In this document: piece after piece, positions 1 through 64,000 of the stretch
Layout of the letters: every line of letters starts with the position of its first letter
Numbering within the stretch: position 1 is the stretch's first letter
Virus record (IMG/VR): IMGVR_UViG_3300002053_000034
Coordinates: 566 to 64,565 of that record
Length of the DNA: 64,000 nt
DNA from: a virus
Taxonomy: Duplodnaviria; Caudoviricetes
Reading direction: 5' to 3' (one strand)
Made by a program: the position numbers and the translations under genes
Notes under the pieces: model-generated
Databases searched by the model: none
Told to the model about the DNA's origin: nothing
What the model saw: only the letters and a program-made list of their open reading frames with translations

Positions 1-102
1 ATACCGGCCTTTTTCGCCTTTTATAACGAAATAGCGTAATGTGATGTTGAATTTGACAACTTTATTCGGATTCAAACTATTATGTACGTAAAATTCAGCC
101 AT
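1..102 (-). CDS. 5' part of a hypothetical protein running off the window edge (MAEFYVHNSLNPNKVVKFNITLRYF...)
   Basis: ATG at 102 preceded by AAGGAG; frame open to base 1; not in the ORF track. Confidence 0.7.
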   Translation of the reverse strand, partial: MAEFYVHNSLNPNKVVKFNITLRYFVIKGEKGRY

Positions 103-111
103 ATTAACTCC

Positions 112-972
112 TTATGAACTGAAGTCTATCTGGTTAGTAACACTCATAATACCCCACCTCATAATACTATCCACATTATCATGATACATCACGGGCTTTT
201 GGTCAGGATCTTGCATTCTTAATTTCTGAACTTTAGCATTATTAGCAGTATAGCTATTGGTTAATGTGCCACTAGCTATAACAAGACTGGTGGAAGTAGT
301 TCCGCCCTGAGCTATAAAATATTCAATATTGGAGCCGTCTGTTATAGCTATAGGATCTCCAGAAGTAACGGTCATAGTCTCTATGGATACAGCGGTACTC
401 GAAGGACCACAATTCGCCGTAACTAGCGATTCTCTAACAGAGGTATTAGCTACACCATAACTACCTAGACCTAAATCAAATCCTAGATCATAATAAAGAG
501 TATCAGATCCAGAATAAGTAACTTCCACGGAAGATCTATTAGCTCCTGTATAAAATTCAGATACATTCCCAGAAATTATCTTGAATTTACCCTCGTTGTA
601 TTCAACTTGAGCATTTTTATAAGCTAGAGAATCATCGTTAGAATTCCATAGATAGGAATCTGGTATGACCCGGATTAAATCCTCAATATGAGTAGCTAAG
701 GAATTAGGCCCATAAGTATCTTCTGTAAGTTCCACATAGTACCACCCACTACTATTATCAATGTTAATTCCTAGTGTTTTACTAGAGCCATCTATAGTTA
801 TACTATCTCCAACATCTACAAGTCCCGAACTTTTATACCAACCAGTTCTCATTTCACGTACATAAATATCCTGAATAGCAGTATTGGTGGTATTATCGCT
901 ATATGCATTAGTAGTAAACGACAATACCCATTGCTCGTCGTCTAAATCATAAACAGTAATGTTTCTAGCCAT
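112..972 (-). CDS. putative virion (tail tip/baseplate) protein, 286 aa
   Basis: AGGAG SD; T/S/G-rich beta-type composition; position downstream of tape measure. Confidence 0.55.
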   Translation of the reverse strand: MARNITVYDLDDEQWVLSFTTNAYSDNTTNTAIQDIYVREMRTGWYKSSGLVDVGDSITIDGSSKTLGINIDNSSGWYYVELTEDTYGPNSLATHIEDLIRVIPDSYLWNSNDDSLAYKNAQVEYNEGKFKIISGNVSEFYTGANRSSVEVTYSGSDTLYYDLGFDLGLGSYGVANTSVRESLVTANCGPSSTAVSIETMTVTSGDPIAITDGSNIEYFIAQGGTTSTSLVIASGTLTNSYTANNAKVQKLRMQDPDQKPVMYHDNVDSIMRWGIMSVTNQIDFSS

Positions 973-986
973 TTATTGACTCCTCC

Positions 987-1394
987 TTAATAATGAAAAT
1001 ATGGTGTATTATTAGTTAAATAATACGAACAATCAGGATCAACACATAACCAGCCGTGTCGTGACCCCCTTGAATATCTAATCATCATACCATCCGTAGA
1101 TGTGTGATTTGTCCTATCTCCCCCTAAAACAGTTTCCAATTGCCAATAAGTCGCGCTGCTTCGGTCAGTGTCCCTCACGTAATGAATCGAAGACTCATTA
1201 GAATAAGGGCATTTCTTGTGATAAAAATGAAAATCGGTGTATTTAACCCAAGGGAATTCTGCCTGTATAGCATCTAAATCTATTGTGTCTTCAATACATA
1301 CGGTTCGTTCCCACTGCGGCAAGTTGCCGGACCAAGTAGTTCCATATCTTTCATCCCACCCTACATCACATTTATCTCTTGGGTCACGTGGCAT
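987..1394 (-). CDS. hypothetical protein with Cys/His clusters (HKKC, CVDPDC)
   Basis: ORF with AGGAG SD, tightly packed in the operon. Confidence 0.6.
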   Translation of the reverse strand: MPRDPRDKCDVGWDERYGTTWSGNLPQWERTVCIEDTIDLDAIQAEFPWVKYTDFHFYHKKCPYSNESSIHYVRDTDRSSATYWQLETVLGGDRTNHTSTDGMMIRYSRGSRHGWLCVDPDCSYYLTNNTPYFHY

Positions 1395-1396
1395 GT

Positions 1397-1819
1397 CTAT
1401 CTCCTAAAGTTGTATAATCCACCATCAGATTTTATCAAATATGAAGGATAAGTAAGATTGTGTTGGTGCTTAGCGTCTTCGTGATCTTTAGTATCTATAA
1501 CTATATAATCGTCATTATTTAATTTTGGAACAGAATTAATATGCCTATTCTCCAATAACACATTATCTAAATATATTATATGAGGTTTATGTTTAGCTCC
1601 ATTCCAAGACAATTTAGCTACATAATAAAAAGGCACAAAAATCATATATTGATTGCTAAAATCCATTTGTATATGATCCTGTTGTTTTATATCCTCTACT
1701 TCTTTTAGAACTGGTCCGCTAAAATAACATCCCTCTAATTTAGCCAACCCTTCTTGTTCATATATAACTTCTTTCCAATGTATTTCCAATCTATATTTTT
1801 CTGAGATTCTAAATTCCAT
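1397..1819 (-). CDS. hypothetical protein, 140 aa
   Basis: ORF with AAGGAG SD, operon packing. Confidence 0.6.
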   Translation of the reverse strand: MEFRISEKYRLEIHWKEVIYEQEGLAKLEGCYFSGPVLKEVEDIKQQDHIQMDFSNQYMIFVPFYYVAKLSWNGAKHKPHIIYLDNVLLENRHINSVPKLNNDDYIVIDTKDHEDAKHQHNLTYPSYLIKSDGGLYNFRR

Positions 1820-1828
1820 AATTACTCC

Positions 1829-2554
1829 TTACCCGTAATATAGTGGTTGGTGTGGAATCGTAGCATTCGACTGACCAATCTCCCCACCGGCTTGTAATAA
1901 ACCACCCCCTATTCTATCAACAAGTCCTATCTGTACTATATCTGCATTACCCACTCCCGGAAATCCAGCAGACACACTCCCCTGCGTACCTACAACTATA
2001 TGATAATTGTCAGCAGGAGCAGCCCCAGGATCATCTACGAATCTAATACCCAAATCAGTGCTACCATTTCCTACGTCACCAGATCTACTGCCCTCCGCTA
2101 TGCCTTGTATAACAGAGGATGGGTCTGGTATTGGAATCATACTACTACTAGATGGGTAGTCCCCTACTTCCGAATCTTCCCAAAATTGAAAAGACCATGA
2201 TTCCGTGGCAAATCCCACAGGGTCGCCTTTAGAGTAGGAATAGCTCGTTATATACATAGTATATCCAAGACTTATTACTGGGCCACTACACGCCTGAGCA
2301 TCAATAGTTATATCTTTTACCGCGGTACTATCAGCACAACTATTAGCCGGAGCCAGTGTGACTGTAGGCAATACGCCTGCATACGTGGTTATACTCGCAG
2401 TTATAGTTTTTCCTACCTGTGTATTGTATGGGTCCCAACTACCTAGCTGCCATAATCTAGTAGGTTGTCGGTTTACATTCCAACTTACCGACTGAAAGCC
2501 ATCCGTAACACCACCAACTACGACAGTAGTAGCACTTCCGATCACGACTGCCAT
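1829..2554 (-). CDS. tail-tube-like / distal tail protein
   Basis: N-terminal FQSVSWNVNRQPTRLWQLG resembles the tube-protein strand plus ELG-type loop seen in the major tail protein; AGGAGG SD. Confidence 0.45.
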   Translation of the reverse strand: MAVVIGSATTVVVGGVTDGFQSVSWNVNRQPTRLWQLGSWDPYNTQVGKTITASITTYAGVLPTVTLAPANSCADSTAVKDITIDAQACSGPVISLGYTMYITSYSYSKGDPVGFATESWSFQFWEDSEVGDYPSSSSMIPIPDPSSVIQGIAEGSRSGDVGNGSTDLGIRFVDDPGAAPADNYHIVVGTQGSVSAGFPGVGNADIVQIGLVDRIGGGLLQAGGEIGQSNATIPHQPLYYG

Positions 2555-2567
2555 TTTTTATCCTCCT

Positions 2568-2765
2568 TTACGCCAATTGAGGCGCTTTTCCTTTACAACC
2601 TAAAAACATCGCGTAATCACAGGCATATCTTTTATCACACCCACCACAATTACGTCGTTTATAGACTTCTAGTCTAGCTTTTATTTGATGAGCTTTCAAA
2701 TATTTATACCCGCCCATTGGGTCTTGTACATATTTTCTTCTAGAAGATTTTCCACAGCAAGCCAT
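2568..2765 (-). CDS. small basic Cys-rich protein, 65 aa
   Basis: MACCGK...CGGC...C...C; GGAGG SD. Confidence 0.6.
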   Translation of the reverse strand: MACCGKSSRRKYVQDPMGGYKYLKAHQIKARLEVYKRRNCGGCDKRYACDYAMFLGCKGKAPQLA

Positions 2766-2777
2766 ATTTAGCCCTCC

Positions 2778-3020
2778 TTAAGTAGTGACCCCTTCCATCG
2801 ATAAACTCCATTCGTGCCAGGTTCCCCCGATGATCGGGCGCTGTGAAGCGGCCATTATAATCAAATCAAAATCTTCCCCTCCCCAACGAGGATCTGTGTA
2901 GTTATCATAATCTATTTCGCCACTATCGTCTCTCAAAACACCTAACGATGCGGTAACTTTACCCGTAGCGTCATAATTTAGTGAAAGTGATGAGCATTCG
3001 GAAAACTCTACCATGAACAT
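2778..3020 (-). CDS. hypothetical tail-tip protein, 80 aa
   Basis: ORF with GAGG SD in the tail-tip cluster. Confidence 0.5.
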   Translation of the reverse strand: MFMVEFSECSSLSLNYDATGKVTASLGVLRDDSGEIDYDNYTDPRWGGEDFDLIIMAASQRPIIGGTWHEWSLSMEGVTT

Positions 3021-3027
3021 ATCCTCC

Positions 3028-3351
3028 TTAATACCTATTTAAAAATTCGTCTTCTCTGCTTTCATCAAACTGGGTTCTACCAACAGTTTGACCACTGAAA
3101 ATTTGCTGACCTCCGGTGGTTACAAAAGGTAATCTTTGAAAATTAGCAGATATATATTCCCCATCAACAGCCGCACCTGTAAAATCTTCGTCTGAATCCG
3201 GAAGTCCCTCCGTACTCGGATAGATATTAATCTCATTAACATCAACTCCAAAAGACTGTATAAAGAAACTAGAAGGACCTATAGGAGTTAATCCCCCAGT
3301 TCGAAGTTTATATGAATAAACTGTGTGTTTCGGTCCAGTCAAATTTGCCAT
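3028..3351 (-). CDS. hypothetical tail-tip protein, 107 aa
   Basis: ORF with AGGAG SD. Confidence 0.55.
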   Translation of the reverse strand: MANLTGPKHTVYSYKLRTGGLTPIGPSSFFIQSFGVDVNEINIYPSTEGLPDSDEDFTGAAVDGEYISANFQRLPFVTTGGQQIFSGQTVGRTQFDESREDEFLNRY

Positions 3352-3367
3352 TTATACCACGTCTCCT

Positions 3368-3979
3368 TTATATATTAGGGTTAGAAAATAAAAATGAGTA
3401 AGATACCGTGGGAACATTAGGTGGTGAATACTCCCAACTAAAACTTTGTAAATAGAGCTCAGATCCAGCGGGTAAAATTCCATTGAATATAGTAACACTT
3501 TTAACACTATTACCATCATCTGGACTTATCGTTATTGGTACCCCAGTATATCTAAAATCATATCCATCTCTATGATCTAAATACAAATATGGAGTAGTAG
3601 GACCACTAGCCGCTGAAGCACTAAAAGTTTTATATGTTTCGCCAGCCTGTGTCATAGTTATCGTATTATCTACATCGCCTTCTCTATATGATCTTCCCCC
3701 ACCCCGAGGAACAAAATGAACTACTATCTCTCCATTCTCAAGACATTCTATTCTTCTATCCCAATTATAACTGACTCCTGCTCGACCTGGGCAGTCTAAA
3801 CTCACTGTCAATGGTGCATAAGCTGTGATAGCTAAATCTCCAGTAGTAGGCCCTATAAGAACTATTCCGACATCACTTACACTCACCTCTCTGTTGGTCC
3901 GTAAGTTAGCAGATATTATGCCTAAGTTACCAAGTATAGGGAATTCTGCTGCTATATGGCACTCACAATTTGACGGCAT
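3368..3979 (-). CDS. putative tail-tip structural protein, 203 aa
   Basis: GGAGG SD; beta-rich; C-terminal YLQSFSWEYS resembles YITSYSYS of the 1829..2554 product. Confidence 0.5.
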   Translation of the reverse strand: MPSNCECHIAAEFPILGNLGIISANLRTNREVSVSDVGIVLIGPTTGDLAITAYAPLTVSLDCPGRAGVSYNWDRRIECLENGEIVVHFVPRGGGRSYREGDVDNTITMTQAGETYKTFSASAASGPTTPYLYLDHRDGYDFRYTGVPITISPDDGNSVKSVTIFNGILPAGSELYLQSFSWEYSPPNVPTVSYSFLFSNPNI

Positions 3980-3980
3980 A

Positions 3981-4391
3981 TTATCCTCCCTCTTGTTCTC
4001 TATTATCTGCTATCTCTGTATAATAAGTCGCAAATGCGGGGCCGCCTTGCGCCACACTCGCATGATCATGCACCGTAATCCCTTCTAAAACCGCGTAAAA
4101 AGTCATGTCATAAATTCCGGTCGAATTATATTGAATTATTTGTTGACCACTTTTCTTATGTTTGTAATAAACACATCGGTTTCCCGGTGGATTTCCTTCA
4201 AAATCTCCGAGTTCAGGCCGTAATAAAGTAAACCCATTTAAATGTTTAAATCCTCCCTCAGCTTCTGCTTCTGGAGGATCAATAGCTGGTAGATAGGGAG
4301 CTGGGGCGCATATCTTTATCGTGTCTCCTACTCCTATAGTAAACTCCACTATATTTTCACTATCTATATCAATATTTCCAACTAGAGCCAT
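3981..4391 (-). CDS. putative tail spike/tip protein with C-terminal HxH motif
   Basis: VHDHAS near the C-terminus; follows the hub-like genes. Confidence 0.4.
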   Translation of the reverse strand: MALVGNIDIDSENIVEFTIGVGDTIKICAPAPYLPAIDPPEAEAEGGFKHLNGFTLLRPELGDFEGNPPGNRCVYYKHKKSGQQIIQYNSTGIYDMTFYAVLEGITVHDHASVAQGGPAFATYYTEIADNREQEGG

Positions 4392-4396
4392 ACTTA

Positions 4397-5002
4397 TTAG
4401 TCCTCCGTAGTGTTAACTTTAGTTATTTCCAGCGCGCTCGAGGCCTTCGGTTCTTCTTGCTGACCTAAAGGGTGAATGCCTTTAAATGCATCCGGAGTAA
4501 CTTCCAGAGGAACAGTTACTATATCTGTAGCGGCTTTCGGCTCATAATCTATGATTCTATCTCTAAATTTCTCTCTTGCTGTACTCGCCGGTTTAACTAT
4601 ACCTGTAACAACTCCCCATCGCTCGGGCGGATTAACACCGTCCTTCCATGTTTTTAATCTTCTATCTATATTCTGCCCTTCCAATATCGACAACTTATCC
4701 CTGCCGGATATATTAAGCATTACTTTAGATACATCGGTTCGTATCGGGTTTATTGTAGATCTCTCTATCAAACCAGTAAAAATGGGCTTTTCTTCCCCCT
4801 CTAAGCCAGCTCTAATAGTAACGACAGCATCAGTTACAGTTCTTAGATCTGAATAGAGTATTTTCACACTAGCATTAAAGTTAGCAGACATTTGAGTCCT
4901 AGCTCTATTAACAGTAAATGATACCACATTAGGAGTTGTTATATCACCTATTCCTGCTATACTTATAATAGCCCTTATTTTTTGTTTCTTTATTGTTGCC
5001 AT
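4397..5002 (-). CDS. baseplate-hub-like tail protein (gp27/GpD N-terminal-like)
   Basis: Pattern VVSFTVNR...IFTGLIE...LNISGRD typical of hub N-terminal barrels; post-TMP position. Confidence 0.5.
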   Translation of the reverse strand: MATIKKQKIRAIISIAGIGDITTPNVVSFTVNRARTQMSANFNASVKILYSDLRTVTDAVVTIRAGLEGEEKPIFTGLIERSTINPIRTDVSKVMLNISGRDKLSILEGQNIDRRLKTWKDGVNPPERWGVVTGIVKPASTAREKFRDRIIDYEPKAATDIVTVPLEVTPDAFKGIHPLGQQEEPKASSALEITKVNTTED

Positions 5003-5004
5003 TA

Positions 5005-7218
5005 TTACAGCGCCTGTGGGTTATTAAACACTTGTACTGAAACCCTGTCTCCTTTGTGTAAGATTTCTCTGCTATTATTAACGCAATCCATTAGTCCTAA
5101 TTGGTTTAATTGCACCTGGCATTTATGATTATTATCATAGACACCCACAACTAAACCTTCTAAAGTTAACCTTTCGGTTTTAGCCTGATATACGGACGTT
5201 TCCCAACCAGACATACCCAACCAAATAGGTCCTGCTTCAATTGATATGGTATATTGACTACTATCTTGATAATTATATGATATTGAATTTATCACTAAGT
5301 CATTATCCACTCTCGCTCCCAATACAGGCTCCGAGTCTGGAGAGCACACTATGGTTTTAGTTATTTGAGGTCCCCCATCTCCTATTAAAGTTCTTAAGAA
5401 AGTAGCGGCTGTCTGTACCTGAAATTCGTCTAAAAAAGGTAAATTTATTCTTACGTCCCCCGTCTCTAAAGAAGCAAAGGCTCTAGCATAGTCGTTGTTA
5501 TTAAGATCTTCTACAGTCGACGCGTCTAAATCTGGTATGGCTTGGCTTTGATCTAATAATCTAGTACTGCCGCCTGCATTAACTGCTATTGGAGGAGGAT
5601 AATCCACAGTTATTATTGGAAAAAATCCGAGCTCTACTTCCTGTAAATTTGTAGCTGTTACTTGATTATCCTCATCATAAAATTTTATACATGGATTATT
5701 CCAATCATAAACAACTATTAAGTTTTTAACAATATATCCAGACTGTCCCATACCAATAGGATAAATAGTAAAAGTTTCCCCATCATCGTCTGAATAATTA
5801 GTATCCGCACTTACTTCGGTAACACCGTCTCTTAAAAAACCACGAACATCAGTTAAATCATCGGGACTATAATTCAAGCGCCCATGCCCCTTGGGATGCA
5901 TAATCAACCGTTCGGTATCACCTACTTTAGCCATTATACTGGTAGTAGCTATTCGTATTTTAACTTGCAGGTCTGGGTTTTCCATATCCCCGCCAAAATT
6001 ATCTATATAATTCTCATGAATATTACAAGAAAATATAATCCTGTATCCACCAGGAGGATTTTCGTCAGGAACTACAATATAATCCTCTCCTCTAGACAAT
6101 CTAAACGGTTCAGCTAAAGTCGAATCCACATCTACTCGGAAGTCCCAGTCAGTAGATACCCTATCATTCCCATCATTATAAAAATCTGGCACCATGCCTT
6201 TAATCTTGAATCCATAAATAAACACATCTTTCACACCTAGAAATTTTAGCTCTTCACTTCTAGGTAAATGTGCCCCCACTCCCTCAGCTGCTGCTTCCCC
6301 AGTCCTGCAATACTCGGACACATATTGCAAATTCGTCATCCATCGTCTAGTTTGTAGCTTTCCCATATCCGATAATTCAACAAATCGAGGACTCGTATCT
6401 GTAAAACTTACTTGGGTACTACCCGGTTTAAACCATGGTATCCATATTTTATAAATATATAGTGGATCATTCTCATAGTTTTTAGGATTATAAAGCGCAG
6501 CTTCTTCTACTAAATACTGCTCTTGATCAAAATGGGGGTCTCCATACTCAATATATCCCTCTTTATAATAAGCGCATTGCTCAGGACCTAATATATCTCC
6601 CCATGCTGTGATAATCGGATACGCATAAGCATCTGCATCTGGGTCTTCATAAACCACGTCTCCAGCTATATTAGCATAATTTTTACCATTAGCAAATGTT
6701 AATAGATTATAAGGATCTTCACTTCCTACTCCTCCGGTTCCCTTAGGAAGTCTTTGAGGAGGAGAATCATATCCAGTAATCATTATAATATCTACAGGCT
6801 TAACGGTTGTGCTAGTAGGAATCTCATATAATATATCTAAATCTGCGCTTTCATGGCCTATGTCATAGTATTGAACTCTGCCCAACTCATTCATATGGCA
6901 TTCAAACAATTTAGGAGTAGTGTCTGCTATATGAGTAGCCAATGATAATTGCACCATTTGATAAGCATCTCGATTATTAATGTCATACCCAGGTAAAGTG
7001 TTGAGTAGTTCATTCTGAGGAGGTAATGAGCTCGCCACCTCCAACCCAAATATATCTTCCAATATCCACGTCGCTACTGGATTAACTCCACCTGCAACAT
7101 CGATAGCTTTATATGGAATGCTAGGAAAATCCTCATCAAAACTATCCCACCTGCTTATCCAATGTTCAGCAAGTCCATCCCACTCATAAAATATATTGTC
7201 TCTAACAGGTCTTACCAT
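5005..7218 (-). CDS. tail tip/hub protein with C-terminal OB-fold-like segment, 737 aa
   Basis: First gene after the TMP; C-terminus EGLVVGV...CQVQL...LHKGDRVSV resembles gp5/VgrG OB folds. Confidence 0.5.
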   Translation of the reverse strand: MVRPVRDNIFYEWDGLAEHWISRWDSFDEDFPSIPYKAIDVAGGVNPVATWILEDIFGLEVASSLPPQNELLNTLPGYDINNRDAYQMVQLSLATHIADTTPKLFECHMNELGRVQYYDIGHESADLDILYEIPTSTTVKPVDIIMITGYDSPPQRLPKGTGGVGSEDPYNLLTFANGKNYANIAGDVVYEDPDADAYAYPIITAWGDILGPEQCAYYKEGYIEYGDPHFDQEQYLVEEAALYNPKNYENDPLYIYKIWIPWFKPGSTQVSFTDTSPRFVELSDMGKLQTRRWMTNLQYVSEYCRTGEAAAEGVGAHLPRSEELKFLGVKDVFIYGFKIKGMVPDFYNDGNDRVSTDWDFRVDVDSTLAEPFRLSRGEDYIVVPDENPPGGYRIIFSCNIHENYIDNFGGDMENPDLQVKIRIATTSIMAKVGDTERLIMHPKGHGRLNYSPDDLTDVRGFLRDGVTEVSADTNYSDDDGETFTIYPIGMGQSGYIVKNLIVVYDWNNPCIKFYDEDNQVTATNLQEVELGFFPIITVDYPPPIAVNAGGSTRLLDQSQAIPDLDASTVEDLNNNDYARAFASLETGDVRINLPFLDEFQVQTAATFLRTLIGDGGPQITKTIVCSPDSEPVLGARVDNDLVINSISYNYQDSSQYTISIEAGPIWLGMSGWETSVYQAKTERLTLEGLVVGVYDNNHKCQVQLNQLGLMDCVNNSREILHKGDRVSVQVFNNPQAL

Positions 7219-7220
7219 TA

Positions 7221-10200
7221 TTATCCTCTAAGATCCAATCTACTAATATTAGACAAAATTATTACGCGTTGATCTTCCAATTCTCTATTCAAATTACTAA
7301 TACTTAATTCCAAGCTGGTGATTCTAGATCTTATAGGTGTAATATCCATGGATTTCAAATCACTGATAGATTCATTGATTGTGGCATTTACATAAGATCT
7401 ATCCTCAACGAAATCGGTGGATCTTTGTGTCTCTAAATAAGCCATTTCCAATTGTTCTTTAGCTATCCTCAATTCTCTTTCTAATCCTTCCATCTCGGAA
7501 GCTTTAGTCTCTACCATTTTTATCTCTTCAGAATTGGTTACAGTTTGCTCTTCCAGCCTGTCTAATTTTTCAGTAGTAGACTCAATAAACTGGTCTATCT
7601 TACTTATACCAGCTGCACCAACACTAAATCCCTCTAACACTCCTTCTAAATTACTTGTATCAATTTTAAGTTCCGGTAATTGATCCTCTGTAGGTATATT
7701 GAAGTTAATAGTAGCGTCTTCTAATTTTCTAACTACAGCTTCCCCAAATTTTTCGGCAGCTGATTCTATTCCTTGAAGTACTCTAGATGGGCTAACTGCG
7801 CCTCCTGCTTGGTAGTGCCTTTTAACCAAACCACCTATATTATATTGAGCCGGTATAATCGCTTCTCCCCTGTGTACCATAGCCATCTGATCAACAGGAA
7901 CATATGGAGTACCTTGTTGATATTTATAGATTCTTCCGCCGGAACCTCTTCCTTCCATAATAGCTCTATCTATTTCTTTTATCCTTTTAAGTTCCTCAGA
8001 TTCTGCGGAAGGCTTTCTTCTAAATAACCCCTTAATGAACTCAATCATTTTTTCTAGTGTAGGATCTCCGAAGTTAATCTGCTCAGCTATAGTTTTTCCG
8101 CCATCTTGGTAATAGGGAATCAGTCCACCCAATGGGTATTTACGGAAAATTCGCCCTCCTCCTCTTAAGCCTTCCCCAAAAAATATTCCTACGTCCGCTG
8201 CACTTTTGAATTGACGACGGTACGCATTTTCTGCCTCACCAAATTTATGTCTGAAAGATTCAAACATAGGATGATTAGCTAATTTGGCCCTTGTAGGAGT
8301 TTTGCCTAAAGTTTCTAGTGCAGCATCTGACTCTTTTTGTAATCTTGCGCGTTGTTGTAATAATTTCGCTACAGTTCGTCTTTCTAATGGGAGTCGGGAA
8401 ACTGGCTTTTCTAAAGCTGTTGCGTAAGCTTCCATCGGATTAAGCATACCGCCTGATCTAGGAAATATTCTCTCAGATATCTTTCCTTTCCTTACTAGTC
8501 CAAGAGCAAATTCAATATCCTTAAGTGTGTCTACATGCTGTTTTAATAAAGGATCTTCTACCCCAATTTTTTTAGCAAATGCCGCCAAAACGCGCAACTC
8601 ATAATCCGCATTATGTTTAACTTCATGCCTAATATTTTTAGCCAATTCAGCCATCGAATCATCCATAGTACTCAATCTTAATATATTTTTTATCTGTTTT
8701 GGATCCGGTACCCTAGCGCCTGGTATAAATTGGCCAACAGAATATCTTACTGCATCCGACCCTATCGTTTGCTTTGAAAAAGGCTTTCTAGAAAAAATTA
8801 TATCTCCGATTCGGCGAGATGTCACGGGATGTAACTTAGTACCTGCTGCTAGCTGTGATAATTGTAATTTAGCCTTTCTGAGATCAGCTACACTCATAAA
8901 TCTTTGTGCAGTTTTTCCTTTTCCGATGGTAGATATCAACTCATCAAAATAAAAATTATACTCCTTCATGGTAGGAAATCTTCGTGACAATTTATCTACA
9001 TGTTGGCGCAACTCTCCAATCCCTATATCAGGTCTAATTGCTGTACCTTCTTCTAAAATTCTCCTAATCGTTAAAGGAGATTCTGTCAAATCAGCTATGG
9101 CTGGGGCCGCCTTAGAAATCTTACCACTCGGCCGCAAATAATTGGCCAAAGACTTAGTAGCCTCTTTACTGACTAGTTTATCGAATCGTTTAGTTGCACT
9201 AGGCCCCCGTCTTAATACAGACTCCACAGAATCTTTGTATAAAGTCGATGTAAACCTCTTAAGTGCCAGTCTCTCAGCGCTAGCAGGCCCTAATCCGATT
9301 AAATAATCAGCTATTTTAGCGGTTTGATTTAAAAGATACTCTGATTTCTGTCCTTCGGTCATGCCAATAGTAGTGCCATGGAATGGTATAAGTGCTTCTC
9401 CTATATCTTCATGAATTTGATCCAAAGAAAAATACTTGCTGCCAACTTTGAATTCTCCCCGAGGCTTTCTTATCTCACCTGGGTCTTTATATTTTAATAT
9501 ATTGTATATTATTGGATCCCTTTTAGCTAACATTTCTTCATAAGCTTCAATAGTAGGGCCTCCATTAACATATCTATAAGGTATCTTACCACCCATACCC
9601 TTACCAAATAGTAAGTCAAGCTCCTCTTTAGATTTACCGAAGATTATCTCTCCTTGGGCCCTTAGAGCTCTCATTCTCTGCTCTCTGGTAGGCTCATATC
9701 CAAGCTCTCTTTCAACTTCCCTCACTATATCAGCGGGATCTCTTCTTCCACTGGGTAATGTACCAGTAGTATTCATATAATCAAGAGTTTGTTTACCTAA
9801 TTTATTCGCTGATGATGCTCTAATTATATATTCGCCTGGACTAGCTAATATCGGCACTTTATCTTCTCTAGGGCCACCAGGACCAGTTATGGTTCCTCCA
9901 GTCTGAGCTTCTCCCCTCACACCAGCTACGAAACTCTCTGCAGTAGCTATAGCTCTCTTCCTACGCTCCTCTCTTAAGAACCCAGGTACCAATCTTTCAG
10001 TCAGCCCTCGGGTATTAGTTTCGATACTGCGCAAAATGGCATTAGATTCTTCTATAGCACCCACAACTGGAGCTTGTTCCCCTAGAGCAAGTTCTCTTAT
10101 TACTCGTTGAGGATCAAATCGTTCGGCTATTCCTTCTGGCAACTCTACTCTTAATTCTTTCAACTTTTCAAACAATGCATCAAAATCGATTCCTCGACGT

Positions 10201-13200
10201 TCTAGAATTCCTGGCTCTACTTCCCTTACTATCTGGGAGGCTTCTTCCAGCGCAGCTCTTAATTGACCTCTGAATTCACTATAAGATGACAACAAGGATT
10301 CTCTAACCCTAGGATCTTCAATATTGACCGCCCTAAGGCGTTCCATCTGTATTTGTCTATCTAGAGATACTACAGCCTGAAATTGTTGTCTTAATTTTTC
10401 ATCTTCTCTCGTTTGCTTTAATCTCAGCTCACCAATATGTTCCTCAAACCTTATCTGTTGAAGTTCAGCTATAGTAGGTTGTCGTCCTTGAGTAAATTGG
10501 ATTTCAGCTATTCTCTGCTGAGCTCGTGTCATCCTGAATAATTGCTCTGGTGGTACTCCAGCTTGAACAGCTGCGAACGTAGGAAATTGAGGAGCCAGTG
10601 GGTGAGTACCCCCTCTTAATCTACTAAGAATATCATCAGCTAAATTAGCAAATTCTCTGTGTAAATCATCCACACGCAAATTAAATTTTAATTGCTCAAA
10701 TTCACCAATGACTCTTTCTATATTTAGTCCTACTTCAAATACTTGAGCTAAATCTGACATCAGGACATTCACTTCTTGGGCAGCTCTAGCCAAATGCTCA
10801 TGATTTTCAGCTTCTATCCGTAATTGCTCCGATGCTATAGCAGTTCTGTCAATTAGATCAGCTATGGCTTTCCTAAAGTCACTAGGAGGACCAAGTTCTT
10901 CAAACCCACTTATCGCTTCTCTAGCTTCAATTACACTCTTATTTATCTTAGGTATAGTTTTTGCATATATGTCAGGATCAATTAATCCCTTTCGCCATTG
11001 CTCTGTGATTTGTTTTCCTATTTCTCTGAAGCGCGCTAATTTCTCTCTTTGTTCCTTTAGAGCTTTGCCAACATCCACTACACTCAAAACTTTAGTATAT
11101 TCCTCTATAAATTTTCTAGATTCTCTTATCTGTCTATTAATTGCGGCCAAAGCTTCAGTATGCCCCACTCTTTGGGCTTTCTGCATGTCTTCAGGCAAGC
11201 TTAGAAATTGCTCCTGGGATCTCCTGGCGACTTCTCTAAAAAGAGGAATCTTTCTTTGTTCTTTTCGCATAAGGGTAAATATTTTAGTAGGATCTTCTTT
11301 CGTCAATCCTAACAATCCCTCTTTTTCTAATTCTCTTGTAGTGTCCTCTATAGTACGCTTGGCTCCCATCGTCCCGACAGTAAATCCTACTTGAGAAGCT
11401 ACTAGCCTCTGAGCATTCTCCTGTAAAGCTCCTATTAAGCGTTCTCGTATATCTTGCAAAATGTTAAATGAATCATATAACTGACGATAAGTGGTTCCAC
11501 CTTCTTTTAACAACCGTTCAGTAGGACTCAACTCATGTGGTAATTTACCTATTTGAAATTCTTCAAAGGTTGGTAATCCACGAAGTTCTCCAGTTAAACC
11601 TAATCTAAATTGTTGCTCGATTCTCCGATTATTAATAGATACAGATACATCTCTTATCAAATTATCTATAGATTTAGATATAATGGAGCTTAATTCTCCT
11701 ATGACATATAATTTATCTTTCTTACTTTCAATTATGGTACTCACATCATCCAAAGAAATACCTATGGATTCAGCCATCTCCGAGAGTCTGTCTAAAAACT
11801 CTTGTTCTGCTCGAGCAACATCCAATAATCTAGTGCGCTGTTCAGTTAAAGTAGCTCCACCTCTAGCCAAAGCAGCCTCTCTGCGCTCTCTCAATTGTTT
11901 AATAGCCGCCTCCACTTCTTTTGGAAATGCTTGAGCTAATTTAGCAAATGATTCATTTAATCTTTCGGCTCTTCTTCTAGCCTCACCTAGCTCAGCTGGT
12001 AACCTAGTTTTTTCTCCCAAATAACCAGCCGCAGTAACTACTGTGGCAGCAGCAAACAAGTCTTTTAATCTAGCAGCAACATCGCCTCCTCCCATCAATC
12101 TTTCCTGTTTAATTTCATCCAACTTACCTCGCAAGCTTTGAGTCATGGATTCTATAGGCTTTTCCATCTCCTGCGCAGTGTCTTTTGCAGCGCCTTCAGT
12201 AGCGTCCTTCCCTTCAGCAGCAGCTTCAGAAGATTTCCTAGTATTCTCTTCTATAGCTAACAAAGTAGTTAATTGATCTCGATTAATATTTGATAACTTT
12301 TCGCTTTCATTAAGTTTTTTCAGGTCGCCTTCTTTAACAGCCTTTAATGCCTCATTACCCCTTCGTAGATCTTCCTCAGAAAGTTTTAAATCTTTGGCAC
12401 GTCTAATTTTATCTTTTTCTTCAGCATTAAGTAGGTCTTTTTGATTTTTTTCTAATTTTTCTACCGCTTTGGCTGCTGCTCTTACCCTAAGCTTTGAAGC
12501 TGGGCTGCCGCCAGTAGCGGCATATTCATTCAACGCATTAGTTGCTCTTTTGACAGCCTCCGGCAATTCCTCTCCCGTCAAGGCAGACCATGCTTGCCAA
12601 GCAATAACACTTGCGGCTGCTGATTTACCCAAATTGTTTAATGCTTTTTCACTAAATCCAGCCGATCTAGCAAACGTAGTTGTCGCGGAAGCTATTAACC
12701 CTACTGCTTCTCTCGTAGCCCGTTGTTGTGCCGTTCGTCCCGCTTCCTCTCTAGCCCTCACTGCTTCACTTATTTGCCTTGCGATGTCTCTCATCTGAGT
12801 TCTGAACTCTTCTTGACCTATTTCCCCAGCTCTAAATCGAACAACCACTCCTTTCTGCTGTTCTCTTAATTGCTTTACCTGTACATCATAACCACGCTGC
12901 TCTCTTTTCGCAGCCTGTCTGAATATCTCATTAAAGCCACCATAAGCGGCAAATAGTTGGCTCAAAGTTTTAGAGCTAGCAACACTTATCTTATTCTGCT
13001 CATTAAGTAATTTCGTTACATTTCTGAACTGGCTAGATCCAGTCAACCGCTGATATCTAATATCTGGGGGCGCCAGACCAGGCTCATAACCAAATCGTGG
13101 TCTAGGTGCTGTTCTATATGCTCTTATTATTTCCCCCCGCTTAAGTTCTTCAGGGGTAGGACCAGCCGCTTTTTCTAACTCCTGGATCACTTCTCTTATA

Positions 13201-16200
13201 CCATATTCACCGAATGCTCTGCTAATAAGTTGTTCAAAATTAAATTGTCCAGGTAAATAACTAATAGGTTCTCTAAGTGTAAGAGCTTCTCTAATAAATC
13301 TCTGAGGTGAAGGAAGTGTGGGAATTTCCCCTTCAACTATTCGGCGTGCTCTTCGAACACCAACTGCACCTACTAACTCCCTAGATTGCTCAGTTATAAT
13401 TGTATCAATAGATCTTACAGTTTCGTTGTTGCCACGCTTTTCTGCCAAATTTCTCAATTTAATTAAATTATCAAAACCTCTTTTTATATTCTCAGATATC
13501 TCTGTAGTTCCCAACACACCTCTAAATCTATCTCTAGTTCGAGGAGATTTCAACAAATCAATGCCCGTAGCCAATGACTGACCCAATTTCTCAGCATTTC
13601 GTAATGTAACAGCTTGACCTTTAGGGTCTCCTAAAGCTGCTAACATATCATGTAAACTTTCCACTGTATTAGAAGTATTTTCTTTAATACTTTCTTGCAA
13701 CTTTATCTGTTCTCGTTCACCAGGCGATATTCCCTTTATTACAGATTCAGTTATGCTTTGAAGATCCTCTCTAGGCACAACTATACCCGTAGCTCGAGCT
13801 TGCTCCGCTATTATACCTACTTGAGTTCTTGCACGAAGTACCTGCTCTAATTGATCAGCAAGCGTTTGTCTTCGAAGCTCTTCCGCAACTATCTCTCCTC
13901 TAAGTCTAGTAAATGTCCTTTGCTCAGGAGGACGCGCTCGTTCTACCACTAATTGCCTTTGTTGTGCAGTCAACTCGAAAAAGTCCCTAATTCCCAGATT
14001 CAAATCGGTAAATGCTTCCGGTATATCTCTTAATAAACCTGCAGTCTCCCGCAACGCCTCATTCCTAGCCTGCTCAACAGATATATTTTCTTTCAATACT
14101 CGGTTCGATTCAGATAAAGATTTATTCAAATCCACATAAATAGACGCAAACTGTGCTACTACTTGATTATTCTTTATAATAGTAGCAAATCTAGTTATCT
14201 CTTCCTCCAATCCTTTAGTAAATCCCTTATCGGCCTCTAGTCTACGTCGTGCTTCTTCCACAAACTGTTTTAATTCTTCTTCCGGCTTTACTAAATATTC
14301 TCGAATAATATCTCTAAAACCTATTCCTAAAAGATTAGCCTGAAATGGTACTCTACCTATTCCTCCGGGACCACCTCTTCCTGGCAAATTATAACCTATA
14401 GGAGTTTGAATTAAGGTTTCAGTAGGTATTTGTTCGAAGAATCTAGCCCCTAAACCAAATTCCCTTCTAAACTCTTTATCACCTATGGCTACTATACCAG
14501 CCGCAGCCCCTACCAACTGCTCTCTTAGTATGTCAAGATTTTCCGTAAGTTGATCAGCTATTTTAGTAGCTGGAAAAATAGATTCTACGAATCGACGTAC
14601 AGATTCAAAAGGAATTTCTTTAACAGTTCGAAGTTCTCTATCTATAGCCTCTACAAAAATTCCTAAACCATCTCTATATTTTAGGATACCCTGCCTACCA
14701 GCGATATCAAATTGTGTATCTATTTCGTCAGAGAATAAAACAATATCTCCTACGAAGGCTTTTTTGGTTCTCTGAAGAATACCAGCTTCTCTAAATAATT
14801 CTTTCGTTAGCTCAGCCGCATAATCAAAACTTACATCTGGCTCTATTCTCTTTAGTATCTCTATACCTAAAATGTCTTTCCAATTTATCCTACCTTGATC
14901 TCTAAGCCTCTTCAATCGACCTTCGAACTCTACCATCAACTCAAATGCAGGTTGTAAATCTTCCCGATCTAATAGACCTCTTATCTGAGCTGCTCCCAAT
15001 CCTCTAGTCTCAAGGCCGCCCAGTATTCGCCTAAAATCACTATAGAATCCTCTGAATCTTTCCCTCGCATCCTTTAATCTCTGATTATATTCTTTGAACA
15101 ATTCATCAAAGGCAGTGCTTAAAGGAAAATTCTCCCTAGCAGCTAATATCTTATTTACATCGGATACTGCTTCTCTTAGTTCCTGAGCCGGCGAAACTTT
15201 TATTTGTTTAGCAATGACGGGCCCGATACCAGGAATTTCTTTAACAAATTTGCGCAATTCAGACCTAAACTTAGCCGATGCACTTCCAGCATTTGTCAAT
15301 TCTTCTGCAAATTTCTCTAGCGCTTTAACTTCTGTCTCCGCTATCGCTCGGATTTTGGCTTCCCGCATAACCGTGAAATATTTTTTCAAATTTGCAGTTG
15401 GCTTAACGACAGCATTGCCAAATTTATCGAAACTATCTATTAACGAAAGATTAACCGCTGCCAACTGATTGCCCAAATCCCTGGACTGATCATAAGCTCT
15501 TCCTGCAGCTAATACAGGACTCACATACTCTTCTCTACGTATAGCCCTCTCCATAGCTTCAGGATCCCTAGCTTTGTTGGCCGCATCTATACTGCCTTGC
15601 AATCTATCATAACTAGTAGCTAGAGAATTTATATCGGCTAATTCACTACTCCTTAATCTCCTTAACCCGGACAAAGATTTTTCATAATCATCCGCTGATA
15701 ATGCGAGTCTCTTAAGAGCATCTCCTGTTTTACCAGATATAGGTATCAATGCGGCTATCGATCCAGCCAGTGGACCTATAGATTTAACAAAACTAGCATT
15801 TTCTTGGCTCCATCTAGCAAGAGCTTCAGCTGGTATACCAAAGAGTTCAGCTAATTTGGCCAATCCTTTTTCAGCTTGTTTAGATCCAGTTGCCAATGTG
15901 GTTATTATCCCACCTAATACTGGAGATCTAACAGCCGTTCTAAGTCCTAGTGTAGCTAAACCACCACCCAATTTTCCAAATGCCTTTGACAATGTTTCAG
16001 TAGTAGCTGTACCAGTATAAGCTATCTCGGACATAACCGAGTTCCAACCACGCCCAAATTGAGCTATCGCATACCCGGCTTTACCCAATACAGATTCAAA
16101 ATCCTGAATACCCTTGCCTACTTCAGTTATTGTAGATAAACCAGTTGTGTCTATATTATCAAGAGCTCTAGGTAACTTACCAAATATTTCAAATATACCT

Positions 16201-19200
16201 ATCTTGAATTGTTTTGCAAACTGTGCACCAAAATCACCAAATACATTAGTAAACCCTCTTATCCTATCTATTATGCCTGTTACTAATGTCTGTCCCTTAG
16301 CTATTATAGCAAATAATCCAGCGAAGGCTACTGCAGCAATCTTTATACTATTAGGTATATTAGCTAAAGTTTCTAATATGGTTCTCAAACCGGTTAACAA
16401 CCCTTTAGCTACCGGTAGTGCGAATCTTCCAAACTGGACCTGTAACTCAGCGAGAGCTCCCCTGACCTGCTGCAACTTCTTAGCGTATGTATCCATCACT
16501 ATCTGATTACGCCGTTCAGCAGCGCCTTTCGAGTTCAAACTATCATTAAGAGTTGTAAGAACATCATTCCAATGATCCATTAAAACAATCAAACTATTAA
16601 AATGCCTTCGACCACCAATAGCTGTAGCTATACTTAATCTCTGGGCATTAGTTAGATCAGTCCACACTACTGCCAAATCTTGAAATATATCAAAAGCACT
16701 TCTAAGTTCGCCAGTTTCGGCTATAACAGGTATTCCAATCTTAGCGAGCTCCTTAGGGCCTTTCTCAGCTTGTATACGTCTAAATATAAATCGCAAAGAT
16801 GTACCAATTTCCTTACCAGTTTGACGTGTAGTCTCACCAATTCCTGTTACAATGGCATTGAACTCGTCAAACGTGACTCCGGAAGTCTTAGCCACTGCGG
16901 CAGCTTTCTTTAAAGCATTAGCTAAATCGCCCGATGTAATAGCATGCCTAGCTTCAACCTCAGTCCACGCATCTAAGAATCTTACTGTGGATTCTCCTTC
17001 CTTTGCATATACTCTAGTAGCAGCAGTAATAGCCTCGGTAGCATCAGTAGCGGTCAAAGTAGTGGTATTTGCGGCCAGCATAGAAGTTCTAGTTCTATCA
17101 ATAACTTCAGCTTGCGCCAAACCTTGCTGCGCAAATACTCTCATAGCATCAATTACTTGTCGAATAGGTATACCAAACTGTTTCGCAAAATCTAATGCTT
17201 GATCAGTCAATAGTTGGAAATCGGTTTGTAATGGGCTCATAACCTGGCGTAATATTGCTATACCAGATTCCACATCCGCAATAGTATTGACCATGCCCTG
17301 CAAAGCATTTATAAATCCATAAACGGATCTACTAGCCAATCCCCATCGTATAACCCTACCAAAAGCTTGCCCTAATCCTCGTCTAGATTGAAAAGATTTT
17401 ATTAAATCTTCCGTCCTTTGTGTAAATATCCCTATTTGGTCTCCACTTTTCGAGCTAGTTTCTCCTATCTTTTTAAACTCCTCTGCTAAACTAGACAAAG
17501 TTTGTTTTGTTGCAGGATCTACTATCTTATATCTATAAGTGAAAGCCCGGCCTCTTCCAGGACCACCAGCAGCCTCTGGAGTCTCAAAATATTTTTGTAC
17601 TTGGGCTATATTTCTTCGGTGAAGAAGTTCTTGTGTTTGAGGATCTAAGAACGAAGGTACTCCTGCTAATCCCAGTGGCGAAGCTTCCACTCCTCCAGGA
17701 GCAAACATTGTTTCGATTTGTCTTAATAATTTAATAGTATCTTCTACATTTTTACGAATAGGTTCAGTATAATCTGTTCCTCCGCCGAAAGCTCCGATCT
17801 GCAACCTATTATAAGCCTGCAAAGCCGCCCTTAATTCAGTTATTCCCTTGGTTAATGCAGCGAAATCCCAAGCTTCCAAAGCTTGATCTCCAATTCGCCT
17901 AAATTGGTCAGCATCTTCTAATATAGCTTTAAGATTAGGATCCTCTTTTGCCAATAATCTGAAGGCGGCTTGAACTTTCTGCAACGGACTAGCTATTTGA
18001 TCTAATTGAGTAGGATCTAAATCCCCCACTAATATATCTATAATAGGCTTCAATTCACCACGTAAGGGCGTGGTCTGGGTAACCAGCTCTTCCAATTGAG
18101 CTGGCGTTCTATAAATACCTGTCAACCTTGCTAGTTCTGGATCTACAAATGCAGTTTTTTTACCACTTGGTCCTATCTGTGTGTATATATCACTTAATCT
18201 ACCAAGTGTTCCCCTAATGTTAGCTAAGAATCTCTCAACTGTTTGCTCGTACTCTATAAGCGCTCGCCTACCTGCGGGCGTACCAGCCTCCTTTTCTATT
18301 TCCTCTTTAAGAGCGTCTAATCTCTTTAAGAAGTATTCACTTACAGAGCTTTTATAATGCATCCAAATTCTTCGCATCCCTCCTCTTTTTTCCGGAGGAA
18401 GTTGAGTTATGGCATCACTGATCTGTCCAGTAATATCAGCAACTGGACCTTTTTCAGCTGCCTCGCTTAAAAGTGAGGCTATTTCGGGTCCAAATTTTTG
18501 TATCTCCTCATCACTAGCTAATCTATGTACACGCAGCGCTGCTTCATACAAGGCTCTCAAATTTTTATGGAGAGCTTCAGGAGTATCGGGGTCTATTCTT
18601 TCTATATCCGGCATTCGTAGTCTAGCAAACCCAGTTTCAGCAGCACCTGTTCTTCTAGCTTCATTCAATTTCTGGTACAATTGATAGATTTCTCTATAAG
18701 ACTCTTCGCTAGCTCCTATACGCTGTATAGCGGCTCGAATATTATTAACTAAATCTTCAAGAGCACCTGCAAGAAGCGTATCCCCTCTTTCTCTAGCAGC
18801 TAATATACCTTCAAGGGCCTCGTCCAAAGTTTGAATTAACTTATATATATCTGGAACTTCTGGCTTTATACCTCTTTCTATTCTAGCGAGAATTTCCTGA
18901 ATGCGTTTTCTAAGTTCCTCATCATCAAACCCATCGCCCGGGCCTCCTCCAGCGCCGCCAGGGGGCGGTGGTGGTGGGGGCGGAGCGGCAGCTCCAGCAC
19001 CAGCCGCAAACATCAATCTAAGTGGCCTTTCTGCGACTCCAGGTCCTCCTAAAGATTGATATATACCTAGATATTCCCTACTTATTTTATCGAATAAACG
19101 ATCCTGCTCTTCCGTTAGTCTATCTATTATCTCTTTAGATGATCTCTGCACTTCTCCAATAGGGCGTGTAGGCAATTTTCTTAGAAATTCTTCCGGGCCA

Positions 19201-22200
19201 AGTTTTTCTAATTCTTTGGAAACATAATCATATATCTTAGGCACATCCGCAAATAATTCTTTGGGTATAACCTGACCAGATTGTATCAAAGCTAATAATT
19301 TAGTTACTCTGGTTCTGCCTTCCTGTATAATAGCTAAGTCTCTTTTGAATCTTGTAGGATCAAATTCACCAATAGGGATTGTAACTTCTCTCTTAGGATC
19401 AAAAGTGCTAACTACGACTAACTCTCCTACGGCATCCTCTACTCCACTCAAATATATGTTAACCTGACTAATATACTCCTCTAATCGCCTAATAACATTC
19501 TTTTCTAGTTGTGAGGTAGGTTCCTGAGCTTTAAGTTCATCGAGTTTTTGTTGTATGGTTATATTACGTTCTTGTACTTCATCTGCAATTTCTTCCAGCC
19601 TTTTAAACTGAGCTGTGCTATAAACAGTCTTGACGTCAGCAACTATCTTTCGACCCGCCTCTTCATACAGAACGTCTATATGTCCAGTAATTCTATTTGC
19701 CAAGTCTTCTATGGGCTTTTCTATCTCAGCTGTTGGGTATTTAGCTAAGAATTCTCTTTGTTTACGTCTATGTAGTGCTGTTCCACGTAGACTAGTAGCT
19801 TCAAGCAGAAACTCGGCTCCTTTAGGAGCACCCAACATTTCCTGCAATATACTTTCTAATTGTGTGCCACCACCATAACCTCCTCCAGCATGCACGGCAC
19901 TAGCTCTAAATATTTCGTGCAGAGGCACTTCCCCCGGAGCAGCCGGGCCAGCAGCACGTCCTTCCAAATATTTTAATGCGTCCCGCTTTCTTGCTATAAT
20001 AGACTCATCTATAGCGGTAGTCAACTCGTCCGCTGCCGCAGCTGTAGTTTTCTTTAATTCTTCGCCTGCGGTTGTGGCGGGAACTCTAAAAGTCCTTACA
20101 GCATCACGCAATTCATTAGTACGAGTAGTAGGAAATGTCTGTTTGTGCCAATTCTCGATAGCTTTTGTGTAGTCATCAAATCTCTGTACCGCATCCATTT
20201 GCGCGGTCGCAATTCGAGTTGCTCCCTCTTCAAATTTAACATCTGGAAAAGCTGCTTCCAAATATTTTCTTTGCTCGGGAATAGTTTTTATTATTTCAGT
20301 AACTCTACGCAACTGCTCTACAACACTAGCCTGAAAAGCTATTGCCTCTTGAGCTGCTGTAGCTAGTTCGCTAGCTCTATTTTCCAATTCTTCCGGAACA
20401 ATTTCTTCACCTTTAGTCAAAGCTTCTTTGGTAAGAACGTCCTTTATAACCTCAAAAGGTCTTATACCATACTTTTCTATTGTCTCCCGCCCTATCAGAG
20501 CTTCTTCTTCTGGGACTAGAGGCTTCAATCCAGCCAATTTAGAAATTTCAGCAACTCTACCCCGCACTATTTTTTGGGTCTCTGTTAATTTATTAAAAAA
20601 TTCTTCAAGATTCTCCATCTGCGGGATAGGTCCTAATCGACCACCACCTAAGCCAGTAATCGCTCCAGCCTCTTGGAAGACTTTCACAGCAAGTTTATTA
20701 GCTTCTATAACATCTGTAAACGGCAAAGCAAATTTACCAACTACTTGTTGTGATTCCTTACCCAATTTTTCTAATTCAGATAATTCTCTATAGCGCTGTT
20801 CAATGGCACTAGTAACAAGTAGTCCATGAACACCTCTTCGAGGGCCCCTAGCGGTTTCCGACAAAGCTTGTGATAGTGCGTGAGCTGCTTTTTGCGTATT
20901 CTCAAAATCTCTAGATAGTTTTTCTGCTCCGGCTTCGGGCAACGTCAGTGCGGTCGGTTCAATTTTTATACCTGTCCTAGAAGCAGCAGTGGCTAACGTC
21001 TCCATACTGGTGCGCATCTTATATAGTGGTTGTAGATTAGTCGTTACATGCTTCTGTATTGCGATTCCAGTTTCAGAAGCATATTCCTTAGCTATCTGCT
21101 GGGCTGCGAATCGTTCTACACCGCCAGCAGCTTGTACATCTCTTAGTAAGCGCACTTTTCTCGGACCAGTTGGTAATTCCGCTATCTGTCTTTCTAACTG
21201 TTTCGACAACCCAGCGACCGCTTGTCTCTGTATTTGTCTGCCAAGCTCTTCAAATGTAGCTATTACATCAACATGTTTTATTATGCGTTGTATAATTTCT
21301 TCTCTACTAATCCCTGTAAGTTGACTAATATCTACTTCGGGCTCAAATCTCTGCAGTTCTCGCATTAATTCATCAGTAGAAAATTTACCCAATCTCAATC
21401 TAACTTCATTAGCTATCTGATCGTTAAAATCAAGTAACTCATCCCACTGGTCTTTAGCAGCGAGCATCGCTTCTCTAATAAATTCTGTTCCACCTCGTTT
21501 GCCTATATTAGCTAATATTTGTTGCCCAACTGCTTCAACACCCGCATGTTTTACATCCATCCCCTTTTGGATCACAAACCGCATTATTTCATTTACGCGG
21601 GTAGCAAACTCTTGGACCGGCCTGCCTCCTAAAGCAACACTTTCTTGTGGAAACCTCTGCAAAAATTCTGGAGCAGGTCTAGCTCTTCTGCCTGTTCCAG
21701 CTAATCCTCTCCCAAAACCCGTTTCAAGTTCGGATATTCTAGCTATCCGGCTTATACCTTCCACAGTTTGGCCTGTATGCAATTTATATAACTGCCCGGT
21801 TATAGCATCAGCATAACGTTTTTCCCATAACTGGCGTCTCACTAAATCTTCGCTTAACTTACTTATATTTCTCTCAAGAGCAGTAGTCGTCTCAGTCACT
21901 TCCGGAAGTGCGGTAGGAGCAGCTCCTATTCTCCCTCTGTAAGCAGCCGCGGTAGGCTCATCGACCCCTAATCGAGTAAATACTTCTGGTAATATTTCTC
22001 TCACTACAAAATCTTTAGACCAATCCCCAACCGCCTTTTGCCACTCCTCAGTTCCTGCTTTTAACTGACCAGCACCAGTAGTATAAGTAAATAACGATTC
22101 AAACACTTTGCTCAAATCTAAATTTTTAACTTGTTCTCTTAAGTACGGCTGTGTTAGAAATTCAAATCCTTTTTCGGCTGGATGTTTTTTACCAAAAATA

Positions 22201-25200
22201 ACTGCCATTTCGGCTAGAGTAGCAACATCGGTTTCTTTCACCGCGGTAAACACAGACCTAAACAATGACCTAACTCCAGTAACATCGTCGGCCAAAGCTT
22301 CAAAATGTTTCTTTATTTCTGCTCTTGACTCTTCTAGTTGTCCTGTATGAACAAATAACGCATCACCATCAAAATCTAGTTTCTGCTCTAAATTAGTGAA
22401 TGATGGAGAGGCCGCATTTACTATTTTTAACAGCCTTTCTATAGCTTCCGTCAGATGGCGAGCTTTTTCGGCAGCCATCTCTGTTCCTTCTGCCCAAGCT
22501 CTTTCTCTTCGTTCTAACAGACTTAATGTTTCTTCCGGTAAATACTGCCTTTTAGCTCTAGGAGTTACCCCTATAAACTCACGCAGCGTGTTAACTACTC
22601 GAACAAGGTCGCCTATATCTCGGCGCTCTTCTGGGCGACCAGCTCTAGCAAATCCCGGAGCACCAGGAACAGCTACACCATATTTACCTAGAGACTGTTC
22701 TAATAATCTAGCTCTATGAGGCTGAACACTCAAAGTCCCAGTAAATGGGTATCGTATAGATTCTACAAATGTTTCACTCTGTTTTTGAATAAGGTCTGCT
22801 AAAGTAGTTTCAATCTCATCTTTAATTCCGGTTCTAACCTTTATTTTTGCAGCCATTTCAGGCGGTAGACCTATTTCGCCTTCTTTTAATACAGGTAACC
22901 CTAATGTTCTAGCTTTAGTAACGTATTCAGAATGGGCTTCTGAAAGCTTTTCCAAATCCTCTACTAACATAGGTAATCCCGGGATCTCCAGATCCACTAT
23001 ATATTTACTTCGTAATTCCTCCAAAAGGTCTTTCAGGTCTCTAGTTTTATCAGCTATAGCCGATATAGCTTTGCCAGTAATTGCTGGGGTTACTCTTTGG
23101 AAGAAAACCTCTTCGATTCCTTTTTTCTTACCAAATACACTTTCTCCCAGCTCCCTGAAATAAGCTACTCTGGCTTTACCTAAAGTTTCTTTGCGCTTCT
23201 CTAGAGCTTCTTTTAAGGATTGTTGGATACTAATACCCACCCTATTCGCAAACTCATCTAAATTACCTGCTTCCAGCTCAATATCAAATACAGTCTCTAC
23301 CTTACCACGCTCTTCGGATCTTCTTTTAAATGTTTCTAGCATAGCTTCAAAATCACCACCAAAACGCTGTAATATGTTTTGATAATATGGAGCCTGGAAT
23401 CTCTGTGGTATCTGCCCACCTGTTTCTCTATATGACTTAAGGGCTGCGTTTATTTCATTGATATCCTTACGTAAAGAGGCAGGGTCAGGTCCAATTAAAA
23501 TATCAGCTATTCTACCTACTATTTTACTAAATTGTCCTTGATATTTGCGCTCAAATTCTTCGACTGCTCCTCTTTCAGTAGTAGCCATGCCCTCTTGGTA
23601 AATAGGTGCTACCTCTCTTGTTTCAGACAGAGCCTGTTTAAATCTATTAATAGTCTGCTGCATAAATTCAACGTTTTGTGGGGTGGGCCCAACTTTCTCT
23701 ATCTGTTGAAATCTTTTTATAGTATCAGTCAAACTTTTAGTTAGTTCAGCTCTTATGGTCGTAGCAAATTTTCGTTGAAATTCCTCACTTAAACCTATAC
23801 CGCCCTGCGCAGCGGCTGATGCTATTTCTTCTACCTCTTTAGCGGCATTCACTAAATTATCTAGATATCTAGCAATATTTGTAGGAGCTTGGGCACCAAG
23901 AAGTTCTTCCTGATAGGTTCCCCTCAAGGCAGGTCCAGGAATATATAATTCTTCATAAAATTCCTTAGCGCCCTTCGCAGTGGAAGGTATTCTAAGTTTG
24001 AAAGGGGTAGGGAATTTACCTATATCAAAGATTGTTCCCTTCAATTCTTCTACTGTACCAGTAGCTTTTTCAAACGATGCAACATCTCTTAGACTTACAG
24101 TACGTAATCCTTCGGTTAATGCCTTATTCACATCCTTCATGGCCGGGTCTAACATTTGAAAGGCTCTAAGCAATTCCCACCCTTCTTGAGCAGTTAGAGC
24201 TGTAGACCTAGCCAGTTCTTCCATCATTTTAGAACCTTCGCCAAATACGCCGGCCATTGCAGCAAAAGATTGAAAATCTAATCGAGCCCCTTTCAACCCT
24301 TTTTGAATTTGTTCAGGAGACCATTCTGGGTACAAATGGGGTTCTTCAATAATTTGTAAAAATTTAGGTGCAACAAATGATTGCATTTGTTCCCCAAATT
24401 CATTAACTACATCGGTATAGACAGAAAACTGAGCTTCAAAATCCCTCAACTTTTTAATAGTATCAGGATCTATGTCAGGTTTCTCTAATTTTAACCGACT
24501 AATAACACCATCTAAATCTTTGAATGGTTGGTATCCCAACTCTCGTAAATATTCATTTAATTTTTTTCTAGCTTCTCTTGTTTCAGTTAGAGCACCCCTA
24601 GATATTTCATCACTAAGAGTTGTAGCTCCAGCAGTGGTTCCTATTAGATTATTAACAATACCTTCTAATATTTCGGGCATCAACCCTCTTTTGGCTATAC
24701 CACGAGAGCTGATTCTAGCTTCAATAGGCCTAACTTCAAATAATTGTTCCTCTCCAAAAAGAGCAGCATAACGCTCTCTAATAAAACGTATGGCTTCTGA
24801 TGTCTCCTTAGGTAATTCCTCACCAAAAACCTTTTTAAACGCTTTGGTAGCGTTCTCAAACACTACTTGTTGCTTTTTAGCTTCTTCTTCGGTCACTAAT
24901 CCAAGTGACGCATCCCTAAATAAGTCTATAACAAATTTATTTCCTGAATCTATTAATTGTCTTGTTAAACTTTCTAGGACTTCGCCACCGAATATATCGA
25001 TTTCGTCCGCTTCTTGCGCAGCCCGAGTTTCAATGTTATTAAATATTTCAATCAATAATTGGCCCACGTTTTTAGGCAGTCTAGCGACACCCAATCCTGG
25101 CCCTGGTGCTACACCAGCTTTAAACCCTTGCTGAATAAACCTACCAACATCCTCTAACGAGGTGATTTCTTTAGGAAGTTCCCCATATCTTGGAGTAACC

Positions 25201-28200
25201 GATACCCCTTTGGTGCCGAACCTAGTAGATAATTTTCTTCCGAAATAATTTAAGAAAGTTTCAGTCAATTTAGCTGTTTGTACTTCAATAGTTTGTCCTC
25301 GGTGCTCTCTAATCAAATTTTCAACTTCTTTAGATATCTCAGCTATATCTGCTCTACCTCTGTATCTTTGTGGGACACCCAATATCTCTTGAAATTGATC
25401 AGTTACCTCTGACAGAACTCTCTTAAATTCTTCTTCGCTTCGAGCTCTTAATCTAGCAGCTCTAGGCGTAATTTGCTGCACTCCGGGCTCTATAGCGGTT
25501 ATTCTTTTAGCTTCTTCTAAAGTTTCAGCCGGCTTAACCAATCTACCAGTTATTTGGGTGAAAGCTTTAGCCAAGCGACCTGATATGACTATCTGGTCCT
25601 CAAATGTCTGAGCAGTATTTCTTAGTTCAGTTAAAACATTAAGTCCAGTTCGAGCCTGTCCATATCTACCAGCTTCCATAATTCTCTGTTCTCTAGCACT
25701 CAAAAGAGCCGGAGCTTCAAATTGACCTCCACCAGGAAGGCCGCCAGCTAAAGCATTCGACACATATGAAAGCTGTCTCTGTATAGAACTGAACTCCCTA
25801 AAAGGAGCAGCTGCTCTAATATCCGCCAAACTAGCCCCAATAGCAGTTTTATCAAGGGCCTTTAAATTAGTTACCATATCTTCATTGAATTGTTTCAATT
25901 TGGAGCTAGCTGCATCACTTAAATCCAAAGATGTGGCTAATGGCCTCCCCAAATATGGTTTGCCTGCGAACAACCCTTCTTGTAACTTTCCGGCACGCTC
26001 GGTTAAATCTTTCAACAAAAGATTGACAGCTACTATGTGCTGCTTTTGCTCTTCGGGTCTAAAACGCCCTTCCATTGCTTTAGTAAGAATCTTTAAGGAT
26101 TGTTCATCATATAGTCGGCGTTTCGGTCTACCTGGCTCAATTAAAGGTTGAAGTCCTAGTAGATCATTTATTGTGCGGGAAACTTCCCGCATATTGCGAT
26201 CAAACCTTACGATATTTGCAGCTTGTTTTTCTAAATAAGGGACCTTCCCAGCTTGCAACATTTTATCCAATATATCATAAAAGTTCTCAAAAGATAGCTC
26301 ATCTAATGCTCTCGCTGCATCTAGAGCACTCACTTTAAGTTCATCAGCTTTCTTTAATAATTCATCTAAAGTTTGGGTAGAACCTGCGAATATCCTAGCC
26401 TGCTCTTCAGTAAATTCACCGCGTTCAAGTCCTCTTAAAGCTATAGCCCGCTTATACCCAGTAGCTACTTCAGCTCTACCACCAAGCTCTATTACTTTTT
26501 TGACCAAAGTAGCGGCTAATTTTTCAGCTTCCGCTTCAGCTACAGTACCAGCAGTGGGGCGCAAAGGTGCTTGAGCTACCTGGCGCATTAACCGCTCAAC
26601 CTCTATAGTGGCTCCTCCTAAATCTCTTAGTTCCTGAGCTAATTTTTCTAAACCGGTAGTTACTGTTACAAAATTAGCTAGCGCTCGCTCAGCCCCATAT
26701 TTGGTAGGAATAGATACTCCTCCCTCCGGCCCTATTCTAGCCGCTGGGACAGCTAATCTTTTTATAAAATCCTGCATTAATTGCCGCTGAGCTTTAGCTT
26801 CTAATGCCACGCCCTTAAACAGATCTGTCAGCTCAGGACGCCTAGCTATCTCGCCTACAGTAGTTGTCTGTTGTTTTATCGCCTTAAATAAGTCTTCTAC
26901 TTGACGACCCATGCTTCTAGCCATCTCGGCCGTTAAACTGCCTACTTCCTTATAGACCGCTTCAGCCATAACTTCAGGACTACGAGCCACACCTAATTCA
27001 CGTCTCACAAAAGCCCTTTTAAATGTATCAATTAATTCATTAGCTGTAGCTTCTGGGGATGCAAATTCTCTAAACTCAGCTGCCAGCGCTTGTCTTAATC
27101 CTCGTACATCCACTATCTTCAATTCCCACTCAGCTTGACCCGGCGCAAGCTGAAATGCTTTGCCCGCCTCATCTTTCAGAATTTCGGCGCCAGAACTTAA
27201 TCCTTTCTCTAAAGATTTAATTATATTATTCTGCAACTTGTCTAAAGATTTGGCTAAATCGCCTAACAAAGCGGCTGTTTTTTCACTTCTAGCTGCCCCT
27301 ACAGGACCTGCTATAGCAAAAGGCTCAGCGACTGGCTGAGGTCTAACTACTTGAGGCCTAAATATGTTAGCTTGTATAGTTGATTTTATCTTAGCTAAGT
27401 CATCTATCTCAAGAGTGGCTTTATGAAAAGACTGGCCGGCTTTACGCATATATTCTTCCGTCTCTGCCATCGTTTCTGATAACAAGTCGGATCCAGCAGC
27501 CATTTTGTCCATCTTTTGAGCAGCAAACTTCATGCGTTTGGCAGCATCACTAGTAGCTCGCTCAACGGTAGCCGATATATTCGATAATGTGTGTGACAAA
27601 TCAGACTGGGCAGCCATCAATTCTTTTATACTACCATCTAACGCTCTCAAAAGGGTGATAGTTAGCTCCACATCGTAAGAAGCGTCATGCAAACTACCTG
27701 TAAGATTCTTAGTTTCTACACCCGCCAATTTGAAGTCTTTTTCAAATGATTCCAATGCATAAGGTTGCCGCCTCGTAGGTGTGCTTAATCTCTGGGGAAA
27801 TTTCTCTCTAGCCAAGCGTAGAGTGTCTATAAATTTGTCTGTTTCAGCTTCTATTTTAATTCCCGCTCTTTGAAAATGCTGTTCCAAAACGCCGATATCA
27901 AACTGAGCTATGTTATGCCCTATAACGGCTTCAGCATCTTTTAATACATCAGCTACTTTTTTCATAGCTTCAGTAGCCTCGATACCCTCTTTTTTCAATT
28001 TTTCGAAAGGTATCGGATCAGCTTTTCCGATATTACCTATAAGTCGTTTATATTGAGCTTCTGTTTCAACTCCTCTAGGAGGCCTAACGAATACTTGGCC
28101 ACGCTCTCCCTTGCCGGCTAATATCTGCTGCAATGTACCTTTCTGGTAAGCTATCTGGCTCACAAATTCAGCGGCCACTTCTTTGCCGATTCGCTTAGCT

Positions 28201-28892
28201 TCGGAAGTTTCAATATCTAAGGCTACCACCATCTTGTCTTTTAATTCTCTCTTTATCTTTTCAAACTCTGTTCCCATATCTTTAAGAGCTTTACCAAAGA
28301 GCTTTATATCTCTGTCCAACTCCGGATTCCTAATCCTTCTACCACCAGCAGTTGGGGAAGCTCCTACAGATTTAGACAGATCCTGCACAGACCTATTAAG
28401 ATCATTAATAGATCGCGTTTGTTTATCAATCAGTTGCTGAAGCGCTCTCTCTATATTCTTTAAAACCGTTTCTCTACCGGTTTTATAAACCTCGGACCGC
28501 TCTATGCGCTTGTAAACATTTACCAGACCTCTAATAGCATCTACTAACTCTCGATCACGAGGATCCCTTGCCTCTCTAGCCACCTCTCTACCAGCTGACA
28601 CAACCTTCTTGATAGCGTCTGGTACATCCTTTAAGTTCCTTAATTGTTGTAGAGTAGTTTCTAACTTAGCCACAGATTTTTGCAAAGCATCCAGTCTTCT
28701 AGTATTCAAATCGATGGCCGCCACATTAACTCCACCAGCCTGGGTTGAAGCAGACTTCTCCAACACTCGTTCCAAATTTTGGATTCGGCGAGTTAAAGTG
28801 ACAATCTGAGTAGCTAAGTCTTTTATAGGTTTCTCAGCTTGTGTATTCTGTATTTGTTCTAGTTGGATTTTATAAGTATTGACTGGCGGCAA
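7221..28892 (-). CDS. giant tape-measure polyprotein (7,223 aa): DEDDh exonuclease + two-barrel RNA polymerase (beta and beta' motifs) + PD-(D/E)XK nuclease + TP901-type tape-measure domain + zincin
   Basis: TTG start with AGGAGG SD; canonical TMP position after tube and chaperones; TP901-type core around aa 3840-4170 (DAMRVFAQQG...LANALKKAAAVAKTSGVTFDEFNAIVTGIGETTRQTGKEIGTSLRFIFRRI); TMP C-terminal motifs GPGGPREDKVPILASPGEYII and AMVHRGEAIIP; DFDGD at aa 2173-2177. Confidence 0.92.
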   Translation of the reverse strand: MPPVNTYKIQLEQIQNTQAEKPIKDLATQIVTLTRRIQNLERVLEKSASTQAGGVNVAAIDLNTRRLDALQKSVAKLETTLQQLRNLKDVPDAIKKVVSAGREVAREARDPRDRELVDAIRGLVNVYKRIERSEVYKTGRETVLKNIERALQQLIDKQTRSINDLNRSVQDLSKSVGASPTAGGRRIRNPELDRDIKLFGKALKDMGTEFEKIKRELKDKMVVALDIETSEAKRIGKEVAAEFVSQIAYQKGTLQQILAGKGERGQVFVRPPRGVETEAQYKRLIGNIGKADPIPFEKLKKEGIEATEAMKKVADVLKDAEAVIGHNIAQFDIGVLEQHFQRAGIKIEAETDKFIDTLRLAREKFPQRLSTPTRRQPYALESFEKDFKLAGVETKNLTGSLHDASYDVELTITLLRALDGSIKELMAAQSDLSHTLSNISATVERATSDAAKRMKFAAQKMDKMAAGSDLLSETMAETEEYMRKAGQSFHKATLEIDDLAKIKSTIQANIFRPQVVRPQPVAEPFAIAGPVGAARSEKTAALLGDLAKSLDKLQNNIIKSLEKGLSSGAEILKDEAGKAFQLAPGQAEWELKIVDVRGLRQALAAEFREFASPEATANELIDTFKRAFVRRELGVARSPEVMAEAVYKEVGSLTAEMARSMGRQVEDLFKAIKQQTTTVGEIARRPELTDLFKGVALEAKAQRQLMQDFIKRLAVPAARIGPEGGVSIPTKYGAERALANFVTVTTGLEKLAQELRDLGGATIEVERLMRQVAQAPLRPTAGTVAEAEAEKLAATLVKKVIELGGRAEVATGYKRAIALRGLERGEFTEEQARIFAGSTQTLDELLKKADELKVSALDAARALDELSFENFYDILDKMLQAGKVPYLEKQAANIVRFDRNMREVSRTINDLLGLQPLIEPGRPKRRLYDEQSLKILTKAMEGRFRPEEQKQHIVAVNLLLKDLTERAGKLQEGLFAGKPYLGRPLATSLDLSDAASSKLKQFNEDMVTNLKALDKTAIGASLADIRAAAPFREFSSIQRQLSYVSNALAGGLPGGGQFEAPALLSAREQRIMEAGRYGQARTGLNVLTELRNTAQTFEDQIVISGRLAKAFTQITGRLVKPAETLEEAKRITAIEPGVQQITPRAARLRARSEEEFKRVLSEVTDQFQEILGVPQRYRGRADIAEISKEVENLIREHRGQTIEVQTAKLTETFLNYFGRKLSTRFGTKGVSVTPRYGELPKEITSLEDVGRFIQQGFKAGVAPGPGLGVARLPKNVGQLLIEIFNNIETRAAQEADEIDIFGGEVLESLTRQLIDSGNKFVIDLFRDASLGLVTEEEAKKQQVVFENATKAFKKVFGEELPKETSEAIRFIRERYAALFGEEQLFEVRPIEARISSRGIAKRGLMPEILEGIVNNLIGTTAGATTLSDEISRGALTETREARKKLNEYLRELGYQPFKDLDGVISRLKLEKPDIDPDTIKKLRDFEAQFSVYTDVVNEFGEQMQSFVAPKFLQIIEEPHLYPEWSPEQIQKGLKGARLDFQSFAAMAGVFGEGSKMMEELARSTALTAQEGWELLRAFQMLDPAMKDVNKALTEGLRTVSLRDVASFEKATGTVEELKGTIFDIGKFPTPFKLRIPSTAKGAKEFYEELYIPGPALRGTYQEELLGAQAPTNIARYLDNLVNAAKEVEEIASAAAQGGIGLSEEFQRKFATTIRAELTKSLTDTIKRFQQIEKVGPTPQNVEFMQQTINRFKQALSETREVAPIYQEGMATTERGAVEEFERKYQGQFSKIVGRIADILIGPDPASLRKDINEINAALKSYRETGGQIPQRFQAPYYQNILQRFGGDFEAMLETFKRRSEERGKVETVFDIELEAGNLDEFANRVGISIQQSLKEALEKRKETLGKARVAYFRELGESVFGKKKGIEEVFFQRVTPAITGKAISAIADKTRDLKDLLEELRSKYIVDLEIPGLPMLVEDLEKLSEAHSEYVTKARTLGLPVLKEGEIGLPPEMAAKIKVRTGIKDEIETTLADLIQKQSETFVESIRYPFTGTLSVQPHRARLLEQSLGKYGVAVPGAPGFARAGRPEERRDIGDLVRVVNTLREFIGVTPRAKRQYLPEETLSLLERRERAWAEGTEMAAEKARHLTEAIERLLKIVNAASPSFTNLEQKLDFDGDALFVHTGQLEESRAEIKKHFEALADDVTGVRSLFRSVFTAVKETDVATLAEMAVIFGKKHPAEKGFEFLTQPYLREQVKNLDLSKVFESLFTYTTGAGQLKAGTEEWQKAVGDWSKDFVVREILPEVFTRLGVDEPTAAAYRGRIGAAPTALPEVTETTTALERNISKLSEDLVRRQLWEKRYADAITGQLYKLHTGQTVEGISRIARISELETGFGRGLAGTGRRARPAPEFLQRFPQESVALGGRPVQEFATRVNEIMRFVIQKGMDVKHAGVEAVGQQILANIGKRGGTEFIREAMLAAKDQWDELLDFNDQIANEVRLRLGKFSTDELMRELQRFEPEVDISQLTGISREEIIQRIIKHVDVIATFEELGRQIQRQAVAGLSKQLERQIAELPTGPRKVRLLRDVQAAGGVERFAAQQIAKEYASETGIAIQKHVTTNLQPLYKMRTSMETLATAASRTGIKIEPTALTLPEAGAEKLSRDFENTQKAAHALSQALSETARGPRRGVHGLLVTSAIEQRYRELSELEKLGKESQQVVGKFALPFTDVIEANKLAVKVFQEAGAITGLGGGRLGPIPQMENLEEFFNKLTETQKIVRGRVAEISKLAGLKPLVPEEEALIGRETIEKYGIRPFEVIKDVLTKEALTKGEEIVPEELENRASELATAAQEAIAFQASVVEQLRRVTEIIKTIPEQRKYLEAAFPDVKFEEGATRIATAQMDAVQRFDDYTKAIENWHKQTFPTTRTNELRDAVRTFRVPATTAGEELKKTTAAAADELTTAIDESIIARKRDALKYLEGRAAGPAAPGEVPLHEIFRASAVHAGGGYGGGTQLESILQEMLGAPKGAEFLLEATSLRGTALHRRKQREFLAKYPTAEIEKPIEDLANRITGHIDVLYEEAGRKIVADVKTVYSTAQFKRLEEIADEVQERNITIQQKLDELKAQEPTSQLEKNVIRRLEEYISQVNIYLSGVEDAVGELVVVSTFDPKREVTIPIGEFDPTRFKRDLAIIQEGRTRVTKLLALIQSGQVIPKELFADVPKIYDYVSKELEKLGPEEFLRKLPTRPIGEVQRSSKEIIDRLTEEQDRLFDKISREYLGIYQSLGGPGVAERPLRLMFAAGAGAAAPPPPPPPPGGAGGGPGDGFDDEELRKRIQEILARIERGIKPEVPDIYKLIQTLDEALEGILAARERGDTLLAGALEDLVNNIRAAIQRIGASEESYREIYQLYQKLNEARRTGAAETGFARLRMPDIERIDPDTPEALHKNLRALYEAALRVHRLASDEEIQKFGPEIASLLSEAAEKGPVADITGQISDAITQLPPEKRGGMRRIWMHYKSSVSEYFLKRLDALKEEIEKEAGTPAGRRALIEYEQTVERFLANIRGTLGRLSDIYTQIGPSGKKTAFVDPELARLTGIYRTPAQLEELVTQTTPLRGELKPIIDILVGDLDPTQLDQIASPLQKVQAAFRLLAKEDPNLKAILEDADQFRRIGDQALEAWDFAALTKGITELRAALQAYNRLQIGAFGGGTDYTEPIRKNVEDTIKLLRQIETMFAPGGVEASPLGLAGVPSFLDPQTQELLHRRNIAQVQKYFETPEAAGGPGRGRAFTYRYKIVDPATKQTLSSLAEEFKKIGETSSKSGDQIGIFTQRTEDLIKSFQSRRGLGQAFGRVIRWGLASRSVYGFINALQGMVNTIADVESGIAILRQVMSPLQTDFQLLTDQALDFAKQFGIPIRQVIDAMRVFAQQGLAQAEVIDRTRTSMLAANTTTLTATDATEAITAATRVYAKEGESTVRFLDAWTEVEARHAITSGDLANALKKAAAVAKTSGVTFDEFNAIVTGIGETTRQTGKEIGTSLRFIFRRIQAEKGPKELAKIGIPVIAETGELRSAFDIFQDLAVVWTDLTNAQRLSIATAIGGRRHFNSLIVLMDHWNDVLTTLNDSLNSKGAAERRNQIVMDTYAKKLQQVRGALAELQVQFGRFALPVAKGLLTGLRTILETLANIPNSIKIAAVAFAGLFAIIAKGQTLVTGIIDRIRGFTNVFGDFGAQFAKQFKIGIFEIFGKLPRALDNIDTTGLSTITEVGKGIQDFESVLGKAGYAIAQFGRGWNSVMSEIAYTGTATTETLSKAFGKLGGGLATLGLRTAVRSPVLGGIITTLATGSKQAEKGLAKLAELFGIPAEALARWSQENASFVKSIGPLAGSIAALIPISGKTGDALKRLALSADDYEKSLSGLRRLRSSELADINSLATSYDRLQGSIDAANKARDPEAMERAIRREEYVSPVLAAGRAYDQSRDLGNQLAAVNLSLIDSFDKFGNAVVKPTANLKKYFTVMREAKIRAIAETEVKALEKFAEELTNAGSASAKFRSELRKFVKEIPGIGPVIAKQIKVSPAQELREAVSDVNKILAARENFPLSTAFDELFKEYNQRLKDARERFRGFYSDFRRILGGLETRGLGAAQIRGLLDREDLQPAFELMVEFEGRLKRLRDQGRINWKDILGIEILKRIEPDVSFDYAAELTKELFREAGILQRTKKAFVGDIVLFSDEIDTQFDIAGRQGILKYRDGLGIFVEAIDRELRTVKEIPFESVRRFVESIFPATKIADQLTENLDILREQLVGAAAGIVAIGDKEFRREFGLGARFFEQIPTETLIQTPIGYNLPGRGGPGGIGRVPFQANLLGIGFRDIIREYLVKPEEELKQFVEEARRRLEADKGFTKGLEEEITRFATIIKNNQVVAQFASIYVDLNKSLSESNRVLKENISVEQARNEALRETAGLLRDIPEAFTDLNLGIRDFFELTAQQRQLVVERARPPEQRTFTRLRGEIVAEELRRQTLADQLEQVLRARTQVGIIAEQARATGIVVPREDLQSITESVIKGISPGEREQIKLQESIKENTSNTVESLHDMLAALGDPKGQAVTLRNAEKLGQSLATGIDLLKSPRTRDRFRGVLGTTEISENIKRGFDNLIKLRNLAEKRGNNETVRSIDTIITEQSRELVGAVGVRRARRIVEGEIPTLPSPQRFIREALTLREPISYLPGQFNFEQLISRAFGEYGIREVIQELEKAAGPTPEELKRGEIIRAYRTAPRPRFGYEPGLAPPDIRYQRLTGSSQFRNVTKLLNEQNKISVASSKTLSQLFAAYGGFNEIFRQAAKREQRGYDVQVKQLREQQKGVVVRFRAGEIGQEEFRTQMRDIARQISEAVRAREEAGRTAQQRATREAVGLIASATTTFARSAGFSEKALNNLGKSAAASVIAWQAWSALTGEELPEAVKRATNALNEYAATGGSPASKLRVRAAAKAVEKLEKNQKDLLNAEEKDKIRRAKDLKLSEEDLRRGNEALKAVKEGDLKKLNESEKLSNINRDQLTTLLAIEENTRKSSEAAAEGKDATEGAAKDTAQEMEKPIESMTQSLRGKLDEIKQERLMGGGDVAARLKDLFAAATVVTAAGYLGEKTRLPAELGEARRRAERLNESFAKLAQAFPKEVEAAIKQLRERREAALARGGATLTEQRTRLLDVARAEQEFLDRLSEMAESIGISLDDVSTIIESKKDKLYVIGELSSIISKSIDNLIRDVSVSINNRRIEQQFRLGLTGELRGLPTFEEFQIGKLPHELSPTERLLKEGGTTYRQLYDSFNILQDIRERLIGALQENAQRLVASQVGFTVGTMGAKRTIEDTTRELEKEGLLGLTKEDPTKIFTLMRKEQRKIPLFREVARRSQEQFLSLPEDMQKAQRVGHTEALAAINRQIRESRKFIEEYTKVLSVVDVGKALKEQREKLARFREIGKQITEQWRKGLIDPDIYAKTIPKINKSVIEAREAISGFEELGPPSDFRKAIADLIDRTAIASEQLRIEAENHEHLARAAQEVNVLMSDLAQVFEVGLNIERVIGEFEQLKFNLRVDDLHREFANLADDILSRLRGGTHPLAPQFPTFAAVQAGVPPEQLFRMTRAQQRIAEIQFTQGRQPTIAELQQIRFEEHIGELRLKQTREDEKLRQQFQAVVSLDRQIQMERLRAVNIEDPRVRESLLSSYSEFRGQLRAALEEASQIVREVEPGILERRGIDFDALFEKLKELRVELPEGIAERFDPQRVIRELALGEQAPVVGAIEESNAILRSIETNTRGLTERLVPGFLREERRKRAIATAESFVAGVRGEAQTGGTITGPGGPREDKVPILASPGEYIIRASSANKLGKQTLDYMNTTGTLPSGRRDPADIVREVERELGYEPTREQRMRALRAQGEIIFGKSKEELDLLFGKGMGGKIPYRYVNGGPTIEAYEEMLAKRDPIIYNILKYKDPGEIRKPRGEFKVGSKYFSLDQIHEDIGEALIPFHGTTIGMTEGQKSEYLLNQTAKIADYLIGLGPASAERLALKRFTSTLYKDSVESVLRRGPSATKRFDKLVSKEATKSLANYLRPSGKISKAAPAIADLTESPLTIRRILEEGTAIRPDIGIGELRQHVDKLSRRFPTMKEYNFYFDELISTIGKGKTAQRFMSVADLRKAKLQLSQLAAGTKLHPVTSRRIGDIIFSRKPFSKQTIGSDAVRYSVGQFIPGARVPDPKQIKNILRLSTMDDSMAELAKNIRHEVKHNADYELRVLAAFAKKIGVEDPLLKQHVDTLKDIEFALGLVRKGKISERIFPRSGGMLNPMEAYATALEKPVSRLPLERRTVAKLLQQRARLQKESDAALETLGKTPTRAKLANHPMFESFRHKFGEAENAYRRQFKSAADVGIFFGEGLRGGGRIFRKYPLGGLIPYYQDGGKTIAEQINFGDPTLEKMIEFIKGLFRRKPSAESEELKRIKEIDRAIMEGRGSGGRIYKYQQGTPYVPVDQMAMVHRGEAIIPAQYNIGGLVKRHYQAGGAVSPSRVLQGIESAAEKFGEAVVRKLEDATINFNIPTEDQLPELKIDTSNLEGVLEGFSVGAAGISKIDQFIESTTEKLDRLEEQTVTNSEEIKMVETKASEMEGLERELRIAKEQLEMAYLETQRSTDFVEDRSYVNATINESISDLKSMDITPIRSRITSLELSISNLNRELEDQRVIILSNISRLDLRG

Positions 28893-28954
28893 GTGTCAGC
28901 CCTCCTATAGCGTATTAATAGCTAAAATTATTATAGAAGACCTGGCCTTGCCTT

Positions 28955-30004
28955 TTAGCGAGTGGGCAACTTATCTGGTAATTGCCCTTTACGATGTTTT
29001 GAAGAAGCTTTCTTTCTGATGAGAGTCCTGTCCTTAATCATTTTAGCTTCTCTTGGTGTGTCGTATTCAATGTCCTCATACATTTCATCAGCCTTGGTAA
29101 CTATTACTTCTTGACTGTTATAAGCTGATAGTTTACCTTTATTTCCTTTTTGACCCTTTCGGGCCATGGCATCTTTATTACGTTCTTTATAGTAATCATT
29201 AAGATACGCATCAAGTGCCTCGTCATCCTCGATAATATCCTCCGAAGGTTGATCCTCCGGCATCATTTCATAAATATTCTGATAATAATGAGACCAATAC
29301 GCTAAATTCAGCATGTCCGCAGTATATTGGGTAGTCGGAACCCCGAATAGAGGCTCCGACGTTTTCACACTAGTTACATATCGTATTCTCCATAAATTAC
29401 TACGAGCGATGGCTCGTATAATTGGAGTAGGTATTCCACTATAAAATAATATAAACTCAGATAACACTCTCTGTCTAAAATTTAAATCCGTATCATTAAT
29501 AAATGATGTGTATTGTGACCATATTAATTCATCAGCATCGTAATAATAAGAACTCTTCCAGCATAAATAAAGTATTTTAGATTCTTCCGCCCTAGTTTCT
29601 GCGGTCATAGAATATTTGGCGCGCTCTTTCATCTCAATCTTATTTATTTGAGTTTCGAGCTCATGAATCACATTCTTTATTCTCTCTTGATTAGCCTTAA
29701 CTTTAAAAGTTTTGGCCAATAATACTCTCTGCGCTTCCAACTTGGATTTCAGAGATGAGAGTTGATTGCGTTCCTTTTCAGTGATAATATTTCTTTCTTT
29801 AATTAGTTTTGTCATATCACTGGTAGTTAATAACCCCTCTTCTAGCGACTTCTTGTACTCTTGATCATAGATATTGCGAGCTTGTACAAAACTTATCGCG
29901 TCGGGATATTTAAATATTATGGATACGCCATTCAAATCGATTATTTTTATGCCAGAGCTAATAGATTCAACATATTTTTCTATTTCTTCGTAAGTTAATT
30001 CCAT
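28955..30004 (-). CDS. tail assembly chaperone (long form), 349 aa
   Basis: Immediately upstream of the TMP; helical; paralogous to 30008..30769. Confidence 0.6.
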   Translation of the reverse strand: MELTYEEIEKYVESISSGIKIIDLNGVSIIFKYPDAISFVQARNIYDQEYKKSLEEGLLTTSDMTKLIKERNIITEKERNQLSSLKSKLEAQRVLLAKTFKVKANQERIKNVIHELETQINKIEMKERAKYSMTAETRAEESKILYLCWKSSYYYDADELIWSQYTSFINDTDLNFRQRVLSEFILFYSGIPTPIIRAIARSNLWRIRYVTSVKTSEPLFGVPTTQYTADMLNLAYWSHYYQNIYEMMPEDQPSEDIIEDDEALDAYLNDYYKERNKDAMARKGQKGNKGKLSAYNSQEVIVTKADEMYEDIEYDTPREAKMIKDRTLIRKKASSKHRKGQLPDKLPTR

Positions 30005-30007
30005 TTA

Positions 30008-30769
30008 TTACTCCGAAGATTTAGTCTTGCGAGGACGGCCCCTTTTTTTAGTAGTGGTTGTTATACCAGTGGGCTTATTAGATTCCGGTTTTTCTTCCTT
30101 TTTCGACTGAGCTTTCTCCAACTCAGCAATAGCCTCACTAGCCTTAGTCTGCATCTCTTCTTCTATTTCTCTTATAGCCACTGCTTCGGGGGTTTGGTCC
30201 AAAAAGTTAGAATCTAATCCCTGCAAATAAAGCATGACTTCAAACCTAGCTCTAATAGCCATAGCTTGATTTTTTTCAGTTAAAAAATCAGAATAATCAT
30301 CCCATATTCTTCCACCGTCTTTAAGCTGAACCATTCTAGATGTAAGATATTCAAGCCTTGCGTCGTCAGCAATCTGTTCACATGTATTCGCCATAGGACC
30401 ATTTAATCTTTGATTCCAATTAAAAAGTTCCTCTCTTGCAGCAGATACTTCCACTGCTCGTTGTTGCTTTTCATCTAAATCAGCTGCAGCCTGTAAATCG
30501 ACTACTTTTCGGGCCAATTCATCCGTTAATTCTTTCTGCCTTTGTTCAAATTCTGGCCCAATTACGCCACGACGCATCAAAATATCCATCATTTCTGCAG
30601 ACGTAGTAATGCCCTCTACCAATGATTTTGTATAAGTCTTGCTGTATTGCCAATCAGCCCCTCTTACATCGTCAGCTGTAGGCGCAGCAATATAATATAA
30701 ATTACTAGTAACTGGGTCCCGAAATTCCCTTCTGCCTTCTAATGCTTGGGTTTCTTTTTGTTCTATCAT
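30008..30769 (-). CDS. tail assembly chaperone (short form), 253 aa
   Basis: Between tube and TMP; AGGAGG SD; helical. Confidence 0.6.
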   Translation of the reverse strand: MIEQKETQALEGRREFRDPVTSNLYYIAAPTADDVRGADWQYSKTYTKSLVEGITTSAEMMDILMRRGVIGPEFEQRQKELTDELARKVVDLQAAADLDEKQQRAVEVSAAREELFNWNQRLNGPMANTCEQIADDARLEYLTSRMVQLKDGGRIWDDYSDFLTEKNQAMAIRARFEVMLYLQGLDSNFLDQTPEAVAIREIEEEMQTKASEAIAELEKAQSKKEEKPESNKPTGITTTTKKRGRPRKTKSSE

Positions 30770-30788
30770 TTTACTCCTCCTCCTGTAA

Positions 30789-31061
30789 TTATTTCTCCTT
30801 TACTCCTGCATTAATTTTACTTTCTATCACAGTTTCAGCTGGTGGAATATATCTAACATCATACCTAGTGTTGATTTCTTTGTCCAAATCTCTAATACAA
30901 TTATTACCGACCCTCAAAATTTTAGATCTCAATTTCTTATACTGATCATTATTAGGTACAGCAACTTCGGCGTAATCAAGTATTCTTTCAAATAAAGTAG
31001 TGATGTTGTCCGAGATTACTTTCATTAGTTTTTCCTTATTCTTGTCAACCTTAGTTATCAT
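30789..31061 (-). CDS. hypothetical helical protein, 90 aa
   Basis: ORF with AAGGAG sites upstream. Confidence 0.6.
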   Translation of the reverse strand: MITKVDKNKEKLMKVISDNITTLFERILDYAEVAVPNNDQYKKLRSKILRVGNNCIRDLDKEINTRYDVRYIPPAETVIESKINAGVKEK

Positions 31062-31087
31062 CTCCTTTTACTCCTTTCCATAATTAG

Positions 31088-31118
31088 TAGGTGGGGGACC
31101 TTACGATCCCCACACCTA
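31088..31118 (-). terminator. GC-rich stem-loop (GUAA tetraloop) after the major tail gene; terminator or mRNA stabiliser
   Basis: - strand TAGGTG-T-GGGGATC-GTAA-GGTCCCC-CACCTA; only a weak U-tract. Confidence 0.55.
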
Positions 31119-31126
31119 GTTTAATA

Positions 31127-32767
31127 TTACGAATTTCTCCTAATCTTGTTGCCACCAGTGATGTGGTCAATATCAAGATCGCCTTTAACCACATAAAGAT
31201 CATTAGTTGAACGGAACCCAAAGGTTTGGGTAGCGTTTGTTCCAAGATCCAGTGTGTAAGCTTCGTCCGTAATCTTAAGATGCTCAACAACGATTGTCTT
31301 AAGAGCACGCTCTGTCTCTCCAGCAGCAATGGTACCCTTAACAGAACTTGTTGAACTAGCAGACCAGTACTTATCCTGTCCGATAAGATCTGATCCAGTA
31401 GCAACGGTTCTATTGGCACCAGTTCCACCGGCTTCCTCGTCTGTTTGAGCAAAAACTTTAACAACCAATTTAAGATCTTCTGAACTAAATAAGTCAGCAA
31501 GATCTATTTCATTCATGGTGTCATTAGCAAATTCAGAATATCTGTCGGCAAATCTTGCCCAGTGTTCTAAATCGCCAGCAGTGGTATCGATTGTTATGGT
31601 AATAGGCACTGGTACTGTCAATGGTCTATCATATGGGCCGAGATGGCCAAGTTCTGCAAGAGCCTCACGGGTGAGATCTGAAGTAATAGTACACGCAGTA
31701 AGTCTCCACGCAGTCTCGTAAGACGCATCCGTGTCAGCTACTAGATAAATCTCTACCTGACCCTGTCTGATAGCACCAATCGTATCGGGACGATTAGCAA
31801 TATCAAGGATCTCAAAGTACTTATTGCCCATATCGGACGTATAACCATCAGCAGCGTATAGCACATAAACTTTGTCACCAGCAGCTGGTGTAAATGCCGT
31901 GCCATCAATAGTACTTGGTAAGTAAACAGTATAGGGACCAGCTGAAGGACTATTTATATTATAGCCACTTATACTAAACTGATCAGCTGCCGCCGAGCTT
32001 CCAGAGACAACAGGTAAATTTGTCATTTCCCCGTCACCACCTAGTGCACTAGCATCTAAGAGTGTCATACTTCTCTGACCACCTACATCTAGTCTTAGAA
32101 ATCCCATAGTACCATCTGAAAAATCTGCCAAAGTTACACCAGAAGCGATGGTAAAACTACCACCGCCGCCAAGACCACTAATATCGATTTCTTCCCAGTT
32201 CACAAATCTACCGTCATTCAATAACCACATTTTCTGGTCCGTCTCAGCCCCATAGTTCTCAGTAGCATTTGCGCCGGTAGTATAACCAAATTCAAGGCTA
32301 TTTACATAGACTTCGTCCATATACATAGTCTGGTCAATATTATCAGCCAATGTACCAAGATCACATTCTGATTGAACAGGAGCCCAAAGCGAAACACCAG
32401 TCAAGTTACCACACGTAACAGCAAAATCCGCCAAGCACGCACCATGGTGATAGTATAGTTCGGTACTGCTACTATCGACAGTAGCCAAGTTAGCATTATT
32501 ATCAGTAGCATTAGCATTCATATCTAATTTGGCAGGTGCTACTTGAGCCAAAATAGCCATAGTTTTTACATCACCCCAATCGTTGGTGTTCAACGTAACT
32601 GCAACAGCAGGTACATCATCAACAACGTCTACGATATCTAGATGACCAAGTTCAAAGATATCTTCGGAGGTAAATGTAGTAGTGCTTCCGAGAGTCTGTA
32701 CTCTGTACAGGATCTCGCCGTTACACCATACGCTTTGTGAACCATATATGATCCTGTTTCTTGCCAT
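31127..32767 (-). CDS. major tail (tube) protein with internally duplicated tube domain, 546 aa
   Basis: Position after the tail terminator; strong SD; two ELGHL motifs (SEDIFELGHL, REALAELGHL); flanked by structured RNA elements like the capsid gene. Confidence 0.75.
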   Translation of the reverse strand: MARNRIIYGSQSVWCNGEILYRVQTLGSTTTFTSEDIFELGHLDIVDVVDDVPAVAVTLNTNDWGDVKTMAILAQVAPAKLDMNANATDNNANLATVDSSSTELYYHHGACLADFAVTCGNLTGVSLWAPVQSECDLGTLADNIDQTMYMDEVYVNSLEFGYTTGANATENYGAETDQKMWLLNDGRFVNWEEIDISGLGGGGSFTIASGVTLADFSDGTMGFLRLDVGGQRSMTLLDASALGGDGEMTNLPVVSGSSAAADQFSISGYNINSPSAGPYTVYLPSTIDGTAFTPAAGDKVYVLYAADGYTSDMGNKYFEILDIANRPDTIGAIRQGQVEIYLVADTDASYETAWRLTACTITSDLTREALAELGHLGPYDRPLTVPVPITITIDTTAGDLEHWARFADRYSEFANDTMNEIDLADLFSSEDLKLVVKVFAQTDEEAGGTGANRTVATGSDLIGQDKYWSASSTSSVKGTIAAGETERALKTIVVEHLKITDEAYTLDLGTNATQTFGFRSTNDLYVVKGDLDIDHITGGNKIRRNS

Positions 32768-32913
32768 AATGAACTATTCCTCCTTAAAATAGTTGTTTCA
32801 AAACTTGAGGTTGGTTTTGTAAATCAATTCCCAATGTTTATCATACAGATTGAGGCTATCTGCAATCCAAACTCCTTTCCGTTTCCCAAGCAAAAATTTT
32901 GCTTGTTGAGGCT
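32768..32913 (-). promoter_or_regulatory. structured, GGA-rich 5' leader of the major tail gene
   Basis: Inverted repeat CAAGCAAAA-N-TTTTGCTTG (32887-32905); GGGAAACGGAAAGGAGTTTGGA; hairpins with AGCCTCA / CAACCTCAA loops; SD in the loop of AACTATT/AATAGTT. Confidence 0.5.
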
Positions 32914-33726
32914 TTAATTTTCTTTCCAATAAAACATATTGAAGTCAATCCGTGCCCTATACCGATTCAAATCACTCAGCATCGTCATATCAATTCTAGG
33001 TACAGCTGATAATAAAGACGGATTTACATTTCTAGCTACAACATCGTCAATGTGTAAACTGCTTTCGTATTGAGCCACCTCATAAATATAATTATTACTA
33101 AAAGTGCCATCCCAATCTATCATGCTTCCCTGTGGCCAAATTTGGTTTGGAACACATTTTTTATCAATACCATCATATAATAATTCTATTAGATCGTCCC
33201 GTTCTGCCTGGTTATTGGCAAATATATGTAATCTTCCTCTCCTTATAGGCTTTTTGCCACCGCCAAGTTGAAATCCTTCTTTCTCGGTAGCCTCTAAATT
33301 GACTACCACAACTGGCACATCCGCCGCCGCCACATCTTGCCATTCATTTACTAAAGAAACATAAAAATATTGATAGGTCACACTAGATGGTACTATTCCT
33401 ACATCCGAGGTGACTATTCTCCCATCTACGTAATCTATCATGTAGTTAGAACCACTAATAACCGCATTGCTAGCATCATAAACAGTAACTGCATTCTGCT
33501 GCTCGGTAGTATCTCCATAATTATCTAAATATACCCAACCACGACCCAAACTAGTAGGAGAAGGTAATCGAGTAGACGAAGAAGCATACACATACGAACC
33601 AGCCTCTGAGATATCCGATAAATATTCCAAGGGTATATTGTAATCAGTCTCAATATACTGATTCAGTACGTTAAATCTAAGATAATGATGTAAACTTAGA
33701 TCTTCCTGCCTTAGTTTTTGCATCAT
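32914..33726 (-). CDS. tail terminator/completion protein
   Basis: Position before the tube gene; PVVVVN...FQLGGG...LHIFANNQAERDDLIELL pattern typical of tail-completion proteins. Confidence 0.6.
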   Translation of the reverse strand: MMQKLRQEDLSLHHYLRFNVLNQYIETDYNIPLEYLSDISEAGSYVYASSSTRLPSPTSLGRGWVYLDNYGDTTEQQNAVTVYDASNAVISGSNYMIDYVDGRIVTSDVGIVPSSVTYQYFYVSLVNEWQDVAAADVPVVVVNLEATEKEGFQLGGGKKPIRRGRLHIFANNQAERDDLIELLYDGIDKKCVPNQIWPQGSMIDWDGTFSNNYIYEVAQYESSLHIDDVVARNVNPSLLSAVPRIDMTMLSDLNRYRARIDFNMFYWKEN

Positions 33727-34307
33727 TTGCTAAGAGCCTCTCCCAAACGTTGAATTATTCTGTCTACCAGCTTTCCAAAATTCACCCTCTCAAAAAAATC
33801 TGGTATTCCTGGAAAATCAGAAAATCGCCAAATAGGTCGATGAGGATCCCATCCATGACTAAGAGCTTCAGCCCGATATTGATCTTCCGGCATTATAAAT
33901 GCCTTTCCAAATCTGCCCTCTGGGCCTCCAGTCATTTCACTTGTTACTAAAACGTAACGTCCGTTTATACCTTGTAAAATAGTTCCTATAATTTTTATAC
34001 AATCAGTGGTTTCTTCATCGAGTTCTTCCCCAAATCCTAATTTATTTGCATCGCCAATGCCTATTTCTATACTACCCTCATTAATTAGTATTTTAATACT
34101 ATCTAATATAGTTTCCTCCAAAAACTGTTTAAATTCTTCTCTACAAATCGAGGGCCTTGCTGGGTCTTCTTCATCCTCAAGTGGCACTATTTCCTCATCG
34201 AATCTATCCAAAAGGTTGCCTATAAGAACATTTATCTCTGATTTTACTATATCTTCTAATAATGTTAATAACTTAGGATTTTGCATCCTTTTATAAAGTT
34301 TCGCCAC
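33723..34307 (-). CDS. putative neck protein, 194 aa
   Basis: Overlapping gene between head-closure and terminator genes. Confidence 0.5.
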   Translation of the reverse strand: MAKLYKRMQNPKLLTLLEDIVKSEINVLIGNLLDRFDEEIVPLEDEEDPARPSICREEFKQFLEETILDSIKILINEGSIEIGIGDANKLGFGEELDEETTDCIKIIGTILQGINGRYVLVTSEMTGGPEGRFGKAFIMPEDQYRAEALSHGWDPHRPIWRFSDFPGIPDFFERVNFGKLVDRIIQRLGEALSK

Positions 34308-34827
34308 TATCTAACCTCGGCTTATCCACAGTAAAAAAATATGCCAACAGAATATCTTTTTCGCCTATCCCCCTAATAATAGGAGGGTTAGATAATTTAC
34401 AACGAATACCATCAATTACGACATATTCTGACTGTTTTATCAGGTCTAAATGGCAAGGATCTGTCTTAATTTCGACTCTAGTAGCACCCTCAAATCCAGC
34501 TTCCGTGAAAGTTAGGGCATTCATCTCGTCTCCAGTAGGATTCCATATAACAATTCCATTAATACACCTCTTCCTGACGGTGATCAGTACGCCTCTGCCC
34601 GAACAAACTGGGCACCGACCCACGGTAAAGTAATTAGGATCTCCCGGACTGGATTTAGGTATCCCGCTACTAGTCTTATTAACCTTATCATAGTAGCAAT
34701 TGGGGCATTCTCGTTCAAGTCCTGGTAAATACACGATTATTCGTCGCCCTATGCCTTGAGCAACACTTTTCCAGCTCTTCTTGAAGCGAGTTTTTGCCTT
34801 CCTAAATTTTCGCCTATCTCTTGGCAT
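34291..34827 (-). CDS. head-closure/stopper-like protein with Zn-finger insertion
   Basis: CPNC...CPVCSGRG plus C-terminal YVVIDGIRCKL beta pattern; neck position. Confidence 0.55.
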   Translation of the reverse strand: MPRDRRKFRKAKTRFKKSWKSVAQGIGRRIIVYLPGLERECPNCYYDKVNKTSSGIPKSSPGDPNYFTVGRCPVCSGRGVLITVRKRCINGIVIWNPTGDEMNALTFTEAGFEGATRVEIKTDPCHLDLIKQSEYVVIDGIRCKLSNPPIIRGIGEKDILLAYFFTVDKPRLDSGETL

Positions 34828-34840
34828 AAACTACCCCTTA

Positions 34841-35161
34841 CTAGTCATCTTCACAAATCTCGCCAGATTGACTTGGCCAACCTGGGCTGCGTATTGGAAT
34901 ATCTTCCGCAATTCTTTGCAACACGTCTCCACGTAATCTTTGGGGAATTTGTTCAGGCCTAAGTCGTAGTAAAACATCCCCTCTATCCCTAGTTTGGACT
35001 TCAATATAAGTCCTGGTAGCTACCCAACAATATGCGTTACTATCTACTAAATAGGACGCTAAAAGCACAGGGATAAACTCAGGACAAGGGCACTCTCCCC
35101 AACCTGCTGTAGTTATCAATCCACCACAAGCTGACCCCCATCCCCACGTTGATATACCCAT
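34841..35161 (-). CDS. hypothetical protein, 106 aa
   Basis: Stop/start coupled ORF; repeated TxGWG. Confidence 0.5.
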   Translation of the reverse strand: MGISTWGWGSACGGLITTAGWGECPCPEFIPVLLASYLVDSNAYCWVATRTYIEVQTRDRGDVLLRLRPEQIPQRLRGDVLQRIAEDIPIRSPGWPSQSGEICEDD

Positions 35162-35637
35162 TAGGTAGCTTTAGACCTCCTAGATTCAGTGCCATATTGT
35201 TGATATATAGCACTATCGGTTTTATCAGTAACATCCCAAGTCAATAAGGGCGTTGCCGAATCGTCATCATATAACACCCAGTTGTCTGTATCCCCGTCTA
35301 CCAATTCAAGTCTATTAGTTAGTATTTTTTTCACCAACAAAGTTCTAATATCCACATTGTCGGAAAGAATACTTACTGTATCAATTATATCACCATATTC
35401 GCCACTAGAAAAGCTTTTGTATCTTTTTTCGGCAGGTAAAGTCAAAGAATCGCATAAAATCGCGTAATCTTGTGTAATATCATACCCGGTAAAATCATAT
35501 TTATAAAATCCGTCACCAATATCAGACATTACCCCACTAGCTACCACATTTCCAGTCACTATATCCCTAATTCTGATAATAGGCGATAATCCAGCAGCAG
35601 GCCCAGTATAAGTCTCAAAATAAGCAGTTATCCACAT
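35161..35637 (-). CDS. virion protein, paralog of the N-terminus of 40188..42368
   Basis: MWI...AGLSPxIxIRDxxTG...GDGFYxYDF...DYAIxCDS...TNRLELxDGDTDNWxLYDDD shared by both. Confidence 0.7.
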   Translation of the reverse strand: MWITAYFETYTGPAAGLSPIIRIRDIVTGNVVASGVMSDIGDGFYKYDFTGYDITQDYAILCDSLTLPAEKRYKSFSSGEYGDIIDTVSILSDNVDIRTLLVKKILTNRLELVDGDTDNWVLYDDDSATPLLTWDVTDKTDSAIYQQYGTESRRSKAT

Positions 35638-36350
35638 TAGGGGCTTTCTCCTGGCAATAAATAGGTTCTTGCTCGATATACCTCTAATTCACCATATCCG
35701 TAACTATCATTATCATTCTCCGGCACAAAAACTTCCACACATAATCTATAGTTAACTGGTATTGCATTTTCTGTAGCACTTTCTGTATTTAACTCATCTC
35801 CCATCGGGCAGTCCCCGTAGAAATGATGATTATTGACGTATCTTACTATTACAGTATCTTCCACAGCTTGAACCGGATATCCATCTCTATCTAGATAGTA
35901 TTGTCCAGATGGGCAAATAATACTAAAATTCACATACGAGCCTTTTTTAGCATTATGAAAATATAAACATCCTTCTTTAACATGGTCTAAAAAGTTAAGA
36001 TAGATGCATTTACTCTTATATCCCTCTGGCCATGTACCACTAGCTGTCAAATCATCATCATTAGAGAAATCCCATAGAATATCTTTACCGTCACCTATAC
36101 CACTAGCAGTATCACCAGTCATAGTGAACATAGTGGAATACCCTATAGGCCTACTATCAGATCTAACTATAGGGCGGCCGTCTCCCATAGTTGGTCCTTT
36201 GTCTACATGATATTCTACTATAGTTATAGAATTAGCATCTATAGTATGCTCGGTATTATTCGGACAAGTAGTGGGTTCTTCCTCAGCCCAACTATAAACA
36301 TATTGAGATTCCGTTATACAATAAATCCTATATTTAAACACATCGGTCAT
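35637..36350 (-). CDS. putative virion protein, 237 aa
   Basis: GGAGG SD; in the structural cluster. Confidence 0.55.
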   Translation of the reverse strand: MTDVFKYRIYCITESQYVYSWAEEEPTTCPNNTEHTIDANSITIVEYHVDKGPTMGDGRPIVRSDSRPIGYSTMFTMTGDTASGIGDGKDILWDFSNDDDLTASGTWPEGYKSKCIYLNFLDHVKEGCLYFHNAKKGSYVNFSIICPSGQYYLDRDGYPVQAVEDTVIVRYVNNHHFYGDCPMGDELNTESATENAIPVNYRLCVEVFVPENDNDSYGYGELEVYRARTYLLPGESP

Positions 36351-36365
36351 TATAAGTATTCCTCC

Positions 36366-37001
36366 TTATTGCAATGAAGCATAAGACATTCTAATAGTTT
36401 TAGATCCAGTGCCCTCTACTCTAAGTTGGAACTCGAATATAGCTGCATCATCGGGAAGATTTGAGAGATCATTCGTAGTATACATATATTTATCAAGTGC
36501 CCCCGGCCCAGATCCGCTAATAGTAATCTGTGCTATTTCGTTATTATTGGTAAAATCATAAACTCTTACATATCCAGTTAGAGTATCTGCGCCCAACCAC
36601 GCTATTATACTAAATGATTCTATGGTAAATACGTCCTGGCCCATAAATATCATGGCCCCTACTGTAGCCCACGTGCTTTGGGTATGCTGGACGTATTCGT
36701 TGGAATAAGTGCCAGCAAATCTAAAAGAATAAAACATAGAATCCTCTATGTCAGCATGTACTGACCCTCTAGTAGTTAGATGATAATCTTCTGTCGGATC
36801 TATACCACTAACTGTAGTATCAAAACCTATATTACTGAGCTTATTAGCAAATTGAACTCCTGATTCAGTAGGGGTTACAATAACAACATAATTAGATGTA
36901 CCAATATAAGTGGATGGCGTATCCCATAAATCCACGAAAGAGTGGTGTACATCAATGGAGTGATCTGGTTCCATTAGGAATTTATATATGTGATCATTCA
37001 T
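36366..37001 (-). CDS. putative fibre/whisker protein, 211 aa
   Basis: Shares the TVSGIDPTEDYHLTT fibre motif with neighbours. Confidence 0.55.
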   Translation of the reverse strand: MNDHIYKFLMEPDHSIDVHHSFVDLWDTPSTYIGTSNYVVIVTPTESGVQFANKLSNIGFDTTVSGIDPTEDYHLTTRGSVHADIEDSMFYSFRFAGTYSNEYVQHTQSTWATVGAMIFMGQDVFTIESFSIIAWLGADTLTGYVRVYDFTNNNEIAQITISGSGPGALDKYMYTTNDLSNLPDDAAIFEFQLRVEGTGSKTIRMSYASLQ

Positions 37002-37024
37002 TAAGTTTTAATACCTCCAAAATT

Positions 37025-38080
37025 TTACGTAAGATATTGCAAATATAAATTAAAATTATACATGGCAAACTGATTCATCCGAATTACTAAACCCCTGTTA
37101 TTAGACCCCTTTATGAAATAATTATAGTCAGTTCTTCTATATTTACCCACCTTCGCCTTATCGGCTCTCTTTATCTCATCAACATTTGAAAAATAAACAT
37201 CGTCTACCGCGTATAAACTACCGTCTTCCAAAACTTCATATATTATGAGGCCCATATGCCATGTAGTAGCATCAGGTGTCCATTCAAGCCTAATTCCTTC
37301 TAATGTAAAATCACTATTAGCATTATCCCAATAGCTCGTTTTATATATATCACAAATACAAATTTCACCACTTTCTATAACAAAAATCTGCGGATCATCA
37401 ACAAAAGAAAGCGTGGTCTGATAATATCCAGTACCACTAACCGTAATATTTTCTCCTGCGTACATAGACTCTCCTGAGTCTTCACTAATTGACAATCCTG
37501 AAACAGTAATTGTACAAGGAGTAGATGAAACAGAGGAAATATCTAACACAATATGAGAATTATAAGCTGGTTCTGGTGTAGTTAATGGTGTATTACTCAA
37601 AGCAGCATCTTCGTCAATTTTAATGTGCCATCCCAACAAACCTACTGGGCCATTAAATGTAGGAAACATCGACCAGTTCATAGCTCCAAGATGAGTATGG
37701 GTAGTAATGGCTGTATCTACATACTCCTTGATAGCTAAATCATTATAATTTTCAGGACATACACCGGCCACAGTTGACGGGAATCCGCTTGCCCACACTG
37801 ATCTTCCAGCTCCATCGGTTAATAAAAATTGGCCTGCTTCCATATCGGCAGTGGGCAACTGAGCTGGTTCAGGCGGGTGAATTCCCATATGTCCTGAGAT
37901 AACAGCATCTAATAAAGACGTCTCTTCTCCCGTCAAGCTGCCAGAAAACGTCACAAATAAATTATCTGGTCCTTTAAATGTAATATGATCCAAAGGAGTA
38001 GTTATGCCATATTCAGCTTCGATTTCTAGCCTCAAGCTGCCTATGCTAACAGGGTATTTGGTATAATCATAGGTGGTCAT
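37025..38080 (-). CDS. putative fibre/whisker protein, 351 aa
   Basis: GQFLLTDGAG, LAIKEYVD and HTH motifs typical of trimeric fibres. Confidence 0.55.
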   Translation of the reverse strand: MTTYDYTKYPVSIGSLRLEIEAEYGITTPLDHITFKGPDNLFVTFSGSLTGEETSLLDAVISGHMGIHPPEPAQLPTADMEAGQFLLTDGAGRSVWASGFPSTVAGVCPENYNDLAIKEYVDTAITTHTHLGAMNWSMFPTFNGPVGLLGWHIKIDEDAALSNTPLTTPEPAYNSHIVLDISSVSSTPCTITVSGLSISEDSGESMYAGENITVSGTGYYQTTLSFVDDPQIFVIESGEICICDIYKTSYWDNANSDFTLEGIRLEWTPDATTWHMGLIIYEVLEDGSLYAVDDVYFSNVDEIKRADKAKVGKYRRTDYNYFIKGSNNRGLVIRMNQFAMYNFNLYLQYLT

Positions 38081-38700
38081 TAAGCAACCCTCCAGAATTC
38101 TAATCTTATATTTCGAATAAGCGAAGCCGCTTTGTAATCAGATGTAGCAAAATCTAAATCTACATAATGAATTCCACTAGCCAATGTCCCTGTATAATAA
38201 AAACCAGTATTAAGAATATAATAATTAACATCTACAAATGGAGATCTAATAAAATTATAAACTAATACCGTATCATCCAATTGTATTCTAGCTAGAAAAT
38301 CATAATTTAGCTTATCTTGGCGCCATTCGAACGTCCATCCAATCCGATATTCACCTTCTTCAATTCCATAACCCTCGGCGCCAGATATAGTCAGTCTAGC
38401 AGCCTGGATGAAAGTCTCGCTATTAGTTTGTTGTTCCTCTGCAACTACGGCGGAATGAAACTGTAGTCCAAACAATATATACTGTGGGTCAGGTATATGA
38501 GTGTCCACATAATATTTAGTAGTCAAATGATATGGATAAATAGGTTCCACACCACTTATAGTTGTCGTTAATCGCAGATCCCCACTAGTAGTTGGGTTTG
38601 GAGATTCGGGATCCCAAAATATTTCAGAGTCAAAATTATCTCCGAAGATGATTTTGTCATCATCCGTTATGAATATATCATTAGTTCTGATCCTAACCAT
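38080..38700 (-). CDS. putative fibre protein, N-terminus paralogous to 38719..40164
   Basis: PTTSGDLRLxxTISGVxPIYxYHLTTKxYVD in both. Confidence 0.6.
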   Translation of the reverse strand: MVRIRTNDIFITDDDKIIFGDNFDSEIFWDPESPNPTTSGDLRLTTTISGVEPIYPYHLTTKYYVDTHIPDPQYILFGLQFHSAVVAEEQQTNSETFIQAARLTISGAEGYGIEEGEYRIGWTFEWRQDKLNYDFLARIQLDDTVLVYNFIRSPFVDVNYYILNTGFYYTGTLASGIHYVDLDFATSDYKAASLIRNIRLEFWRVA

Positions 38701-38718
38701 TTAAAGCTGCCTCCAGCA

Positions 38719-40164
38719 TTAATCTTCTACTACTAACCAGTTCAAATAGTAATTAGCTGAATCCATCTTACCCGAAAAATCGGCTGTAAAACTACTAGAA
38801 GTTTTTCCACTAATTATAAATGCATAAATAGAAGGTGGTGAATCTGCAGTATTTTGTAAAGTAGCATTTACAGTATAATTAGTGTGGCCCAAATCCGCAA
38901 AATTAACAGTAACCTGCTGAGCTTTATAAGCGACAGCTTGCCTACCGTGATAGGTTACTCCAGCAGTACCGCTAATTGTAATCTCATCTTCAGCACTTCT
39001 TGTAACCGTAATATTACTTCCACTCACGAAATTCAAAATATCAGTTGAAGTAATATTATCATACGGGGTACCGTCTACCGCAAATTGCCAATACTGATAG
39101 TTATCTTTGCCATCTATTTGTACCTGTAAAGATCCACTAATGGTGTCAACTTCCGATTCTGTGTAATACCTTCCATCATGGTGGTGTTGCGACCCCGCGT
39201 CATTCACGCCGCCAAAGCTGGTTAGATCAGTATACATAGTAGAAGTTAGATGGTAATATTCATTAGTTGTTCCACCTTGTAAACCACCTAAATTATTATG
39301 CACCATGGTACTACTCATTTTAATCCAAGTACCAGCTGGATAAGCATCGTCATAGAAATAGACCAAGTCCTCATCTTCTACCCAAGCTGCAAACCCTTCA
39401 TTAGGCTCAATACCAGACCAAGAAGTACCGGTCCATTCATATATGTATTCTGCTACCCAATCTCCAGATGTCGTAGGCGCAATATACCTATTACTACCCG
39501 AGGCTACAGCGTCCCCAAATGCCACATTCTGGCTTAAAACACTATTCTGCCAATCTAAATTGGTTAGTGATTGACTTATAGCAGTATCTACATAAAATTT
39601 AGTGGTTAGATGTTCGGGTTCGGTAGGATCAATACCAGACACAGTTCCAGTAAATGGTCTGAGTCCCGTAGCCAACGTATAGTGCGTATGATCATCATCG
39701 TTCAAGCCCGTTAAATCGCCGTGGTCAGTAATAATTTGGTTGACTATATCCCCACTGATAGTGGTTATCTCATCTTCCGTAAAGTATAAACTATTGTGGT
39801 GATGTAAATTACTCGCATCAAGAACACCACTACGACTGGTTAATGTATAATGCTCCACATCGGTCAAATGGTAATATTCATCAGTGGCCCCACCCTGAAT
39901 GTTCTTTAACTCATTATGCTCGTCGTATAAGCCGCTAATAGTAGTTATAGCATTATCCACATACCATTTTGTAGTCAAATGATAATCATAGATAGGATTA
40001 ACACCACTAATAGTCGAACTTAGTCTTAAATCACCGCTAGTAGTTGGGTGCGGGGCTGAAGTATCCCACCACAATTCCGTTTGCGCCAAATTATTATAAT
40101 CAACACCGAACCTGACCTTCTGATCGCCATGCAGTATTAAATTCTCAGCTCTGAATCTAGCCAT
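38719..40164 (-). CDS. His-rich fibre protein, 481 aa
   Basis: Repeats HNxLxxxQGGxxxEYYHLT (x2), HHH..Y.TExE (x2), HLTTKxYVD (x2), DHGDLTGLNDDDHTHY. Confidence 0.65.
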   Translation of the reverse strand: MARFRAENLILHGDQKVRFGVDYNNLAQTELWWDTSAPHPTTSGDLRLSSTISGVNPIYDYHLTTKWYVDNAITTISGLYDEHNELKNIQGGATDEYYHLTDVEHYTLTSRSGVLDASNLHHHNSLYFTEDEITTISGDIVNQIITDHGDLTGLNDDDHTHYTLATGLRPFTGTVSGIDPTEPEHLTTKFYVDTAISQSLTNLDWQNSVLSQNVAFGDAVASGSNRYIAPTTSGDWVAEYIYEWTGTSWSGIEPNEGFAAWVEDEDLVYFYDDAYPAGTWIKMSSTMVHNNLGGLQGGTTNEYYHLTSTMYTDLTSFGGVNDAGSQHHHDGRYYTESEVDTISGSLQVQIDGKDNYQYWQFAVDGTPYDNITSTDILNFVSGSNITVTRSAEDEITISGTAGVTYHGRQAVAYKAQQVTVNFADLGHTNYTVNATLQNTADSPPSIYAFIISGKTSSSFTADFSGKMDSANYYLNWLVVED

Positions 40165-40187
40165 GATTTATACTCCCTCCTTTATAT

Positions 40188-42368
40188 CTATTCTATCTCA
40201 ATCCATGTCAAATCAGGATCAAATCGTATAGTATCTGATGCTATAGCAATGCCAACGGCTTGTACTATTGCTCCTGTATTCGCAGGTTGTGTACTAGATA
40301 AAGCACCATCTATTGTGGAAATATATATAATTGATCCCGGAGTCCAAGCCCATGTCGTTTTCCTAGCTATACCCTTCCACAATATTTTTTTATTACCAGT
40401 CCCTTCTTCTAAAGCTAGTGCGGTACACGGCATTCGAACAGTCCCACTGGCTGCCGTGGCCTCCTGCCAATGACCATTAGATTTCATATGCAATGGTGTG
40501 CCTATCCCGTTATCATTCCAATCCACCGCCATAGTAGATATCTCTCCACTCCACCCATAAGTATGTCCGGGCAACACACCGCCACTTGGAGCAGTATCTA
40601 ATACAATGCTGTGATTCCCTAAAACTAAATCGCCTCCTAATTCTGGAGAAGTATCGTCTATTACGGCAGTTAAATAATCTCCCCCCGGCAAACCCCCAGA
40701 TAATGTAGCATACCAATTCAAAAAATAATTATCTGAATCCATTTTTCCGGAGTAATTAACAGTAAATCCGTTTACAGTTTTATCTGTTATGGTAAATGCA
40801 TATTCCGATGCAAGTGCATCTACGGTATTTTCTAAACTGATAACCAAAGCATAATCAGAGCTATCAAAAGGAGAAACAAAATTAATTACGGTACTCGTAT
40901 CTCCAATACTTAAATCCTCTACGCCTGATTTATTTTGGCCAATTAATTGGTCTACCTCTGATTTTGTGTAATAATCGCTACTACCGCTAATGGTTATTTC
41001 ATTCTCAGCACTTCTGGTTACCGATACTCCATCAGAGCCATTAAAAAATAAGATTTCGCCGTTTCCTATTATATCCCATGGGGCACCATTTACACCAAAT
41101 TGCCACGCACTAGTTCCAACAACACTACCACTAATAGTGATGACATTCTCACTGCTCCTAGTCACAGTAGTAGAGCCAGCCCCGTTAAAATATAATATCT
41201 CGCCATCGCTTATAATATCCCACGGGACATTATTTACACCAAATTGCCATTCAGTAGCACCAGCGCCACCACTACCACTAATTGTTATCTCATTCTCAGC
41301 TGACCTAACTATATTTACATTACCAGTGCCATTAAAAAATAAAATTTCGCCGTTTCCTATTGTATCCCAAGGGGTACCATCTACCCCGAATGCCCAACTA
41401 CCTGTGCCTCCACTGACCGTAATCTCGTCCGAACCACCATCGTATGTAACCGTGGTAGTTCCAGCACCTACTATAGATGACCAAGCCGGGGCTGAATTCG
41501 GTCCAGTAGACGTCAACAATGTACCACCGGATCCGTTAGATAATTCTTTAACAGTTCCTACCCCATCAGAATAAAATACTTTCCAGGGGTTAGCATCCAG
41601 GTCCGTTATATAGCTGACAGTTGTGCCAGAGACAGTTATATATTCTAATCTATCAGTGAAAGCATTATAAGAAACTACCAAATGGTGTCCTATATTACTT
41701 TCATCTACACATTTTGTTCCTAATATACAGGGGAGATGCGAATTATCTACCGCATATTTTACACCAGAGGCTGTTGAAGTATAGATTCCATCACTTACAT
41801 TTTCCGCACATGTGACACACCCATCATCATCCGGATCATAAACTGATTTCCTCATATAGATATCTGGCGATAGGACACCGCTTGGTAATCCATCAGCACC
41901 AGATCTTTTGGAAGGAGATTGAGAACATTGAACTATTAAATCACCATCTTTGTCTGTTACACTGAAGGTTAACAGAGGAGTCACCGCGTCATCATCATAT
42001 AATATCCAATTATCGGTATCTCCATCAAAAAGTTCAAGCCGGTTAGTCTGAATCTTCCTAAGAAGAGTAGTTCGTATATCGACTATACCGACCGTAGATT
42101 CAATTGAGTCTAAAACCTCATTATATTCGCCACTAGAAGCGTAGCTATACCTCTCCACACCGGACAGGGTCACGCTGTCACAAATTATTGCATAATCTCT
42201 TTGCGGGTTATAAGCACTGAAATCGTAGCTATAAAAACCGTCGCCTTTATCAATCATTGGAGCGCCGCTTATAACTACTACGCCGGTATCAACATCACGT
42301 ATTTTTATTACTGGTGATAGCCCGGCAACTGGCTCCCCGTCGTGCGTGAAAGACGCCAGTATCCACAT
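40188..42368 (-). CDS. modular fibre/decoration protein, 726 aa
   Basis: Mosaic of modules shared with 35161, 38719, 62095 and 63005 products; three internal repeats. Confidence 0.65.
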   Translation of the reverse strand: MWILASFTHDGEPVAGLSPVIKIRDVDTGVVVISGAPMIDKGDGFYSYDFSAYNPQRDYAIICDSVTLSGVERYSYASSGEYNEVLDSIESTVGIVDIRTTLLRKIQTNRLELFDGDTDNWILYDDDAVTPLLTFSVTDKDGDLIVQCSQSPSKRSGADGLPSGVLSPDIYMRKSVYDPDDDGCVTCAENVSDGIYTSTASGVKYAVDNSHLPCILGTKCVDESNIGHHLVVSYNAFTDRLEYITVSGTTVSYITDLDANPWKVFYSDGVGTVKELSNGSGGTLLTSTGPNSAPAWSSIVGAGTTTVTYDGGSDEITVSGGTGSWAFGVDGTPWDTIGNGEILFFNGTGNVNIVRSAENEITISGSGGAGATEWQFGVNNVPWDIISDGEILYFNGAGSTTVTRSSENVITISGSVVGTSAWQFGVNGAPWDIIGNGEILFFNGSDGVSVTRSAENEITISGSSDYYTKSEVDQLIGQNKSGVEDLSIGDTSTVINFVSPFDSSDYALVISLENTVDALASEYAFTITDKTVNGFTVNYSGKMDSDNYFLNWYATLSGGLPGGDYLTAVIDDTSPELGGDLVLGNHSIVLDTAPSGGVLPGHTYGWSGEISTMAVDWNDNGIGTPLHMKSNGHWQEATAASGTVRMPCTALALEEGTGNKKILWKGIARKTTWAWTPGSIIYISTIDGALSSTQPANTGAIVQAVGIAIASDTIRFDPDLTWIEIE
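40980..41400 (-). repeat. three tandem ~47-aa coding repeats (WxFGVxxxPWDxIxxGEILxFNG...RSxENxITISG)
   Basis: Visible in protein and DNA (e.g. AAAAAT...ATTTCGCCGTTTCCTATT at ~41045-41070 and ~41335-41361). Confidence 0.85.
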
Positions 42369-42395
42369 ATTTGTAATCTTGCTCCGTGTACTATT

Positions 42396-43310
42396 TTAGT
42401 CTATTAATACACCTTCTAAACCTAACAGATTACTCTTCAAACACTCTTGCACTAGGGCATCAAGCTGCTTGCGAAGTCTAGATAATAAACGGTCTCTTTC
42501 TCTTAACCCAGGTGATGGATCATAAAGTGTTTGATCATCTCTTATGGTAGCCCCATCATCCACTAAATCTTCAGCGGTCATACTTTCCAATAAATCTATG
42601 GATGCTTGCAACATTAAGTGATCATCGGTTACACAATCACTAGGAACCAAAGGTGGAATCATCGCGTCGCCATATGCTTCATATATTTCTCTATCAGAAA
42701 ATTTAAATGTGTGATACCATACCTCCACATTCCCTGTACACCCACTAGTTAAAGCTTCCAACGTGCCACTAAAAGTTAGATATCTATATCCCTGAATTAT
42801 AGGATCTTCTAAAGTAGTGTATACCACATCATTTACGGAGATATGCACTGGCCATCCTTTTTCTTCTAAATCTAAGGTTTTACCATCCTCAAGAACGGAT
42901 GAACACAGTCCATCTGAGCATATATCACTGCCATCTATCCATAGTCGTTCTAGACCTTTAAAGTCGCCTATCAGTCTTCGTATCTTTCTAATTATTATTT
43001 CTTCGGCCGCTTCGAAATCGTATTCGGGCGGGTAGGTAACCACATGATACAAAGTAGGGGCTTCGCCTCGAGCCGCATTAGATAGCGAACTTTCGCTACC
43101 ATCTCCACTATTATAATATGAGGATCTATACCATGTATCCGGAGTACCATCTAAATGTAGATATGTATACTCCGAAACCCCTGCTTGTAAGGGAAGAGAA
43201 TCTAAAAATGTATAAGTACCATTTTCTGTGCTAGATGTGTAGATATAAATAGTATCATATAACAAAAGAACATTAGTTATATCTGCAACCTGAATAGTTA
43301 ACTGTATCAT
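42396..43310 (-). CDS. head-tail adaptor-like protein with N-terminal FN3-like domain
   Basis: N-terminal IYIYTS...YTY...WYRSSYYN...SES.LS (FN3-like); IRKIRRLIGD and FSDREI typical of adaptors; near capsid gene. Confidence 0.5.
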   Translation of the reverse strand: MIQLTIQVADITNVLLLYDTIYIYTSSTENGTYTFLDSLPLQAGVSEYTYLHLDGTPDTWYRSSYYNSGDGSESSLSNAARGEAPTLYHVVTYPPEYDFEAAEEIIIRKIRRLIGDFKGLERLWIDGSDICSDGLCSSVLEDGKTLDLEEKGWPVHISVNDVVYTTLEDPIIQGYRYLTFSGTLEALTSGCTGNVEVWYHTFKFSDREIYEAYGDAMIPPLVPSDCVTDDHLMLQASIDLLESMTAEDLVDDGATIRDDQTLYDPSPGLRERDRLLSRLRKQLDALVQECLKSNLLGLEGVLID

Positions 43311-43340
43311 AGCTGCCTCTTACACCTAAATTTATAAAAG

Positions 43341-43592
43341 TTATGAAACTGTAGTTTCTTCCCATGCCCTATAAGTGACGGTATAACTTATCGTATGATT
43401 AGCATAATTAGATCCAGAAATAGTTTGTGTCCATTTAGTACCGCGCCATATCTCTTCTACCTGCAATAACTCATCAGCGTTGTTATAAGACATAATAATA
43501 TCTGGGTTAAATTCTTGCCGTCCACTATTAACAGTACTATAAAATTTAGGTGACCTTAAATTTCTGTCATAATTTTGTGGTACCAAAGCCAT
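43341..43592 (-). CDS. hypothetical virion protein, 83 aa
   Basis: AGGAGG SD. Confidence 0.55.
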   Translation of the reverse strand: MALVPQNYDRNLRSPKFYSTVNSGRQEFNPDIIMSYNNADELLQVEEIWRGTKWTQTISGSNYANHTISYTVTYRAWEETTVS

Positions 43593-43597
43593 TTGGA

Positions 43598-44053
43598 TTA
43601 CCTCCTAGTGAGCTCCAATTCCTGAATGCGCTTTCGCAGCATAAGACAAAGTGTATCTTTATGAGCTAGTTGTCTAGCTTCTGTTAAGGCGTATTTCAAT
43701 AAATCCAAATCAGTAATTTTTTTAAGGTCCTCTCTAGCTTTTCTAACTGGCATCGTTACAACATCTTTTACAGTAATTTCCTTTTTTACCCAAGGTGTGG
43801 TTAGATCAGCGGGGACTTTTTCCTTTTCTGTTGATTTTTCTGGCTCTTTTTCACTGAATATTATTTCCCATACATTATGGTCTTTCAGCTTAACATTTCT
43901 AAGCCACTCTACAAAAGGCTGGCCTTTTTCAATACCATGTTTTACACCGTACTGCTCATAAATGTCATCAAGATCTACCTGATGGCCTGGGCCAATAGAT
44001 CTTTTCATGGCATGCCGCCATGTAGCCGTTTTATTTTTTACATATCCATACAT
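43598..44053 (-). CDS. hypothetical protein, 151 aa
   Basis: GAGG/AAGG SD; follows capsid region. Confidence 0.6.
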   Translation of the reverse strand: MYGYVKNKTATWRHAMKRSIGPGHQVDLDDIYEQYGVKHGIEKGQPFVEWLRNVKLKDHNVWEIIFSEKEPEKSTEKEKVPADLTTPWVKKEITVKDVVTMPVRKAREDLKKITDLDLLKYALTEARQLAHKDTLCLMLRKRIQELELTRR

Positions 44054-44074
44054 ACCTTGTCCTCCTCTATTTCA

Positions 44075-44410
44075 TTATCCCTTGTCCAAATCTATATGAT
44101 TCGAATCAATCCTGTCTATAATGAAATGTAATATATTCGATAATCTATGTAATACTATGCCCATAAAAAACAACGCCAGTATCTGTGGCAGTAGGTTGTT
44201 TATATATAAAACTAGCATTGCTATGCAAAATAAGCTCACCCATACTGACGTGCAATAGGGACATTCTAGCAAGTCATTAAAAAACCTCAATATTCTATTA
44301 TTCCTCTTTAATAAATAATTCCGTAACGGATCGAATATAGTAGACTTACTAAGCAAACCCGTCACAGCTTCAATCAATATGATTGTAGCTAATATTTCTA
44401 ACAAAATCAT
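44075..44410 (-). CDS. DUF1360-like membrane protein
   Basis: Hydrophobic helices with FDPLR and LLECPYCTSVW motifs; ATG at 44410 has a GGAG SD (the track uses TTG at 44422). Confidence 0.65.
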   Translation of the reverse strand: MILLEILATIILIEAVTGLLSKSTIFDPLRNYLLKRNNRILRFFNDLLECPYCTSVWVSLFCIAMLVLYINNLLPQILALFFMGIVLHRLSNILHFIIDRIDSNHIDLDKG

Positions 44411-44429
44411 GTCCTTCTCCAAGTTGTGA

Positions 44430-44458
44430 GACGTGCCCGCCTTTTAGACGAGCACGCC
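44430..44458 (-). terminator. 12-bp stem-loop after the major capsid gene (no U-tract)
   Basis: - strand GGCGTGCTCGTC-TAAAA-GGCGGGCACGTC, with G-U pairs. Confidence 0.5.
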
Positions 44459-44473
44459 ATATATTAACCTAAA

Positions 44474-45544
44474 TTATAGAGACCTGTCTATAACTCCTAT
44501 ACCTAACATGCGAGGATCTAGACATGCGAACCCAATTTCTTCCCAACCGAAGAAGCCAGCTTTTTGGCGTCTAAGTAGGGTGGGATCATCATATGCCTCA
44601 TAATCCTTGCGAATAGGCATCACAAGAGAATCATTAACACTGAGATCAAAACCAATGACCTGAGTTTCTCCCAATGTGCTTACAGTACCATCAGCTGCTG
44701 TAACATTAGGATTATCCAGCGTGTAGTTATTATACTGTTCACTGCCGTCGGCAATAAACTTACCATAAGCTGAAGAATTACCATTAATGTTATACAAACC
44801 AGTGGCACCAAGATGCTGAATTTCGTGAAGTGTAACGTTCCAAATGCTACCCATACCAGCAGCCTGGAAGATTTCTCTTCTAGTCACTGGATCGATATCA
44901 GTGTCGGTCCACTCACGGGTGTCAGCCGCATCTTCGGGTGCAACATAAAGATCGGTTAATGTTCTTCCGATTCTCTTGAAACCAACTATCATTTTATTGA
45001 TAAGTTCTTTTGAAAGATAACCAGCACCAGTAGATGCAGGATTAATCTCATAGATAGGAGCTGGACGGGAACCAAGCAATCCCTTTCCAAAGAAGTTGGA
45101 AGTAGCTGCAGGGAGAATAACCCTCCAACCACACTCTTCTTCATAATCAGAAATAGCTTTCGCGGCTTTTTCAGCAGCGCGAGCTGCAATGTCCACTCTT
45201 GAATCACGAGCATACGTCAACTTCCAATCACCTGAAGCATCGATTGTAAAAGTTGGTACATATACCTCTTCGCCGATACCTTCAATGAAGTTCTGAGCAA
45301 CGTAACCTAGGCCAGGCAGTACCCATACAGGAATTTCAAAATCTTCCGCAACCGGATAGCTTGCCTGTGCTCCGGGGCCCAATCTTTCGACAGCAAAAAG
45401 CTCTCTCATGATTGATTCGCGCTCAATAGCTTGGAGGATCGGAGTAGTTAGTGCCTGAGCAAATTCTCTATTTGATGCCAAGCCTTCCCTGGTATTAATA
45501 TCCGCAGTAGCTCGAAAAAGTTTTTGCATTTCTTTTCTATCCAT
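44474..45544 (-). CDS. major capsid protein (HK97 fold), 356 aa
   Basis: Position after protease, scaffold and decoration genes; C-terminal GFFGWEEIGFACLDP pattern; strong SD and downstream hairpin. Confidence 0.85.
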   Translation of the reverse strand: MDRKEMQKLFRATADINTREGLASNREFAQALTTPILQAIERESIMRELFAVERLGPGAQASYPVAEDFEIPVWVLPGLGYVAQNFIEGIGEEVYVPTFTIDASGDWKLTYARDSRVDIAARAAEKAAKAISDYEEECGWRVILPAATSNFFGKGLLGSRPAPIYEINPASTGAGYLSKELINKMIVGFKRIGRTLTDLYVAPEDAADTREWTDTDIDPVTRREIFQAAGMGSIWNVTLHEIQHLGATGLYNINGNSSAYGKFIADGSEQYNNYTLDNPNVTAADGTVSTLGETQVIGFDLSVNDSLVMPIRKDYEAYDDPTLLRRQKAGFFGWEEIGFACLDPRMLGIGVIDRSL

Positions 45545-45613
45545 AATCTAACTATCCTCCACAAAGTAATTTTGGATGCACTAGGCGTGCTTTAATCCAC
45601 AAAACTTTAAATA

Positions 45614-46201
45614 TTAATACAGTAATTTTACCCTAATAGGATAAAGTACCGTGTTGTTGTTATTAGCCGTGACCTGTGCGGCACTTGCTCCCTTAATAAC
45701 AACGGCTACCACACCACTAGAACTATCATTGGGTGTAGTTTGGGTATTCTGGGTGGCACCCGAATCACAGAGTTCGGAAAGAGAACTCTGGCGCACAAAC
45801 ATATTGGTGCCAGCGGCTAATGCACCACTTCCATAATAATGTATGGTATCCCAAATACCTAAGTGAGCAATACCAACAGGAGCGGGCTTATGGCCCTCTA
45901 TCACTCCATTAGCATTATAGCTAGGCTGTGCAATAACATCTGAAGATCCGAGATCTCCAGGCAACGTCTGCCCAGCTGGGTGAATTGAATGATAACCTTC
46001 TTTTACTTTCTGCATCAAAAATCCAAAAATTGGCTTATCCTCATTAGCCACATAGATTTTTACTGTAGCGTCGTTCTGGCTATCATCCAAATAGCAAGCC
46101 GATCCCGCATATGCTATAACTCCTCCAGCACCTGCGTGCGCTGACCCTGAGGCCAACTGACAGAACTGGTTTTCTACAACAGGATGTCTGGGAATAAACA
46201 T
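45614..46201 (-). CDS. capsid decoration/cement-like protein, 195 aa
   Basis: Between scaffold and capsid genes; small G/A-rich beta protein. Confidence 0.55.
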   Translation of the reverse strand: MFIPRHPVVENQFCQLASGSAHAGAGGVIAYAGSACYLDDSQNDATVKIYVANEDKPIFGFLMQKVKEGYHSIHPAGQTLPGDLGSSDVIAQPSYNANGVIEGHKPAPVGIAHLGIWDTIHYYGSGALAAGTNMFVRQSSLSELCDSGATQNTQTTPNDSSSGVVAVVIKGASAAQVTANNNNTVLYPIRVKLLY

Positions 46202-46237
46202 AACGACAACTCCTCCTTATACAAATTTTAATAAAGA

Positions 46238-47056
46238 TTACTCACCTTTTTTAAATCTCTTAGCTAATTCTTCGCCTAATTCTTTATACTTAGCGCGCAT
46301 GCTCTTACTAGGGGTAATCTCCATATTTAACATAGCAGCGACAGCTTTCATAGGCTCAATAGATTGTGTAGAATCCGCAGCATCCTCCTCATCTTCAGAC
46401 GCAGCTTCTTCCTCTGATTCTTCTTCAGAATTGGCTTCGGCATCTTCTTGAGATGCTTCTTCTTCCGATTCGCTCGAATCTACTTGTCCCTCTTCGGCTC
46501 CGGCTTCTTCCGTGCTAGACTCTTCTAGCTTGGCGATGATAGATTTACGAAGTTCTACTCTTTCTTCTTTATAAATCTCGAATGCCTCATCGTCCATCTC
46601 TCGAATCTTGGCAATCTGGTCTTCGACAGCTTTTCCGCTAGTCGCTTCTACACCCGCTTCCTTTAAATCCTCAAATCTAGCCTGAGCAAGCTGATCCTTT
46701 TTTATATTCTCAAGCTCAGTCCTAACTTCTTCTGCTTGTTTTACTAGCTCTTCTTTCTCAGCTTCAAAGTCAGATTTTTCTTTCTCAAGATTCTGCTTAT
46801 CGGTTTCAAGCTCTTTTACCTTATCGGAAAGATCGGCAACAGCAGATTCCAATTCTTCCACCTTCAATTCCCAGTCACTGATTTCATTGTCTTTTGCCTC
46901 TAAAGACGCTGTCAGCTCACTGATTTTATCGGCAGATTTAGTAAGCGCTTTTTCAATTTCCTTCCTCATAGCGACTTCCTCTTTCTGCTGTAGCATCTCT
47001 TCAACAATAAGTTTAACATCTTGAGTAATACCATCTTGAGTCACTTTCTCAGTCAT
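46238..47056 (-). CDS. scaffolding-like coiled-coil protein, 272 aa
   Basis: Long heptad E/K-rich coil plus acidic disordered tract; head module position. Confidence 0.65.
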   Translation of the reverse strand: MTEKVTQDGITQDVKLIVEEMLQQKEEVAMRKEIEKALTKSADKISELTASLEAKDNEISDWELKVEELESAVADLSDKVKELETDKQNLEKEKSDFEAEKEELVKQAEEVRTELENIKKDQLAQARFEDLKEAGVEATSGKAVEDQIAKIREMDDEAFEIYKEERVELRKSIIAKLEESSTEEAGAEEGQVDSSESEEEASQEDAEANSEEESEEEAASEDEEDAADSTQSIEPMKAVAAMLNMEITPSKSMRAKYKELGEELAKRFKKGE

Positions 47057-47152
47057 GAAGCTAAACCTCCTTAAAATAGTCTAATAATTAGCACCAACCT
47101 CTTAATGCCATCAAATTCTCCATGTCCGTGTCCTAATCCATATCTATATACA
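47057..47152 (-). promoter_or_regulatory. GGA-rich leader of the scaffold gene, similar to the tail-gene leader
   Basis: ATGGATTAGGACACGGACATGGAG; identical 15-mer ACTATTTTAAGGAGG at 47066-47080 and 32779-32793. Confidence 0.5.
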
Positions 47153-47584
47153 TTAAGCATTACTCAATGTAACAGACGAATCTTTCCAAAAAACTTGGTT
47201 AGTATGCGTGCTAAGGAAATTATAGCCTACACCTAACATTATGATTACATCAAAATCACTGTCATCACCAGCGGCTCCGGTCGACACTAGTTTAACAACG
47301 TTATTAGTAGTGTCCTTATCAAAATATACACTAAGAACGGCGCCATCGGCTGACAATGCGGTCGCTTGAAGGATACCTTCAGCAACGTCCATTCCATTAA
47401 ATGATACACCGCTGGATACCACTATCTCTGTGGTACCGGATGCCAAAGTAACTGTGGTTCCCCATATAAAAGGAACTCTACGACCATTACCCAAGTTGCG
47501 ATACAATACAGCTTCAGCATCAGCGGCATTGACTCTAACAAGTTTGGGTATGCTTCTTCCTCTTGGATTTGCTGCTTGTGGCAT
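47153..47584 (-). CDS. putative head-associated protein, 143 aa
   Basis: AGGAGG SD; in the head module. Confidence 0.55.
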   Translation of the reverse strand: MPQAANPRGRSIPKLVRVNAADAEAVLYRNLGNGRRVPFIWGTTVTLASGTTEIVVSSGVSFNGMDVAEGILQATALSADGAVLSVYFDKDTTNNVVKLVSTGAAGDDSDFDVIIMLGVGYNFLSTHTNQVFWKDSSVTLSNA

Positions 47585-47608
47585 GAGCGATCTCCTCCTT
47601 ATTTAGTT

Positions 47609-48724
47609 TTAACTACCCAACAAGTTTTGCAACTTTGCTAATAGATTGCCTCGATTATCTCTAGCTTCCAAGTCTGCTAACTTGTGTTTAGTATAATCCC
47701 TTGTTTTTTCTATAATTTGTCTCCTAATACACTCTGGATGCTCCGCCCCTCTCGAAGGAGATGTACATCCAGTCTCGTAAAGAGCGCACCAATTTTCATG
47801 TATAATTTCTCCGCCTGGTACGTCAGATTTAGAATTAACTACCCTTTTTTTATAATTAACGCATACACCAGGGCTTGTTTGCGTGCGAGTATCATTAACA
47901 TTAATCCCCCCCGGATCAGCAGCGGGTGAGTTAAATTCTATGGTTGTTCCCTTATCTTTCATAATTTTGGTCTCCCCTTCTTGAGGTTCTAATTCTATTA
48001 CTATTTCCTCTCCATCATATGCGACTTTCAAATTCTTTTTAGCCGTTTCCAAAATTACAGATCTGGGATTAGCAGGATTTTTAACTAAACCACATCCTGA
48101 GAATAATAAATTACGAAGAACCCTAGCAATCTCCCCTTTGGCAATTTCCTTTCCCTTTCTCAATATTCTAGCTGCTTTTCCCAGCACACTGTCCGAAGCC
48201 AGCCCTAAAGCCTCTGCTTCTTTTCTAGACATAATTAAATCACCTATTTTGACATCAAAATCTTGAAAATAAGTTTCCATGGATAATTTCCACTTATTGC
48301 CCTTAACCTCTTTGGCAAGCTCTGGAAATCTACTTTTGTACAAAATGCCCGCAATCATAACATCTATATCCATCTTATCCAATTCTTCCAGGCTTAAATC
48401 TTGTAATTCAGATATATCTAGTTTATTCCCGGCGCGATCTATAAAGGCGCTTGAATATATATGCCCAACAATATCTGTTTCACTATGTTCAATATCCAAC
48501 GCTTTGTTATTGATTGTATTATGTGACTTAACCAGTTCGGAAGGTAAAAAATATGCTTTATTTAAATTTTGCCCAGACGAAACGAAAATGCCCGAAAAAA
48601 ATAGCATATCAGGAGTTTTATTCTCTGGAAAATGTATTATCGAAGCTACTTCCTTTTTGAGCTCCTCAGTGCTCTCACATAAATCTATGCGAGCCTCAAG
48701 TGTTACCGGATCATATTTTTTCAC
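47609..48724 (-). CDS. prohead (maturation) protease
   Basis: NLNKAYF, LDIEH, IVGHI, LSMETYF and FSGCGLVKNPANPRS match the HK97/assemblin-type protease pattern; follows portal. Confidence 0.75.
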   Translation of the reverse strand: MKKYDPVTLEARIDLCESTEELKKEVASIIHFPENKTPDMLFFSGIFVSSGQNLNKAYFLPSELVKSHNTINNKALDIEHSETDIVGHIYSSAFIDRAGNKLDISELQDLSLEELDKMDIDVMIAGILYKSRFPELAKEVKGNKWKLSMETYFQDFDVKIGDLIMSRKEAEALGLASDSVLGKAARILRKGKEIAKGEIARVLRNLLFSGCGLVKNPANPRSVILETAKKNLKVAYDGEEIVIELEPQEGETKIMKDKGTTIEFNSPAADPGGINVNDTRTQTSPGVCVNYKKRVVNSKSDVPGGEIIHENWCALYETGCTSPSRGAEHPECIRRQIIEKTRDYTKHKLADLEARDNRGNLLAKLQNLLGS

Positions 48725-48794
48725 GGCAAACTCCTCCTCTAAAAATGATAGTGCCTCTATTATAATATGGTTAGATAAATACTCGCCACCATTA

Positions 48795-50738
48795 TTAATT
48801 ATCCGATTTCAGCCCTATCACAATCCCCTCCAAAAAATCCTTGAATTGATCCTCATTTAAAATTTCTGTGGCAGCATGTATCAAGGTTTTTATATTGATA
48901 TCAGCAGCTTGAGTAGTAGCTGATGGCTGATTACTCGGTGCCTGGTTCGGTGTCTTAGTTTTGGTTTGAGTTTGTGTGTTCGGTTGCTTTGGTTTAGGCT
49001 GCTGCCCTTTAGGTCTGCCGGCCGATGGCGTTCCCTGAGGCGCCCTTTGGACTGTCTGTATTTTAGATTGCTGAAAAGGACTGCCCAAAATTCCCAAGGT
49101 ACCGTCTAGCACGCTCGGTAGTTCATTCTGCATGTTATTAAATTCATTAGGAAAATCAAACCCCAACTGCTCCATGGCGGTTTTATATGACAACATACGC
49201 CTATCCACCAACTGCGATATGGTACTCATATAAAGTATGAAGTCTCTCAATATAGTATTATCCCACCTGACTTTAGGAAATTGGGCAAACCCCATCGCCT
49301 CAGCTATCTGACTGTATTCATTATATATCCAAATTTCAACTTGCTGTCTGGCGTAATTTATCTCCTCGATTACAGACTTAACTATCATCCCAGCTTCTGC
49401 GACATTAACATTGGTTATACCATCTATCAAAGATCTAGACATTGCTATGGCACCGGTGATATCTTCATTAACTTGCTTATATTTATCCTGCCCTAGTACG
49501 GCCTCAATTTCAGGCGCGACTATTTTTTCAATCTCCAATGTGTGATTCCACACAACATCAAAAGATTTTGATGTGGTGTTAAACAACTGGGATACGGTTT
49601 CTAACTGCGTCTGGTCCGTACATGGATATTGGTCATTTCCTATAGTAATTTTAAGTATATAATTAGTTATACCGTCTAAAGTACTTAGGTCTGCTTGCCT
49701 CAAAGATTTTTTATATTCCAACGAATCAAAAGCTTTAACTCCCCTAGGCTTCGCGTAGCGCTCGTATGGCTGTTTTCGATAATCTACACTCCCTACAAAT
49801 AGCGGATCTAATTCGATTGTGCCCGATTCGGCATCCCTTTTAAAATCGGAGGGCAACAACTTCAAAATCAACTTTTCATCGTCCGTCAAATCCTTAGTTT
49901 CCTTCTTCAACAAATCTTTGAGTTCGGCCGAAGGCTCTAAAATTACTTTGGATTTATCAAAAAGCAAGCTGCCCTGGATGGTGATATTAAGCGGATTCAA
50001 TACTGTATAGGCTACGGGGATATAGCCTTTAGACCAAACTTTTTTCTTTTGAGCTATTTCTTCTTTTAATTCTCTTTCATCTTTTTTTCTACCATCTAAA
50101 TCAGCGGACATTTTTTCTAGACGCTCCATTCTTTTAGCTCGTATTCTAGATGCCCTTTCTGACATTTCTTTGAGAATGCCTCTAGCTTGGTTAGTCCTCG
50201 GTTGTCCTGGTATAGGCGATAAATAACTAACGCCAGGCTCATATTTACCAATAATTTTATAAGTTCTAACCATTCCGACTCTAAAAAAATCAAAAAATAT
50301 CCAATCTAATATTTGTTTAAACCCAACATCAAAATTCCACGTGTCGTAAAACAATTTTATATTGTCATCATCAATCGCATTCTCAAACCCCTTAGAAGCA
50401 AAATTGGTAAGAATATCGATATGAGATCCATAAACATCAGCTTCATAATAATAATTAATAGCCCGCTGAAAAAGCTCTTTCGGATCTGACTCACTGATTC
50501 TCTTTTGTGCCAGGTCTAAATCAGGTCGGACTAAAAAATCTCGCCTTAAAGTAGAAGCTCTAGCCATTCTAGGTCTAACACCCGCGTTCTCAGGCAACGA
50601 AGCTAATACACTTTCCGTGGGTCTCAAGAAAAATACAGATTTACCAGACGATTCATCGACCTCAATTTTTTGTATGCCAGCATTAGGATATTTCTCTTTA
50701 AATTCCGCGGTAACTTTTTGTAATTTTTTAGAATCCAT
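48795..50738 (-). CDS. portal protein, 647 aa
   Basis: Follows terminase; size; YAKPRGVKAF..L..K.SLRQAD segment; Q/P-rich disordered tail. Confidence 0.75.
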   Translation of the reverse strand: MDSKKLQKVTAEFKEKYPNAGIQKIEVDESSGKSVFFLRPTESVLASLPENAGVRPRMARASTLRRDFLVRPDLDLAQKRISESDPKELFQRAINYYYEADVYGSHIDILTNFASKGFENAIDDDNIKLFYDTWNFDVGFKQILDWIFFDFFRVGMVRTYKIIGKYEPGVSYLSPIPGQPRTNQARGILKEMSERASRIRAKRMERLEKMSADLDGRKKDERELKEEIAQKKKVWSKGYIPVAYTVLNPLNITIQGSLLFDKSKVILEPSAELKDLLKKETKDLTDDEKLILKLLPSDFKRDAESGTIELDPLFVGSVDYRKQPYERYAKPRGVKAFDSLEYKKSLRQADLSTLDGITNYILKITIGNDQYPCTDQTQLETVSQLFNTTSKSFDVVWNHTLEIEKIVAPEIEAVLGQDKYKQVNEDITGAIAMSRSLIDGITNVNVAEAGMIVKSVIEEINYARQQVEIWIYNEYSQIAEAMGFAQFPKVRWDNTILRDFILYMSTISQLVDRRMLSYKTAMEQLGFDFPNEFNNMQNELPSVLDGTLGILGSPFQQSKIQTVQRAPQGTPSAGRPKGQQPKPKQPNTQTQTKTKTPNQAPSNQPSATTQAADINIKTLIHAATEILNEDQFKDFLEGIVIGLKSDN

Positions 50739-50752
50739 AAAAATTCTCCTTT

Positions 50753-50971
50753 TTATACCTTATCGCCATTCCCGACGCCTTTATGAGTTCTATAAACCTT
50801 ATACGCTTCTCTAGCGCCGGCTACGGCAGTAATTATACTTGCCGCCGTAGTAGAAATGGAAATTCCAGTAAATACCGCCAAGAAAGTAGCTATAAGTATC
50901 CACACTTTCACTGATAAACCTATATCTAACAATCGTTGAAGCCACTCAGTCCAAAACGGTCTCCACTCCAT
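50753..50971 (-). CDS. small membrane protein (holin-like), 72 aa
   Basis: Two hydrophobic segments and a basic C-terminus. Confidence 0.4.
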   Translation of the reverse strand: MEWRPFWTEWLQRLLDIGLSVKVWILIATFLAVFTGISISTTAASIITAVAGAREAYKVYRTHKGVGNGDKV

Positions 50972-51021
50972 GTCGTTGATTTCCTTTCATTAAAAAGTAC
51001 GTTTCTAACTTATTAAGTTAG

Positions 51022-52740
51022 TTAATCCCCGCTACCCAGGATCGCATTTTTTAGATAATCTTTTCCACTAACGGCTGCGGGAATAGTGAATTTAGCTCCG
51101 GGTTTGTGAGGGCGTATCAAGCCCTGTGGATGCACAAACTTATCCAGTTCTAGGCTCTGTCTATATAATTCTCTTACGCCCCAACCAGCTAAGATTAAGG
51201 CAGAATATAAATCTTTATTTTGCCCTTTTCTAGGTGTGTCAAAATGTCTCACGCCCCGGGCAGTTTGTGTTACAACTATATTCAACAATTGGGATTTAAG
51301 TAGTTTAACCGCATCATATTCAGCATCGATTAGCTCCGCAGTCTCCCCTCCCAAAACCGGTTTAACTGGAAATCGCAACTCTTTATGCTCGAAAAGTGCC
51401 AAAGTATCAAAATTGGCATCCGATATCCAACTGGTGGAGGGGTTCACAAGTTGTAATATCCTCTTTCCAGGTTTGCCCTTCATAGATTCATCCTCTATAT
51501 CTATGATGCGCTCGTGATCATTGTGCCCTTCTTGCAACAGATCGGTGATAGCTTTACCACCGCCTTGAGAATCCATGAATATCCTTTTCACATTAAAAAC
51601 ATCGGTCAATCTTTGGATCTCCATTACCATCTCTTGTGTCTTCTTCTTTTTTAACTCTTTAACATAAACTATTTTATGTGGCGCTCCGATTTCTATAATA
51701 ATTATACCGCAAGCCGCCGAACCCCCTTGATTTGGATCTATGCCCAATACATATTCCTTGCCAGGATCACCATTCAATTTCAAAGTGAAATCGCTTCCTA
51801 ACGTACAGGCTTCCAGCATGGACCCCTTAAAGAACCCATCACTATCTGAAACCATGGCAGCTTCATATTCCATCATGAACTCTATGCTCGACATAGTTCG
51901 GCGTGCTTCATTTACATTCTCTTCATCCAAGAACCCATCCGGCAAGAGCTGATAAGGCACTTGATGAACAGCATATCTGGTATTAGTTCCCTCTTCCTCC
52001 ATAGCTTTCCAGTAAGATCTCATCCTTTTCCACATATGATTGAACTTAAAATATCCGGAAGAGGTCATTATCATTTTATTAGCAGTCTCGCCACCAAAAT
52101 CTTCGGCGGTCGCCAAACCTAACTTGATTAATTTCTCTCGTTTCTCCCGCTCTCTAACCCTCTGCATAGGTTCTGAAAAAGTAACAGCCATGGGTCTAAG
52201 AACCAAATCAATAATGTCTGAGGGCATCTGGGCCAGCTCGTCTATCTGAACTAAATAAAACCTCGACCCCCTAATTTTCGCTCCGTCCACACCTATAGGT
52301 AAAGCCTCTATGTAACTACCATGGGATTGATCGGTAGCTTTAAATTTTAGATAGCACATATCCGCACCGCGCACGGGACGCTTTTCGGTAGCTTCTCTCA
52401 ATATAGGTGATCTCTGATAAAGCTTTTCTACCTCGGCAAATATCATTTTAGACTGCCTAAACGAAGGTGCTATAAGACCTACCCTATATCCTGGGTATAG
52501 CAGAGCATGCAGAACTGCATTAACTCCAAGTAAATACGTTTTTCCACCACCACGACCCATTACCGTAATAGTGAAACTCTTAAACCACATGTCTCTCAGT
52601 ATAGATCTTTGTATGGGGGCCAAATCCACCATCAATAAATCATAGGCCGCCGCCACAGGATCTTTTCTATAATAATCAACCAATAATGATCCTTGATCCA
52701 TTATCAGCTCTATGTTTTCATAAATATCTACGCCTGGCAT
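51022..52740 (-). CDS. terL: terminase large subunit
   Basis: Walker A MGRGGGKT, Walker B VQIDE, motif III MTSS, nuclease LGIDP and KDLYSAL. Confidence 0.93.
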   Translation of the reverse strand: MPGVDIYENIELIMDQGSLLVDYYRKDPVAAAYDLLMVDLAPIQRSILRDMWFKSFTITVMGRGGGKTYLLGVNAVLHALLYPGYRVGLIAPSFRQSKMIFAEVEKLYQRSPILREATEKRPVRGADMCYLKFKATDQSHGSYIEALPIGVDGAKIRGSRFYLVQIDELAQMPSDIIDLVLRPMAVTFSEPMQRVREREKREKLIKLGLATAEDFGGETANKMIMTSSGYFKFNHMWKRMRSYWKAMEEEGTNTRYAVHQVPYQLLPDGFLDEENVNEARRTMSSIEFMMEYEAAMVSDSDGFFKGSMLEACTLGSDFTLKLNGDPGKEYVLGIDPNQGGSAACGIIIIEIGAPHKIVYVKELKKKKTQEMVMEIQRLTDVFNVKRIFMDSQGGGKAITDLLQEGHNDHERIIDIEDESMKGKPGKRILQLVNPSTSWISDANFDTLALFEHKELRFPVKPVLGGETAELIDAEYDAVKLLKSQLLNIVVTQTARGVRHFDTPRKGQNKDLYSALILAGWGVRELYRQSLELDKFVHPQGLIRPHKPGAKFTIPAAVSGKDYLKNAILGSGD

Positions 52741-52743
52741 TGT

Positions 52744-53268
52744 TTACTCCTCTTCCACTATTCCAGCATCTTCGTCGTTCCGATTACCTATTAATAGATC
52801 TGACTTTAATGATTCTTCCTCTTCAGCTCGCAGAGACTGGGCCCTATCTAAAATCTCTTGTTTCTTATCAGCATCAAAGTTAACTGCCAGATCTACAATG
52901 GAAAAGCCGCCAAATTTTTTGGGGTCTATTCTGTCCTTTCTTCGAGCAGCTAAATTATCTTTCAATTTTTCTGTTTGCTTTCTTATTTTATCTATGGAAA
53001 TGGAGGCATCCATAGTAGCTACGGCATCGTCTTTGCTAGCCCTTAATATTCTAATTTCTAAAACTCTGTTGATAGCAATAGACATGATATCATCCATATC
53101 ATTTGCTGTGAGTTGGGACTCATCAAAATCTCGTAAATAAGTGCCTACTAGCCCCTCGTACATCCGATTTTCTTCATCATCGAATATATCAGCTGCTGGT
53201 ATATATTTTTGGAGTAATTCTTTAAACTTAGGCGGGTTTTTAGGTCTCCCCGGCTTTCCTTTTGCCAT
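52744..53268 (-). CDS. probable terminase small subunit
   Basis: Directly upstream of terL; helical with basic N-terminus KPGRPK. Confidence 0.5.
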   Translation of the reverse strand: MAKGKPGRPKNPPKFKELLQKYIPAADIFDDEENRMYEGLVGTYLRDFDESQLTANDMDDIMSIAINRVLEIRILRASKDDAVATMDASISIDKIRKQTEKLKDNLAARRKDRIDPKKFGGFSIVDLAVNFDADKKQEILDRAQSLRAEEEESLKSDLLIGNRNDEDAGIVEEE

Positions 53269-53277
53269 TATCCCCCT

Positions 53278-53709
53278 CTACACTAACGAATGCAACTCTT
53301 CTATACACTCTACATCCTTTAACTCTTCTTTTAATAATATTAAAAATTCTGGAGTGGCGTTATGACCAAATATATGCTCAATATCTCCTCCAAAACATAA
53401 TTCTAACTGATTTAGGTAGGTCAGTCTTTTTTCGGTCATAACAAAATCCGTGTCATCTAACCTAGTCTTATTCTCGTCAATCCAATCAGTAGCCTCTTCC
53501 GACACATAACCGTATTCGTACACCATACTATCGGAAAGAGCATCTTTCTCATTAAAATACTCTCTCAGAGACTTTGATATCTTATCTTTAGTTTTTTGTG
53601 AATGCTCGGCACCTAACCTTTTCTGCCGTATCTTTTCTTTAGTTTCGTCACTAAGTCTGTGCCCAACTGGGCGACCCCTCTTTTTACTAACCTTAATGTC
53701 GCTCTCCAT
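53278..53709 (-). CDS. NUMOD3-motif DNA-binding protein
   Basis: GHRLSDETKEKIR...GAEHSQKTKDKISKS tandem NUMOD3 motifs; no nuclease motif seen. Confidence 0.7.
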   Translation of the reverse strand: MESDIKVSKKRGRPVGHRLSDETKEKIRQKRLGAEHSQKTKDKISKSLREYFNEKDALSDSMVYEYGYVSEEATDWIDENKTRLDDTDFVMTEKRLTYLNQLELCFGGDIEHIFGHNATPEFLILLKEELKDVECIEELHSLV

Positions 53710-53712
53710 GAT

Positions 53713-54198
53713 CTACCCTTCCAAGTCGATATCGTCAACCATACATTTAATGAGTCTATCAGATCCAAACAATTCAACAGATGCTACTAATCTATCACCA
53801 TCAATTTCGACTACCGTGCATATCATCCCCTTAAAAGGCGTTCCTTTTAATCTATAACTGTGACCCTCTTTCACTTCATTAATAGGGACCAAATCTTCAT
53901 ATTTGCGGCTTGATAAAACTTCTATTTCTTCTATCTCCTTTTGGGAGCATACTCCAACATACTCTCGAATCCAGGGGCAATTACATAATTTAGCGTGTAG
54001 TCCATTATTATAATCGCATTTGACAAAAATATAATTATTGTACAAGGGTACGCTCTTTTGTTTTCGCCCCGATTTAGTATCATATTCACGTATAACGGTA
54101 GGATATAATACCTTATCTACTTCAGGGAACGATTCCAAAAATTCTTTGACCCTTTTATATTGCTGTTGAATGATTGTCCAGACGTGCCATGCCTTCAT
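53713..54198 (-). CDS. NusG/RfaH-family transcription elongation factor
   Basis: NGN domain (WHVWT...LYPT...VPLYNNYIFV...REYVG) plus KOW domain (GTPFKGMICTVVEIDGDR...VELFG). Confidence 0.85.
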   Translation of the reverse strand: MKAWHVWTIIQQQYKRVKEFLESFPEVDKVLYPTVIREYDTKSGRKQKSVPLYNNYIFVKCDYNNGLHAKLCNCPWIREYVGVCSQKEIEEIEVLSSRKYEDLVPINEVKEGHSYRLKGTPFKGMICTVVEIDGDRLVASVELFGSDRLIKCMVDDIDLEG

Positions 54199-54464
54199 TC
54201 CTCAATCCTTTCCACCTTTGTAGCTTTTTTACACTCGGGGCAAGCATACATGATGGTATTTACAGAAGCCGTAAGTACCCTCCCACATTCCACGCATTTG
54301 AACCAACCATTTCTTTTGGACCGAGACGGTTTAGAAAATGAAAAAGGAAGGTTCATATAGTCATCGGCGAATTTACTTTCCCTATGGATACGCTCATTAT
54401 GCTTTCTAACACCCTCTTCTGGTTCCCATCGGCGAGGAGTAGACCCCGGACTAAGATCTCCCAT
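54195..54464 (-). CDS. Zn-ribbon protein, 89 aa
   Basis: FKCVECG...YACPEC. Confidence 0.7.
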   Translation of the reverse strand: MGDLSPGSTPRRWEPEEGVRKHNERIHRESKFADDYMNLPFSFSKPSRSKRNGWFKCVECGRVLTASVNTIMYACPECKKATKVERIEE

Positions 54465-54465
54465 G

Positions 54466-55035
54466 TTATAGCCCTCTCTTGTAATCTATTTGAACAAATC
54501 TTTTACTACTAATATAATCAGCTATATATACTACTAATTCTTCGGGGGTATACTTGGACAGTGGTTTACGAACAGATTGGTCGGTCCACGGGCCATAATG
54601 GTAAAAAATGGCAGAACATATCATATTAGCGGAATCCCTACTAAGCCTACCTTTGAATTTTTGTCTATAAACATCGGCAGCTATGCTAGCCATCACTTGA
54701 GGATGATCTGAGGTAGTATGCCCAGTCTTATCTTTTCCCTGCTTAGCAAGATCATGTAACAAGGCCGCAGCACATACCTCGTCTCGATGCGAGTCACAGC
54801 CCAACCCTATGCTAAGATCATAAGCTAAAGCAAACACTTTCTTCATATGTATTAATGTGCCATCAGGACCTAGTTCTTCCAAAGGATGAAATTTTCCCGA
54901 ACTACTTGAAGGACAATCTTCAAATATATAATCTGGCGCAATTTTAATACATTCTTCAGTAAATTCCCTTATTACAGGATTGATGATCAACGATAATTCT
55001 TCTTTAAAAAACTCTAACCTATCCTCTGTATCCAT
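54466..55035 (-). CDS. HD-domain phosphohydrolase
   Basis: SSSGKFHP, GTLIH, ALLHDLAK, HYGPW, IADY. Confidence 0.85.
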   Translation of the reverse strand: MDTEDRLEFFKEELSLIINPVIREFTEECIKIAPDYIFEDCPSSSSGKFHPLEELGPDGTLIHMKKVFALAYDLSIGLGCDSHRDEVCAAALLHDLAKQGKDKTGHTTSDHPQVMASIAADVYRQKFKGRLSRDSANMICSAIFYHYGPWTDQSVRKPLSKYTPEELVVYIADYISSKRFVQIDYKRGL

Positions 55036-55051
55036 AATACTCTCCTTAAAT

Positions 55052-55089
55052 AAAAAACCCCAACATTATCTAGCTCGAATGTATGGGGC
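55052..55089 (-). terminator. possible intrinsic terminator
   Basis: - strand GCCCCA-T-ACATT-(10 nt loop)-AATGT-TGGGGT followed by TTTTT. Confidence 0.4.
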
Positions 55090-55296
55090 GTCCGTACTTA
55101 AATTTGTTCTATCTTCTTTTGTACTTGGCGTCTGTGCATTATACCCTGACTGTGGCTCAATTCTCCACTCGCGGGGGTAATTAGCATAGGCTAAATCCAT
55201 GTAATCAAATCTTCGCCTATCATCCCTAATTAATGTTGCTCCCTCACGATATCTAATCCAATATGGTTTTGTGAATGCCGAATGGGAAAGTGGCAT
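55066..55296 (-). CDS. hypothetical protein, 76 aa
   Basis: Coupled to upstream stop (TAATG); AGGAGG SD. Confidence 0.55.
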   Translation of the reverse strand: MPLSHSAFTKPYWIRYREGATLIRDDRRRFDYMDLAYANYPREWRIEPQSGYNAQTPSTKEDRTNLSTDAPYIRAR

Positions 55297-55607
55297 TACT
55301 CAGCCTCCTTAGGGTTTGTTCTTTCCAAGAACACCGCTATTTCTCCGTCATCATTTTCATTAGCAGTCATCCAATTCATTATTCCCATTACGAATTCCGG
55401 GACACCGTCGCCCTTCCATTCATAACTAATTCTTAGATATTCATTCTCCCCCATTTTTACGCCAACACTAGCATATTTATACTCGCCCTGCTTCATTATT
55501 TCAGAGCCCTTAATATCTTCGGGCATAATTTTAAGTGTCAGTGCTTTTTGAGCCATTTCTTTCTGAATTTTCTCCTCGTTGGTTTCTACCACTTCATTAT
55601 TCACCAT
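55296..55607 (-). CDS. hypothetical protein, 103 aa
   Basis: Overlapping operon gene. Confidence 0.55.
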   Translation of the reverse strand: MVNNEVVETNEEKIQKEMAQKALTLKIMPEDIKGSEIMKQGEYKYASVGVKMGENEYLRISYEWKGDGVPEFVMGIMNWMTANENDDGEIAVFLERTNPKEAE

Positions 55608-56232
55608 GGTAAACTTCCCCCTTAGTCATTAATTGTTCTAATAAAATAATAGCTTCGACAGTGTCTTCCGCTGCTCTATATAAATCTTCTAATGTGCCAT
55701 CATTATTTATGATAATATCAAAAGCAGTGTAATCATTGAGTGCGGTTTCAGACTCGTGATTCATACCACGAATTTCATGTATGACGGGTCGTGCTATCTT
55801 TATTAATATTCCCCTGTTTTTCCTTACATAGTCGCACTCATTTACATGCCTTACGTCTGTAATGACTACGTCCTTATACTCCCGTTTCTTTACTTCCTTG
55901 TCCAAAGCATACACCCAATAGTCGTGTTTAATTCTACGGTAAAAACTGCCTAGTTCCTGCATAATTTCTCGTGGAGACCAATAATTTTCTGGATCACTAG
56001 ACGCCCCGTTATACCTCTTGGCAAATCTAAAATCCGGAGCTTCCCTCATATTCTTGCCCCGCTCCCATAACTGGTCATCCGTAAGTCCAAAATGTTCCTT
56101 GCACATATTTTTCAATTGCGTGGCAAACGCCATGTGCTCAAAGCATCTTCCTTTGTGACTAAAAGATGTAATTAAATATTCCCCAAATTGATCCTTACCG
56201 CTTCTGGCCTTTCCATGTAGTCCTATTATCAT
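55597..56232 (-). CDS. deoxynucleoside monophosphate kinase (T4 gp1-like)
   Basis: IIGLHGKARSGKD P-loop, PREIMQELG, VVITDVR, HESE, INNDGT. Confidence 0.88.
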   Translation of the reverse strand: MIIGLHGKARSGKDQFGEYLITSFSHKGRCFEHMAFATQLKNMCKEHFGLTDDQLWERGKNMREAPDFRFAKRYNGASSDPENYWSPREIMQELGSFYRRIKHDYWVYALDKEVKKREYKDVVITDVRHVNECDYVRKNRGILIKIARPVIHEIRGMNHESETALNDYTAFDIIINNDGTLEDLYRAAEDTVEAIILLEQLMTKGEVYHGE

Positions 56233-56477
56233 ATTTTAATCCTCCGCAAATCTTTAGTAGCTTTTTCAAATTCGGTTTCAAATTTTTTTATAGATTTAGA
56301 AGCTTTGTCCACAGATTTAACGAATTCATTCGCTTTTTTGTCTAAATCTTCCATTTTTCTATCTATGGGTATTAATTTAATGATATATTCCTCACATCCT
56401 GGAATATTGGGGTTATATCTATATAAATGAGTGATTTCCCCCTCATCATCAAATTCAATCCAATATTTAAAAATCAT
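56229..56477 (-). CDS. hypothetical protein, 82 aa
   Basis: Coupled ORF. Confidence 0.55.
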   Translation of the reverse strand: MIFKYWIEFDDEGEITHLYRYNPNIPGCEEYIIKLIPIDRKMEDLDKKANEFVKSVDKASKSIKKFETEFEKATKDLRRIKI

Positions 56478-56935
56478 TACTTAACCTCAGTTTGCCAAGT
56501 GGCAAACTCAATTTGAGATTCTAATACTTTTATATCCAATCTCAATTTTTCAGTTTCTTTAAAAACTTCATCGACGTCAATACATAAAATTCCTTCGCCT
56601 TTTCTATCTCGGCCGGTCGCAGCACCTAATATATATTCAAAACTCCGCAATTTTCCTTCCGTCGTATCCTTAATAGCCACCGCGTCCGCCAAACTCAAAG
56701 ATGTCTTATTTATAGTAATAACGGTGCTTGCCATAGTACGATCTATTTGGGTAGAAAACTGCTGAAGCTTATTGTATAAATCCCTAAGCTCAACTAGTCT
56801 TTTTTCTATAATAGATTGATTTGCAGCGTAATCTTCGTCGTCTTGAACCACAGTTAGATACGATATATGATCTCTAAGATTATATATTGAATTCTCTAAG
56901 TACTCCTTTTCCTTTATAAGTTCAGCTAAAAGCAT
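56477..56935 (-). CDS. DIP1984-like coiled-coil protein
   Basis: MLLAEL..., SLADAVAIKD, and C-terminal DV...LESQIEFATWQTEV match the family pattern as I recall it. Confidence 0.65.
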   Translation of the reverse strand: MLLAELIKEKEYLENSIYNLRDHISYLTVVQDDEDYAANQSIIEKRLVELRDLYNKLQQFSTQIDRTMASTVITINKTSLSLADAVAIKDTTEGKLRSFEYILGAATGRDRKGEGILCIDVDEVFKETEKLRLDIKVLESQIEFATWQTEVK

Positions 56936-56948
56936 ATCCCTTTCTCCC

Positions 56949-57167
56949 TTATTCTGGGGTTACTTCTTGTGCCTGAACACCCTTATCCGTTTCTACTAAC
57001 TTAAAAGTAACTTTTTGTCCAGCTCGAAGTGTCTTATATCCCTCCATATTGATGTAAGAATAATGGACAAAATACTCCCTAGACTCATCGTCTTCCTTAT
57101 TGATAAAACCATATCCACGCTCTGCGTTAAACCATTTTACTACTCCAATAACTCTATCTTCTGACAT
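56949..57167 (-). CDS. csp: cold-shock domain protein
   Basis: GVVKWFNAERGYGFI (RNP1), FVHYS (RNP2), GYKTLRAGQKVTF. Confidence 0.95.
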   Translation of the reverse strand: MSEDRVIGVVKWFNAERGYGFINKEDDESREYFVHYSYINMEGYKTLRAGQKVTFKLVETDKGVQAQEVTPE

Positions 57168-57194
57168 AATACAAAATCCTCCTTAATAATTTTC

Positions 57195-57211
57195 GCATGC
57201 CCTGGGCATGC
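57195..57211. promoter_or_regulatory. perfect 8-bp inverted repeat in the csp leader
   Basis: GCATGCCC-T-GGGCATGC. Confidence 0.45.
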
Positions 57212-57249
57212 ACCTAAACTAACTCATACCTATACCTATATTGTTACTA

Positions 57250-57278
57250 ATATTATAGAATACTATCCCATATTTGCT
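57250..57278 (-). promoter_or_regulatory. putative promoter AGCAAA-N10-TATTCTATAATAT upstream of csp
   Basis: Contains TATAAT; same motif and spacing at 59752-59780. Confidence 0.6.
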
Positions 57279-57293
57279 AGATTTTTCCATTAA

Positions 57294-58286
57294 TTACAGA
57301 ATAGCAGCCATCAAACATCCGTGAGCAACGCAAGTCATAGGATCTTTAGCTCTTCGTATATCCTTTATTTCGAATGGTAATTTTTTCGTTCTAACACTTT
57401 CTTCTTTAAATTTTTCCACAAAACTTCCCGCCAAAGTCAATCCTCCAGATAATACCACCGGAATGGGTTCTCTGAATGATGGCAGTTTAACTCTCTCAAG
57501 TTCATAAACTATATTACTCAACGCATAGTTAATCAAAATAGTGTAATAAACCGCTATAGCTTCTTGAATCTGGCCTCGCGGTTGGAGTAAATCTAGATTA
57601 GTTTCTTCTTTCTCGATTTGCACCAACGAGGGATTAAGATCTAGTGCTGTAGCAACGGAACGATCTATCCAATCACCACCCTTAGTCATCGCGAACTGAA
57701 TTATAGGGTCTCCTTCATAACAAACTACGGTATTCACCATGCCAGCTCCAAAGGACAGGCACATTCCCGTAAGATTATCATCCAAAAGTTCAGAAAAAGC
57801 TATGGCAAATCCCTCATTTAGAGAGGTTGGATTAAATCCCATCTCTTTCAGATATGCCTTCATCATCTCTTCATGATAAAAAATGTCGAATTTATTATCT
57901 ATTGGCTCTGAAGGTATAGAAAACACTATTTTATCTTGCTGTCCCGAGTCGCCAATCAAACTCTTGATTATTAATTTAATCATAGGTAGAGATGATTTTT
58001 CTTTGGGAGAAAGAACCCCTTTACTCATAGGTCGTTTGGCTTCCAGATTTCTTTCATTGGCCATATGCAAAGCGTCTTCCCCCACCACTACAAAGTCATC
58101 CCCATCAATTATAAAATTAGCCTTCCTACCTTCTAAGGACATTCGGATGCTTTTCCTATTCACCTCTGACTTTGGGGTAAGCCTGAAAAACGCGTCTCTT
58201 TGCCTTTTATAAATAGGAGAACCTTCGTCGTTCATGACAGCCGACACTAACATGTTAGTACCGATATCTAGTCCTACTCCTTTCAT
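57294..58286 (-). CDS. actin-like ATPase (MreB/ParM/FtsA superfamily)
   Basis: Phosphate-1 VGLDIGT, connect-1 NEGFA, phosphate-2 SFGAGMVN, GGDWID, adenosine VLSGG, connect-2 DPMTCVAHG. Confidence 0.88.
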   Translation of the reverse strand: MKGVGLDIGTNMLVSAVMNDEGSPIYKRQRDAFFRLTPKSEVNRKSIRMSLEGRKANFIIDGDDFVVVGEDALHMANERNLEAKRPMSKGVLSPKEKSSLPMIKLIIKSLIGDSGQQDKIVFSIPSEPIDNKFDIFYHEEMMKAYLKEMGFNPTSLNEGFAIAFSELLDDNLTGMCLSFGAGMVNTVVCYEGDPIIQFAMTKGGDWIDRSVATALDLNPSLVQIEKEETNLDLLQPRGQIQEAIAVYYTILINYALSNIVYELERVKLPSFREPIPVVLSGGLTLAGSFVEKFKEESVRTKKLPFEIKDIRRAKDPMTCVAHGCLMAAIL

Positions 58287-58298
58287 AAATAACCCTCC

Positions 58299-59129
58299 TT
58301 ACATATTTAATAACTTCCGTAACTTAGCCAAATCGGTCTTCATATCCCGATTTTCCTCTTTCAACTTCTCCTCCTTTATATCAATGTGAGAATCAAGTTT
58401 AGGCTCCGCCTCTTTGTCTATAGGATCTATAAATATCTTATCTTCCAATTCGGGTCTATCCATATTACTCCCCACCAAAGGTTGTATGGACCCATCAGCT
58501 ATCCTATTATATAATTCCTCAAGTTTGTCTTGTAAATTGTATAATAATTGTTCCGATTTTTCATCAGAAGATTTCTTAGACTCCAGATTGGACTCTAGTT
58601 TGGCTATAGTAAGTTCTTTACTGTGCATCTCTTCGGAAGTCTTTAATCGTAAATCAGAAATTTCTTTGTCCTTCCCAGACAATGCATTTTTTAGCTGTAA
58701 TATTTCCGTATTTTTACCTCTTATTTTATGTTTAATATCCTCTGAAATCAGTGGATCTTTTGATATTTGAGATTTTAGTCTTTTAATTTCGGCGTTAGTT
58801 GCGATTAACTTATCTTCGATAGCTGCTTTTTGTTTTTTGGCCGCATTTAGCTGATCATTTATATTCCTCAATCCACTATTATATCGCTTTCTTTCAGCCT
58901 GTTTCGTCGCCTCGACAGCCTCTTCTATCTTTCTACGAACAATGTCCAGTGGTAAATATTGTGAAATATCTAAAGGCGTCCCCACTCCATTTTTAGTTAC
59001 TTCAGCATGAATCGCGGGTTTTAATCTATCTACTAAACGATCGTCAGCTACTCTTCGTTGTCTATCTCTCGGTCCACCTCCCCCCATCTGCTTACCTGAT
59101 CTTTCTTTGTTATAGCGTATCTTGCCCAT
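58299..59129 (-). CDS. coiled-coil protein, 276 aa
   Basis: Long heptad region; overlaps the clpP 3' end; directly precedes the actin gene. Confidence 0.65.
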   Translation of the reverse strand: MGKIRYNKERSGKQMGGGGPRDRQRRVADDRLVDRLKPAIHAEVTKNGVGTPLDISQYLPLDIVRRKIEEAVEATKQAERKRYNSGLRNINDQLNAAKKQKAAIEDKLIATNAEIKRLKSQISKDPLISEDIKHKIRGKNTEILQLKNALSGKDKEISDLRLKTSEEMHSKELTIAKLESNLESKKSSDEKSEQLLYNLQDKLEELYNRIADGSIQPLVGSNMDRPELEDKIFIDPIDKEAEPKLDSHIDIKEEKLKEENRDMKTDLAKLRKLLNM

Positions 59130-59715
59130 TTACCTTCTCCCGAGTAGTCAAAACCTCGTCTATTAGGCCATATTCTTTAGCTTCTTCGGCACTCATATAA
59201 TAATCTCTATTAATATCTCGTCTAATTTTTTTCTCTGAATGTCCGGTTATTATAGCTAACTCTTTTATCATCACTTCGTTCAATATATCCGCTTCTTCTA
59301 CAGCTATTTTCATATCTTCGATATGTCCCTCGGCTCCGCCAGAGACCTGATGTATCATTATACGAGCATTCTGCAATGCGTATCTCTTTCCCTTGGTGCC
59401 CGCCGCTAAAATAAATGCGGCTGCACTAGCCGCATGACCCATACAAACTGTACTCACATCTGGTTTCACATACTTCATGGTATCAAAAATGGCAGCTTCT
59501 GCCGAAATATACCCACCAGGACTATTTATATACATTATTATATCACTAGTAGGATCATCAGCTTCTAAAAATAATAACTGAGCTACTACTAAATTGGCCA
59601 TTTCACTTGTAAAAGATCTACCTATAAATATAATTCTATCTTTTAAAAGCCTTGAATATAAATCATAAACTTTTTCCTTACTTCCCGAACCTTCAATCAC
59701 ATAAGGCACACTCAT
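59110..59715 (-). CDS. clpP: ATP-dependent Clp protease proteolytic subunit
   Basis: YDLYSRLLKDRIIF, YINSPGG, GHAAS (Ser), IMIHQ (His), RDYYMSAEEAKEYGLID (Asp). Confidence 0.95.
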   Translation of the reverse strand: MSVPYVIEGSGSKEKVYDLYSRLLKDRIIFIGRSFTSEMANLVVAQLLFLEADDPTSDIIMYINSPGGYISAEAAIFDTMKYVKPDVSTVCMGHAASAAAFILAAGTKGKRYALQNARIMIHQVSGGAEGHIEDMKIAVEEADILNEVMIKELAIITGHSEKKIRRDINRDYYMSAEEAKEYGLIDEVLTTREKVNGQDTL

Positions 59716-59751
59716 AATTCTAAATCCTCCTAATTCTTTAGTTTTCTATCT

Positions 59752-59780
59752 ATATTATAGAATATTTTTACAATTTTGCT
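59752..59780 (-). promoter_or_regulatory. putative promoter AGCAAA-N10-TATTCTATAATAT upstream of clpP
   Basis: Matches the 57250-57278 motif; TTGAGC lies 18 nt upstream of TATAAT. Confidence 0.6.
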
Positions 59781-59807
59781 CAATAATAAACAACTTATTA
59801 GTTCTAC

Positions 59808-60803
59808 TTAGGCATTTGAACACCCCGCTGCCCCGTATTTATCGGCTGATAAATCTCCAAACTCTTGGGCATTACCAAGACTATTTATAGTTATATAATC
59901 AATTATGGTTAATCTAACGGACTCAAATCCCCCAGCGAAAACTCCTCTTTCATTAGTCATATTTGAAGCTGTAGTTAGCCATGATCTGGCTTGTGTCAAA
60001 TTACCAAAATCGGCAGCATCTCCAACACTATTTATAGTTATATAGTCAATTACATTTGTTTCTACTGTAGGGGTTTCGGATACTCGACCTCCTCCAAATA
60101 TGCCTCGTCCATTTATACCGTTTGATAACCCATGAAGCGCATGTCGTGACACAGTTAAGTCACCAAAATTAGCAGCATTTCCCAAAGAAGATATCGTCAC
60201 ATAGTCCATTACATCGAGCGCCTCATACCCACCAGCCCAAACACCTCTATTACCTGTATAATTGGACACCGCACCAGTATAATATCTTGCCTCACTAAGA
60301 TCTCCGAAGTCTTGAGCATCACCCAAAGTACTTATAGTTATATAGTCAATAACATCCGTAACTGCGCCACCGCCAAATACTCCTCGATTATTAGTCCCAT
60401 TAGACGTTCCAGTCATTCCGACACGAGAAACCGTAAGGTCTCCAAAATAAGTGGCATTTCCTGTTGTAGATAGTGTCACGTAATCTATTTGATCGCCGTC
60501 ATTAGTTCCACCAGCCCACACCCCTCTATCATTAGCTCCATTAGATGTGGAAGAAGTAACGTGCCTAGCAACAGTTAAATCACCAAAATCTTCTGCATCG
60601 CCCAATATAGAGATTGTAATATACTCTATAACATTGGTTGCCGCGCCATCAGTGCCTCCACCAAAGGCTCCTCTATCACCACCAGCAGCCACTGCTGGAG
60701 CATTAATACCCATAATAGTATCTATGTTGGCTGATTCAACACCTAGAACTTTTGCTATATTACTCCAATCTATTTGCATGACCTTCGATATGTCAGACAT
60801 CAT
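59808..60803 (-). CDS. six-repeat Kelch-like beta-propeller protein
   Basis: Six repeats of about 48 aa: RGxFxGG...IDYITIxxxGxAxDFGDL...SN. Confidence 0.75.
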   Translation of the reverse strand: MMSDISKVMQIDWSNIAKVLGVESANIDTIMGINAPAVAAGGDRGAFGGGTDGAATNVIEYITISILGDAEDFGDLTVARHVTSSTSNGANDRGVWAGGTNDGDQIDYVTLSTTGNATYFGDLTVSRVGMTGTSNGTNNRGVFGGGAVTDVIDYITISTLGDAQDFGDLSEARYYTGAVSNYTGNRGVWAGGYEALDVMDYVTISSLGNAANFGDLTVSRHALHGLSNGINGRGIFGGGRVSETPTVETNVIDYITINSVGDAADFGNLTQARSWLTTASNMTNERGVFAGGFESVRLTIIDYITINSLGNAQEFGDLSADKYGAAGCSNA

Positions 60804-60806
60804 CTA

Positions 60807-61046
60807 TTACTCCGATATTTTAGTAGTGTACTCATCTATTTCGGCTTGGGACATTGATCTATTAGTAATTGTAGAGGATGGCGTAGGATCAGTATCCAAA
60901 ATAGTGCCGAAACTAGCAGTTGCATTAAAAGTTCCTTCTTCCCCGACCCAAACTATTTCGCCAGTGCCGGATAGGGTTATCCCGGTAGATCCAACAGGTG
61001 GTAACTGGCCTGGAGAAAGTTCAAACGCTCTATATTCATCTACCAT
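60807..61046 (-). CDS. hypothetical protein, 79 aa
   Basis: ORF with purine-rich SD. Confidence 0.5.
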   Translation of the reverse strand: MVDEYRAFELSPGQLPPVGSTGITLSGTGEIVWVGEEGTFNATASFGTILDTDPTPSSTITNRSMSQAEIDEYTTKISE

Positions 61047-61075
61047 AATAATGCCCCCTTATTTAGTTTTTTCCA

Positions 61076-62068
61076 CTATTCTTCATCTTCAGTTAACTGA
61101 TTATTAGAATCAAGGTATAAAAAATCTTTGGAGATTAGACTTTTTAGACCGGTTCTACGCATCGCATGCTTATATTCGCCCTTAAAAGTCTCATACATTT
61201 GATCTAGGAACTCATACAATAAATTGACATTGGGCACTTCCCCTTCAGACATAAGTTTTGAGTGATTATTTAAGTACCCTCGCACAAAAAATACAGCGGT
61301 TTGAGGATTAACACCATATTGCTCCAAATATTCATGAGTACCAACATTAAGACGACTAGTCATTTCCAGGTCCCTAATTGCATGCAAAAAGGCTGTCTTA
61401 ATGTGTTCCTCTATTTCGGCTCTCTCATAATCCTCCTCATCCCAATCATCAGGAATATTATGTGATTCCTTTATTTCATTATATGCTTCTTGATATATAC
61501 CTATTTCTTTAAGGGCACCTTCAATATAGAGATTTGAATCAGATATATTACAAGCCTTCTCTTGTATCTCTATATTCAGCATATCTAGATTGAATTCCAA
61601 CTCTCTTAAATCTGCTTCGGAACTCATTTTATCATATAATTTTATTTCATTCTGTAGATTAGTCTTCCTGTAAAGAATCCTATCCAACTCTACTTTGTCT
61701 CTTCTCAACTTAAATATATTTTCCTTTAAAGCGCTTCGTTTACGCTCTATCTGGGCCAAGCATTGCTTAAGTCTTCTATAGGGAGACTGCGAAATCATAT
61801 TCAGAGACATCATTTTACTAGTAGTCTGTGAATTTTGCTTTCCAAAAACATGAGTGGCCCTATTTATTTCTGGCATATTTTTTGCCAGTTTAGCTAATTT
61901 ATTGTCATCGAAGACTTTAAAGTCCACCAATGATTTAGAGTCTGCCCCTCTTGTGGTAATCTGCATAAATACATTAGACTTATCCACTAGCTCGTCAGCC
62001 CTTAAAATGATTTCCTTTACTTCATTAACCGGAATAATTTCCTTAGTTAATGATTTCTTTTTAACCAT
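61076..62068 (-). CDS. coiled-coil hypothetical protein, 330 aa
   Basis: AGGAG SD; helical; among fibre genes. Confidence 0.6.
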   Translation of the reverse strand: MVKKKSLTKEIIPVNEVKEIILRADELVDKSNVFMQITTRGADSKSLVDFKVFDDNKLAKLAKNMPEINRATHVFGKQNSQTTSKMMSLNMISQSPYRRLKQCLAQIERKRSALKENIFKLRRDKVELDRILYRKTNLQNEIKLYDKMSSEADLRELEFNLDMLNIEIQEKACNISDSNLYIEGALKEIGIYQEAYNEIKESHNIPDDWDEEDYERAEIEEHIKTAFLHAIRDLEMTSRLNVGTHEYLEQYGVNPQTAVFFVRGYLNNHSKLMSEGEVPNVNLLYEFLDQMYETFKGEYKHAMRRTGLKSLISKDFLYLDSNNQLTEDEE

Positions 62069-62094
62069 TAGTCCTTCTCCTATTTAATTATAAA

Positions 62095-62946
62095 TTAAGC
62101 CACTTGGACAAGTGCCAAATTTGGGTTAAAAAATATGACATCTGTACTTGTAGCATACCCTATTACTTGTACTTGTTCGCCAGACCCATTAGGAGCGGAT
62201 TGTGTTAATTCCCCAACAGCCGTGGATACGTATACTAAGTCACCAGCAGTCCAGTTCCAACCGTCATTTCTAATATACCCTAGTAGTAATATTTTCTTGG
62301 TGCCTGTACCAGTTTCTAACGCTAAAGCGGTGCACGGCATTGTACCACTAGCACTAGCATCCGCGGTATCATAATTGCCATCAGAAGCCATATATAATGC
62401 AGCACCTACACCAAAAGCATTAGTATCGACCGTAGCATAAACTGTCATCCCGCTTCCGGCATCATCAGAATCAGGGGTCGGATCCAATTGGATATAAAAT
62501 TGGTTAAGATCTAAGTCGCCACCAAGCTGTGGAGTTGTGTCTTCTACAATATTCGCCAGATACAGTCCACCACCAAAACCGTCATTTCTCAAATAACTTG
62601 CTAATAAAATATCATTAGTTTCTGGAGCAATAATAAATGTAATTGCGCTACCACTAATAGTATAGTCATTACCTACTCCTGGTTCCTGTAAGAGCCCATT
62701 CAGAAATACTTGTTCCGTATCACTCTGGGGAGTATATGCTAATGAAAAAGAAGTGTTGTTCCCATCTAAAGTTCCAGACGGTGTCTCATTAATAACCGAT
62801 ATACCTAAGGAGGTCCACTCGAACTTCTTTTGAGAATCATTCCAAGAAAGCACATACCCATCGGTTGCTGAATTGGTTGCTACTAAATGAGCGCCTGAAA
62901 TACTAACGTCTTCTATCTGTACTCCACGAATCGCAGTATTCAGCAT
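62095..62946 (-). CDS. fibre/decoration protein, 283 aa
   Basis: NETPSG...QVFLNGLLQ...DYTISG domain, DTTPQLGGDL and a C-terminal domain shared with 40188..42368. Confidence 0.65.
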   Translation of the reverse strand: MLNTAIRGVQIEDVSISGAHLVATNSATDGYVLSWNDSQKKFEWTSLGISVINETPSGTLDGNNTSFSLAYTPQSDTEQVFLNGLLQEPGVGNDYTISGSAITFIIAPETNDILLASYLRNDGFGGGLYLANIVEDTTPQLGGDLDLNQFYIQLDPTPDSDDAGSGMTVYATVDTNAFGVGAALYMASDGNYDTADASASGTMPCTALALETGTGTKKILLLGYIRNDGWNWTAGDLVYVSTAVGELTQSAPNGSGEQVQVIGYATSTDVIFFNPNLALVQVA

Positions 62947-63004
62947 TATCTCAACTCCTCCTTATTTCTTACTTGGACTAACTCAACCGTTAATTATTTT
63001 ATTT

Positions 63005-64000
63005 TTATGATATCACAATAGTGCTAGTATCCGGATCAAAAAACATTGTGTTTGCACTTAAAGCATGCCCTATTATTTGGACCATTTCTCCACTGCTACT
63101 TGGGGGTATTTGTGTCAATTCCCCTGTGGTTGTAGACACATAAATATCTCCTACAGACCAATTCCATGAAGTATTACATATTTGTCCTCTTAAAAGAACT
63201 TTTTTACTTCCCGCTCCTGATTCCAGGGCTAACATACGACAAGGCATCGTACCGGAAGCGGTAGCATCAGCTCTCTCATAATGAAAATCAGCTGCACAAT
63301 ATAAAGCGTTGCCAAAAGCAGCGTTCGCATCATCCACTGTTACTGTCATTATGTCACCTGAGTAAGTGCCGCTCGCTGACAAAACAGGACCATAATTTAT
63401 GTTTTTACCATTAATATCGAGATCGCCAGAAAGAGACCTAGTGCCATCCGCCAGTAAATATTGAGTATGGTCATCATCAGCTAGACCATTTAGCCCGCCA
63501 TGATCCATAGAACCGCTCAACGTATTAATTTCACCGGTAACATATTCCACAACAGCTTGTTCCGTTGGAACTGCATCATCAGAATTACCAGCCATAGTAC
63601 CGTCAGTTGAAAATTCATTTATGGAAGTTCCATTAGGCAGTGCTACTGTTCCCTGAACAAATGTCGTAGCTTTAGAACTCGGATCAATAGCTATTACAGT
63701 GTGGGCTGAGAATGTTCCTCCCACCGAAAGTTTCCATTTATCCGAATCACTATTATCTACGCCATGCGTGGCTTTGGTAATACCAGCTAATTTATATCCA
63801 AACGACGGATCACCAGAACTCAACTCGTCTAGAAACATAAGGGTATTGCCCGTATCTGTAAAGGTAAATTCCCCGTTTTTAATAGTAGCTATTGTTGAAG
63901 TTTGCCCAAGACCACCAAGTCCAGCTAATTTTAGAGCTGCTGATGAATCGTCATATCCTATCGCGGCTACCGAGTCCCCGTTCTGATAAAAATCTATGAC
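63005..64000 (-). CDS. 3' part of a fibre protein (start lies beyond the window)
   Basis: Frame stays open from the ATG at 63838 to base 64000; DHGGLNGLADDDHTQY and the shared C-terminal ASGTMPC domain. Confidence 0.7.
   Translation of the reverse strand, partial: VIDFYQNGDSVAAIGYDDSSAALKLAGLGGLGQTSTIATIKNGEFTFTDTGNTLMFLDELSSGDPSFGYKLAGITKATHGVDNSDSDKWKLSVGGTFSAHTVIAIDPSSKATTFVQGTVALPNGTSINEFSTDGTMAGNSDDAVPTEQAVVEYVTGEINTLSGSMDHGGLNGLADDDHTQYLLADGTRSLSGDLDINGKNINYGPVLSASGTYSGDIMTVTVDDANAAFGNALYCAADFHYERADATASGTMPCRMLALESGAGSKKVLLRGQICNTSWNWSVGDIYVSTTTGELTQIPPSSSGEMVQIIGHALSANTMFFDPDTSTIVIS

Follow-up and report, generated by a model that had tools for sequence, protein, structure and literature searches.

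To our knowledge, gp96 of the hot-spring Thermus phage P23-45 is the sole published RNA polymerase (RNAP) fused to a tape measure protein (TMP). Chaban et al. (2024, PMC10770324; PDB 8H2N, 8H2M) describe it as a virion RNAP whose polymerase part of about 800 aa is flat and clampless; P74-26, G20c and TSP4 have the same type. Fragments of gp96 were detected in P23-45 virions according to the legend of their Fig. 1, and the same source has the TMP ejected into the cell envelope at infection. The precedent that the first-pass annotation of the present DNA had invoked, a virion RNAP fused to a tape measure, is thus a real one. The paper also describes phi14:2 gp66, from a crAss-like phage, as delivered with the virion and as belonging to a protein of very large size. 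Both gp66 and YonO of the Bacillus prophage SPbeta, which we compared by description only, carry the two barrels in one polypeptide, and neither belongs to a tape measure. Jumbo phages encode cell-type polymerases in virion and non-virion sets, which differ in being made of several separate subunits without fusion to a tail protein.

Here, we analysed a stretch of 64,000 nucleotides (the window) from an uncultured, large phage, in which a polymerase module lies ahead of the tape-measure core in the same ORF. This giant ORF, whose product is identical to the database protein P0002, is located in the late structural block and adjoins the tail genes. Its exonuclease domain matched Pfam PF00929 (aa 306-414, E 1.7e-8) and two PHROG families labelled 'DNA polymerase exonuclease subunit' (PHROG 192, E 3.4e-17; PHROG 403, E 7.9e-14). 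The putative Cas4/PD-(D/E)XK-like segment was assigned from PHROG 1706 ('CRISPR/Cas system associated', E 1.2e-5), and the tape-measure core from PF10145 (E 2.7e-26) and PHROG 4211 ('tail length tape measure protein', E 8.1e-73). A candidate zincin motif was also seen in the sequence close to the C-terminus. The whole protein is free of cysteines and the TMPs of the 53 relatives contain 0-3 each, compared with 52 cysteines in 7,534 aa across 18 other ORFs of the window.

Table 1. Features of the giant ORF, with residues of its product and nucleotide positions in the window.
Feature	Residues (aa)	Positions	Strand	Remark
Giant tape-measure polyprotein (P0001)	7,223 in total	7221..28892	minus	one ORF
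DnaQ/RNase T-like 3'-5' exonuclease domain	~206-464	27501..28277	minus	N-terminal to polymerase
Beta/Rpb2-like half	543-1600	24093..27266	minus	lobes, fork, hybrid-binding barrel, C-terminal clamp part
TFEDQ	1096-1100	25593..25607	minus	corresponds to beta NFEDS (E. coli 811-815)
GRKLSTRFGTKGV	1218-1230	25203..25241	minus	corresponds to beta GDKMAGRHGNKGV (E. coli 1063-1075)
PIEARISSRGIAKRGLMPEILE	1389-1410	24663..24728	minus	conserved beta-barrel motif
Beta-prime/Rpb1-like N-terminal half	~1583-2219	22236..24146	minus	clamp-like region and catalytic barrel
RYPFTG	2047-2052	22737..22754	minus	counterpart of beta-prime NRAPTLH
KLDFDGDALFVH	2171-2182	22347..22382	minus	predicted metal-binding aspartate triad
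Conserved C-terminal part of module	2220-2710	20763..22235	minus	from conservation
QKGMDVKHAG	2442-2451	21540-21569	minus	in C-terminal part
Cas4/PD-(D/E)XK-like nuclease segment	~3027-3098	19599..19814	minus	interval between polymerase and tape-measure core
Tape-measure core domain	3897-4094	16611..17204	minus	inside TMP-like region aa ~3800-4600

Conservation and predicted fold delimit the polymerase module to aa ~543 to ~2710 (~2,170 aa). The first-pass annotation had read a single-chain beta+beta-prime RNAP in cellular order within aa 1020-2500; the reading held, while the true span proved wider. The predicted folds of both halves, the invariant motifs and a profile link to a compact RNAP of related phages support the view that the module is a single-chain two-barrel RNAP, in which a nearly complete beta homolog (aa 543 to ~1600) leads straight into a beta-prime homolog (aa ~1583-2710) in the cellular gene order.

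An AF2 model of the beta half (aa 543-1600; pLDDT 83.9, pTM 0.76) gave 342 Foldseek matches in the PDB at E<=1e-3, with a best E of 1.1e-7. The best 50 of these 342 were all RNAP beta, Rpb2, Rpo132 or RpoB chains, in alignments of 545-1,250 columns. A VIA wide search over 48,161 chains ranked RNAP second-largest subunits in all nine best places (Z 13.1-16.4), with the unrelated chain at rank 10 reaching only Z 7.5; in the match to Xanthomonas beta, for example, 415 residues were aligned, placing model residues 1-979 on chain residues 33-1283. In a second VIA search (Z 15.8-16.9), RNAP accounted for 50 of 50 among the matches listed. These VIA matches cover model residues 1 to ~980, and the best ones include jumbo phage RNAPs (phiKZ non-virion, 7OGP and 8QUE; AR9, 7S00) at Z 15.5-16.9. 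Finally, nearly all of the 23 BFVD matches at E<=1e-3 were viral RNAP subunit 2.

For the beta-prime half, the first model (aa 1020-2219) had a pLDDT of 72 and a pTM of 0.41, with all catalytic motif loops below pLDDT 50. The VIA wide search placed RNAP largest subunits in 13 of the best 22 positions (Z 7.8-9.9), mapping model residues 564-1197 (aa 1583 to ~2216) to residues ~10-640 of the largest-subunit chain, and the second search returned, among the matches listed, 49 RNAP largest subunits out of 50 and one QDE-1. Overall, these matches aligned 220-287 residues to residues ~10-670 of largest subunits at Z 7.9-10.1, and Z 8-10 exceeds only modestly the noise level of 7-8 that the tool states. 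The RNAP fold proposed in the first-pass annotation was recovered by Foldseek and VIA for the beta half and by VIA for aa 1020-2219, a model for which Foldseek returned no match at E<=1e-3.

The predicted fold corresponds to a whole beta subunit (RpoB/Rpb2) and the N-terminal half of beta-prime (RpoC/Rpb1), with collinear counterparts of the fork, NFEDS, GDK..NKGV, GKQGRF, CGLPKKMA, NRAP and NADFDGD. The module differs from cellular RNAP in joining both subunits in one chain of a tape measure protein, in its 8-17% identity over structural alignments, in the absence of the zinc-binding cysteines and zinc sites, and in long helical insertions from KGV to PIEARIS and from RYP to DFDGD; an insertion of ~90 aa lies in the catalytic barrel.

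The motifs lie where the first-pass annotation had placed them, with FED at aa 1097-1099, GRKLSTRFGTKGV as tabulated, DFDGD at aa 2173-2177 (22362-22376), R2047 followed by Y-P, and H2449 in QKGMDVKHAG. When the module was compared with E. coli-type rpoB and rpoC by hhalign, the best local matches were the motif pairs of that annotation in collinear order, each over 13-24 columns and at E-values (0.005-0.37) that are weak taken singly: 0.005 for DFDGD against rpoC 460-479 and 0.13-0.37 for the others, including TFEDQ, the top local match against rpoB (0.13), and GRKLSTRFGTKGV (0.15-0.21). The spacing from Lys to Lys is identical in GRKLSTRFGTKGV and GDKMAGRHGNKGV, and K2171 stands where NADFDGD has Asn. 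The C-terminal part (aa 2220-2710) did not match the rpoC profile and weakly matched residues 892-953 of the compact RNAP (E 0.034-0.098). Within it, K2370..G2374..R2382 and QKGMDVKHAG are candidates for the bridge helix and trigger loop.

Searches against sequence families stayed below their cut-offs, which counts against the RNAP reading. Pfam PF00623 (RNA_pol_Rpb1_2) was matched at E<=1 by 23 of 37 family members (best 2.4e-4; the next commonest family by 3 of 37), at sub-threshold scores of 15.0-18.4 bits where the cut-off is 25.3. PF00562 gave no match in the Pfam search of the module, phmmer and hmmsearch against the PDB found no RNAP, and the curated threshold was reached by no sequence method for the polymerase module.

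Besides the TMP-fused copy, related genomes (230-270 kb) encode a compact fused beta-beta-prime RNAP of ~1,100 aa. Three of the related records (G002, G003 and G004) each contain an ORF of 1,085-1,178 aa matching Pfam Rpb2_6 and Rpb1_2, with scores at or nearly at the thresholds; no match was obtained in the other two of the five, G001 (89% complete) and G005 (61%), and the search of the record to which the window belongs, a 64.5-kb fragment that is 23% complete, found no compact RNAP. Members of the compact family include L254:1715-5020:-, L255, L256 and L258-L266, and both polymerases occur on the same contig in three cases. By hhalign, the TMP profile matched the compact RNAP with Prob 98.5-98.8 (E 1.5e-15 and 8.9e-17; 431-474 columns) and the beta-prime barrel matched it at E 1.1e-5, and a HMMER profile of aa 543-1600 recovered compact members at E 2.7e-6 among 1.84 billion proteins. 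PIEARISSRGIAKRGLMPEILE aligns with the corresponding motif of the compact enzyme, as RYPFTG does with its RFPCLG. Judged by this sequence homology, which takes in the beta half, the junction of the halves and the barrel of beta-prime in the same motif order, the compact RNAP is a paralog of the TMP-fused module; it differs in being free-standing, about half the size, and in having 9-18 cysteines.

We then aligned the query with 52 relatives (53 rows, 25-73% identity). Between aa 450 and 2800, 182 positions show conservation in 90% of the rows or more, and TFEDQ, GRKxxTRxGxKGV and KLDFDGD..H are near-invariant. D2173, D2175, G2176, D2177 and H2182 are present in 53/53 rows, as are R2047, P2049, G2052 and K2448; E1098, D1099, G1218, K1220, K1228, G1229, R1402 and H2449 are each present in 51/53, and R1393, S1395, G1398, K1401, R1402, G1403 and E1410 in at least 49. 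That catalytic residues remain invariant or nearly so while identity falls to 25% is a signature of selection on catalysis. The fusion with PF10145 in one protein is found in 52 of 53 relatives, and 111 representative clusters occur among 1.84 billion proteins. Contigs from four sequencing runs, of which two carry no flag as possible source, span nt 9000-28950 in 30 of 30 bins with no joints. As the fusion is preserved in four runs and in 52 of 53 relatives, the ORF is no chimera.

The module resembles P23-45 gp96 in placing a DFDGD two-barrel RNAP, beta-like barrel first, before the tape-measure core of one giant ORF, and in the second, paralogous non-virion polymerase encoded elsewhere in the genome, here in three of five related genomes. 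It differs in its size, in its predicted full-length beta lobes and clamp-like region, in its start at aa 543 behind an exonuclease and its position ahead of a second nuclease-like domain, and in the 230-270-kb genomes of its relatives. The comparison with gp96 that the first-pass annotation had proposed brought out no sequence kinship: tblastn found nothing, and hhalign reached E 0.05 around DFDGD only. Because kinship to gp96 is detectable neither by sequence nor by profile, the TMP-fused module is a second, larger, clamp-bearing and cysteine-free lineage beside it.

We consider it likely that the module is a single-chain RNAP carried in the virion, injected, and transcribing the genes that enter first. 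An active polymerase might instead have a mainly mechanical or priming role, pulling the 230-270-kb genome in by transcription or making primers, with the tape measure tethering it at the entry pore and the flanking exonuclease and PD-(D/E)XK nuclease processing DNA ends. T7 is an established case of genome entry driven by transcription, the evidence for an intact catalytic enzyme serves this reading equally well, and both the two nuclease-like domains covalently flanking the polymerase and the very large genomes of the relatives speak for it. Such a role, which we regard as unlikely to be the main one, is compatible with early-gene transcription, and nothing found separates the two.

Less probable still is that the polymerase is cleaved away ahead of tail assembly or in its course and works as a non-virion enzyme of the producing cell only, released from the polyprotein and never injected. 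Phage morphogenesis commonly involves the processing of polyproteins, the protein has the candidate zincin motif, and a folded enzyme of ~240 kDa would be hard to fit inside a tail tube. However, the gene sits by the tail genes within the late structural block, the wrong time for an enzyme that is needed early, relatives already have the separate compact RNAP, the cysteine purge is peculiar to the TMP-fused copy, and gp96 fragments are reported from P23-45 virions (PMC10770324, Fig. 1 legend).

An inactive polymerase fold, exapted as mere bulk, ruler or plug of the tail, would agree with the sub-threshold family scores and with the loss of the zinc sites and of the Asn of NADFDGD; it is very improbable given the catalytic triad in 53/53 rows and the presence of both lysines, of the E-D pair and of R2047 in 51-53/53. 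Finally, an assembly chimera or chance motif matches can be given practically no weight, being refuted as far as the data allow by the independent assemblies of the relatives, the 111 clusters, the joint-free contigs and the fold matches up to Z 16.

Under the preferred reading of an injected virion RNAP, and by analogy with P23-45 gp96, the polymerase would be carried by the virion within its tape measure, ejected at infection into the cell envelope or cytoplasm, and probably serve to start viral transcription. The lack of cysteines would fit a protein that has to be stored in a non-native state, threaded as such through an oxidising compartment, and refolded afterwards. Anchored near the entry pore, the polymerase would transcribe the first-entering phage genes without the host polymerase; these would probably include the gene for the compact non-virion RNAP, which would then take over.

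The tape-measure gene occupies positions 7221-28892 of the window on the minus strand as one uninterrupted frame of 7,223 codons, and residue numbers below refer to its product, the giant protein. It contains the core domain of phage tail tape measure proteins (PhageMin_Tail/TMP), detected with both Pfam and PHROGs; within aa 2501-5000, 18 PHROG families with a tape-measure annotation matched at E<=0.01. An exonuclease domain precedes the polymerase in the same ORF (precomputed PF00929 matches occur on only 12 of 53 relatives), and a Cas4/PD-(D/E)XK-like segment is placed between the polymerase and the tape-measure core. The HEVKH motif near the C-terminus had no supporting family in the Pfam or PHROG scans.

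The window is nearly the whole of the 64,565-nt virus record, whose CheckV completeness is 23%. Almost all long ORFs of window 1-64000 lie on the minus strand, and the GC skew is negative throughout. Among ten neighbouring ORFs, PHROGs identified the large terminase (51022-52740) and gave three weak matches to families of unknown function. The sole Pfam match in a partly overlapping set of ten was sub-threshold (DUF1947, E 0.0081, 48795-50738), leaving the large terminase as the only named gene across both sets.

Features of the giant protein and of the compact RNA polymerases (RNAPs) encoded separately in related phage genomes. Residue numbers (aa) refer to the giant protein unless stated; paired coordinates without a locus name are window positions.
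Feature	Position	Strand	Evidence
RNase T/DnaQ-type exonuclease	aa ~206-464, 27501-28277	(-)	PF00929 aa 306-414, E 1.7e-8; PHROGs 192, 403 over aa 206-464
TFEDQ	aa 1096-1100	(-)	E1098, D1099 each in 51/53 rows
GRKxxTRxGxKGV	aa 1218-1230	(-)	K1220, K1228 each in 51/53 rows; Lys spacing identical to GDKxxxRHGNKG
PIxxRISxxGxxKRG	aa 1389-1403	(-)	kept residues in at least 49/53 rows
RxP	aa 2047-2049	(-)	53/53 rows
KLDFDGD...H	aa 2171-2182	(-)	three Asp (D2173, D2175, D2177) and His in 53/53 rows
QKGMDxKHAG	aa 2442-2451	(-)	K2448 in 53/53, H2449 in 51/53 rows
Cas4/PD-(D/E)XK-like segment	aa ~3027-3098, 19599-19814	(-)	PHROG 1706, E 1.2e-5
Tape-measure core	aa 3897-4094	(-)	PF10145, E 2.7e-26, 93.1 bits vs cut-off 33.2; PHROG 4211, E 8.1e-73
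HEVKH motif, candidate zincin peptidase	aa 6756-6760, 8613-8627	(-)	translation only
Compact RNAP loci	L254:1715-5020	(-)	Pfam Rpb2_6 + Rpb1_2; related records of 228-269 kb
Compact RNAP loci	L255:1835-5089; L256:2001-5534	(+)	as for L254
Compact RNAP loci	L258-L266		as for L254
Profile-profile match	aa 864-1614 to compact RNAP 109-593		Prob 98.5, E 1.5e-15
Profile-profile match	aa 1020-1687 to compact RNAP 225-689		Prob 98.8, E 8.9e-17
Profile-profile match	aa 1902-2202 to compact RNAP 700-842		Prob 81.9, E 1.1e-5

Predicted structures were obtained from the loci of relatives (30 + 48 viral, 77 metagenome), whose homologous stretches were cut out by DNA reference. The model of aa 543-1600 (model 2, 85 sequences) was confident, with a pLDDT of 83.9 and a pTM of 0.76. 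Foldseek returned 342 PDB matches at E<=1e-3 (best E 1.1e-7, alignments of up to 1,250 columns), and the best 50 of the 342 were all second-largest RNAP subunits, from bacteria, archaea, eukaryotes and poxviruses. In a wide VIA search, nine RNAP beta/Rpb2 chains scored Z 13.1-16.4 and the next match Z 7.5; in a second look, all 50 listed rows were RNAP subunit 2 (Z 15.8-16.9). VIA alignments to this subunit covered 204-462 residues, and BFVD gave 23 matches at E<=1e-3, almost all to viral RNAP subunit 2. The AlphaFold and Foldseek comparison, a kind of check that the first-pass annotation had proposed, recovered the overall beta/Rpb2 fold in aa 543-1600, including lobes, fork and hybrid-binding barrel. 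Because of these Foldseek, VIA and BFVD matches, aa 543 to ~1600 are predicted to be a full-length beta homolog, adjoining a predicted beta-prime homolog that begins at aa ~1583.

The model that reaches into the beta-prime-like half (model 1, aa 1020-2219, 35 sequences) had a pLDDT of 72 and a pTM of 0.41, with all motif loops below a pLDDT of 50. Foldseek against the PDB found nothing for it at E<=1e-3, and the designed double-psi barrel 7DWW stood at rank 47. VIA, which is independent of Foldseek and was run over 48,161 chains, placed RNAP largest subunits on top: Pol IV NRPD1 (Z 9.9), human Pol I (Z 9.8, 273 residues aligned), ASFV and Pol II (both Z 9.4), Sulfolobus A-prime (Z 9.2), Vaccinia (Z 8.9), and M. 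tuberculosis beta-prime and AR9 (both Z 7.8). These matches map model residues 564-1197 (aa 1583-2216) onto subunit residues ~10-640. A second look listed 50 matches, comprising 49 RNAP largest subunits and QDE-1 (Z 7.9-10.1, 173-287 residues aligned). Although the Z values are modest, aa 1583-2216 match the fold of the N-terminal half of beta-prime, with its clamp core and catalytic double-psi barrel. The match of model residues 545-905 to the archaeal clamp domain 3QQC (Z 8.8, middling by the tool's standard; rmsd 3.3, 146 aligned) suggests that a clamp is present. With fold matches for both halves in separate models, the earlier claim of a single-chain beta plus beta-prime enzyme in the cellular order held up, and the predicted fusion comprises ~2,170 residues when it is extended over the conserved block as far as aa 2710.

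Every motif quoted in the first-pass annotation was present in the translation at the residue numbers and coordinates it had listed. A word-indexed search with aa 1000-2600 yielded 53 proteins of 4,042-7,998 aa at 27-100% identity, 52 of which carry PF10145. BLAST of the whole giant protein against more distant members outlined two conserved blocks, aa ~540-2710 and ~3440-5460. The placement of the polymerase within the giant protein stood, and the limits first given for it, aa 1020-2500, gave way to a wider conserved module of aa ~543-2710. In an alignment of 53 rows (the query and 52 relatives), 182 positions of aa 450-2800 are conserved in 90% or more of the rows and cluster in the quoted motifs. 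The module has counterparts of two features of the beta active site, the E-D pair of NFEDS and the two lysines of GDKxxxRHGNKG, and it has the metal-binding DxDGD triad of beta-prime. K2370..G2374..R2382 and QKGMDxKHAG, candidates for the bridge helix and trigger loop, are also conserved. The motif observation is confirmed as real and under selection.

K2171 (window 22380-22382, minus strand) precedes L-DFDGD in 49 of 53 rows. The compact RNAPs have Gly-Leu before DFDGD, with Gly at that position, and cellular beta-prime has the Asn of NADFDGD at the equivalent position. A lysine for this asparagine may bear on sugar or substrate selection. In two related viral contigs, at L020/L057 (two loci on one contig) and L073, the homologous giant gene is interrupted and its longest frame spans only part of the polymerase. 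Possible causes are a frameshift, an error in the sequence or a gene that is truly split.

Sequence searches against known polymerases returned fainter signals. In the PDB, phmmer with aa 1000-2600 found no polymerase, only an apolipoprotein (E 0.071), and hmmsearch with the family alignments A1 and A3 found none either, its best match being a kinesin coiled coil on a helical insert. No match was obtained with tblastn against 50,697 phage records. Homology to gp96, the tape-measure-fused virion RNAP of Thermus phage P23-45, was found neither there nor with hhalign of the family against gp96 1-1200 (E 0.05 around DFDGD, E 0.13 at an unrelated stretch). No Pfam RNAP model reached its cut-off in the giant protein or the whole record. 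PF00562 (Rpb2 domain 6) had no match at E<=0.1 in the giant protein or at E<=10 in the whole record, and PF00623 (RNA_pol_Rpb1_2) matched aa 2172-2195 at E 0.03 (15 bits vs cut-off 25.3). Across the family, PF00623 scored 15.0-18.4 bits, below the same gathering cut-off; when members of A3 were scanned singly, 23 of 37 matched it at E<=1 (best 2.4e-4), as against 3 of 37 for the runner-up family.

For hhalign, rpoB was represented by the E. coli sequence alone or by a 71-sequence gammaproteobacterial profile. The top two local hits paired TFEDQIVISG with NFEDSILISE (beta 811-824, E 0.13) and GRKxxTRxGxKGV with GDKMAGRHGNKGV (beta 1063-1075, E 0.15). In rpoC, the three best hits followed a collinear order; GKKgsI..F.R aligned with a stretch at 324-347 (E 0.37), PVLKxxEiGIPxxxA with PYLRLHQCGLPKKMA (359-373, E 0.2), and DFDGDxxxVH with 460-479 (E 0.005). 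Individually these matches are not significant; all of the faint signals agree in direction, and together they trace the pattern first described for the motifs. Comparison of aa 2220-2720 with rpoC gave no bridge-helix or trigger-loop match, and comparison with the compact RNAP gave a weak alignment (E 0.034); the compact RNAP itself showed nothing significant against rpoC. In the ESM Atlas, aa 1900-2640 matched nothing beyond unnamed viral clusters, and recognition stayed under the mark set by the tool. Overall, the polymerase identity of the module is supported, with boundaries wider than those first proposed.

An assembly chimera, expected to show as a break in read coverage between the polymerase and tape-measure parts, had been raised as the alternative to a true fusion. 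Contigs of public runs and the recurrence in relatives speak against it. Nine public runs hold nt 17500-21500, and contigs of four of them cover nt 9000-28950 in 30 of 30 bins with no joints, although two of these four may be the source sample and hence not independent. A single contig spans 17707-28950, and another bridges 16739-18921. Separately assembled relatives also have the polymerase and PF10145 in one protein, in 52 of 53 cases. A two-barrel polymerase and a tape-measure core therefore share one ORF, as in gp96-type enzymes. Structure prediction and conservation show a catalytically intact-looking, two-barrel RNAP as a covalent part of the tape-measure protein.

The giant protein has no cysteine in 7,223 aa, and counts in the 53 relatives range from 0 to 3. 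By contrast, 52 cysteines occur among the 7,534 aa of 18 other ORFs of the window, and each compact RNAP contains 9-18. Without cysteine, the zinc-binding clusters of beta-prime are necessarily absent. This composition fits a protein that survives non-native storage and passage outside the cytoplasm.

Five related phage records (161-269 kb, 61-100% complete) contain one TMP-fused copy each; profile A3 found only the TMP gene itself in them, and no second TMP-like polymerase. Three of them (G002, G003 and G004) also encode a separate ORF of 1,085-1,178 aa, the compact RNAP, in which Pfam Rpb2_6 and Rpb1_2 both score at the threshold or slightly below it. The compact RNAP had no match in the other two, nor was its gene found in the 64.5-kb record of the window. 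Viral contigs yielded nine compact RNAP genes, and in three cases the giant gene lies on the same contig. When 1.84 billion representatives were searched with a HMMER profile of aa 543-1600, 111 proteins matched at E<=1e-3, mostly giant proteins or their fragments; three compact RNAPs were among them (E 2.7e-6, 7.5e-4 and 8.8e-4), and no cellular RpoB. The family profile matched a single compact RNAP sequence at E 7.4e-7, and the compact family aligned with rpoB 1049-1120 at E 9.7e-5 (hhalign). Profile-profile comparison ties the compact RNAP strongly to the TMP-embedded module; on sequence grounds the compact enzyme is the module's paralog, and it is a candidate for the non-virion polymerase.

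Four more distant giant proteins, P0114, P0119, P0124 and P0136, are 4,331-7,339 aa long and have 0-1 Cys. The beta-like profile recognises them at E 7e-62 to 3e-10, and for the first three BLAST also gives direct matches to compact RNAPs (E 1e-8 to 1e-14). These four may be intermediates between the giant and compact families.

To our knowledge, one tape-measure-fused virion RNAP has been published so far, P23-45 gp96. This precedent, cited in the first-pass annotation, is real: gp96 is a 5,002-aa protein present in virions, with an active RNAP in residues ~327-1124 and DFDGD at 779-783 (PMC10770324). The study describes it as flat and clampless, a build its authors tie to passage through the tail, and presents virion gp96 and the non-virion polymerase gp64 as inferred paralogs (PMC10770324). 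This two-polymerase layout, TMP-fused plus separate paralog, also occurs in three of the five related records. Compared with gp96, the present module is ~2.7 times larger, is predicted to match whole beta subunits including the lobes, and has a clamp-like region in its model. Its beta-like half is about equally like the multisubunit enzymes of all domains, whereas gp96 is reported to group with the single-subunit phage/QDE-1 clade (PMC10770324). On account of its size, whole-beta matches, clamp-like region and multisubunit likeness, we regard the module as representing a distinct lineage with this type of fusion. The gp96 structures 8H2N and 8H2M were absent among the fold-search matches listed, which is not evidence of differing folds, and P74-26 gp62 (8F5M) appeared once (Z 6.6, model 1, VIA). 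The full-text literature searched, including PMC7481178 and PMC7824862, does not describe this family, and the supplementary family and genome lists of PMC10770324 might include it; as far as searched, the polymerase-TMP family is new to print.

Tape measures belong to the virion; during infection they exit the tail and pass into the envelope. In P23-45, pre-early transcripts are made by the fused RNAP, and the mRNA of the second polymerase is among them (PMC10770324). By analogy, the tape measure and its fused RNAP would leave the tail and enter the envelope here as well, and the RNAP would make pre-early transcripts, among them that of a second polymerase. A function as a virion-delivered early-transcription RNAP is plausible on this comparison. 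A more far-reaching scenario, which we put forward tentatively and think rather unlikely to hold in all its parts, is that RNAP-TMP fusion arose at least twice, in this case by duplication of the phage's own compact RNAP to give a near full-size, clamp-bearing, cysteine-free beta-beta-prime enzyme. This enzyme would be threaded unfolded through a very long tail and refold at the inner membrane, where, as a pore-anchored transcription motor, it would both reel in a 230-270-kb genome and make the first transcripts; the flanking exonuclease and PD-(D/E)XK nuclease would have incoming DNA or nucleic acids of the host as their substrates.

The same fusion is seen here with a different, ~2.7 times larger polymerase, in which the beta lobes are predicted to be complete and a clamp-like part is present. 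This polymerase family, from large uncultured phages, comprises about a hundred protein clusters. It makes RNAP-TMP fusion a recurrent strategy and not a curiosity, and it sharpens the question of how a putatively clamp-bearing enzyme of ~240 kDa is stored in, and passes through, a tail. For enzymology, the module offers a natural single-chain, zinc-free and cysteine-free RNAP of predicted cell type, and the paralog pair of fused and compact enzymes provides a means to study how a polymerase adapts to virion delivery.

What the first reader, a model, noticed from the sequence alone, without database searches (positions are those of the whole stretch)
27630..28230. DnaQ-like DEDDh 3'-5' exonuclease at the polyprotein N-terminus
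All three Exo motifs are visible: VVALDIETSE (D226, E228), IGHNIAQFD (ExoII), FIDTLRLAR, and LHDASYDV (H402, D407). Its place upstream of a virion RNAP is unusual. Inference: it may trim or proofread transcripts, process injected genome ends, or degrade host defence oligonucleotides or RNAs.
Basis: partly seen in the sequence, partly recalled or inferred. Interest (0 to 1): 0.72.

Follow-up and report, generated by a model that had tools for sequence, protein, structure and literature searches.

The report
Exonuclease domain in giant tape measure
A 7,223-residue tail "ruler" protein of an uncultured phage carries near its front end an apparently working DNA-end-trimming enzyme, ahead of what looks like a built-in RNA polymerase, so the phage probably delivers ready-made nucleic-acid enzymes to the spot where its DNA enters the cell.

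Summary
Window 27633-28241 (minus strand) encodes aa ~218-420 of a 7,223-aa ORF (7221-28892). It is a DnaQ-like DEDDh 3'-5' exonuclease domain: Pfam RNase_T scores above its cut-off, the PADLOC DEDDh profile matches full length, and an AF2 model (pLDDT 84) superposes on Exo I, DinG-exo and Pol III epsilon at Z 17-18. D226, E228 and D332 are invariant in 36 of 36 distinct homologous domains. H402 and D407 are kept in 35 of 35 that reach them.

The host protein is a tape measure protein (PhageMin_Tail). Its N-terminal ~3,800 aa also hold both signature motifs of two-barrel RNA polymerases and a Cas4-like PD-(D/E)xK motif set. The polymerase fold could not be confirmed.

The closest precedent, Thermus phage P23-45 gp96 (tape-measure-fused virion RNAP, PMC10770324), has no detectable exonuclease. 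I found no paper describing one in a tape measure protein.

Most likely it is an injected, cis-acting 3'-end nuclease working at the DNA entry site. Its substrate is untested. New variant of a known kind.

The parts
7221..28892 (-). Giant ORF, 7,223 aa: tail tape measure protein with N-terminal enzyme cargo
   Evidence: ORF list. PhageMin_Tail E 4.4e-26. In the C-terminal half, 13 of 15 PHROG hits are tape measure families. 19 full-length homologues of 6,902-7,646 aa.
28901..28906 (-). Shine-Dalgarno AGGAGG, 8 nt before the TTG start (28890-28892)
   Evidence: Read from the sequence
28242..28892 (-). N-terminal ~217 aa, helical and tape-measure-like, preceding the exonuclease
   Evidence: phrog_167 tape measure match spans aa 7-678. 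This stretch is the least conserved of the front part (24-29% mean identity).
27633..28241 (-). DEDDh (DnaQ-like) 3'-5' exonuclease domain, aa ~218-420
   Evidence: Pfam RNase_T, PADLOC DEDDh, AF2 model pLDDT 84.3, Foldseek and VIA matches
28209..28217 (-). Exo I motif, D226-I-E228
   Evidence: invariant in 36 of 36
27897..27920 (-). Exo II motif G325-H-N-I-A-Q-F-D332
   Evidence: G325, N327, F331 and D332 invariant in 36 of 36
27825..27827 (-). D356 of the conserved D-T motif
   Evidence: Invariant in 36 of 36
27672..27689 (-). Exo III motif H402-D-A-S-Y-D407 (HxAxxD, the 'h' type)
   Evidence: H and D kept in 35 of 35 sequences that reach it; the 36th is cut by its contig end
25203..25241 (-). 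GRKLSTRFGTKGV, aa 1218-1230: candidate second-barrel motif with two lysines 8 residues apart
   Evidence: Present in 31 of 31 family sequences of 2,500 aa or more. The two-lysine feature of DPBB-B is described in PMC4996933.
22347..22376 (-). DFDGDALFVH, aa 2173-2182: candidate catalytic Mg-binding motif of a two-barrel RNA polymerase
   Evidence: weak Pfam RNA_pol_Rpb1_2 hit at aa 2172-2195, E 0.0069, below cut-off
19452..19787 (-). Cas4/RecB-like PD-(D/E)xK nuclease motif set, aa ~3036-3147 (GHxD, DxK, QxxxY)
   Evidence: phrog_1706 2e-5; Cas4 TIGR00372 E 0.0024; PADLOC DruK 3.2e-4 and Cas4 6.3e-4; motif residues invariant in 20 full-length sequences. All profile hits are weak.
16611..17204 (-). 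PhageMin_Tail domain (tape measure core), aa 3897-4094
   Evidence: Pfam PF10145, 92.4 bits against cut-off 33.2. This is the most conserved stretch of the protein (73-78% mean identity).
16269..16358 (-). Only strongly hydrophobic segment, aa 4179-4208 (candidate membrane segment)
   Evidence: Kyte-Doolittle scan, 19-residue window, score above 1.6

Best explanation
Window 27633-28241 (minus strand) encodes a genuine, very probably active DnaQ/epsilon-type DEDDh 3'-5' exonuclease domain, aa ~218-420 of a 7,223-aa tail tape measure protein.

Shown: the fold; the complete two-metal active site (D226, E228, D332, D407, with H402 as the general base); and strict conservation of that site in a family of ~7,000-aa tape measure proteins.

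Inferred from the P23-45 precedent and from recalled general knowledge of tape measure proteins: the protein sits in the tail lumen in a few copies, with the N-terminus towards the head and next to the leading DNA end, and it is expelled at infection. Its C-terminal ruler part, with the hydrophobic segment at aa 4179-4208, forms the envelope conduit. The N-terminal ~3,800-aa cargo (exonuclease, two-barrel RNAP-like region, PD-(D/E)xK nuclease) refolds at the cytoplasmic exit.

Proposed: there the exonuclease removes nucleotides from free 3' ends in cis. The most likely substrate is DNA, namely the leading end of the incoming phage genome or nicks and flaps on it. It would serve as an accessory to the co-delivered transcription enzyme, not as a bulk degrader.
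For: Domain identity:
- Pfam RNase_T above its cut-off.
- PADLOC DEDDh matched full length, E 5.2e-14.
- AF2 model with pLDDT 84.3 and pTM 0.78.
- Foldseek gave 209 PDB matches at E <= 1e-3, all listed rows being DEDD exonucleases.
- VIA: Exo I Z 17.9 (3.2 A over 183 residues), DinG-exo 17.6, Pol III epsilon 17.3 (2.7 A over 172 of 176).

Activity:
- Only 7 positions are invariant across 36 distinct domains of 28-63% identity. Three of them are D226, E228 and D332.
- H402 and D407 are kept in 35 of 35 sequences that reach them.

Delivery context:
- PhageMin_Tail and 13 tape measure PHROGs lie in the same ORF.
- The gene lies downstream of the terminase and major head protein genes on the same strand.
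- One hydrophobic segment follows the tape measure core.
- A tape-measure-fused virion RNAP is experimentally established in P23-45 (PMC10770324; sections 6, 9, 12, 13 read).

Linkage to the polymerase-like region:
- All 4 of 4 IMG/VR loci retrieved with polymerase-region patterns alone carry the exonuclease motifs at the N-terminus of the same frame.
- 6 of 7 N-terminus-bearing hits of a polymerase-region protein search carry it.

Lean towards DNA:
- The best NCBIfam, PHROG and PADLOC matches are epsilon, phage 'DNA polymerase exonuclease subunit' and CRISPR-associated DEDDh.
- Every one of the top 50 VIA rows is a DNA-acting exonuclease.

A few copies per virion (recalled knowledge of tape measure proteins) favour a single-copy substrate.
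Against: - No activity, substrate, virion location or refolding was tested.
- Foldseek ranks RNase T, an RNA and DNA enzyme, first. DEDDh enzymes cannot be assigned to DNA or RNA from sequence.
- The polymerase fold was not confirmed. The AF2 model of aa 1551-2700 has pLDDT 66, with the DFDGD region under 50. Neither Foldseek nor VIA returned an RNAP as a meaningful match. hhalign against P23-45 gp96 aa 1-1300 gave probability 0.18.
- The exonuclease lies ~790 aa before the first polymerase motif, so physical coupling is conjecture.
- P23-45 gp96 functions without such a domain.
- One distant relative (P0067, 31% identity in the polymerase region) shows none. The domain is therefore accessory, not required for this kind of enzyme.
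- A folded ~200-aa domain in three copies is a tight fit for a tail lumen.
- 3'-5' resection of a duplex end exposes a strand on which a polymerase would run outwards, so the 'template preparation' version has a geometric difficulty.
- Most of the 25 full-length homologues were found with the exonuclease region itself as query. Their 100% possession of the domain is circular.
Confidence: 0.5

Rival explanations
1. RNA-directed accessory of the fused polymerase. The exonuclease would trim 3' ends of nascent or backtracked pre-early transcripts (proofreading, release, maturation), or remove host RNAs or R-loops at the entry site.
For: It shares a polypeptide with the RNAP-like motifs in every locus retrieved through the polymerase region (4 of 4). 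RNase T is the top Foldseek match. Unchecked earlier notes of this scan report exonuclease plus DFDGD giants in tail gene slots of other phages.
Against: The top 50 rows by VIA Z-score are all DNA exonucleases. The best profile matches are epsilon-like. About 790 aa separate the exonuclease from the first polymerase motif. Two-barrel RNAPs cleave backtracked RNA in their own active site (recalled). P23-45 gp96 transcribes without it (PMC10770324).
Confidence: 0.17
2. Counter-defence or host-takeover nuclease. The injected enzyme would destroy host nucleic acids or defence molecules with free 3' ends, such as linear oligonucleotide signals, retron or CRISPR-related DNA and RNA, or host DNA ends.
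For: It arrives before any phage gene is expressed. Injected multidomain 'polyvalent' proteins with conflict-related enzymes are described (PMC5512222 and PMC7824862, passages only). The best PADLOC match is the CRISPR-associated DEDDh profile. A second nuclease (PD-(D/E)xK) is in the same cargo.
Against: A few molecules per virion (recalled) make bulk or diffusible targets unlikely. A DEDDh enzyme needs a free 3' end, so cyclic signals are not substrates. The passages I saw of the polyvalent-protein paper name no such exonuclease and no tape measure. The domain is tethered to a membrane-spanning ruler.
Confidence: 0.13
3. A virion-side or non-hydrolytic role. The domain would grip or trim the 3' end of the packaged genome at the head-tail junction, either tethering DNA to the tape measure so that it follows it into the cell, or finishing the DNA end during assembly.
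For: It lies at the N-terminal, head-proximal end of the ruler (orientation recalled from other siphophages), next to the leading DNA end. The flanks are tape-measure-like helices.
Against: Strict conservation of all five catalytic residues argues for hydrolysis, not mere binding. No data on virion architecture.
Confidence: 0.1
4. Proofreading partner of a DNA-synthesising two-barrel polymerase (PolD-like), making the cargo an injected DNA polymerase-exonuclease pair.
For: Two-barrel enzymes include the DNA polymerase PolD, which works with a separate proofreading exonuclease (PMC4996933, passages). The nearest exonuclease relatives are proofreading subunits.
Against: PolD keeps only two of the three aspartates (PMC4996933), whereas this family keeps the full D-x-D-x-D. 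The only characterised tape-measure-fused two-barrel enzyme is an RNAP (PMC10770324). The domains lie far apart in sequence.
Confidence: 0.03

Closest known systems
Thermus phage P23-45 gp96 (also P74-26, G20c, TSP4): 5,002-aa tape measure protein with an N-terminal virion two-barrel RNA polymerase (Chaban et al. 2024, PMC10770324)
   Same: Giant tape measure ORF in the tail gene slot with enzyme cargo N-terminal to the ruler. A DFDGD motif is conserved among relatives. The cargo is presumed to be delivered at the DNA entry pore.
   Different: gp96 has no detectable exonuclease: no RNase_T hit in aa 1-1300, no BLASTP similarity, and no hit of the family HMM in the whole protein. The word 'exonuclease' occurs 0 times in the paper. 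DFDGD lies at aa 779 there and at 2173 here. No sequence similarity was detectable. gp96 has a metallopeptidase domain (paper), and none was found here. Here there is also a Cas4-like nuclease motif set.
DnaQ / Pol III epsilon-type DEDDh exonucleases (PDB 2gui, 2ido, 1j53); also Exo I, the DinG N-terminal exonuclease, the Cas2-DnaQ domain and the PolC exonuclease domain
   Same: Same fold (Z 16-18, 2.7-3.2 A over 165-183 residues, 18-25% identity). Same five catalytic residues in the same order, with an HxAxxD Exo III motif.
   Different: Not an orthologue of epsilon: 42 bits against NCBIfam cut-offs of 196-236. It is not beside a DNA polymerase but embedded in tape-measure-like helices. Its close relatives are almost all giant tape measure proteins. 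In a scan of 1.84 billion representatives, 22 of 33 hits are that family (14 of 6,595 aa or more, 8 shorter pieces) and the other 11 match only the Exo II-III half.
Injected multidomain phage proteins: 'polyvalent proteins' (Iyer et al. 2017, PMC5512222), N4 gp50 and the crAss-like gp66 virion RNAPs
   Same: The concept of large virion proteins that carry several enzymes into the host with the DNA.
   Different: Those are head- or particle-internal proteins, not tape measures. In the passages I saw, the polyvalent-protein paper has 0 occurrences of 'tape measure', and 'exonuclease' occurs only in a reference title.
Tape measure proteins with other enzymatic inserts (muralytic or peptidase domains; recalled, not tested here)
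   Same: The ruler protein is used as a vehicle for an enzyme needed at entry.
   Different: Those act on the cell wall from the C-terminal, tip-proximal part. This one is a nucleic-acid enzyme at the N-terminal, DNA-proximal end.

Membership tests
DEDDh (DnaQ-like) 3'-5' exonuclease, Pfam RNase_T PF00929 | Exo I motif D-x-E | tested here: met
   D226 and E228; invariant in 36 of 36 distinct homologous domains
DEDDh (DnaQ-like) 3'-5' exonuclease, Pfam RNase_T PF00929 | Exo II motif with a conserved Asp | tested here: met
   GHNIAQFD with D332; G, N, F and D invariant in 36 of 36
DEDDh (DnaQ-like) 3'-5' exonuclease, Pfam RNase_T PF00929 | Exo III motif H-x4-D (His type, not Tyr type) | tested here: met
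   H402 and D407; kept in 35 of 35 sequences that reach the motif, one further sequence being cut at its contig end
DEDDh (DnaQ-like) 3'-5' exonuclease, Pfam RNase_T PF00929 | RNase H-like alpha/beta fold | tested here: met
   AF2 pLDDT 84.3; Foldseek probability 1.00, E 3.5e-7, TM up to 0.76 on epsilon; VIA Z 17-18
DEDDh (DnaQ-like) 3'-5' exonuclease, Pfam RNase_T PF00929 | Profile score above the curated cut-off | tested here: met
   37.3 bits against 24. The aligned stretch covers only profile positions 70-163 of 164. The PADLOC DEDDh profile covers 1-138 of 139.
DEDDh (DnaQ-like) 3'-5' exonuclease, Pfam RNase_T PF00929 | Metal-dependent 3'-5' exonuclease activity | not testable with these tools
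   Needs a nuclease assay
DNA polymerase III epsilon subunit (NCBIfam equivalogs) | Score above the equivalog cut-off | tested here: not met
   Best 42.3 bits against cut-off 236; others 40 against 222.7 and 37.5 against 196
Phage tail tape measure protein | Tape measure core domain (PhageMin_Tail PF10145) | tested here: met
   92.4 bits against cut-off 33.2 at aa 3897-4094; 13 of 15 PHROG hits of the C-terminal half are tape measure families; PDB tape measure gp16 8zdo E 1.7e-4
Phage tail tape measure protein | Gene position in the structural module, after head and tail genes and before distal tail genes | tested here: inconclusive
   Terminase and major head protein genes lie upstream on the same strand. 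The 10 flanking tail-region ORFs scanned gave no PHROG function and only one sub-cut-off Pfam hit, DUF2793. Tail tube, chaperones and hub are therefore not identified.
Phage tail tape measure protein | Protein length sets tail length; protein present in the tail lumen | not testable with these tools
   Needs virions
Tape-measure-fused two-barrel virion RNAP (P23-45 gp96 type) | DPBB-A metal-binding D-x-D-x-D motif | tested here: met
   DFDGD at aa 2173; D[FY]DGD in all family sequences long enough to reach it; Pfam RNA_pol_Rpb1_2 E 0.0069, below cut-off
Tape-measure-fused two-barrel virion RNAP (P23-45 gp96 type) | DPBB-B with two conserved basic residues | tested here: inconclusive
   GRKxxTRFGTKGV, with lysines 8 residues apart, is present in 31 of 31 sequences. 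This fits the description in PMC4996933. It is a motif only, with no profile or fold support.
Tape-measure-fused two-barrel virion RNAP (P23-45 gp96 type) | Double-psi beta-barrel fold | tested here: inconclusive
   The model of aa 1551-2700 has pLDDT 66.1, with the DFDGD region under 50, and it did not include the aa 1218 motif. Foldseek gave no match at E <= 1e-3. VIA wide search gave only helical look-alikes.
Tape-measure-fused two-barrel virion RNAP (P23-45 gp96 type) | Detectable homology to gp96 | tested here: inconclusive
   tblastn of aa 1501-2700 against 50,697 phage records: no match. hhalign of the family alignment against gp96 aa 1-1300: probability 0.18. The paper says two-barrel RNAP families share little beyond the DxDxD region.
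Cas4/RecB-like PD-(D/E)xK nuclease (second domain, aa ~3036-3147) | D, (D/E)xK and QxxxY motifs plus profile match | tested here: inconclusive
   The motifs are invariant in 20 full-length sequences. Profile hits are all weak: Cas4 17.7 bits against cut-off 65, DruK 3.2e-4, phrog_1706 2e-5.

The most novel reading that the evidence does not exclude
The exonuclease is an obligate working partner of a tail-injected two-barrel RNA polymerase. Together with the Cas4-like nuclease, it would remodel the first-entering end of the phage genome into the structure on which a clamp-less virion polymerase can start pre-early transcription, or it would act as the first known trans-proofreading or 3'-trimming exonuclease of a two-barrel RNAP. 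The tape measure would then deliver a self-contained 'end-processing plus transcription' machine. Unchecked notes of this scan suggest that such a module recurs in unrelated tail-slot giants.
Probability: 0.15. Interest if true: 0.85.

Novelty: new variant of a known kind. Interest (0 to 1): 0.62.

Why it matters
Tape measure proteins were long seen as passive rulers. P23-45 showed that one can carry a polymerase. This family suggests the ruler can carry a whole nucleic-acid tool kit (exonuclease, polymerase-like core, second nuclease) into the cell ahead of the DNA.

If the exonuclease acts on the entering genome end or on the first transcripts, it opens a testable route into a poorly understood question: how pre-early transcription is primed on DNA that is still being translocated.

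It would also add a nuclease to the short list of enzymes known to travel through a phage tail. The domain is small, soluble-looking and has clear catalytic-dead controls, so the biochemistry is directly approachable.

Tried and rejected
- Cultured-phage relatives. megablast and tblastn of the exonuclease region, and tblastn of aa 1501-2700, against 50,697 phage records gave no match.
- Viral contigs with the exonuclease as a single query gave none. Polymerase-region queries then worked.
- The first structure job (A1) was too large, so a smaller alignment was used.
- Confirming the polymerase fold failed. The AF2 model of aa 1551-2700 was poor. That window, chosen before I noticed the aa 1218 motif, left out the presumed second barrel. 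Foldseek, VIA wide search, the ESM Atlas and hhalign against gp96 gave nothing usable. PDB sequence searches of the whole protein found only a tape measure chain.
gp146 has a DIETTGL string at aa 1223 and an HxAxxD string 460 aa later. There is no DFDGD in gp145-147, no hit of my family HMM and no exonuclease hit in the PDB. Not confirmed.
- Tail type. Pfam and PHROG scans of 20 neighbouring ORFs identified only the terminase and the major head protein. No tRNA in the window.
- Rejected: that the motifs are a chance match, and that the ORF is an assembly chimera. The same architecture is seen on many independent contigs.
- Rejected: membership in epsilon proper.
- Supplementary files of the papers were not available. 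Supplementary Data 3 and 4 of PMC10770324 (RNAP family alignments and a survey of viral two-barrel RNAPs) might already list this family.
Full report
**1. The observation**

The window's largest ORF runs on the minus strand from 28892 to 7221 and encodes 7,223 aa. It starts with TTG, preceded by AGGAGG at a spacing of 8 nt. The numbering D226, E228, H402, D407 is therefore exact, and the finding's coordinates cover aa ~221-421.

Profile support:
- Pfam RNase_T scores 37.3 bits (E 5.2e-9) against a gathering score of 24. Only the Exo II-III part of the profile is aligned.
- The PADLOC DEDDh profile is matched end to end (1-138 of 139, E 5.2e-14).
- Two PHROG families named 'DNA polymerase exonuclease subunit' match at 2e-18 and 1.4e-14.
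- A phmmer search of the PDB gives only a weak epsilon hit (E 0.016), but its alignment runs from the D-x-E through Exo II.

**2. Fold**

I folded aa 201-480 with an 18-sequence alignment. The model has mean pLDDT 84.3 and pTM 0.78.

Foldseek against the PDB returned 209 matches at E <= 1e-3. The listed ones are all DEDD exonucleases: RNase T first at 3.5e-7, and Pol III epsilon with target TM 0.76.

Re-alignment with VIA gave these scores:
- Z 17.9 for Exo I (3.2 A over 183 residues);
- Z 17.6 for the DinG N-terminal exonuclease;
- Z 17.3 for epsilon (2.7 A over 172 of 176 residues, 23% identity);
- Z 16.9 for the Cas2-associated DnaQ domain;
- Z 16.4 for a PolC-type exonuclease domain;
- followed by TREX1, TREX2 and Exo X.

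**3. Conservation**

A search with residues 1-800 among proteins of similar length found 19 homologues of 6,902-7,646 aa at 33-50% identity.

An exhaustive HMMER scan of 1.84 billion representatives with the 280-aa domain found 33 hits at E <= 1e-3.
- The best 22 are this family. Fourteen are 6,595 aa or longer. Eight are shorter pieces, and four of these (P0024, P0027, P0031, P0035) carry the same downstream motifs.
- The other 11 are unrelated architectures that match only the Exo II-III half.

I collected all strong domain hits and dropped P0001 (the window's own fragment) and six duplicates. That left 36 distinct domains at 28-63% identity to the query. Only seven positions are invariant: D226, E228, G325, N327, F331, D332 and D356. 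H402 and D407 are present in all 35 sequences that reach them. The 36th ends at its contig edge. The second refutation condition is not met either. This pattern is what purifying selection on an active site looks like.

**4. Bias check**

Most of those homologues were retrieved with the exonuclease region itself, so 'all have it' is circular. I therefore searched with the polymerase-like region only.

Among shorter proteins, seven hits extend far enough N-terminally to judge.
- Six (P0024, P0059, P0027, P0060, P0031, P0035) have the domain.
- One more distant relative has no exonuclease by my family HMM or by Pfam. This is P0067, at 31% identity, with 1,350 aa before its second-barrel motif.

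In IMG/VR, patterns from the polymerase region retrieved four loci (L007-L010). All four have the three Exo motifs at the N-terminus of the same open frame, upstream of the two polymerase motifs.

The exonuclease is thus a stable part of this clade, but apparently not of every relative.

**5. The host protein**

Tape measure features:
- Pfam finds PhageMin_Tail at aa 3897-4094 (92.4 bits against 33.2).
- 13 of 15 PHROG hits in the C-terminal half are tape measure families.
- A solved tape measure chain is the only PDB sequence hit.
- A tape measure PHROG also spans aa 7-678, around the exonuclease.
- The only strongly hydrophobic segment is aa 4179-4208, just after the core.

Context. The terminase large subunit and the major head protein are encoded upstream on the same strand. 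The other 18 neighbouring ORFs scanned gave no PHROG function. The window is almost all of a 64.5-kb IMG/VR record rated 23% complete.

Unlike a typical coiled-coil ruler, aa ~500-5000 are 40-78% identical across 20 full-length sequences. This suggests many folded modules.

**6. The 'virion RNAP'**

The family alignment shows DFDGDALFVH at aa 2173 and GRKxxTRFGTKGV at aa 1218, with two lysines 8 residues apart. The first motif, as D[FY]DGD, and the second are present in every sequence long enough to hold them (31 of 31 for the second).

The literature defines two-barrel RNAPs by exactly these features: a DxDxD (DFDGDE) signature in one barrel and two basic residues in the other (PMC4996933, passages; PMC7824862, passages). 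Pfam RNA_pol_Rpb1_2 aligns to aa 2172-2195 at E 0.0069, below its cut-off.

I could not confirm the fold:
- The model of aa 1551-2700 reached only pLDDT 66.1, with the DFDGD stretch under 50. It did not include the aa 1218 motif.
- Foldseek, the VIA wide search and the ESM Atlas gave nothing specific.
- hhalign against P23-45 gp96 aa 1-1300 gave probability 0.18.

The polymerase reading is therefore likely but rests on motifs and on precedent.

**7. Precedent**

Chaban et al. 2024 (PMC10770324; abstract and sections 6, 9, 12 and 13 read) showed the following for Thermus phage P23-45:
- Its 5,002-aa tape measure protein gp96 has an N-terminal two-barrel RNAP (DFDGD at 779-783).
- The RNAP is present in virions as part of full-length gp96.
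- It transcribes pre-early genes.

The authors propose that it works at the pore formed by the tape measure while DNA enters.

That paper does not contain the word 'exonuclease'. I fetched gp96 and found no RNase_T hit in aa 1-1300, no BLASTP similarity to the present domain, and no hit of the family HMM anywhere in gp96.

Literature searches found no description of an exonuclease in a tape measure protein. The searches combined tape measure with exonuclease or DEDD, two-barrel with virion and exonuclease, P23-45 with gp96, and polyvalent proteins with exonuclease (passages read). Supplements were closed, so a listing of this family there cannot be excluded.

**8. How it most likely works**

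Shown: an epsilon-like DEDDh domain with an intact two-metal site under strong constraint, embedded near the N-terminus of a tape measure protein.

Inferred from the P23-45 model and from recalled knowledge of siphophage tails:
- There are a few copies per virion.
- The C-terminus is at the tip and the N-terminus towards the head.
- The domain lies next to the leading DNA end, leaves the tail last, and ends up at the cytoplasmic mouth of the conduit with the polymerase-like region and the PD-(D/E)xK module.

Proposed: it hydrolyses nucleotides from a free 3' end in cis. I favour DNA, for two reasons. All top structural neighbours by Z-score and the best profile matches are DNA exonucleases. 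A handful of tethered molecules also suits a single-copy substrate, the entering genome.

Weak points:
- DNA-versus-RNA preference cannot be read from sequence.
- RNase T tops the Foldseek list.
- 3'-5' resection exposes the strand on which a polymerase would travel outwards.
- The domain is dispensable in P23-45 and seemingly in P0067.

**9. Rivals**

The rivals are transcript 3'-end trimming, counter-defence or host takeover, a virion-side DNA-end grip, and a PolD-like proofreading pair. Each is listed with the result that would refute it. The last is disfavoured because PolD keeps only two of the three aspartates, whereas this family keeps all three.

**10. Other notes of this scan**

Several unchecked notes describe exonuclease-bearing tape measures and exonuclease plus DFDGD giants in tail gene slots of other uncultured phages. 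They agree with the present reading and hint that the pairing recurs, but they are not independent evidence. The one comparator I could test, Bacillus phage 0305phi8-36 gp145-147, showed only a DIETTGL string in gp146 and no DFDGD.

**11. Verdict**

The domain identity is solid, the neighbouring polymerase rests on motifs, and the function is untested.
- Novelty: a new variant of a known kind. This is a tape-measure-fused enzyme cargo with a nuclease component not described in the literature I could search.
- Interest: 0.62.

Noticed in passing
window 19452-19787 (-), aa ~3036-3147 of the giant ORF: A second nuclease-like module. GHxD, DxK and QxxxY motifs are invariant in 20 full-length homologues. 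Weak hits go to Cas4, DruK and phrog_1706 'CRISPR/Cas system associated'. The cargo may thus hold both a 3'-5' and a PD-(D/E)xK (often 5'-3') nuclease.
   Followed up: partly
window 25203-25241 and 22347-22376 (-), aa 1218-1230 and 2173-2182: Both signature motifs of two-barrel RNA polymerases, ~950 aa apart and conserved throughout the family. The fold was not confirmed because the folded piece left out the first motif and modelled the second poorly.
   Followed up: partly
window 7221-28892 (-): At the recalled ~0.15 nm per residue, a 7,223-aa ruler would give a tail of about 1 micrometre if the whole length counts, or about half that if only aa ~3800-7223 do. aa ~500-5000 are unusually well conserved for a tape measure (40-78% identity). 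The C-terminal ~1,400 aa are the most variable, apart from a conserved last ~220 aa.
   Followed up: no
near the C-terminus of the giant ORF (consensus of alignments A1 and A3): A conserved glycine-rich motif, GGxIxGPGGPxxDxVPIxASxGE, appears in the family consensus. No Pfam family matched the last 923 aa. Function unknown.
   Followed up: no
protein P0067 (distant relative, 2,334 aa, cut at its C-terminus): It has both polymerase motifs (aa 1350 and 2267) but no recognisable exonuclease in the 1,350 aa before them. It is a natural 'minus-exonuclease' comparator, if its N-terminus is correctly called.
   Followed up: partly
whole window: All long ORFs lie on the minus strand and GC skew is negative in every 2-kb bin. 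There is no tRNA. Eighteen of 20 neighbouring ORFs have no functional PHROG match, so this is a very divergent phage lineage. Source labels of homologues place them in marine sediment metagenomes and in bins named after unrelated bacteria and archaea. The host is unknown.
   Followed up: no
L005:12623-20236 (Bacillus phage 0305phi8-36 gp146, 'hypothetical tape measure protein'): It contains a DIETTGL string at aa 1223 and an HxAxxD string at aa 1685. There is no DxDxD motif, and no exonuclease hit by my family HMM or by PDB phmmer. Whether this virion protein holds a split or divergent DEDDh domain is open.
   Followed up: partly
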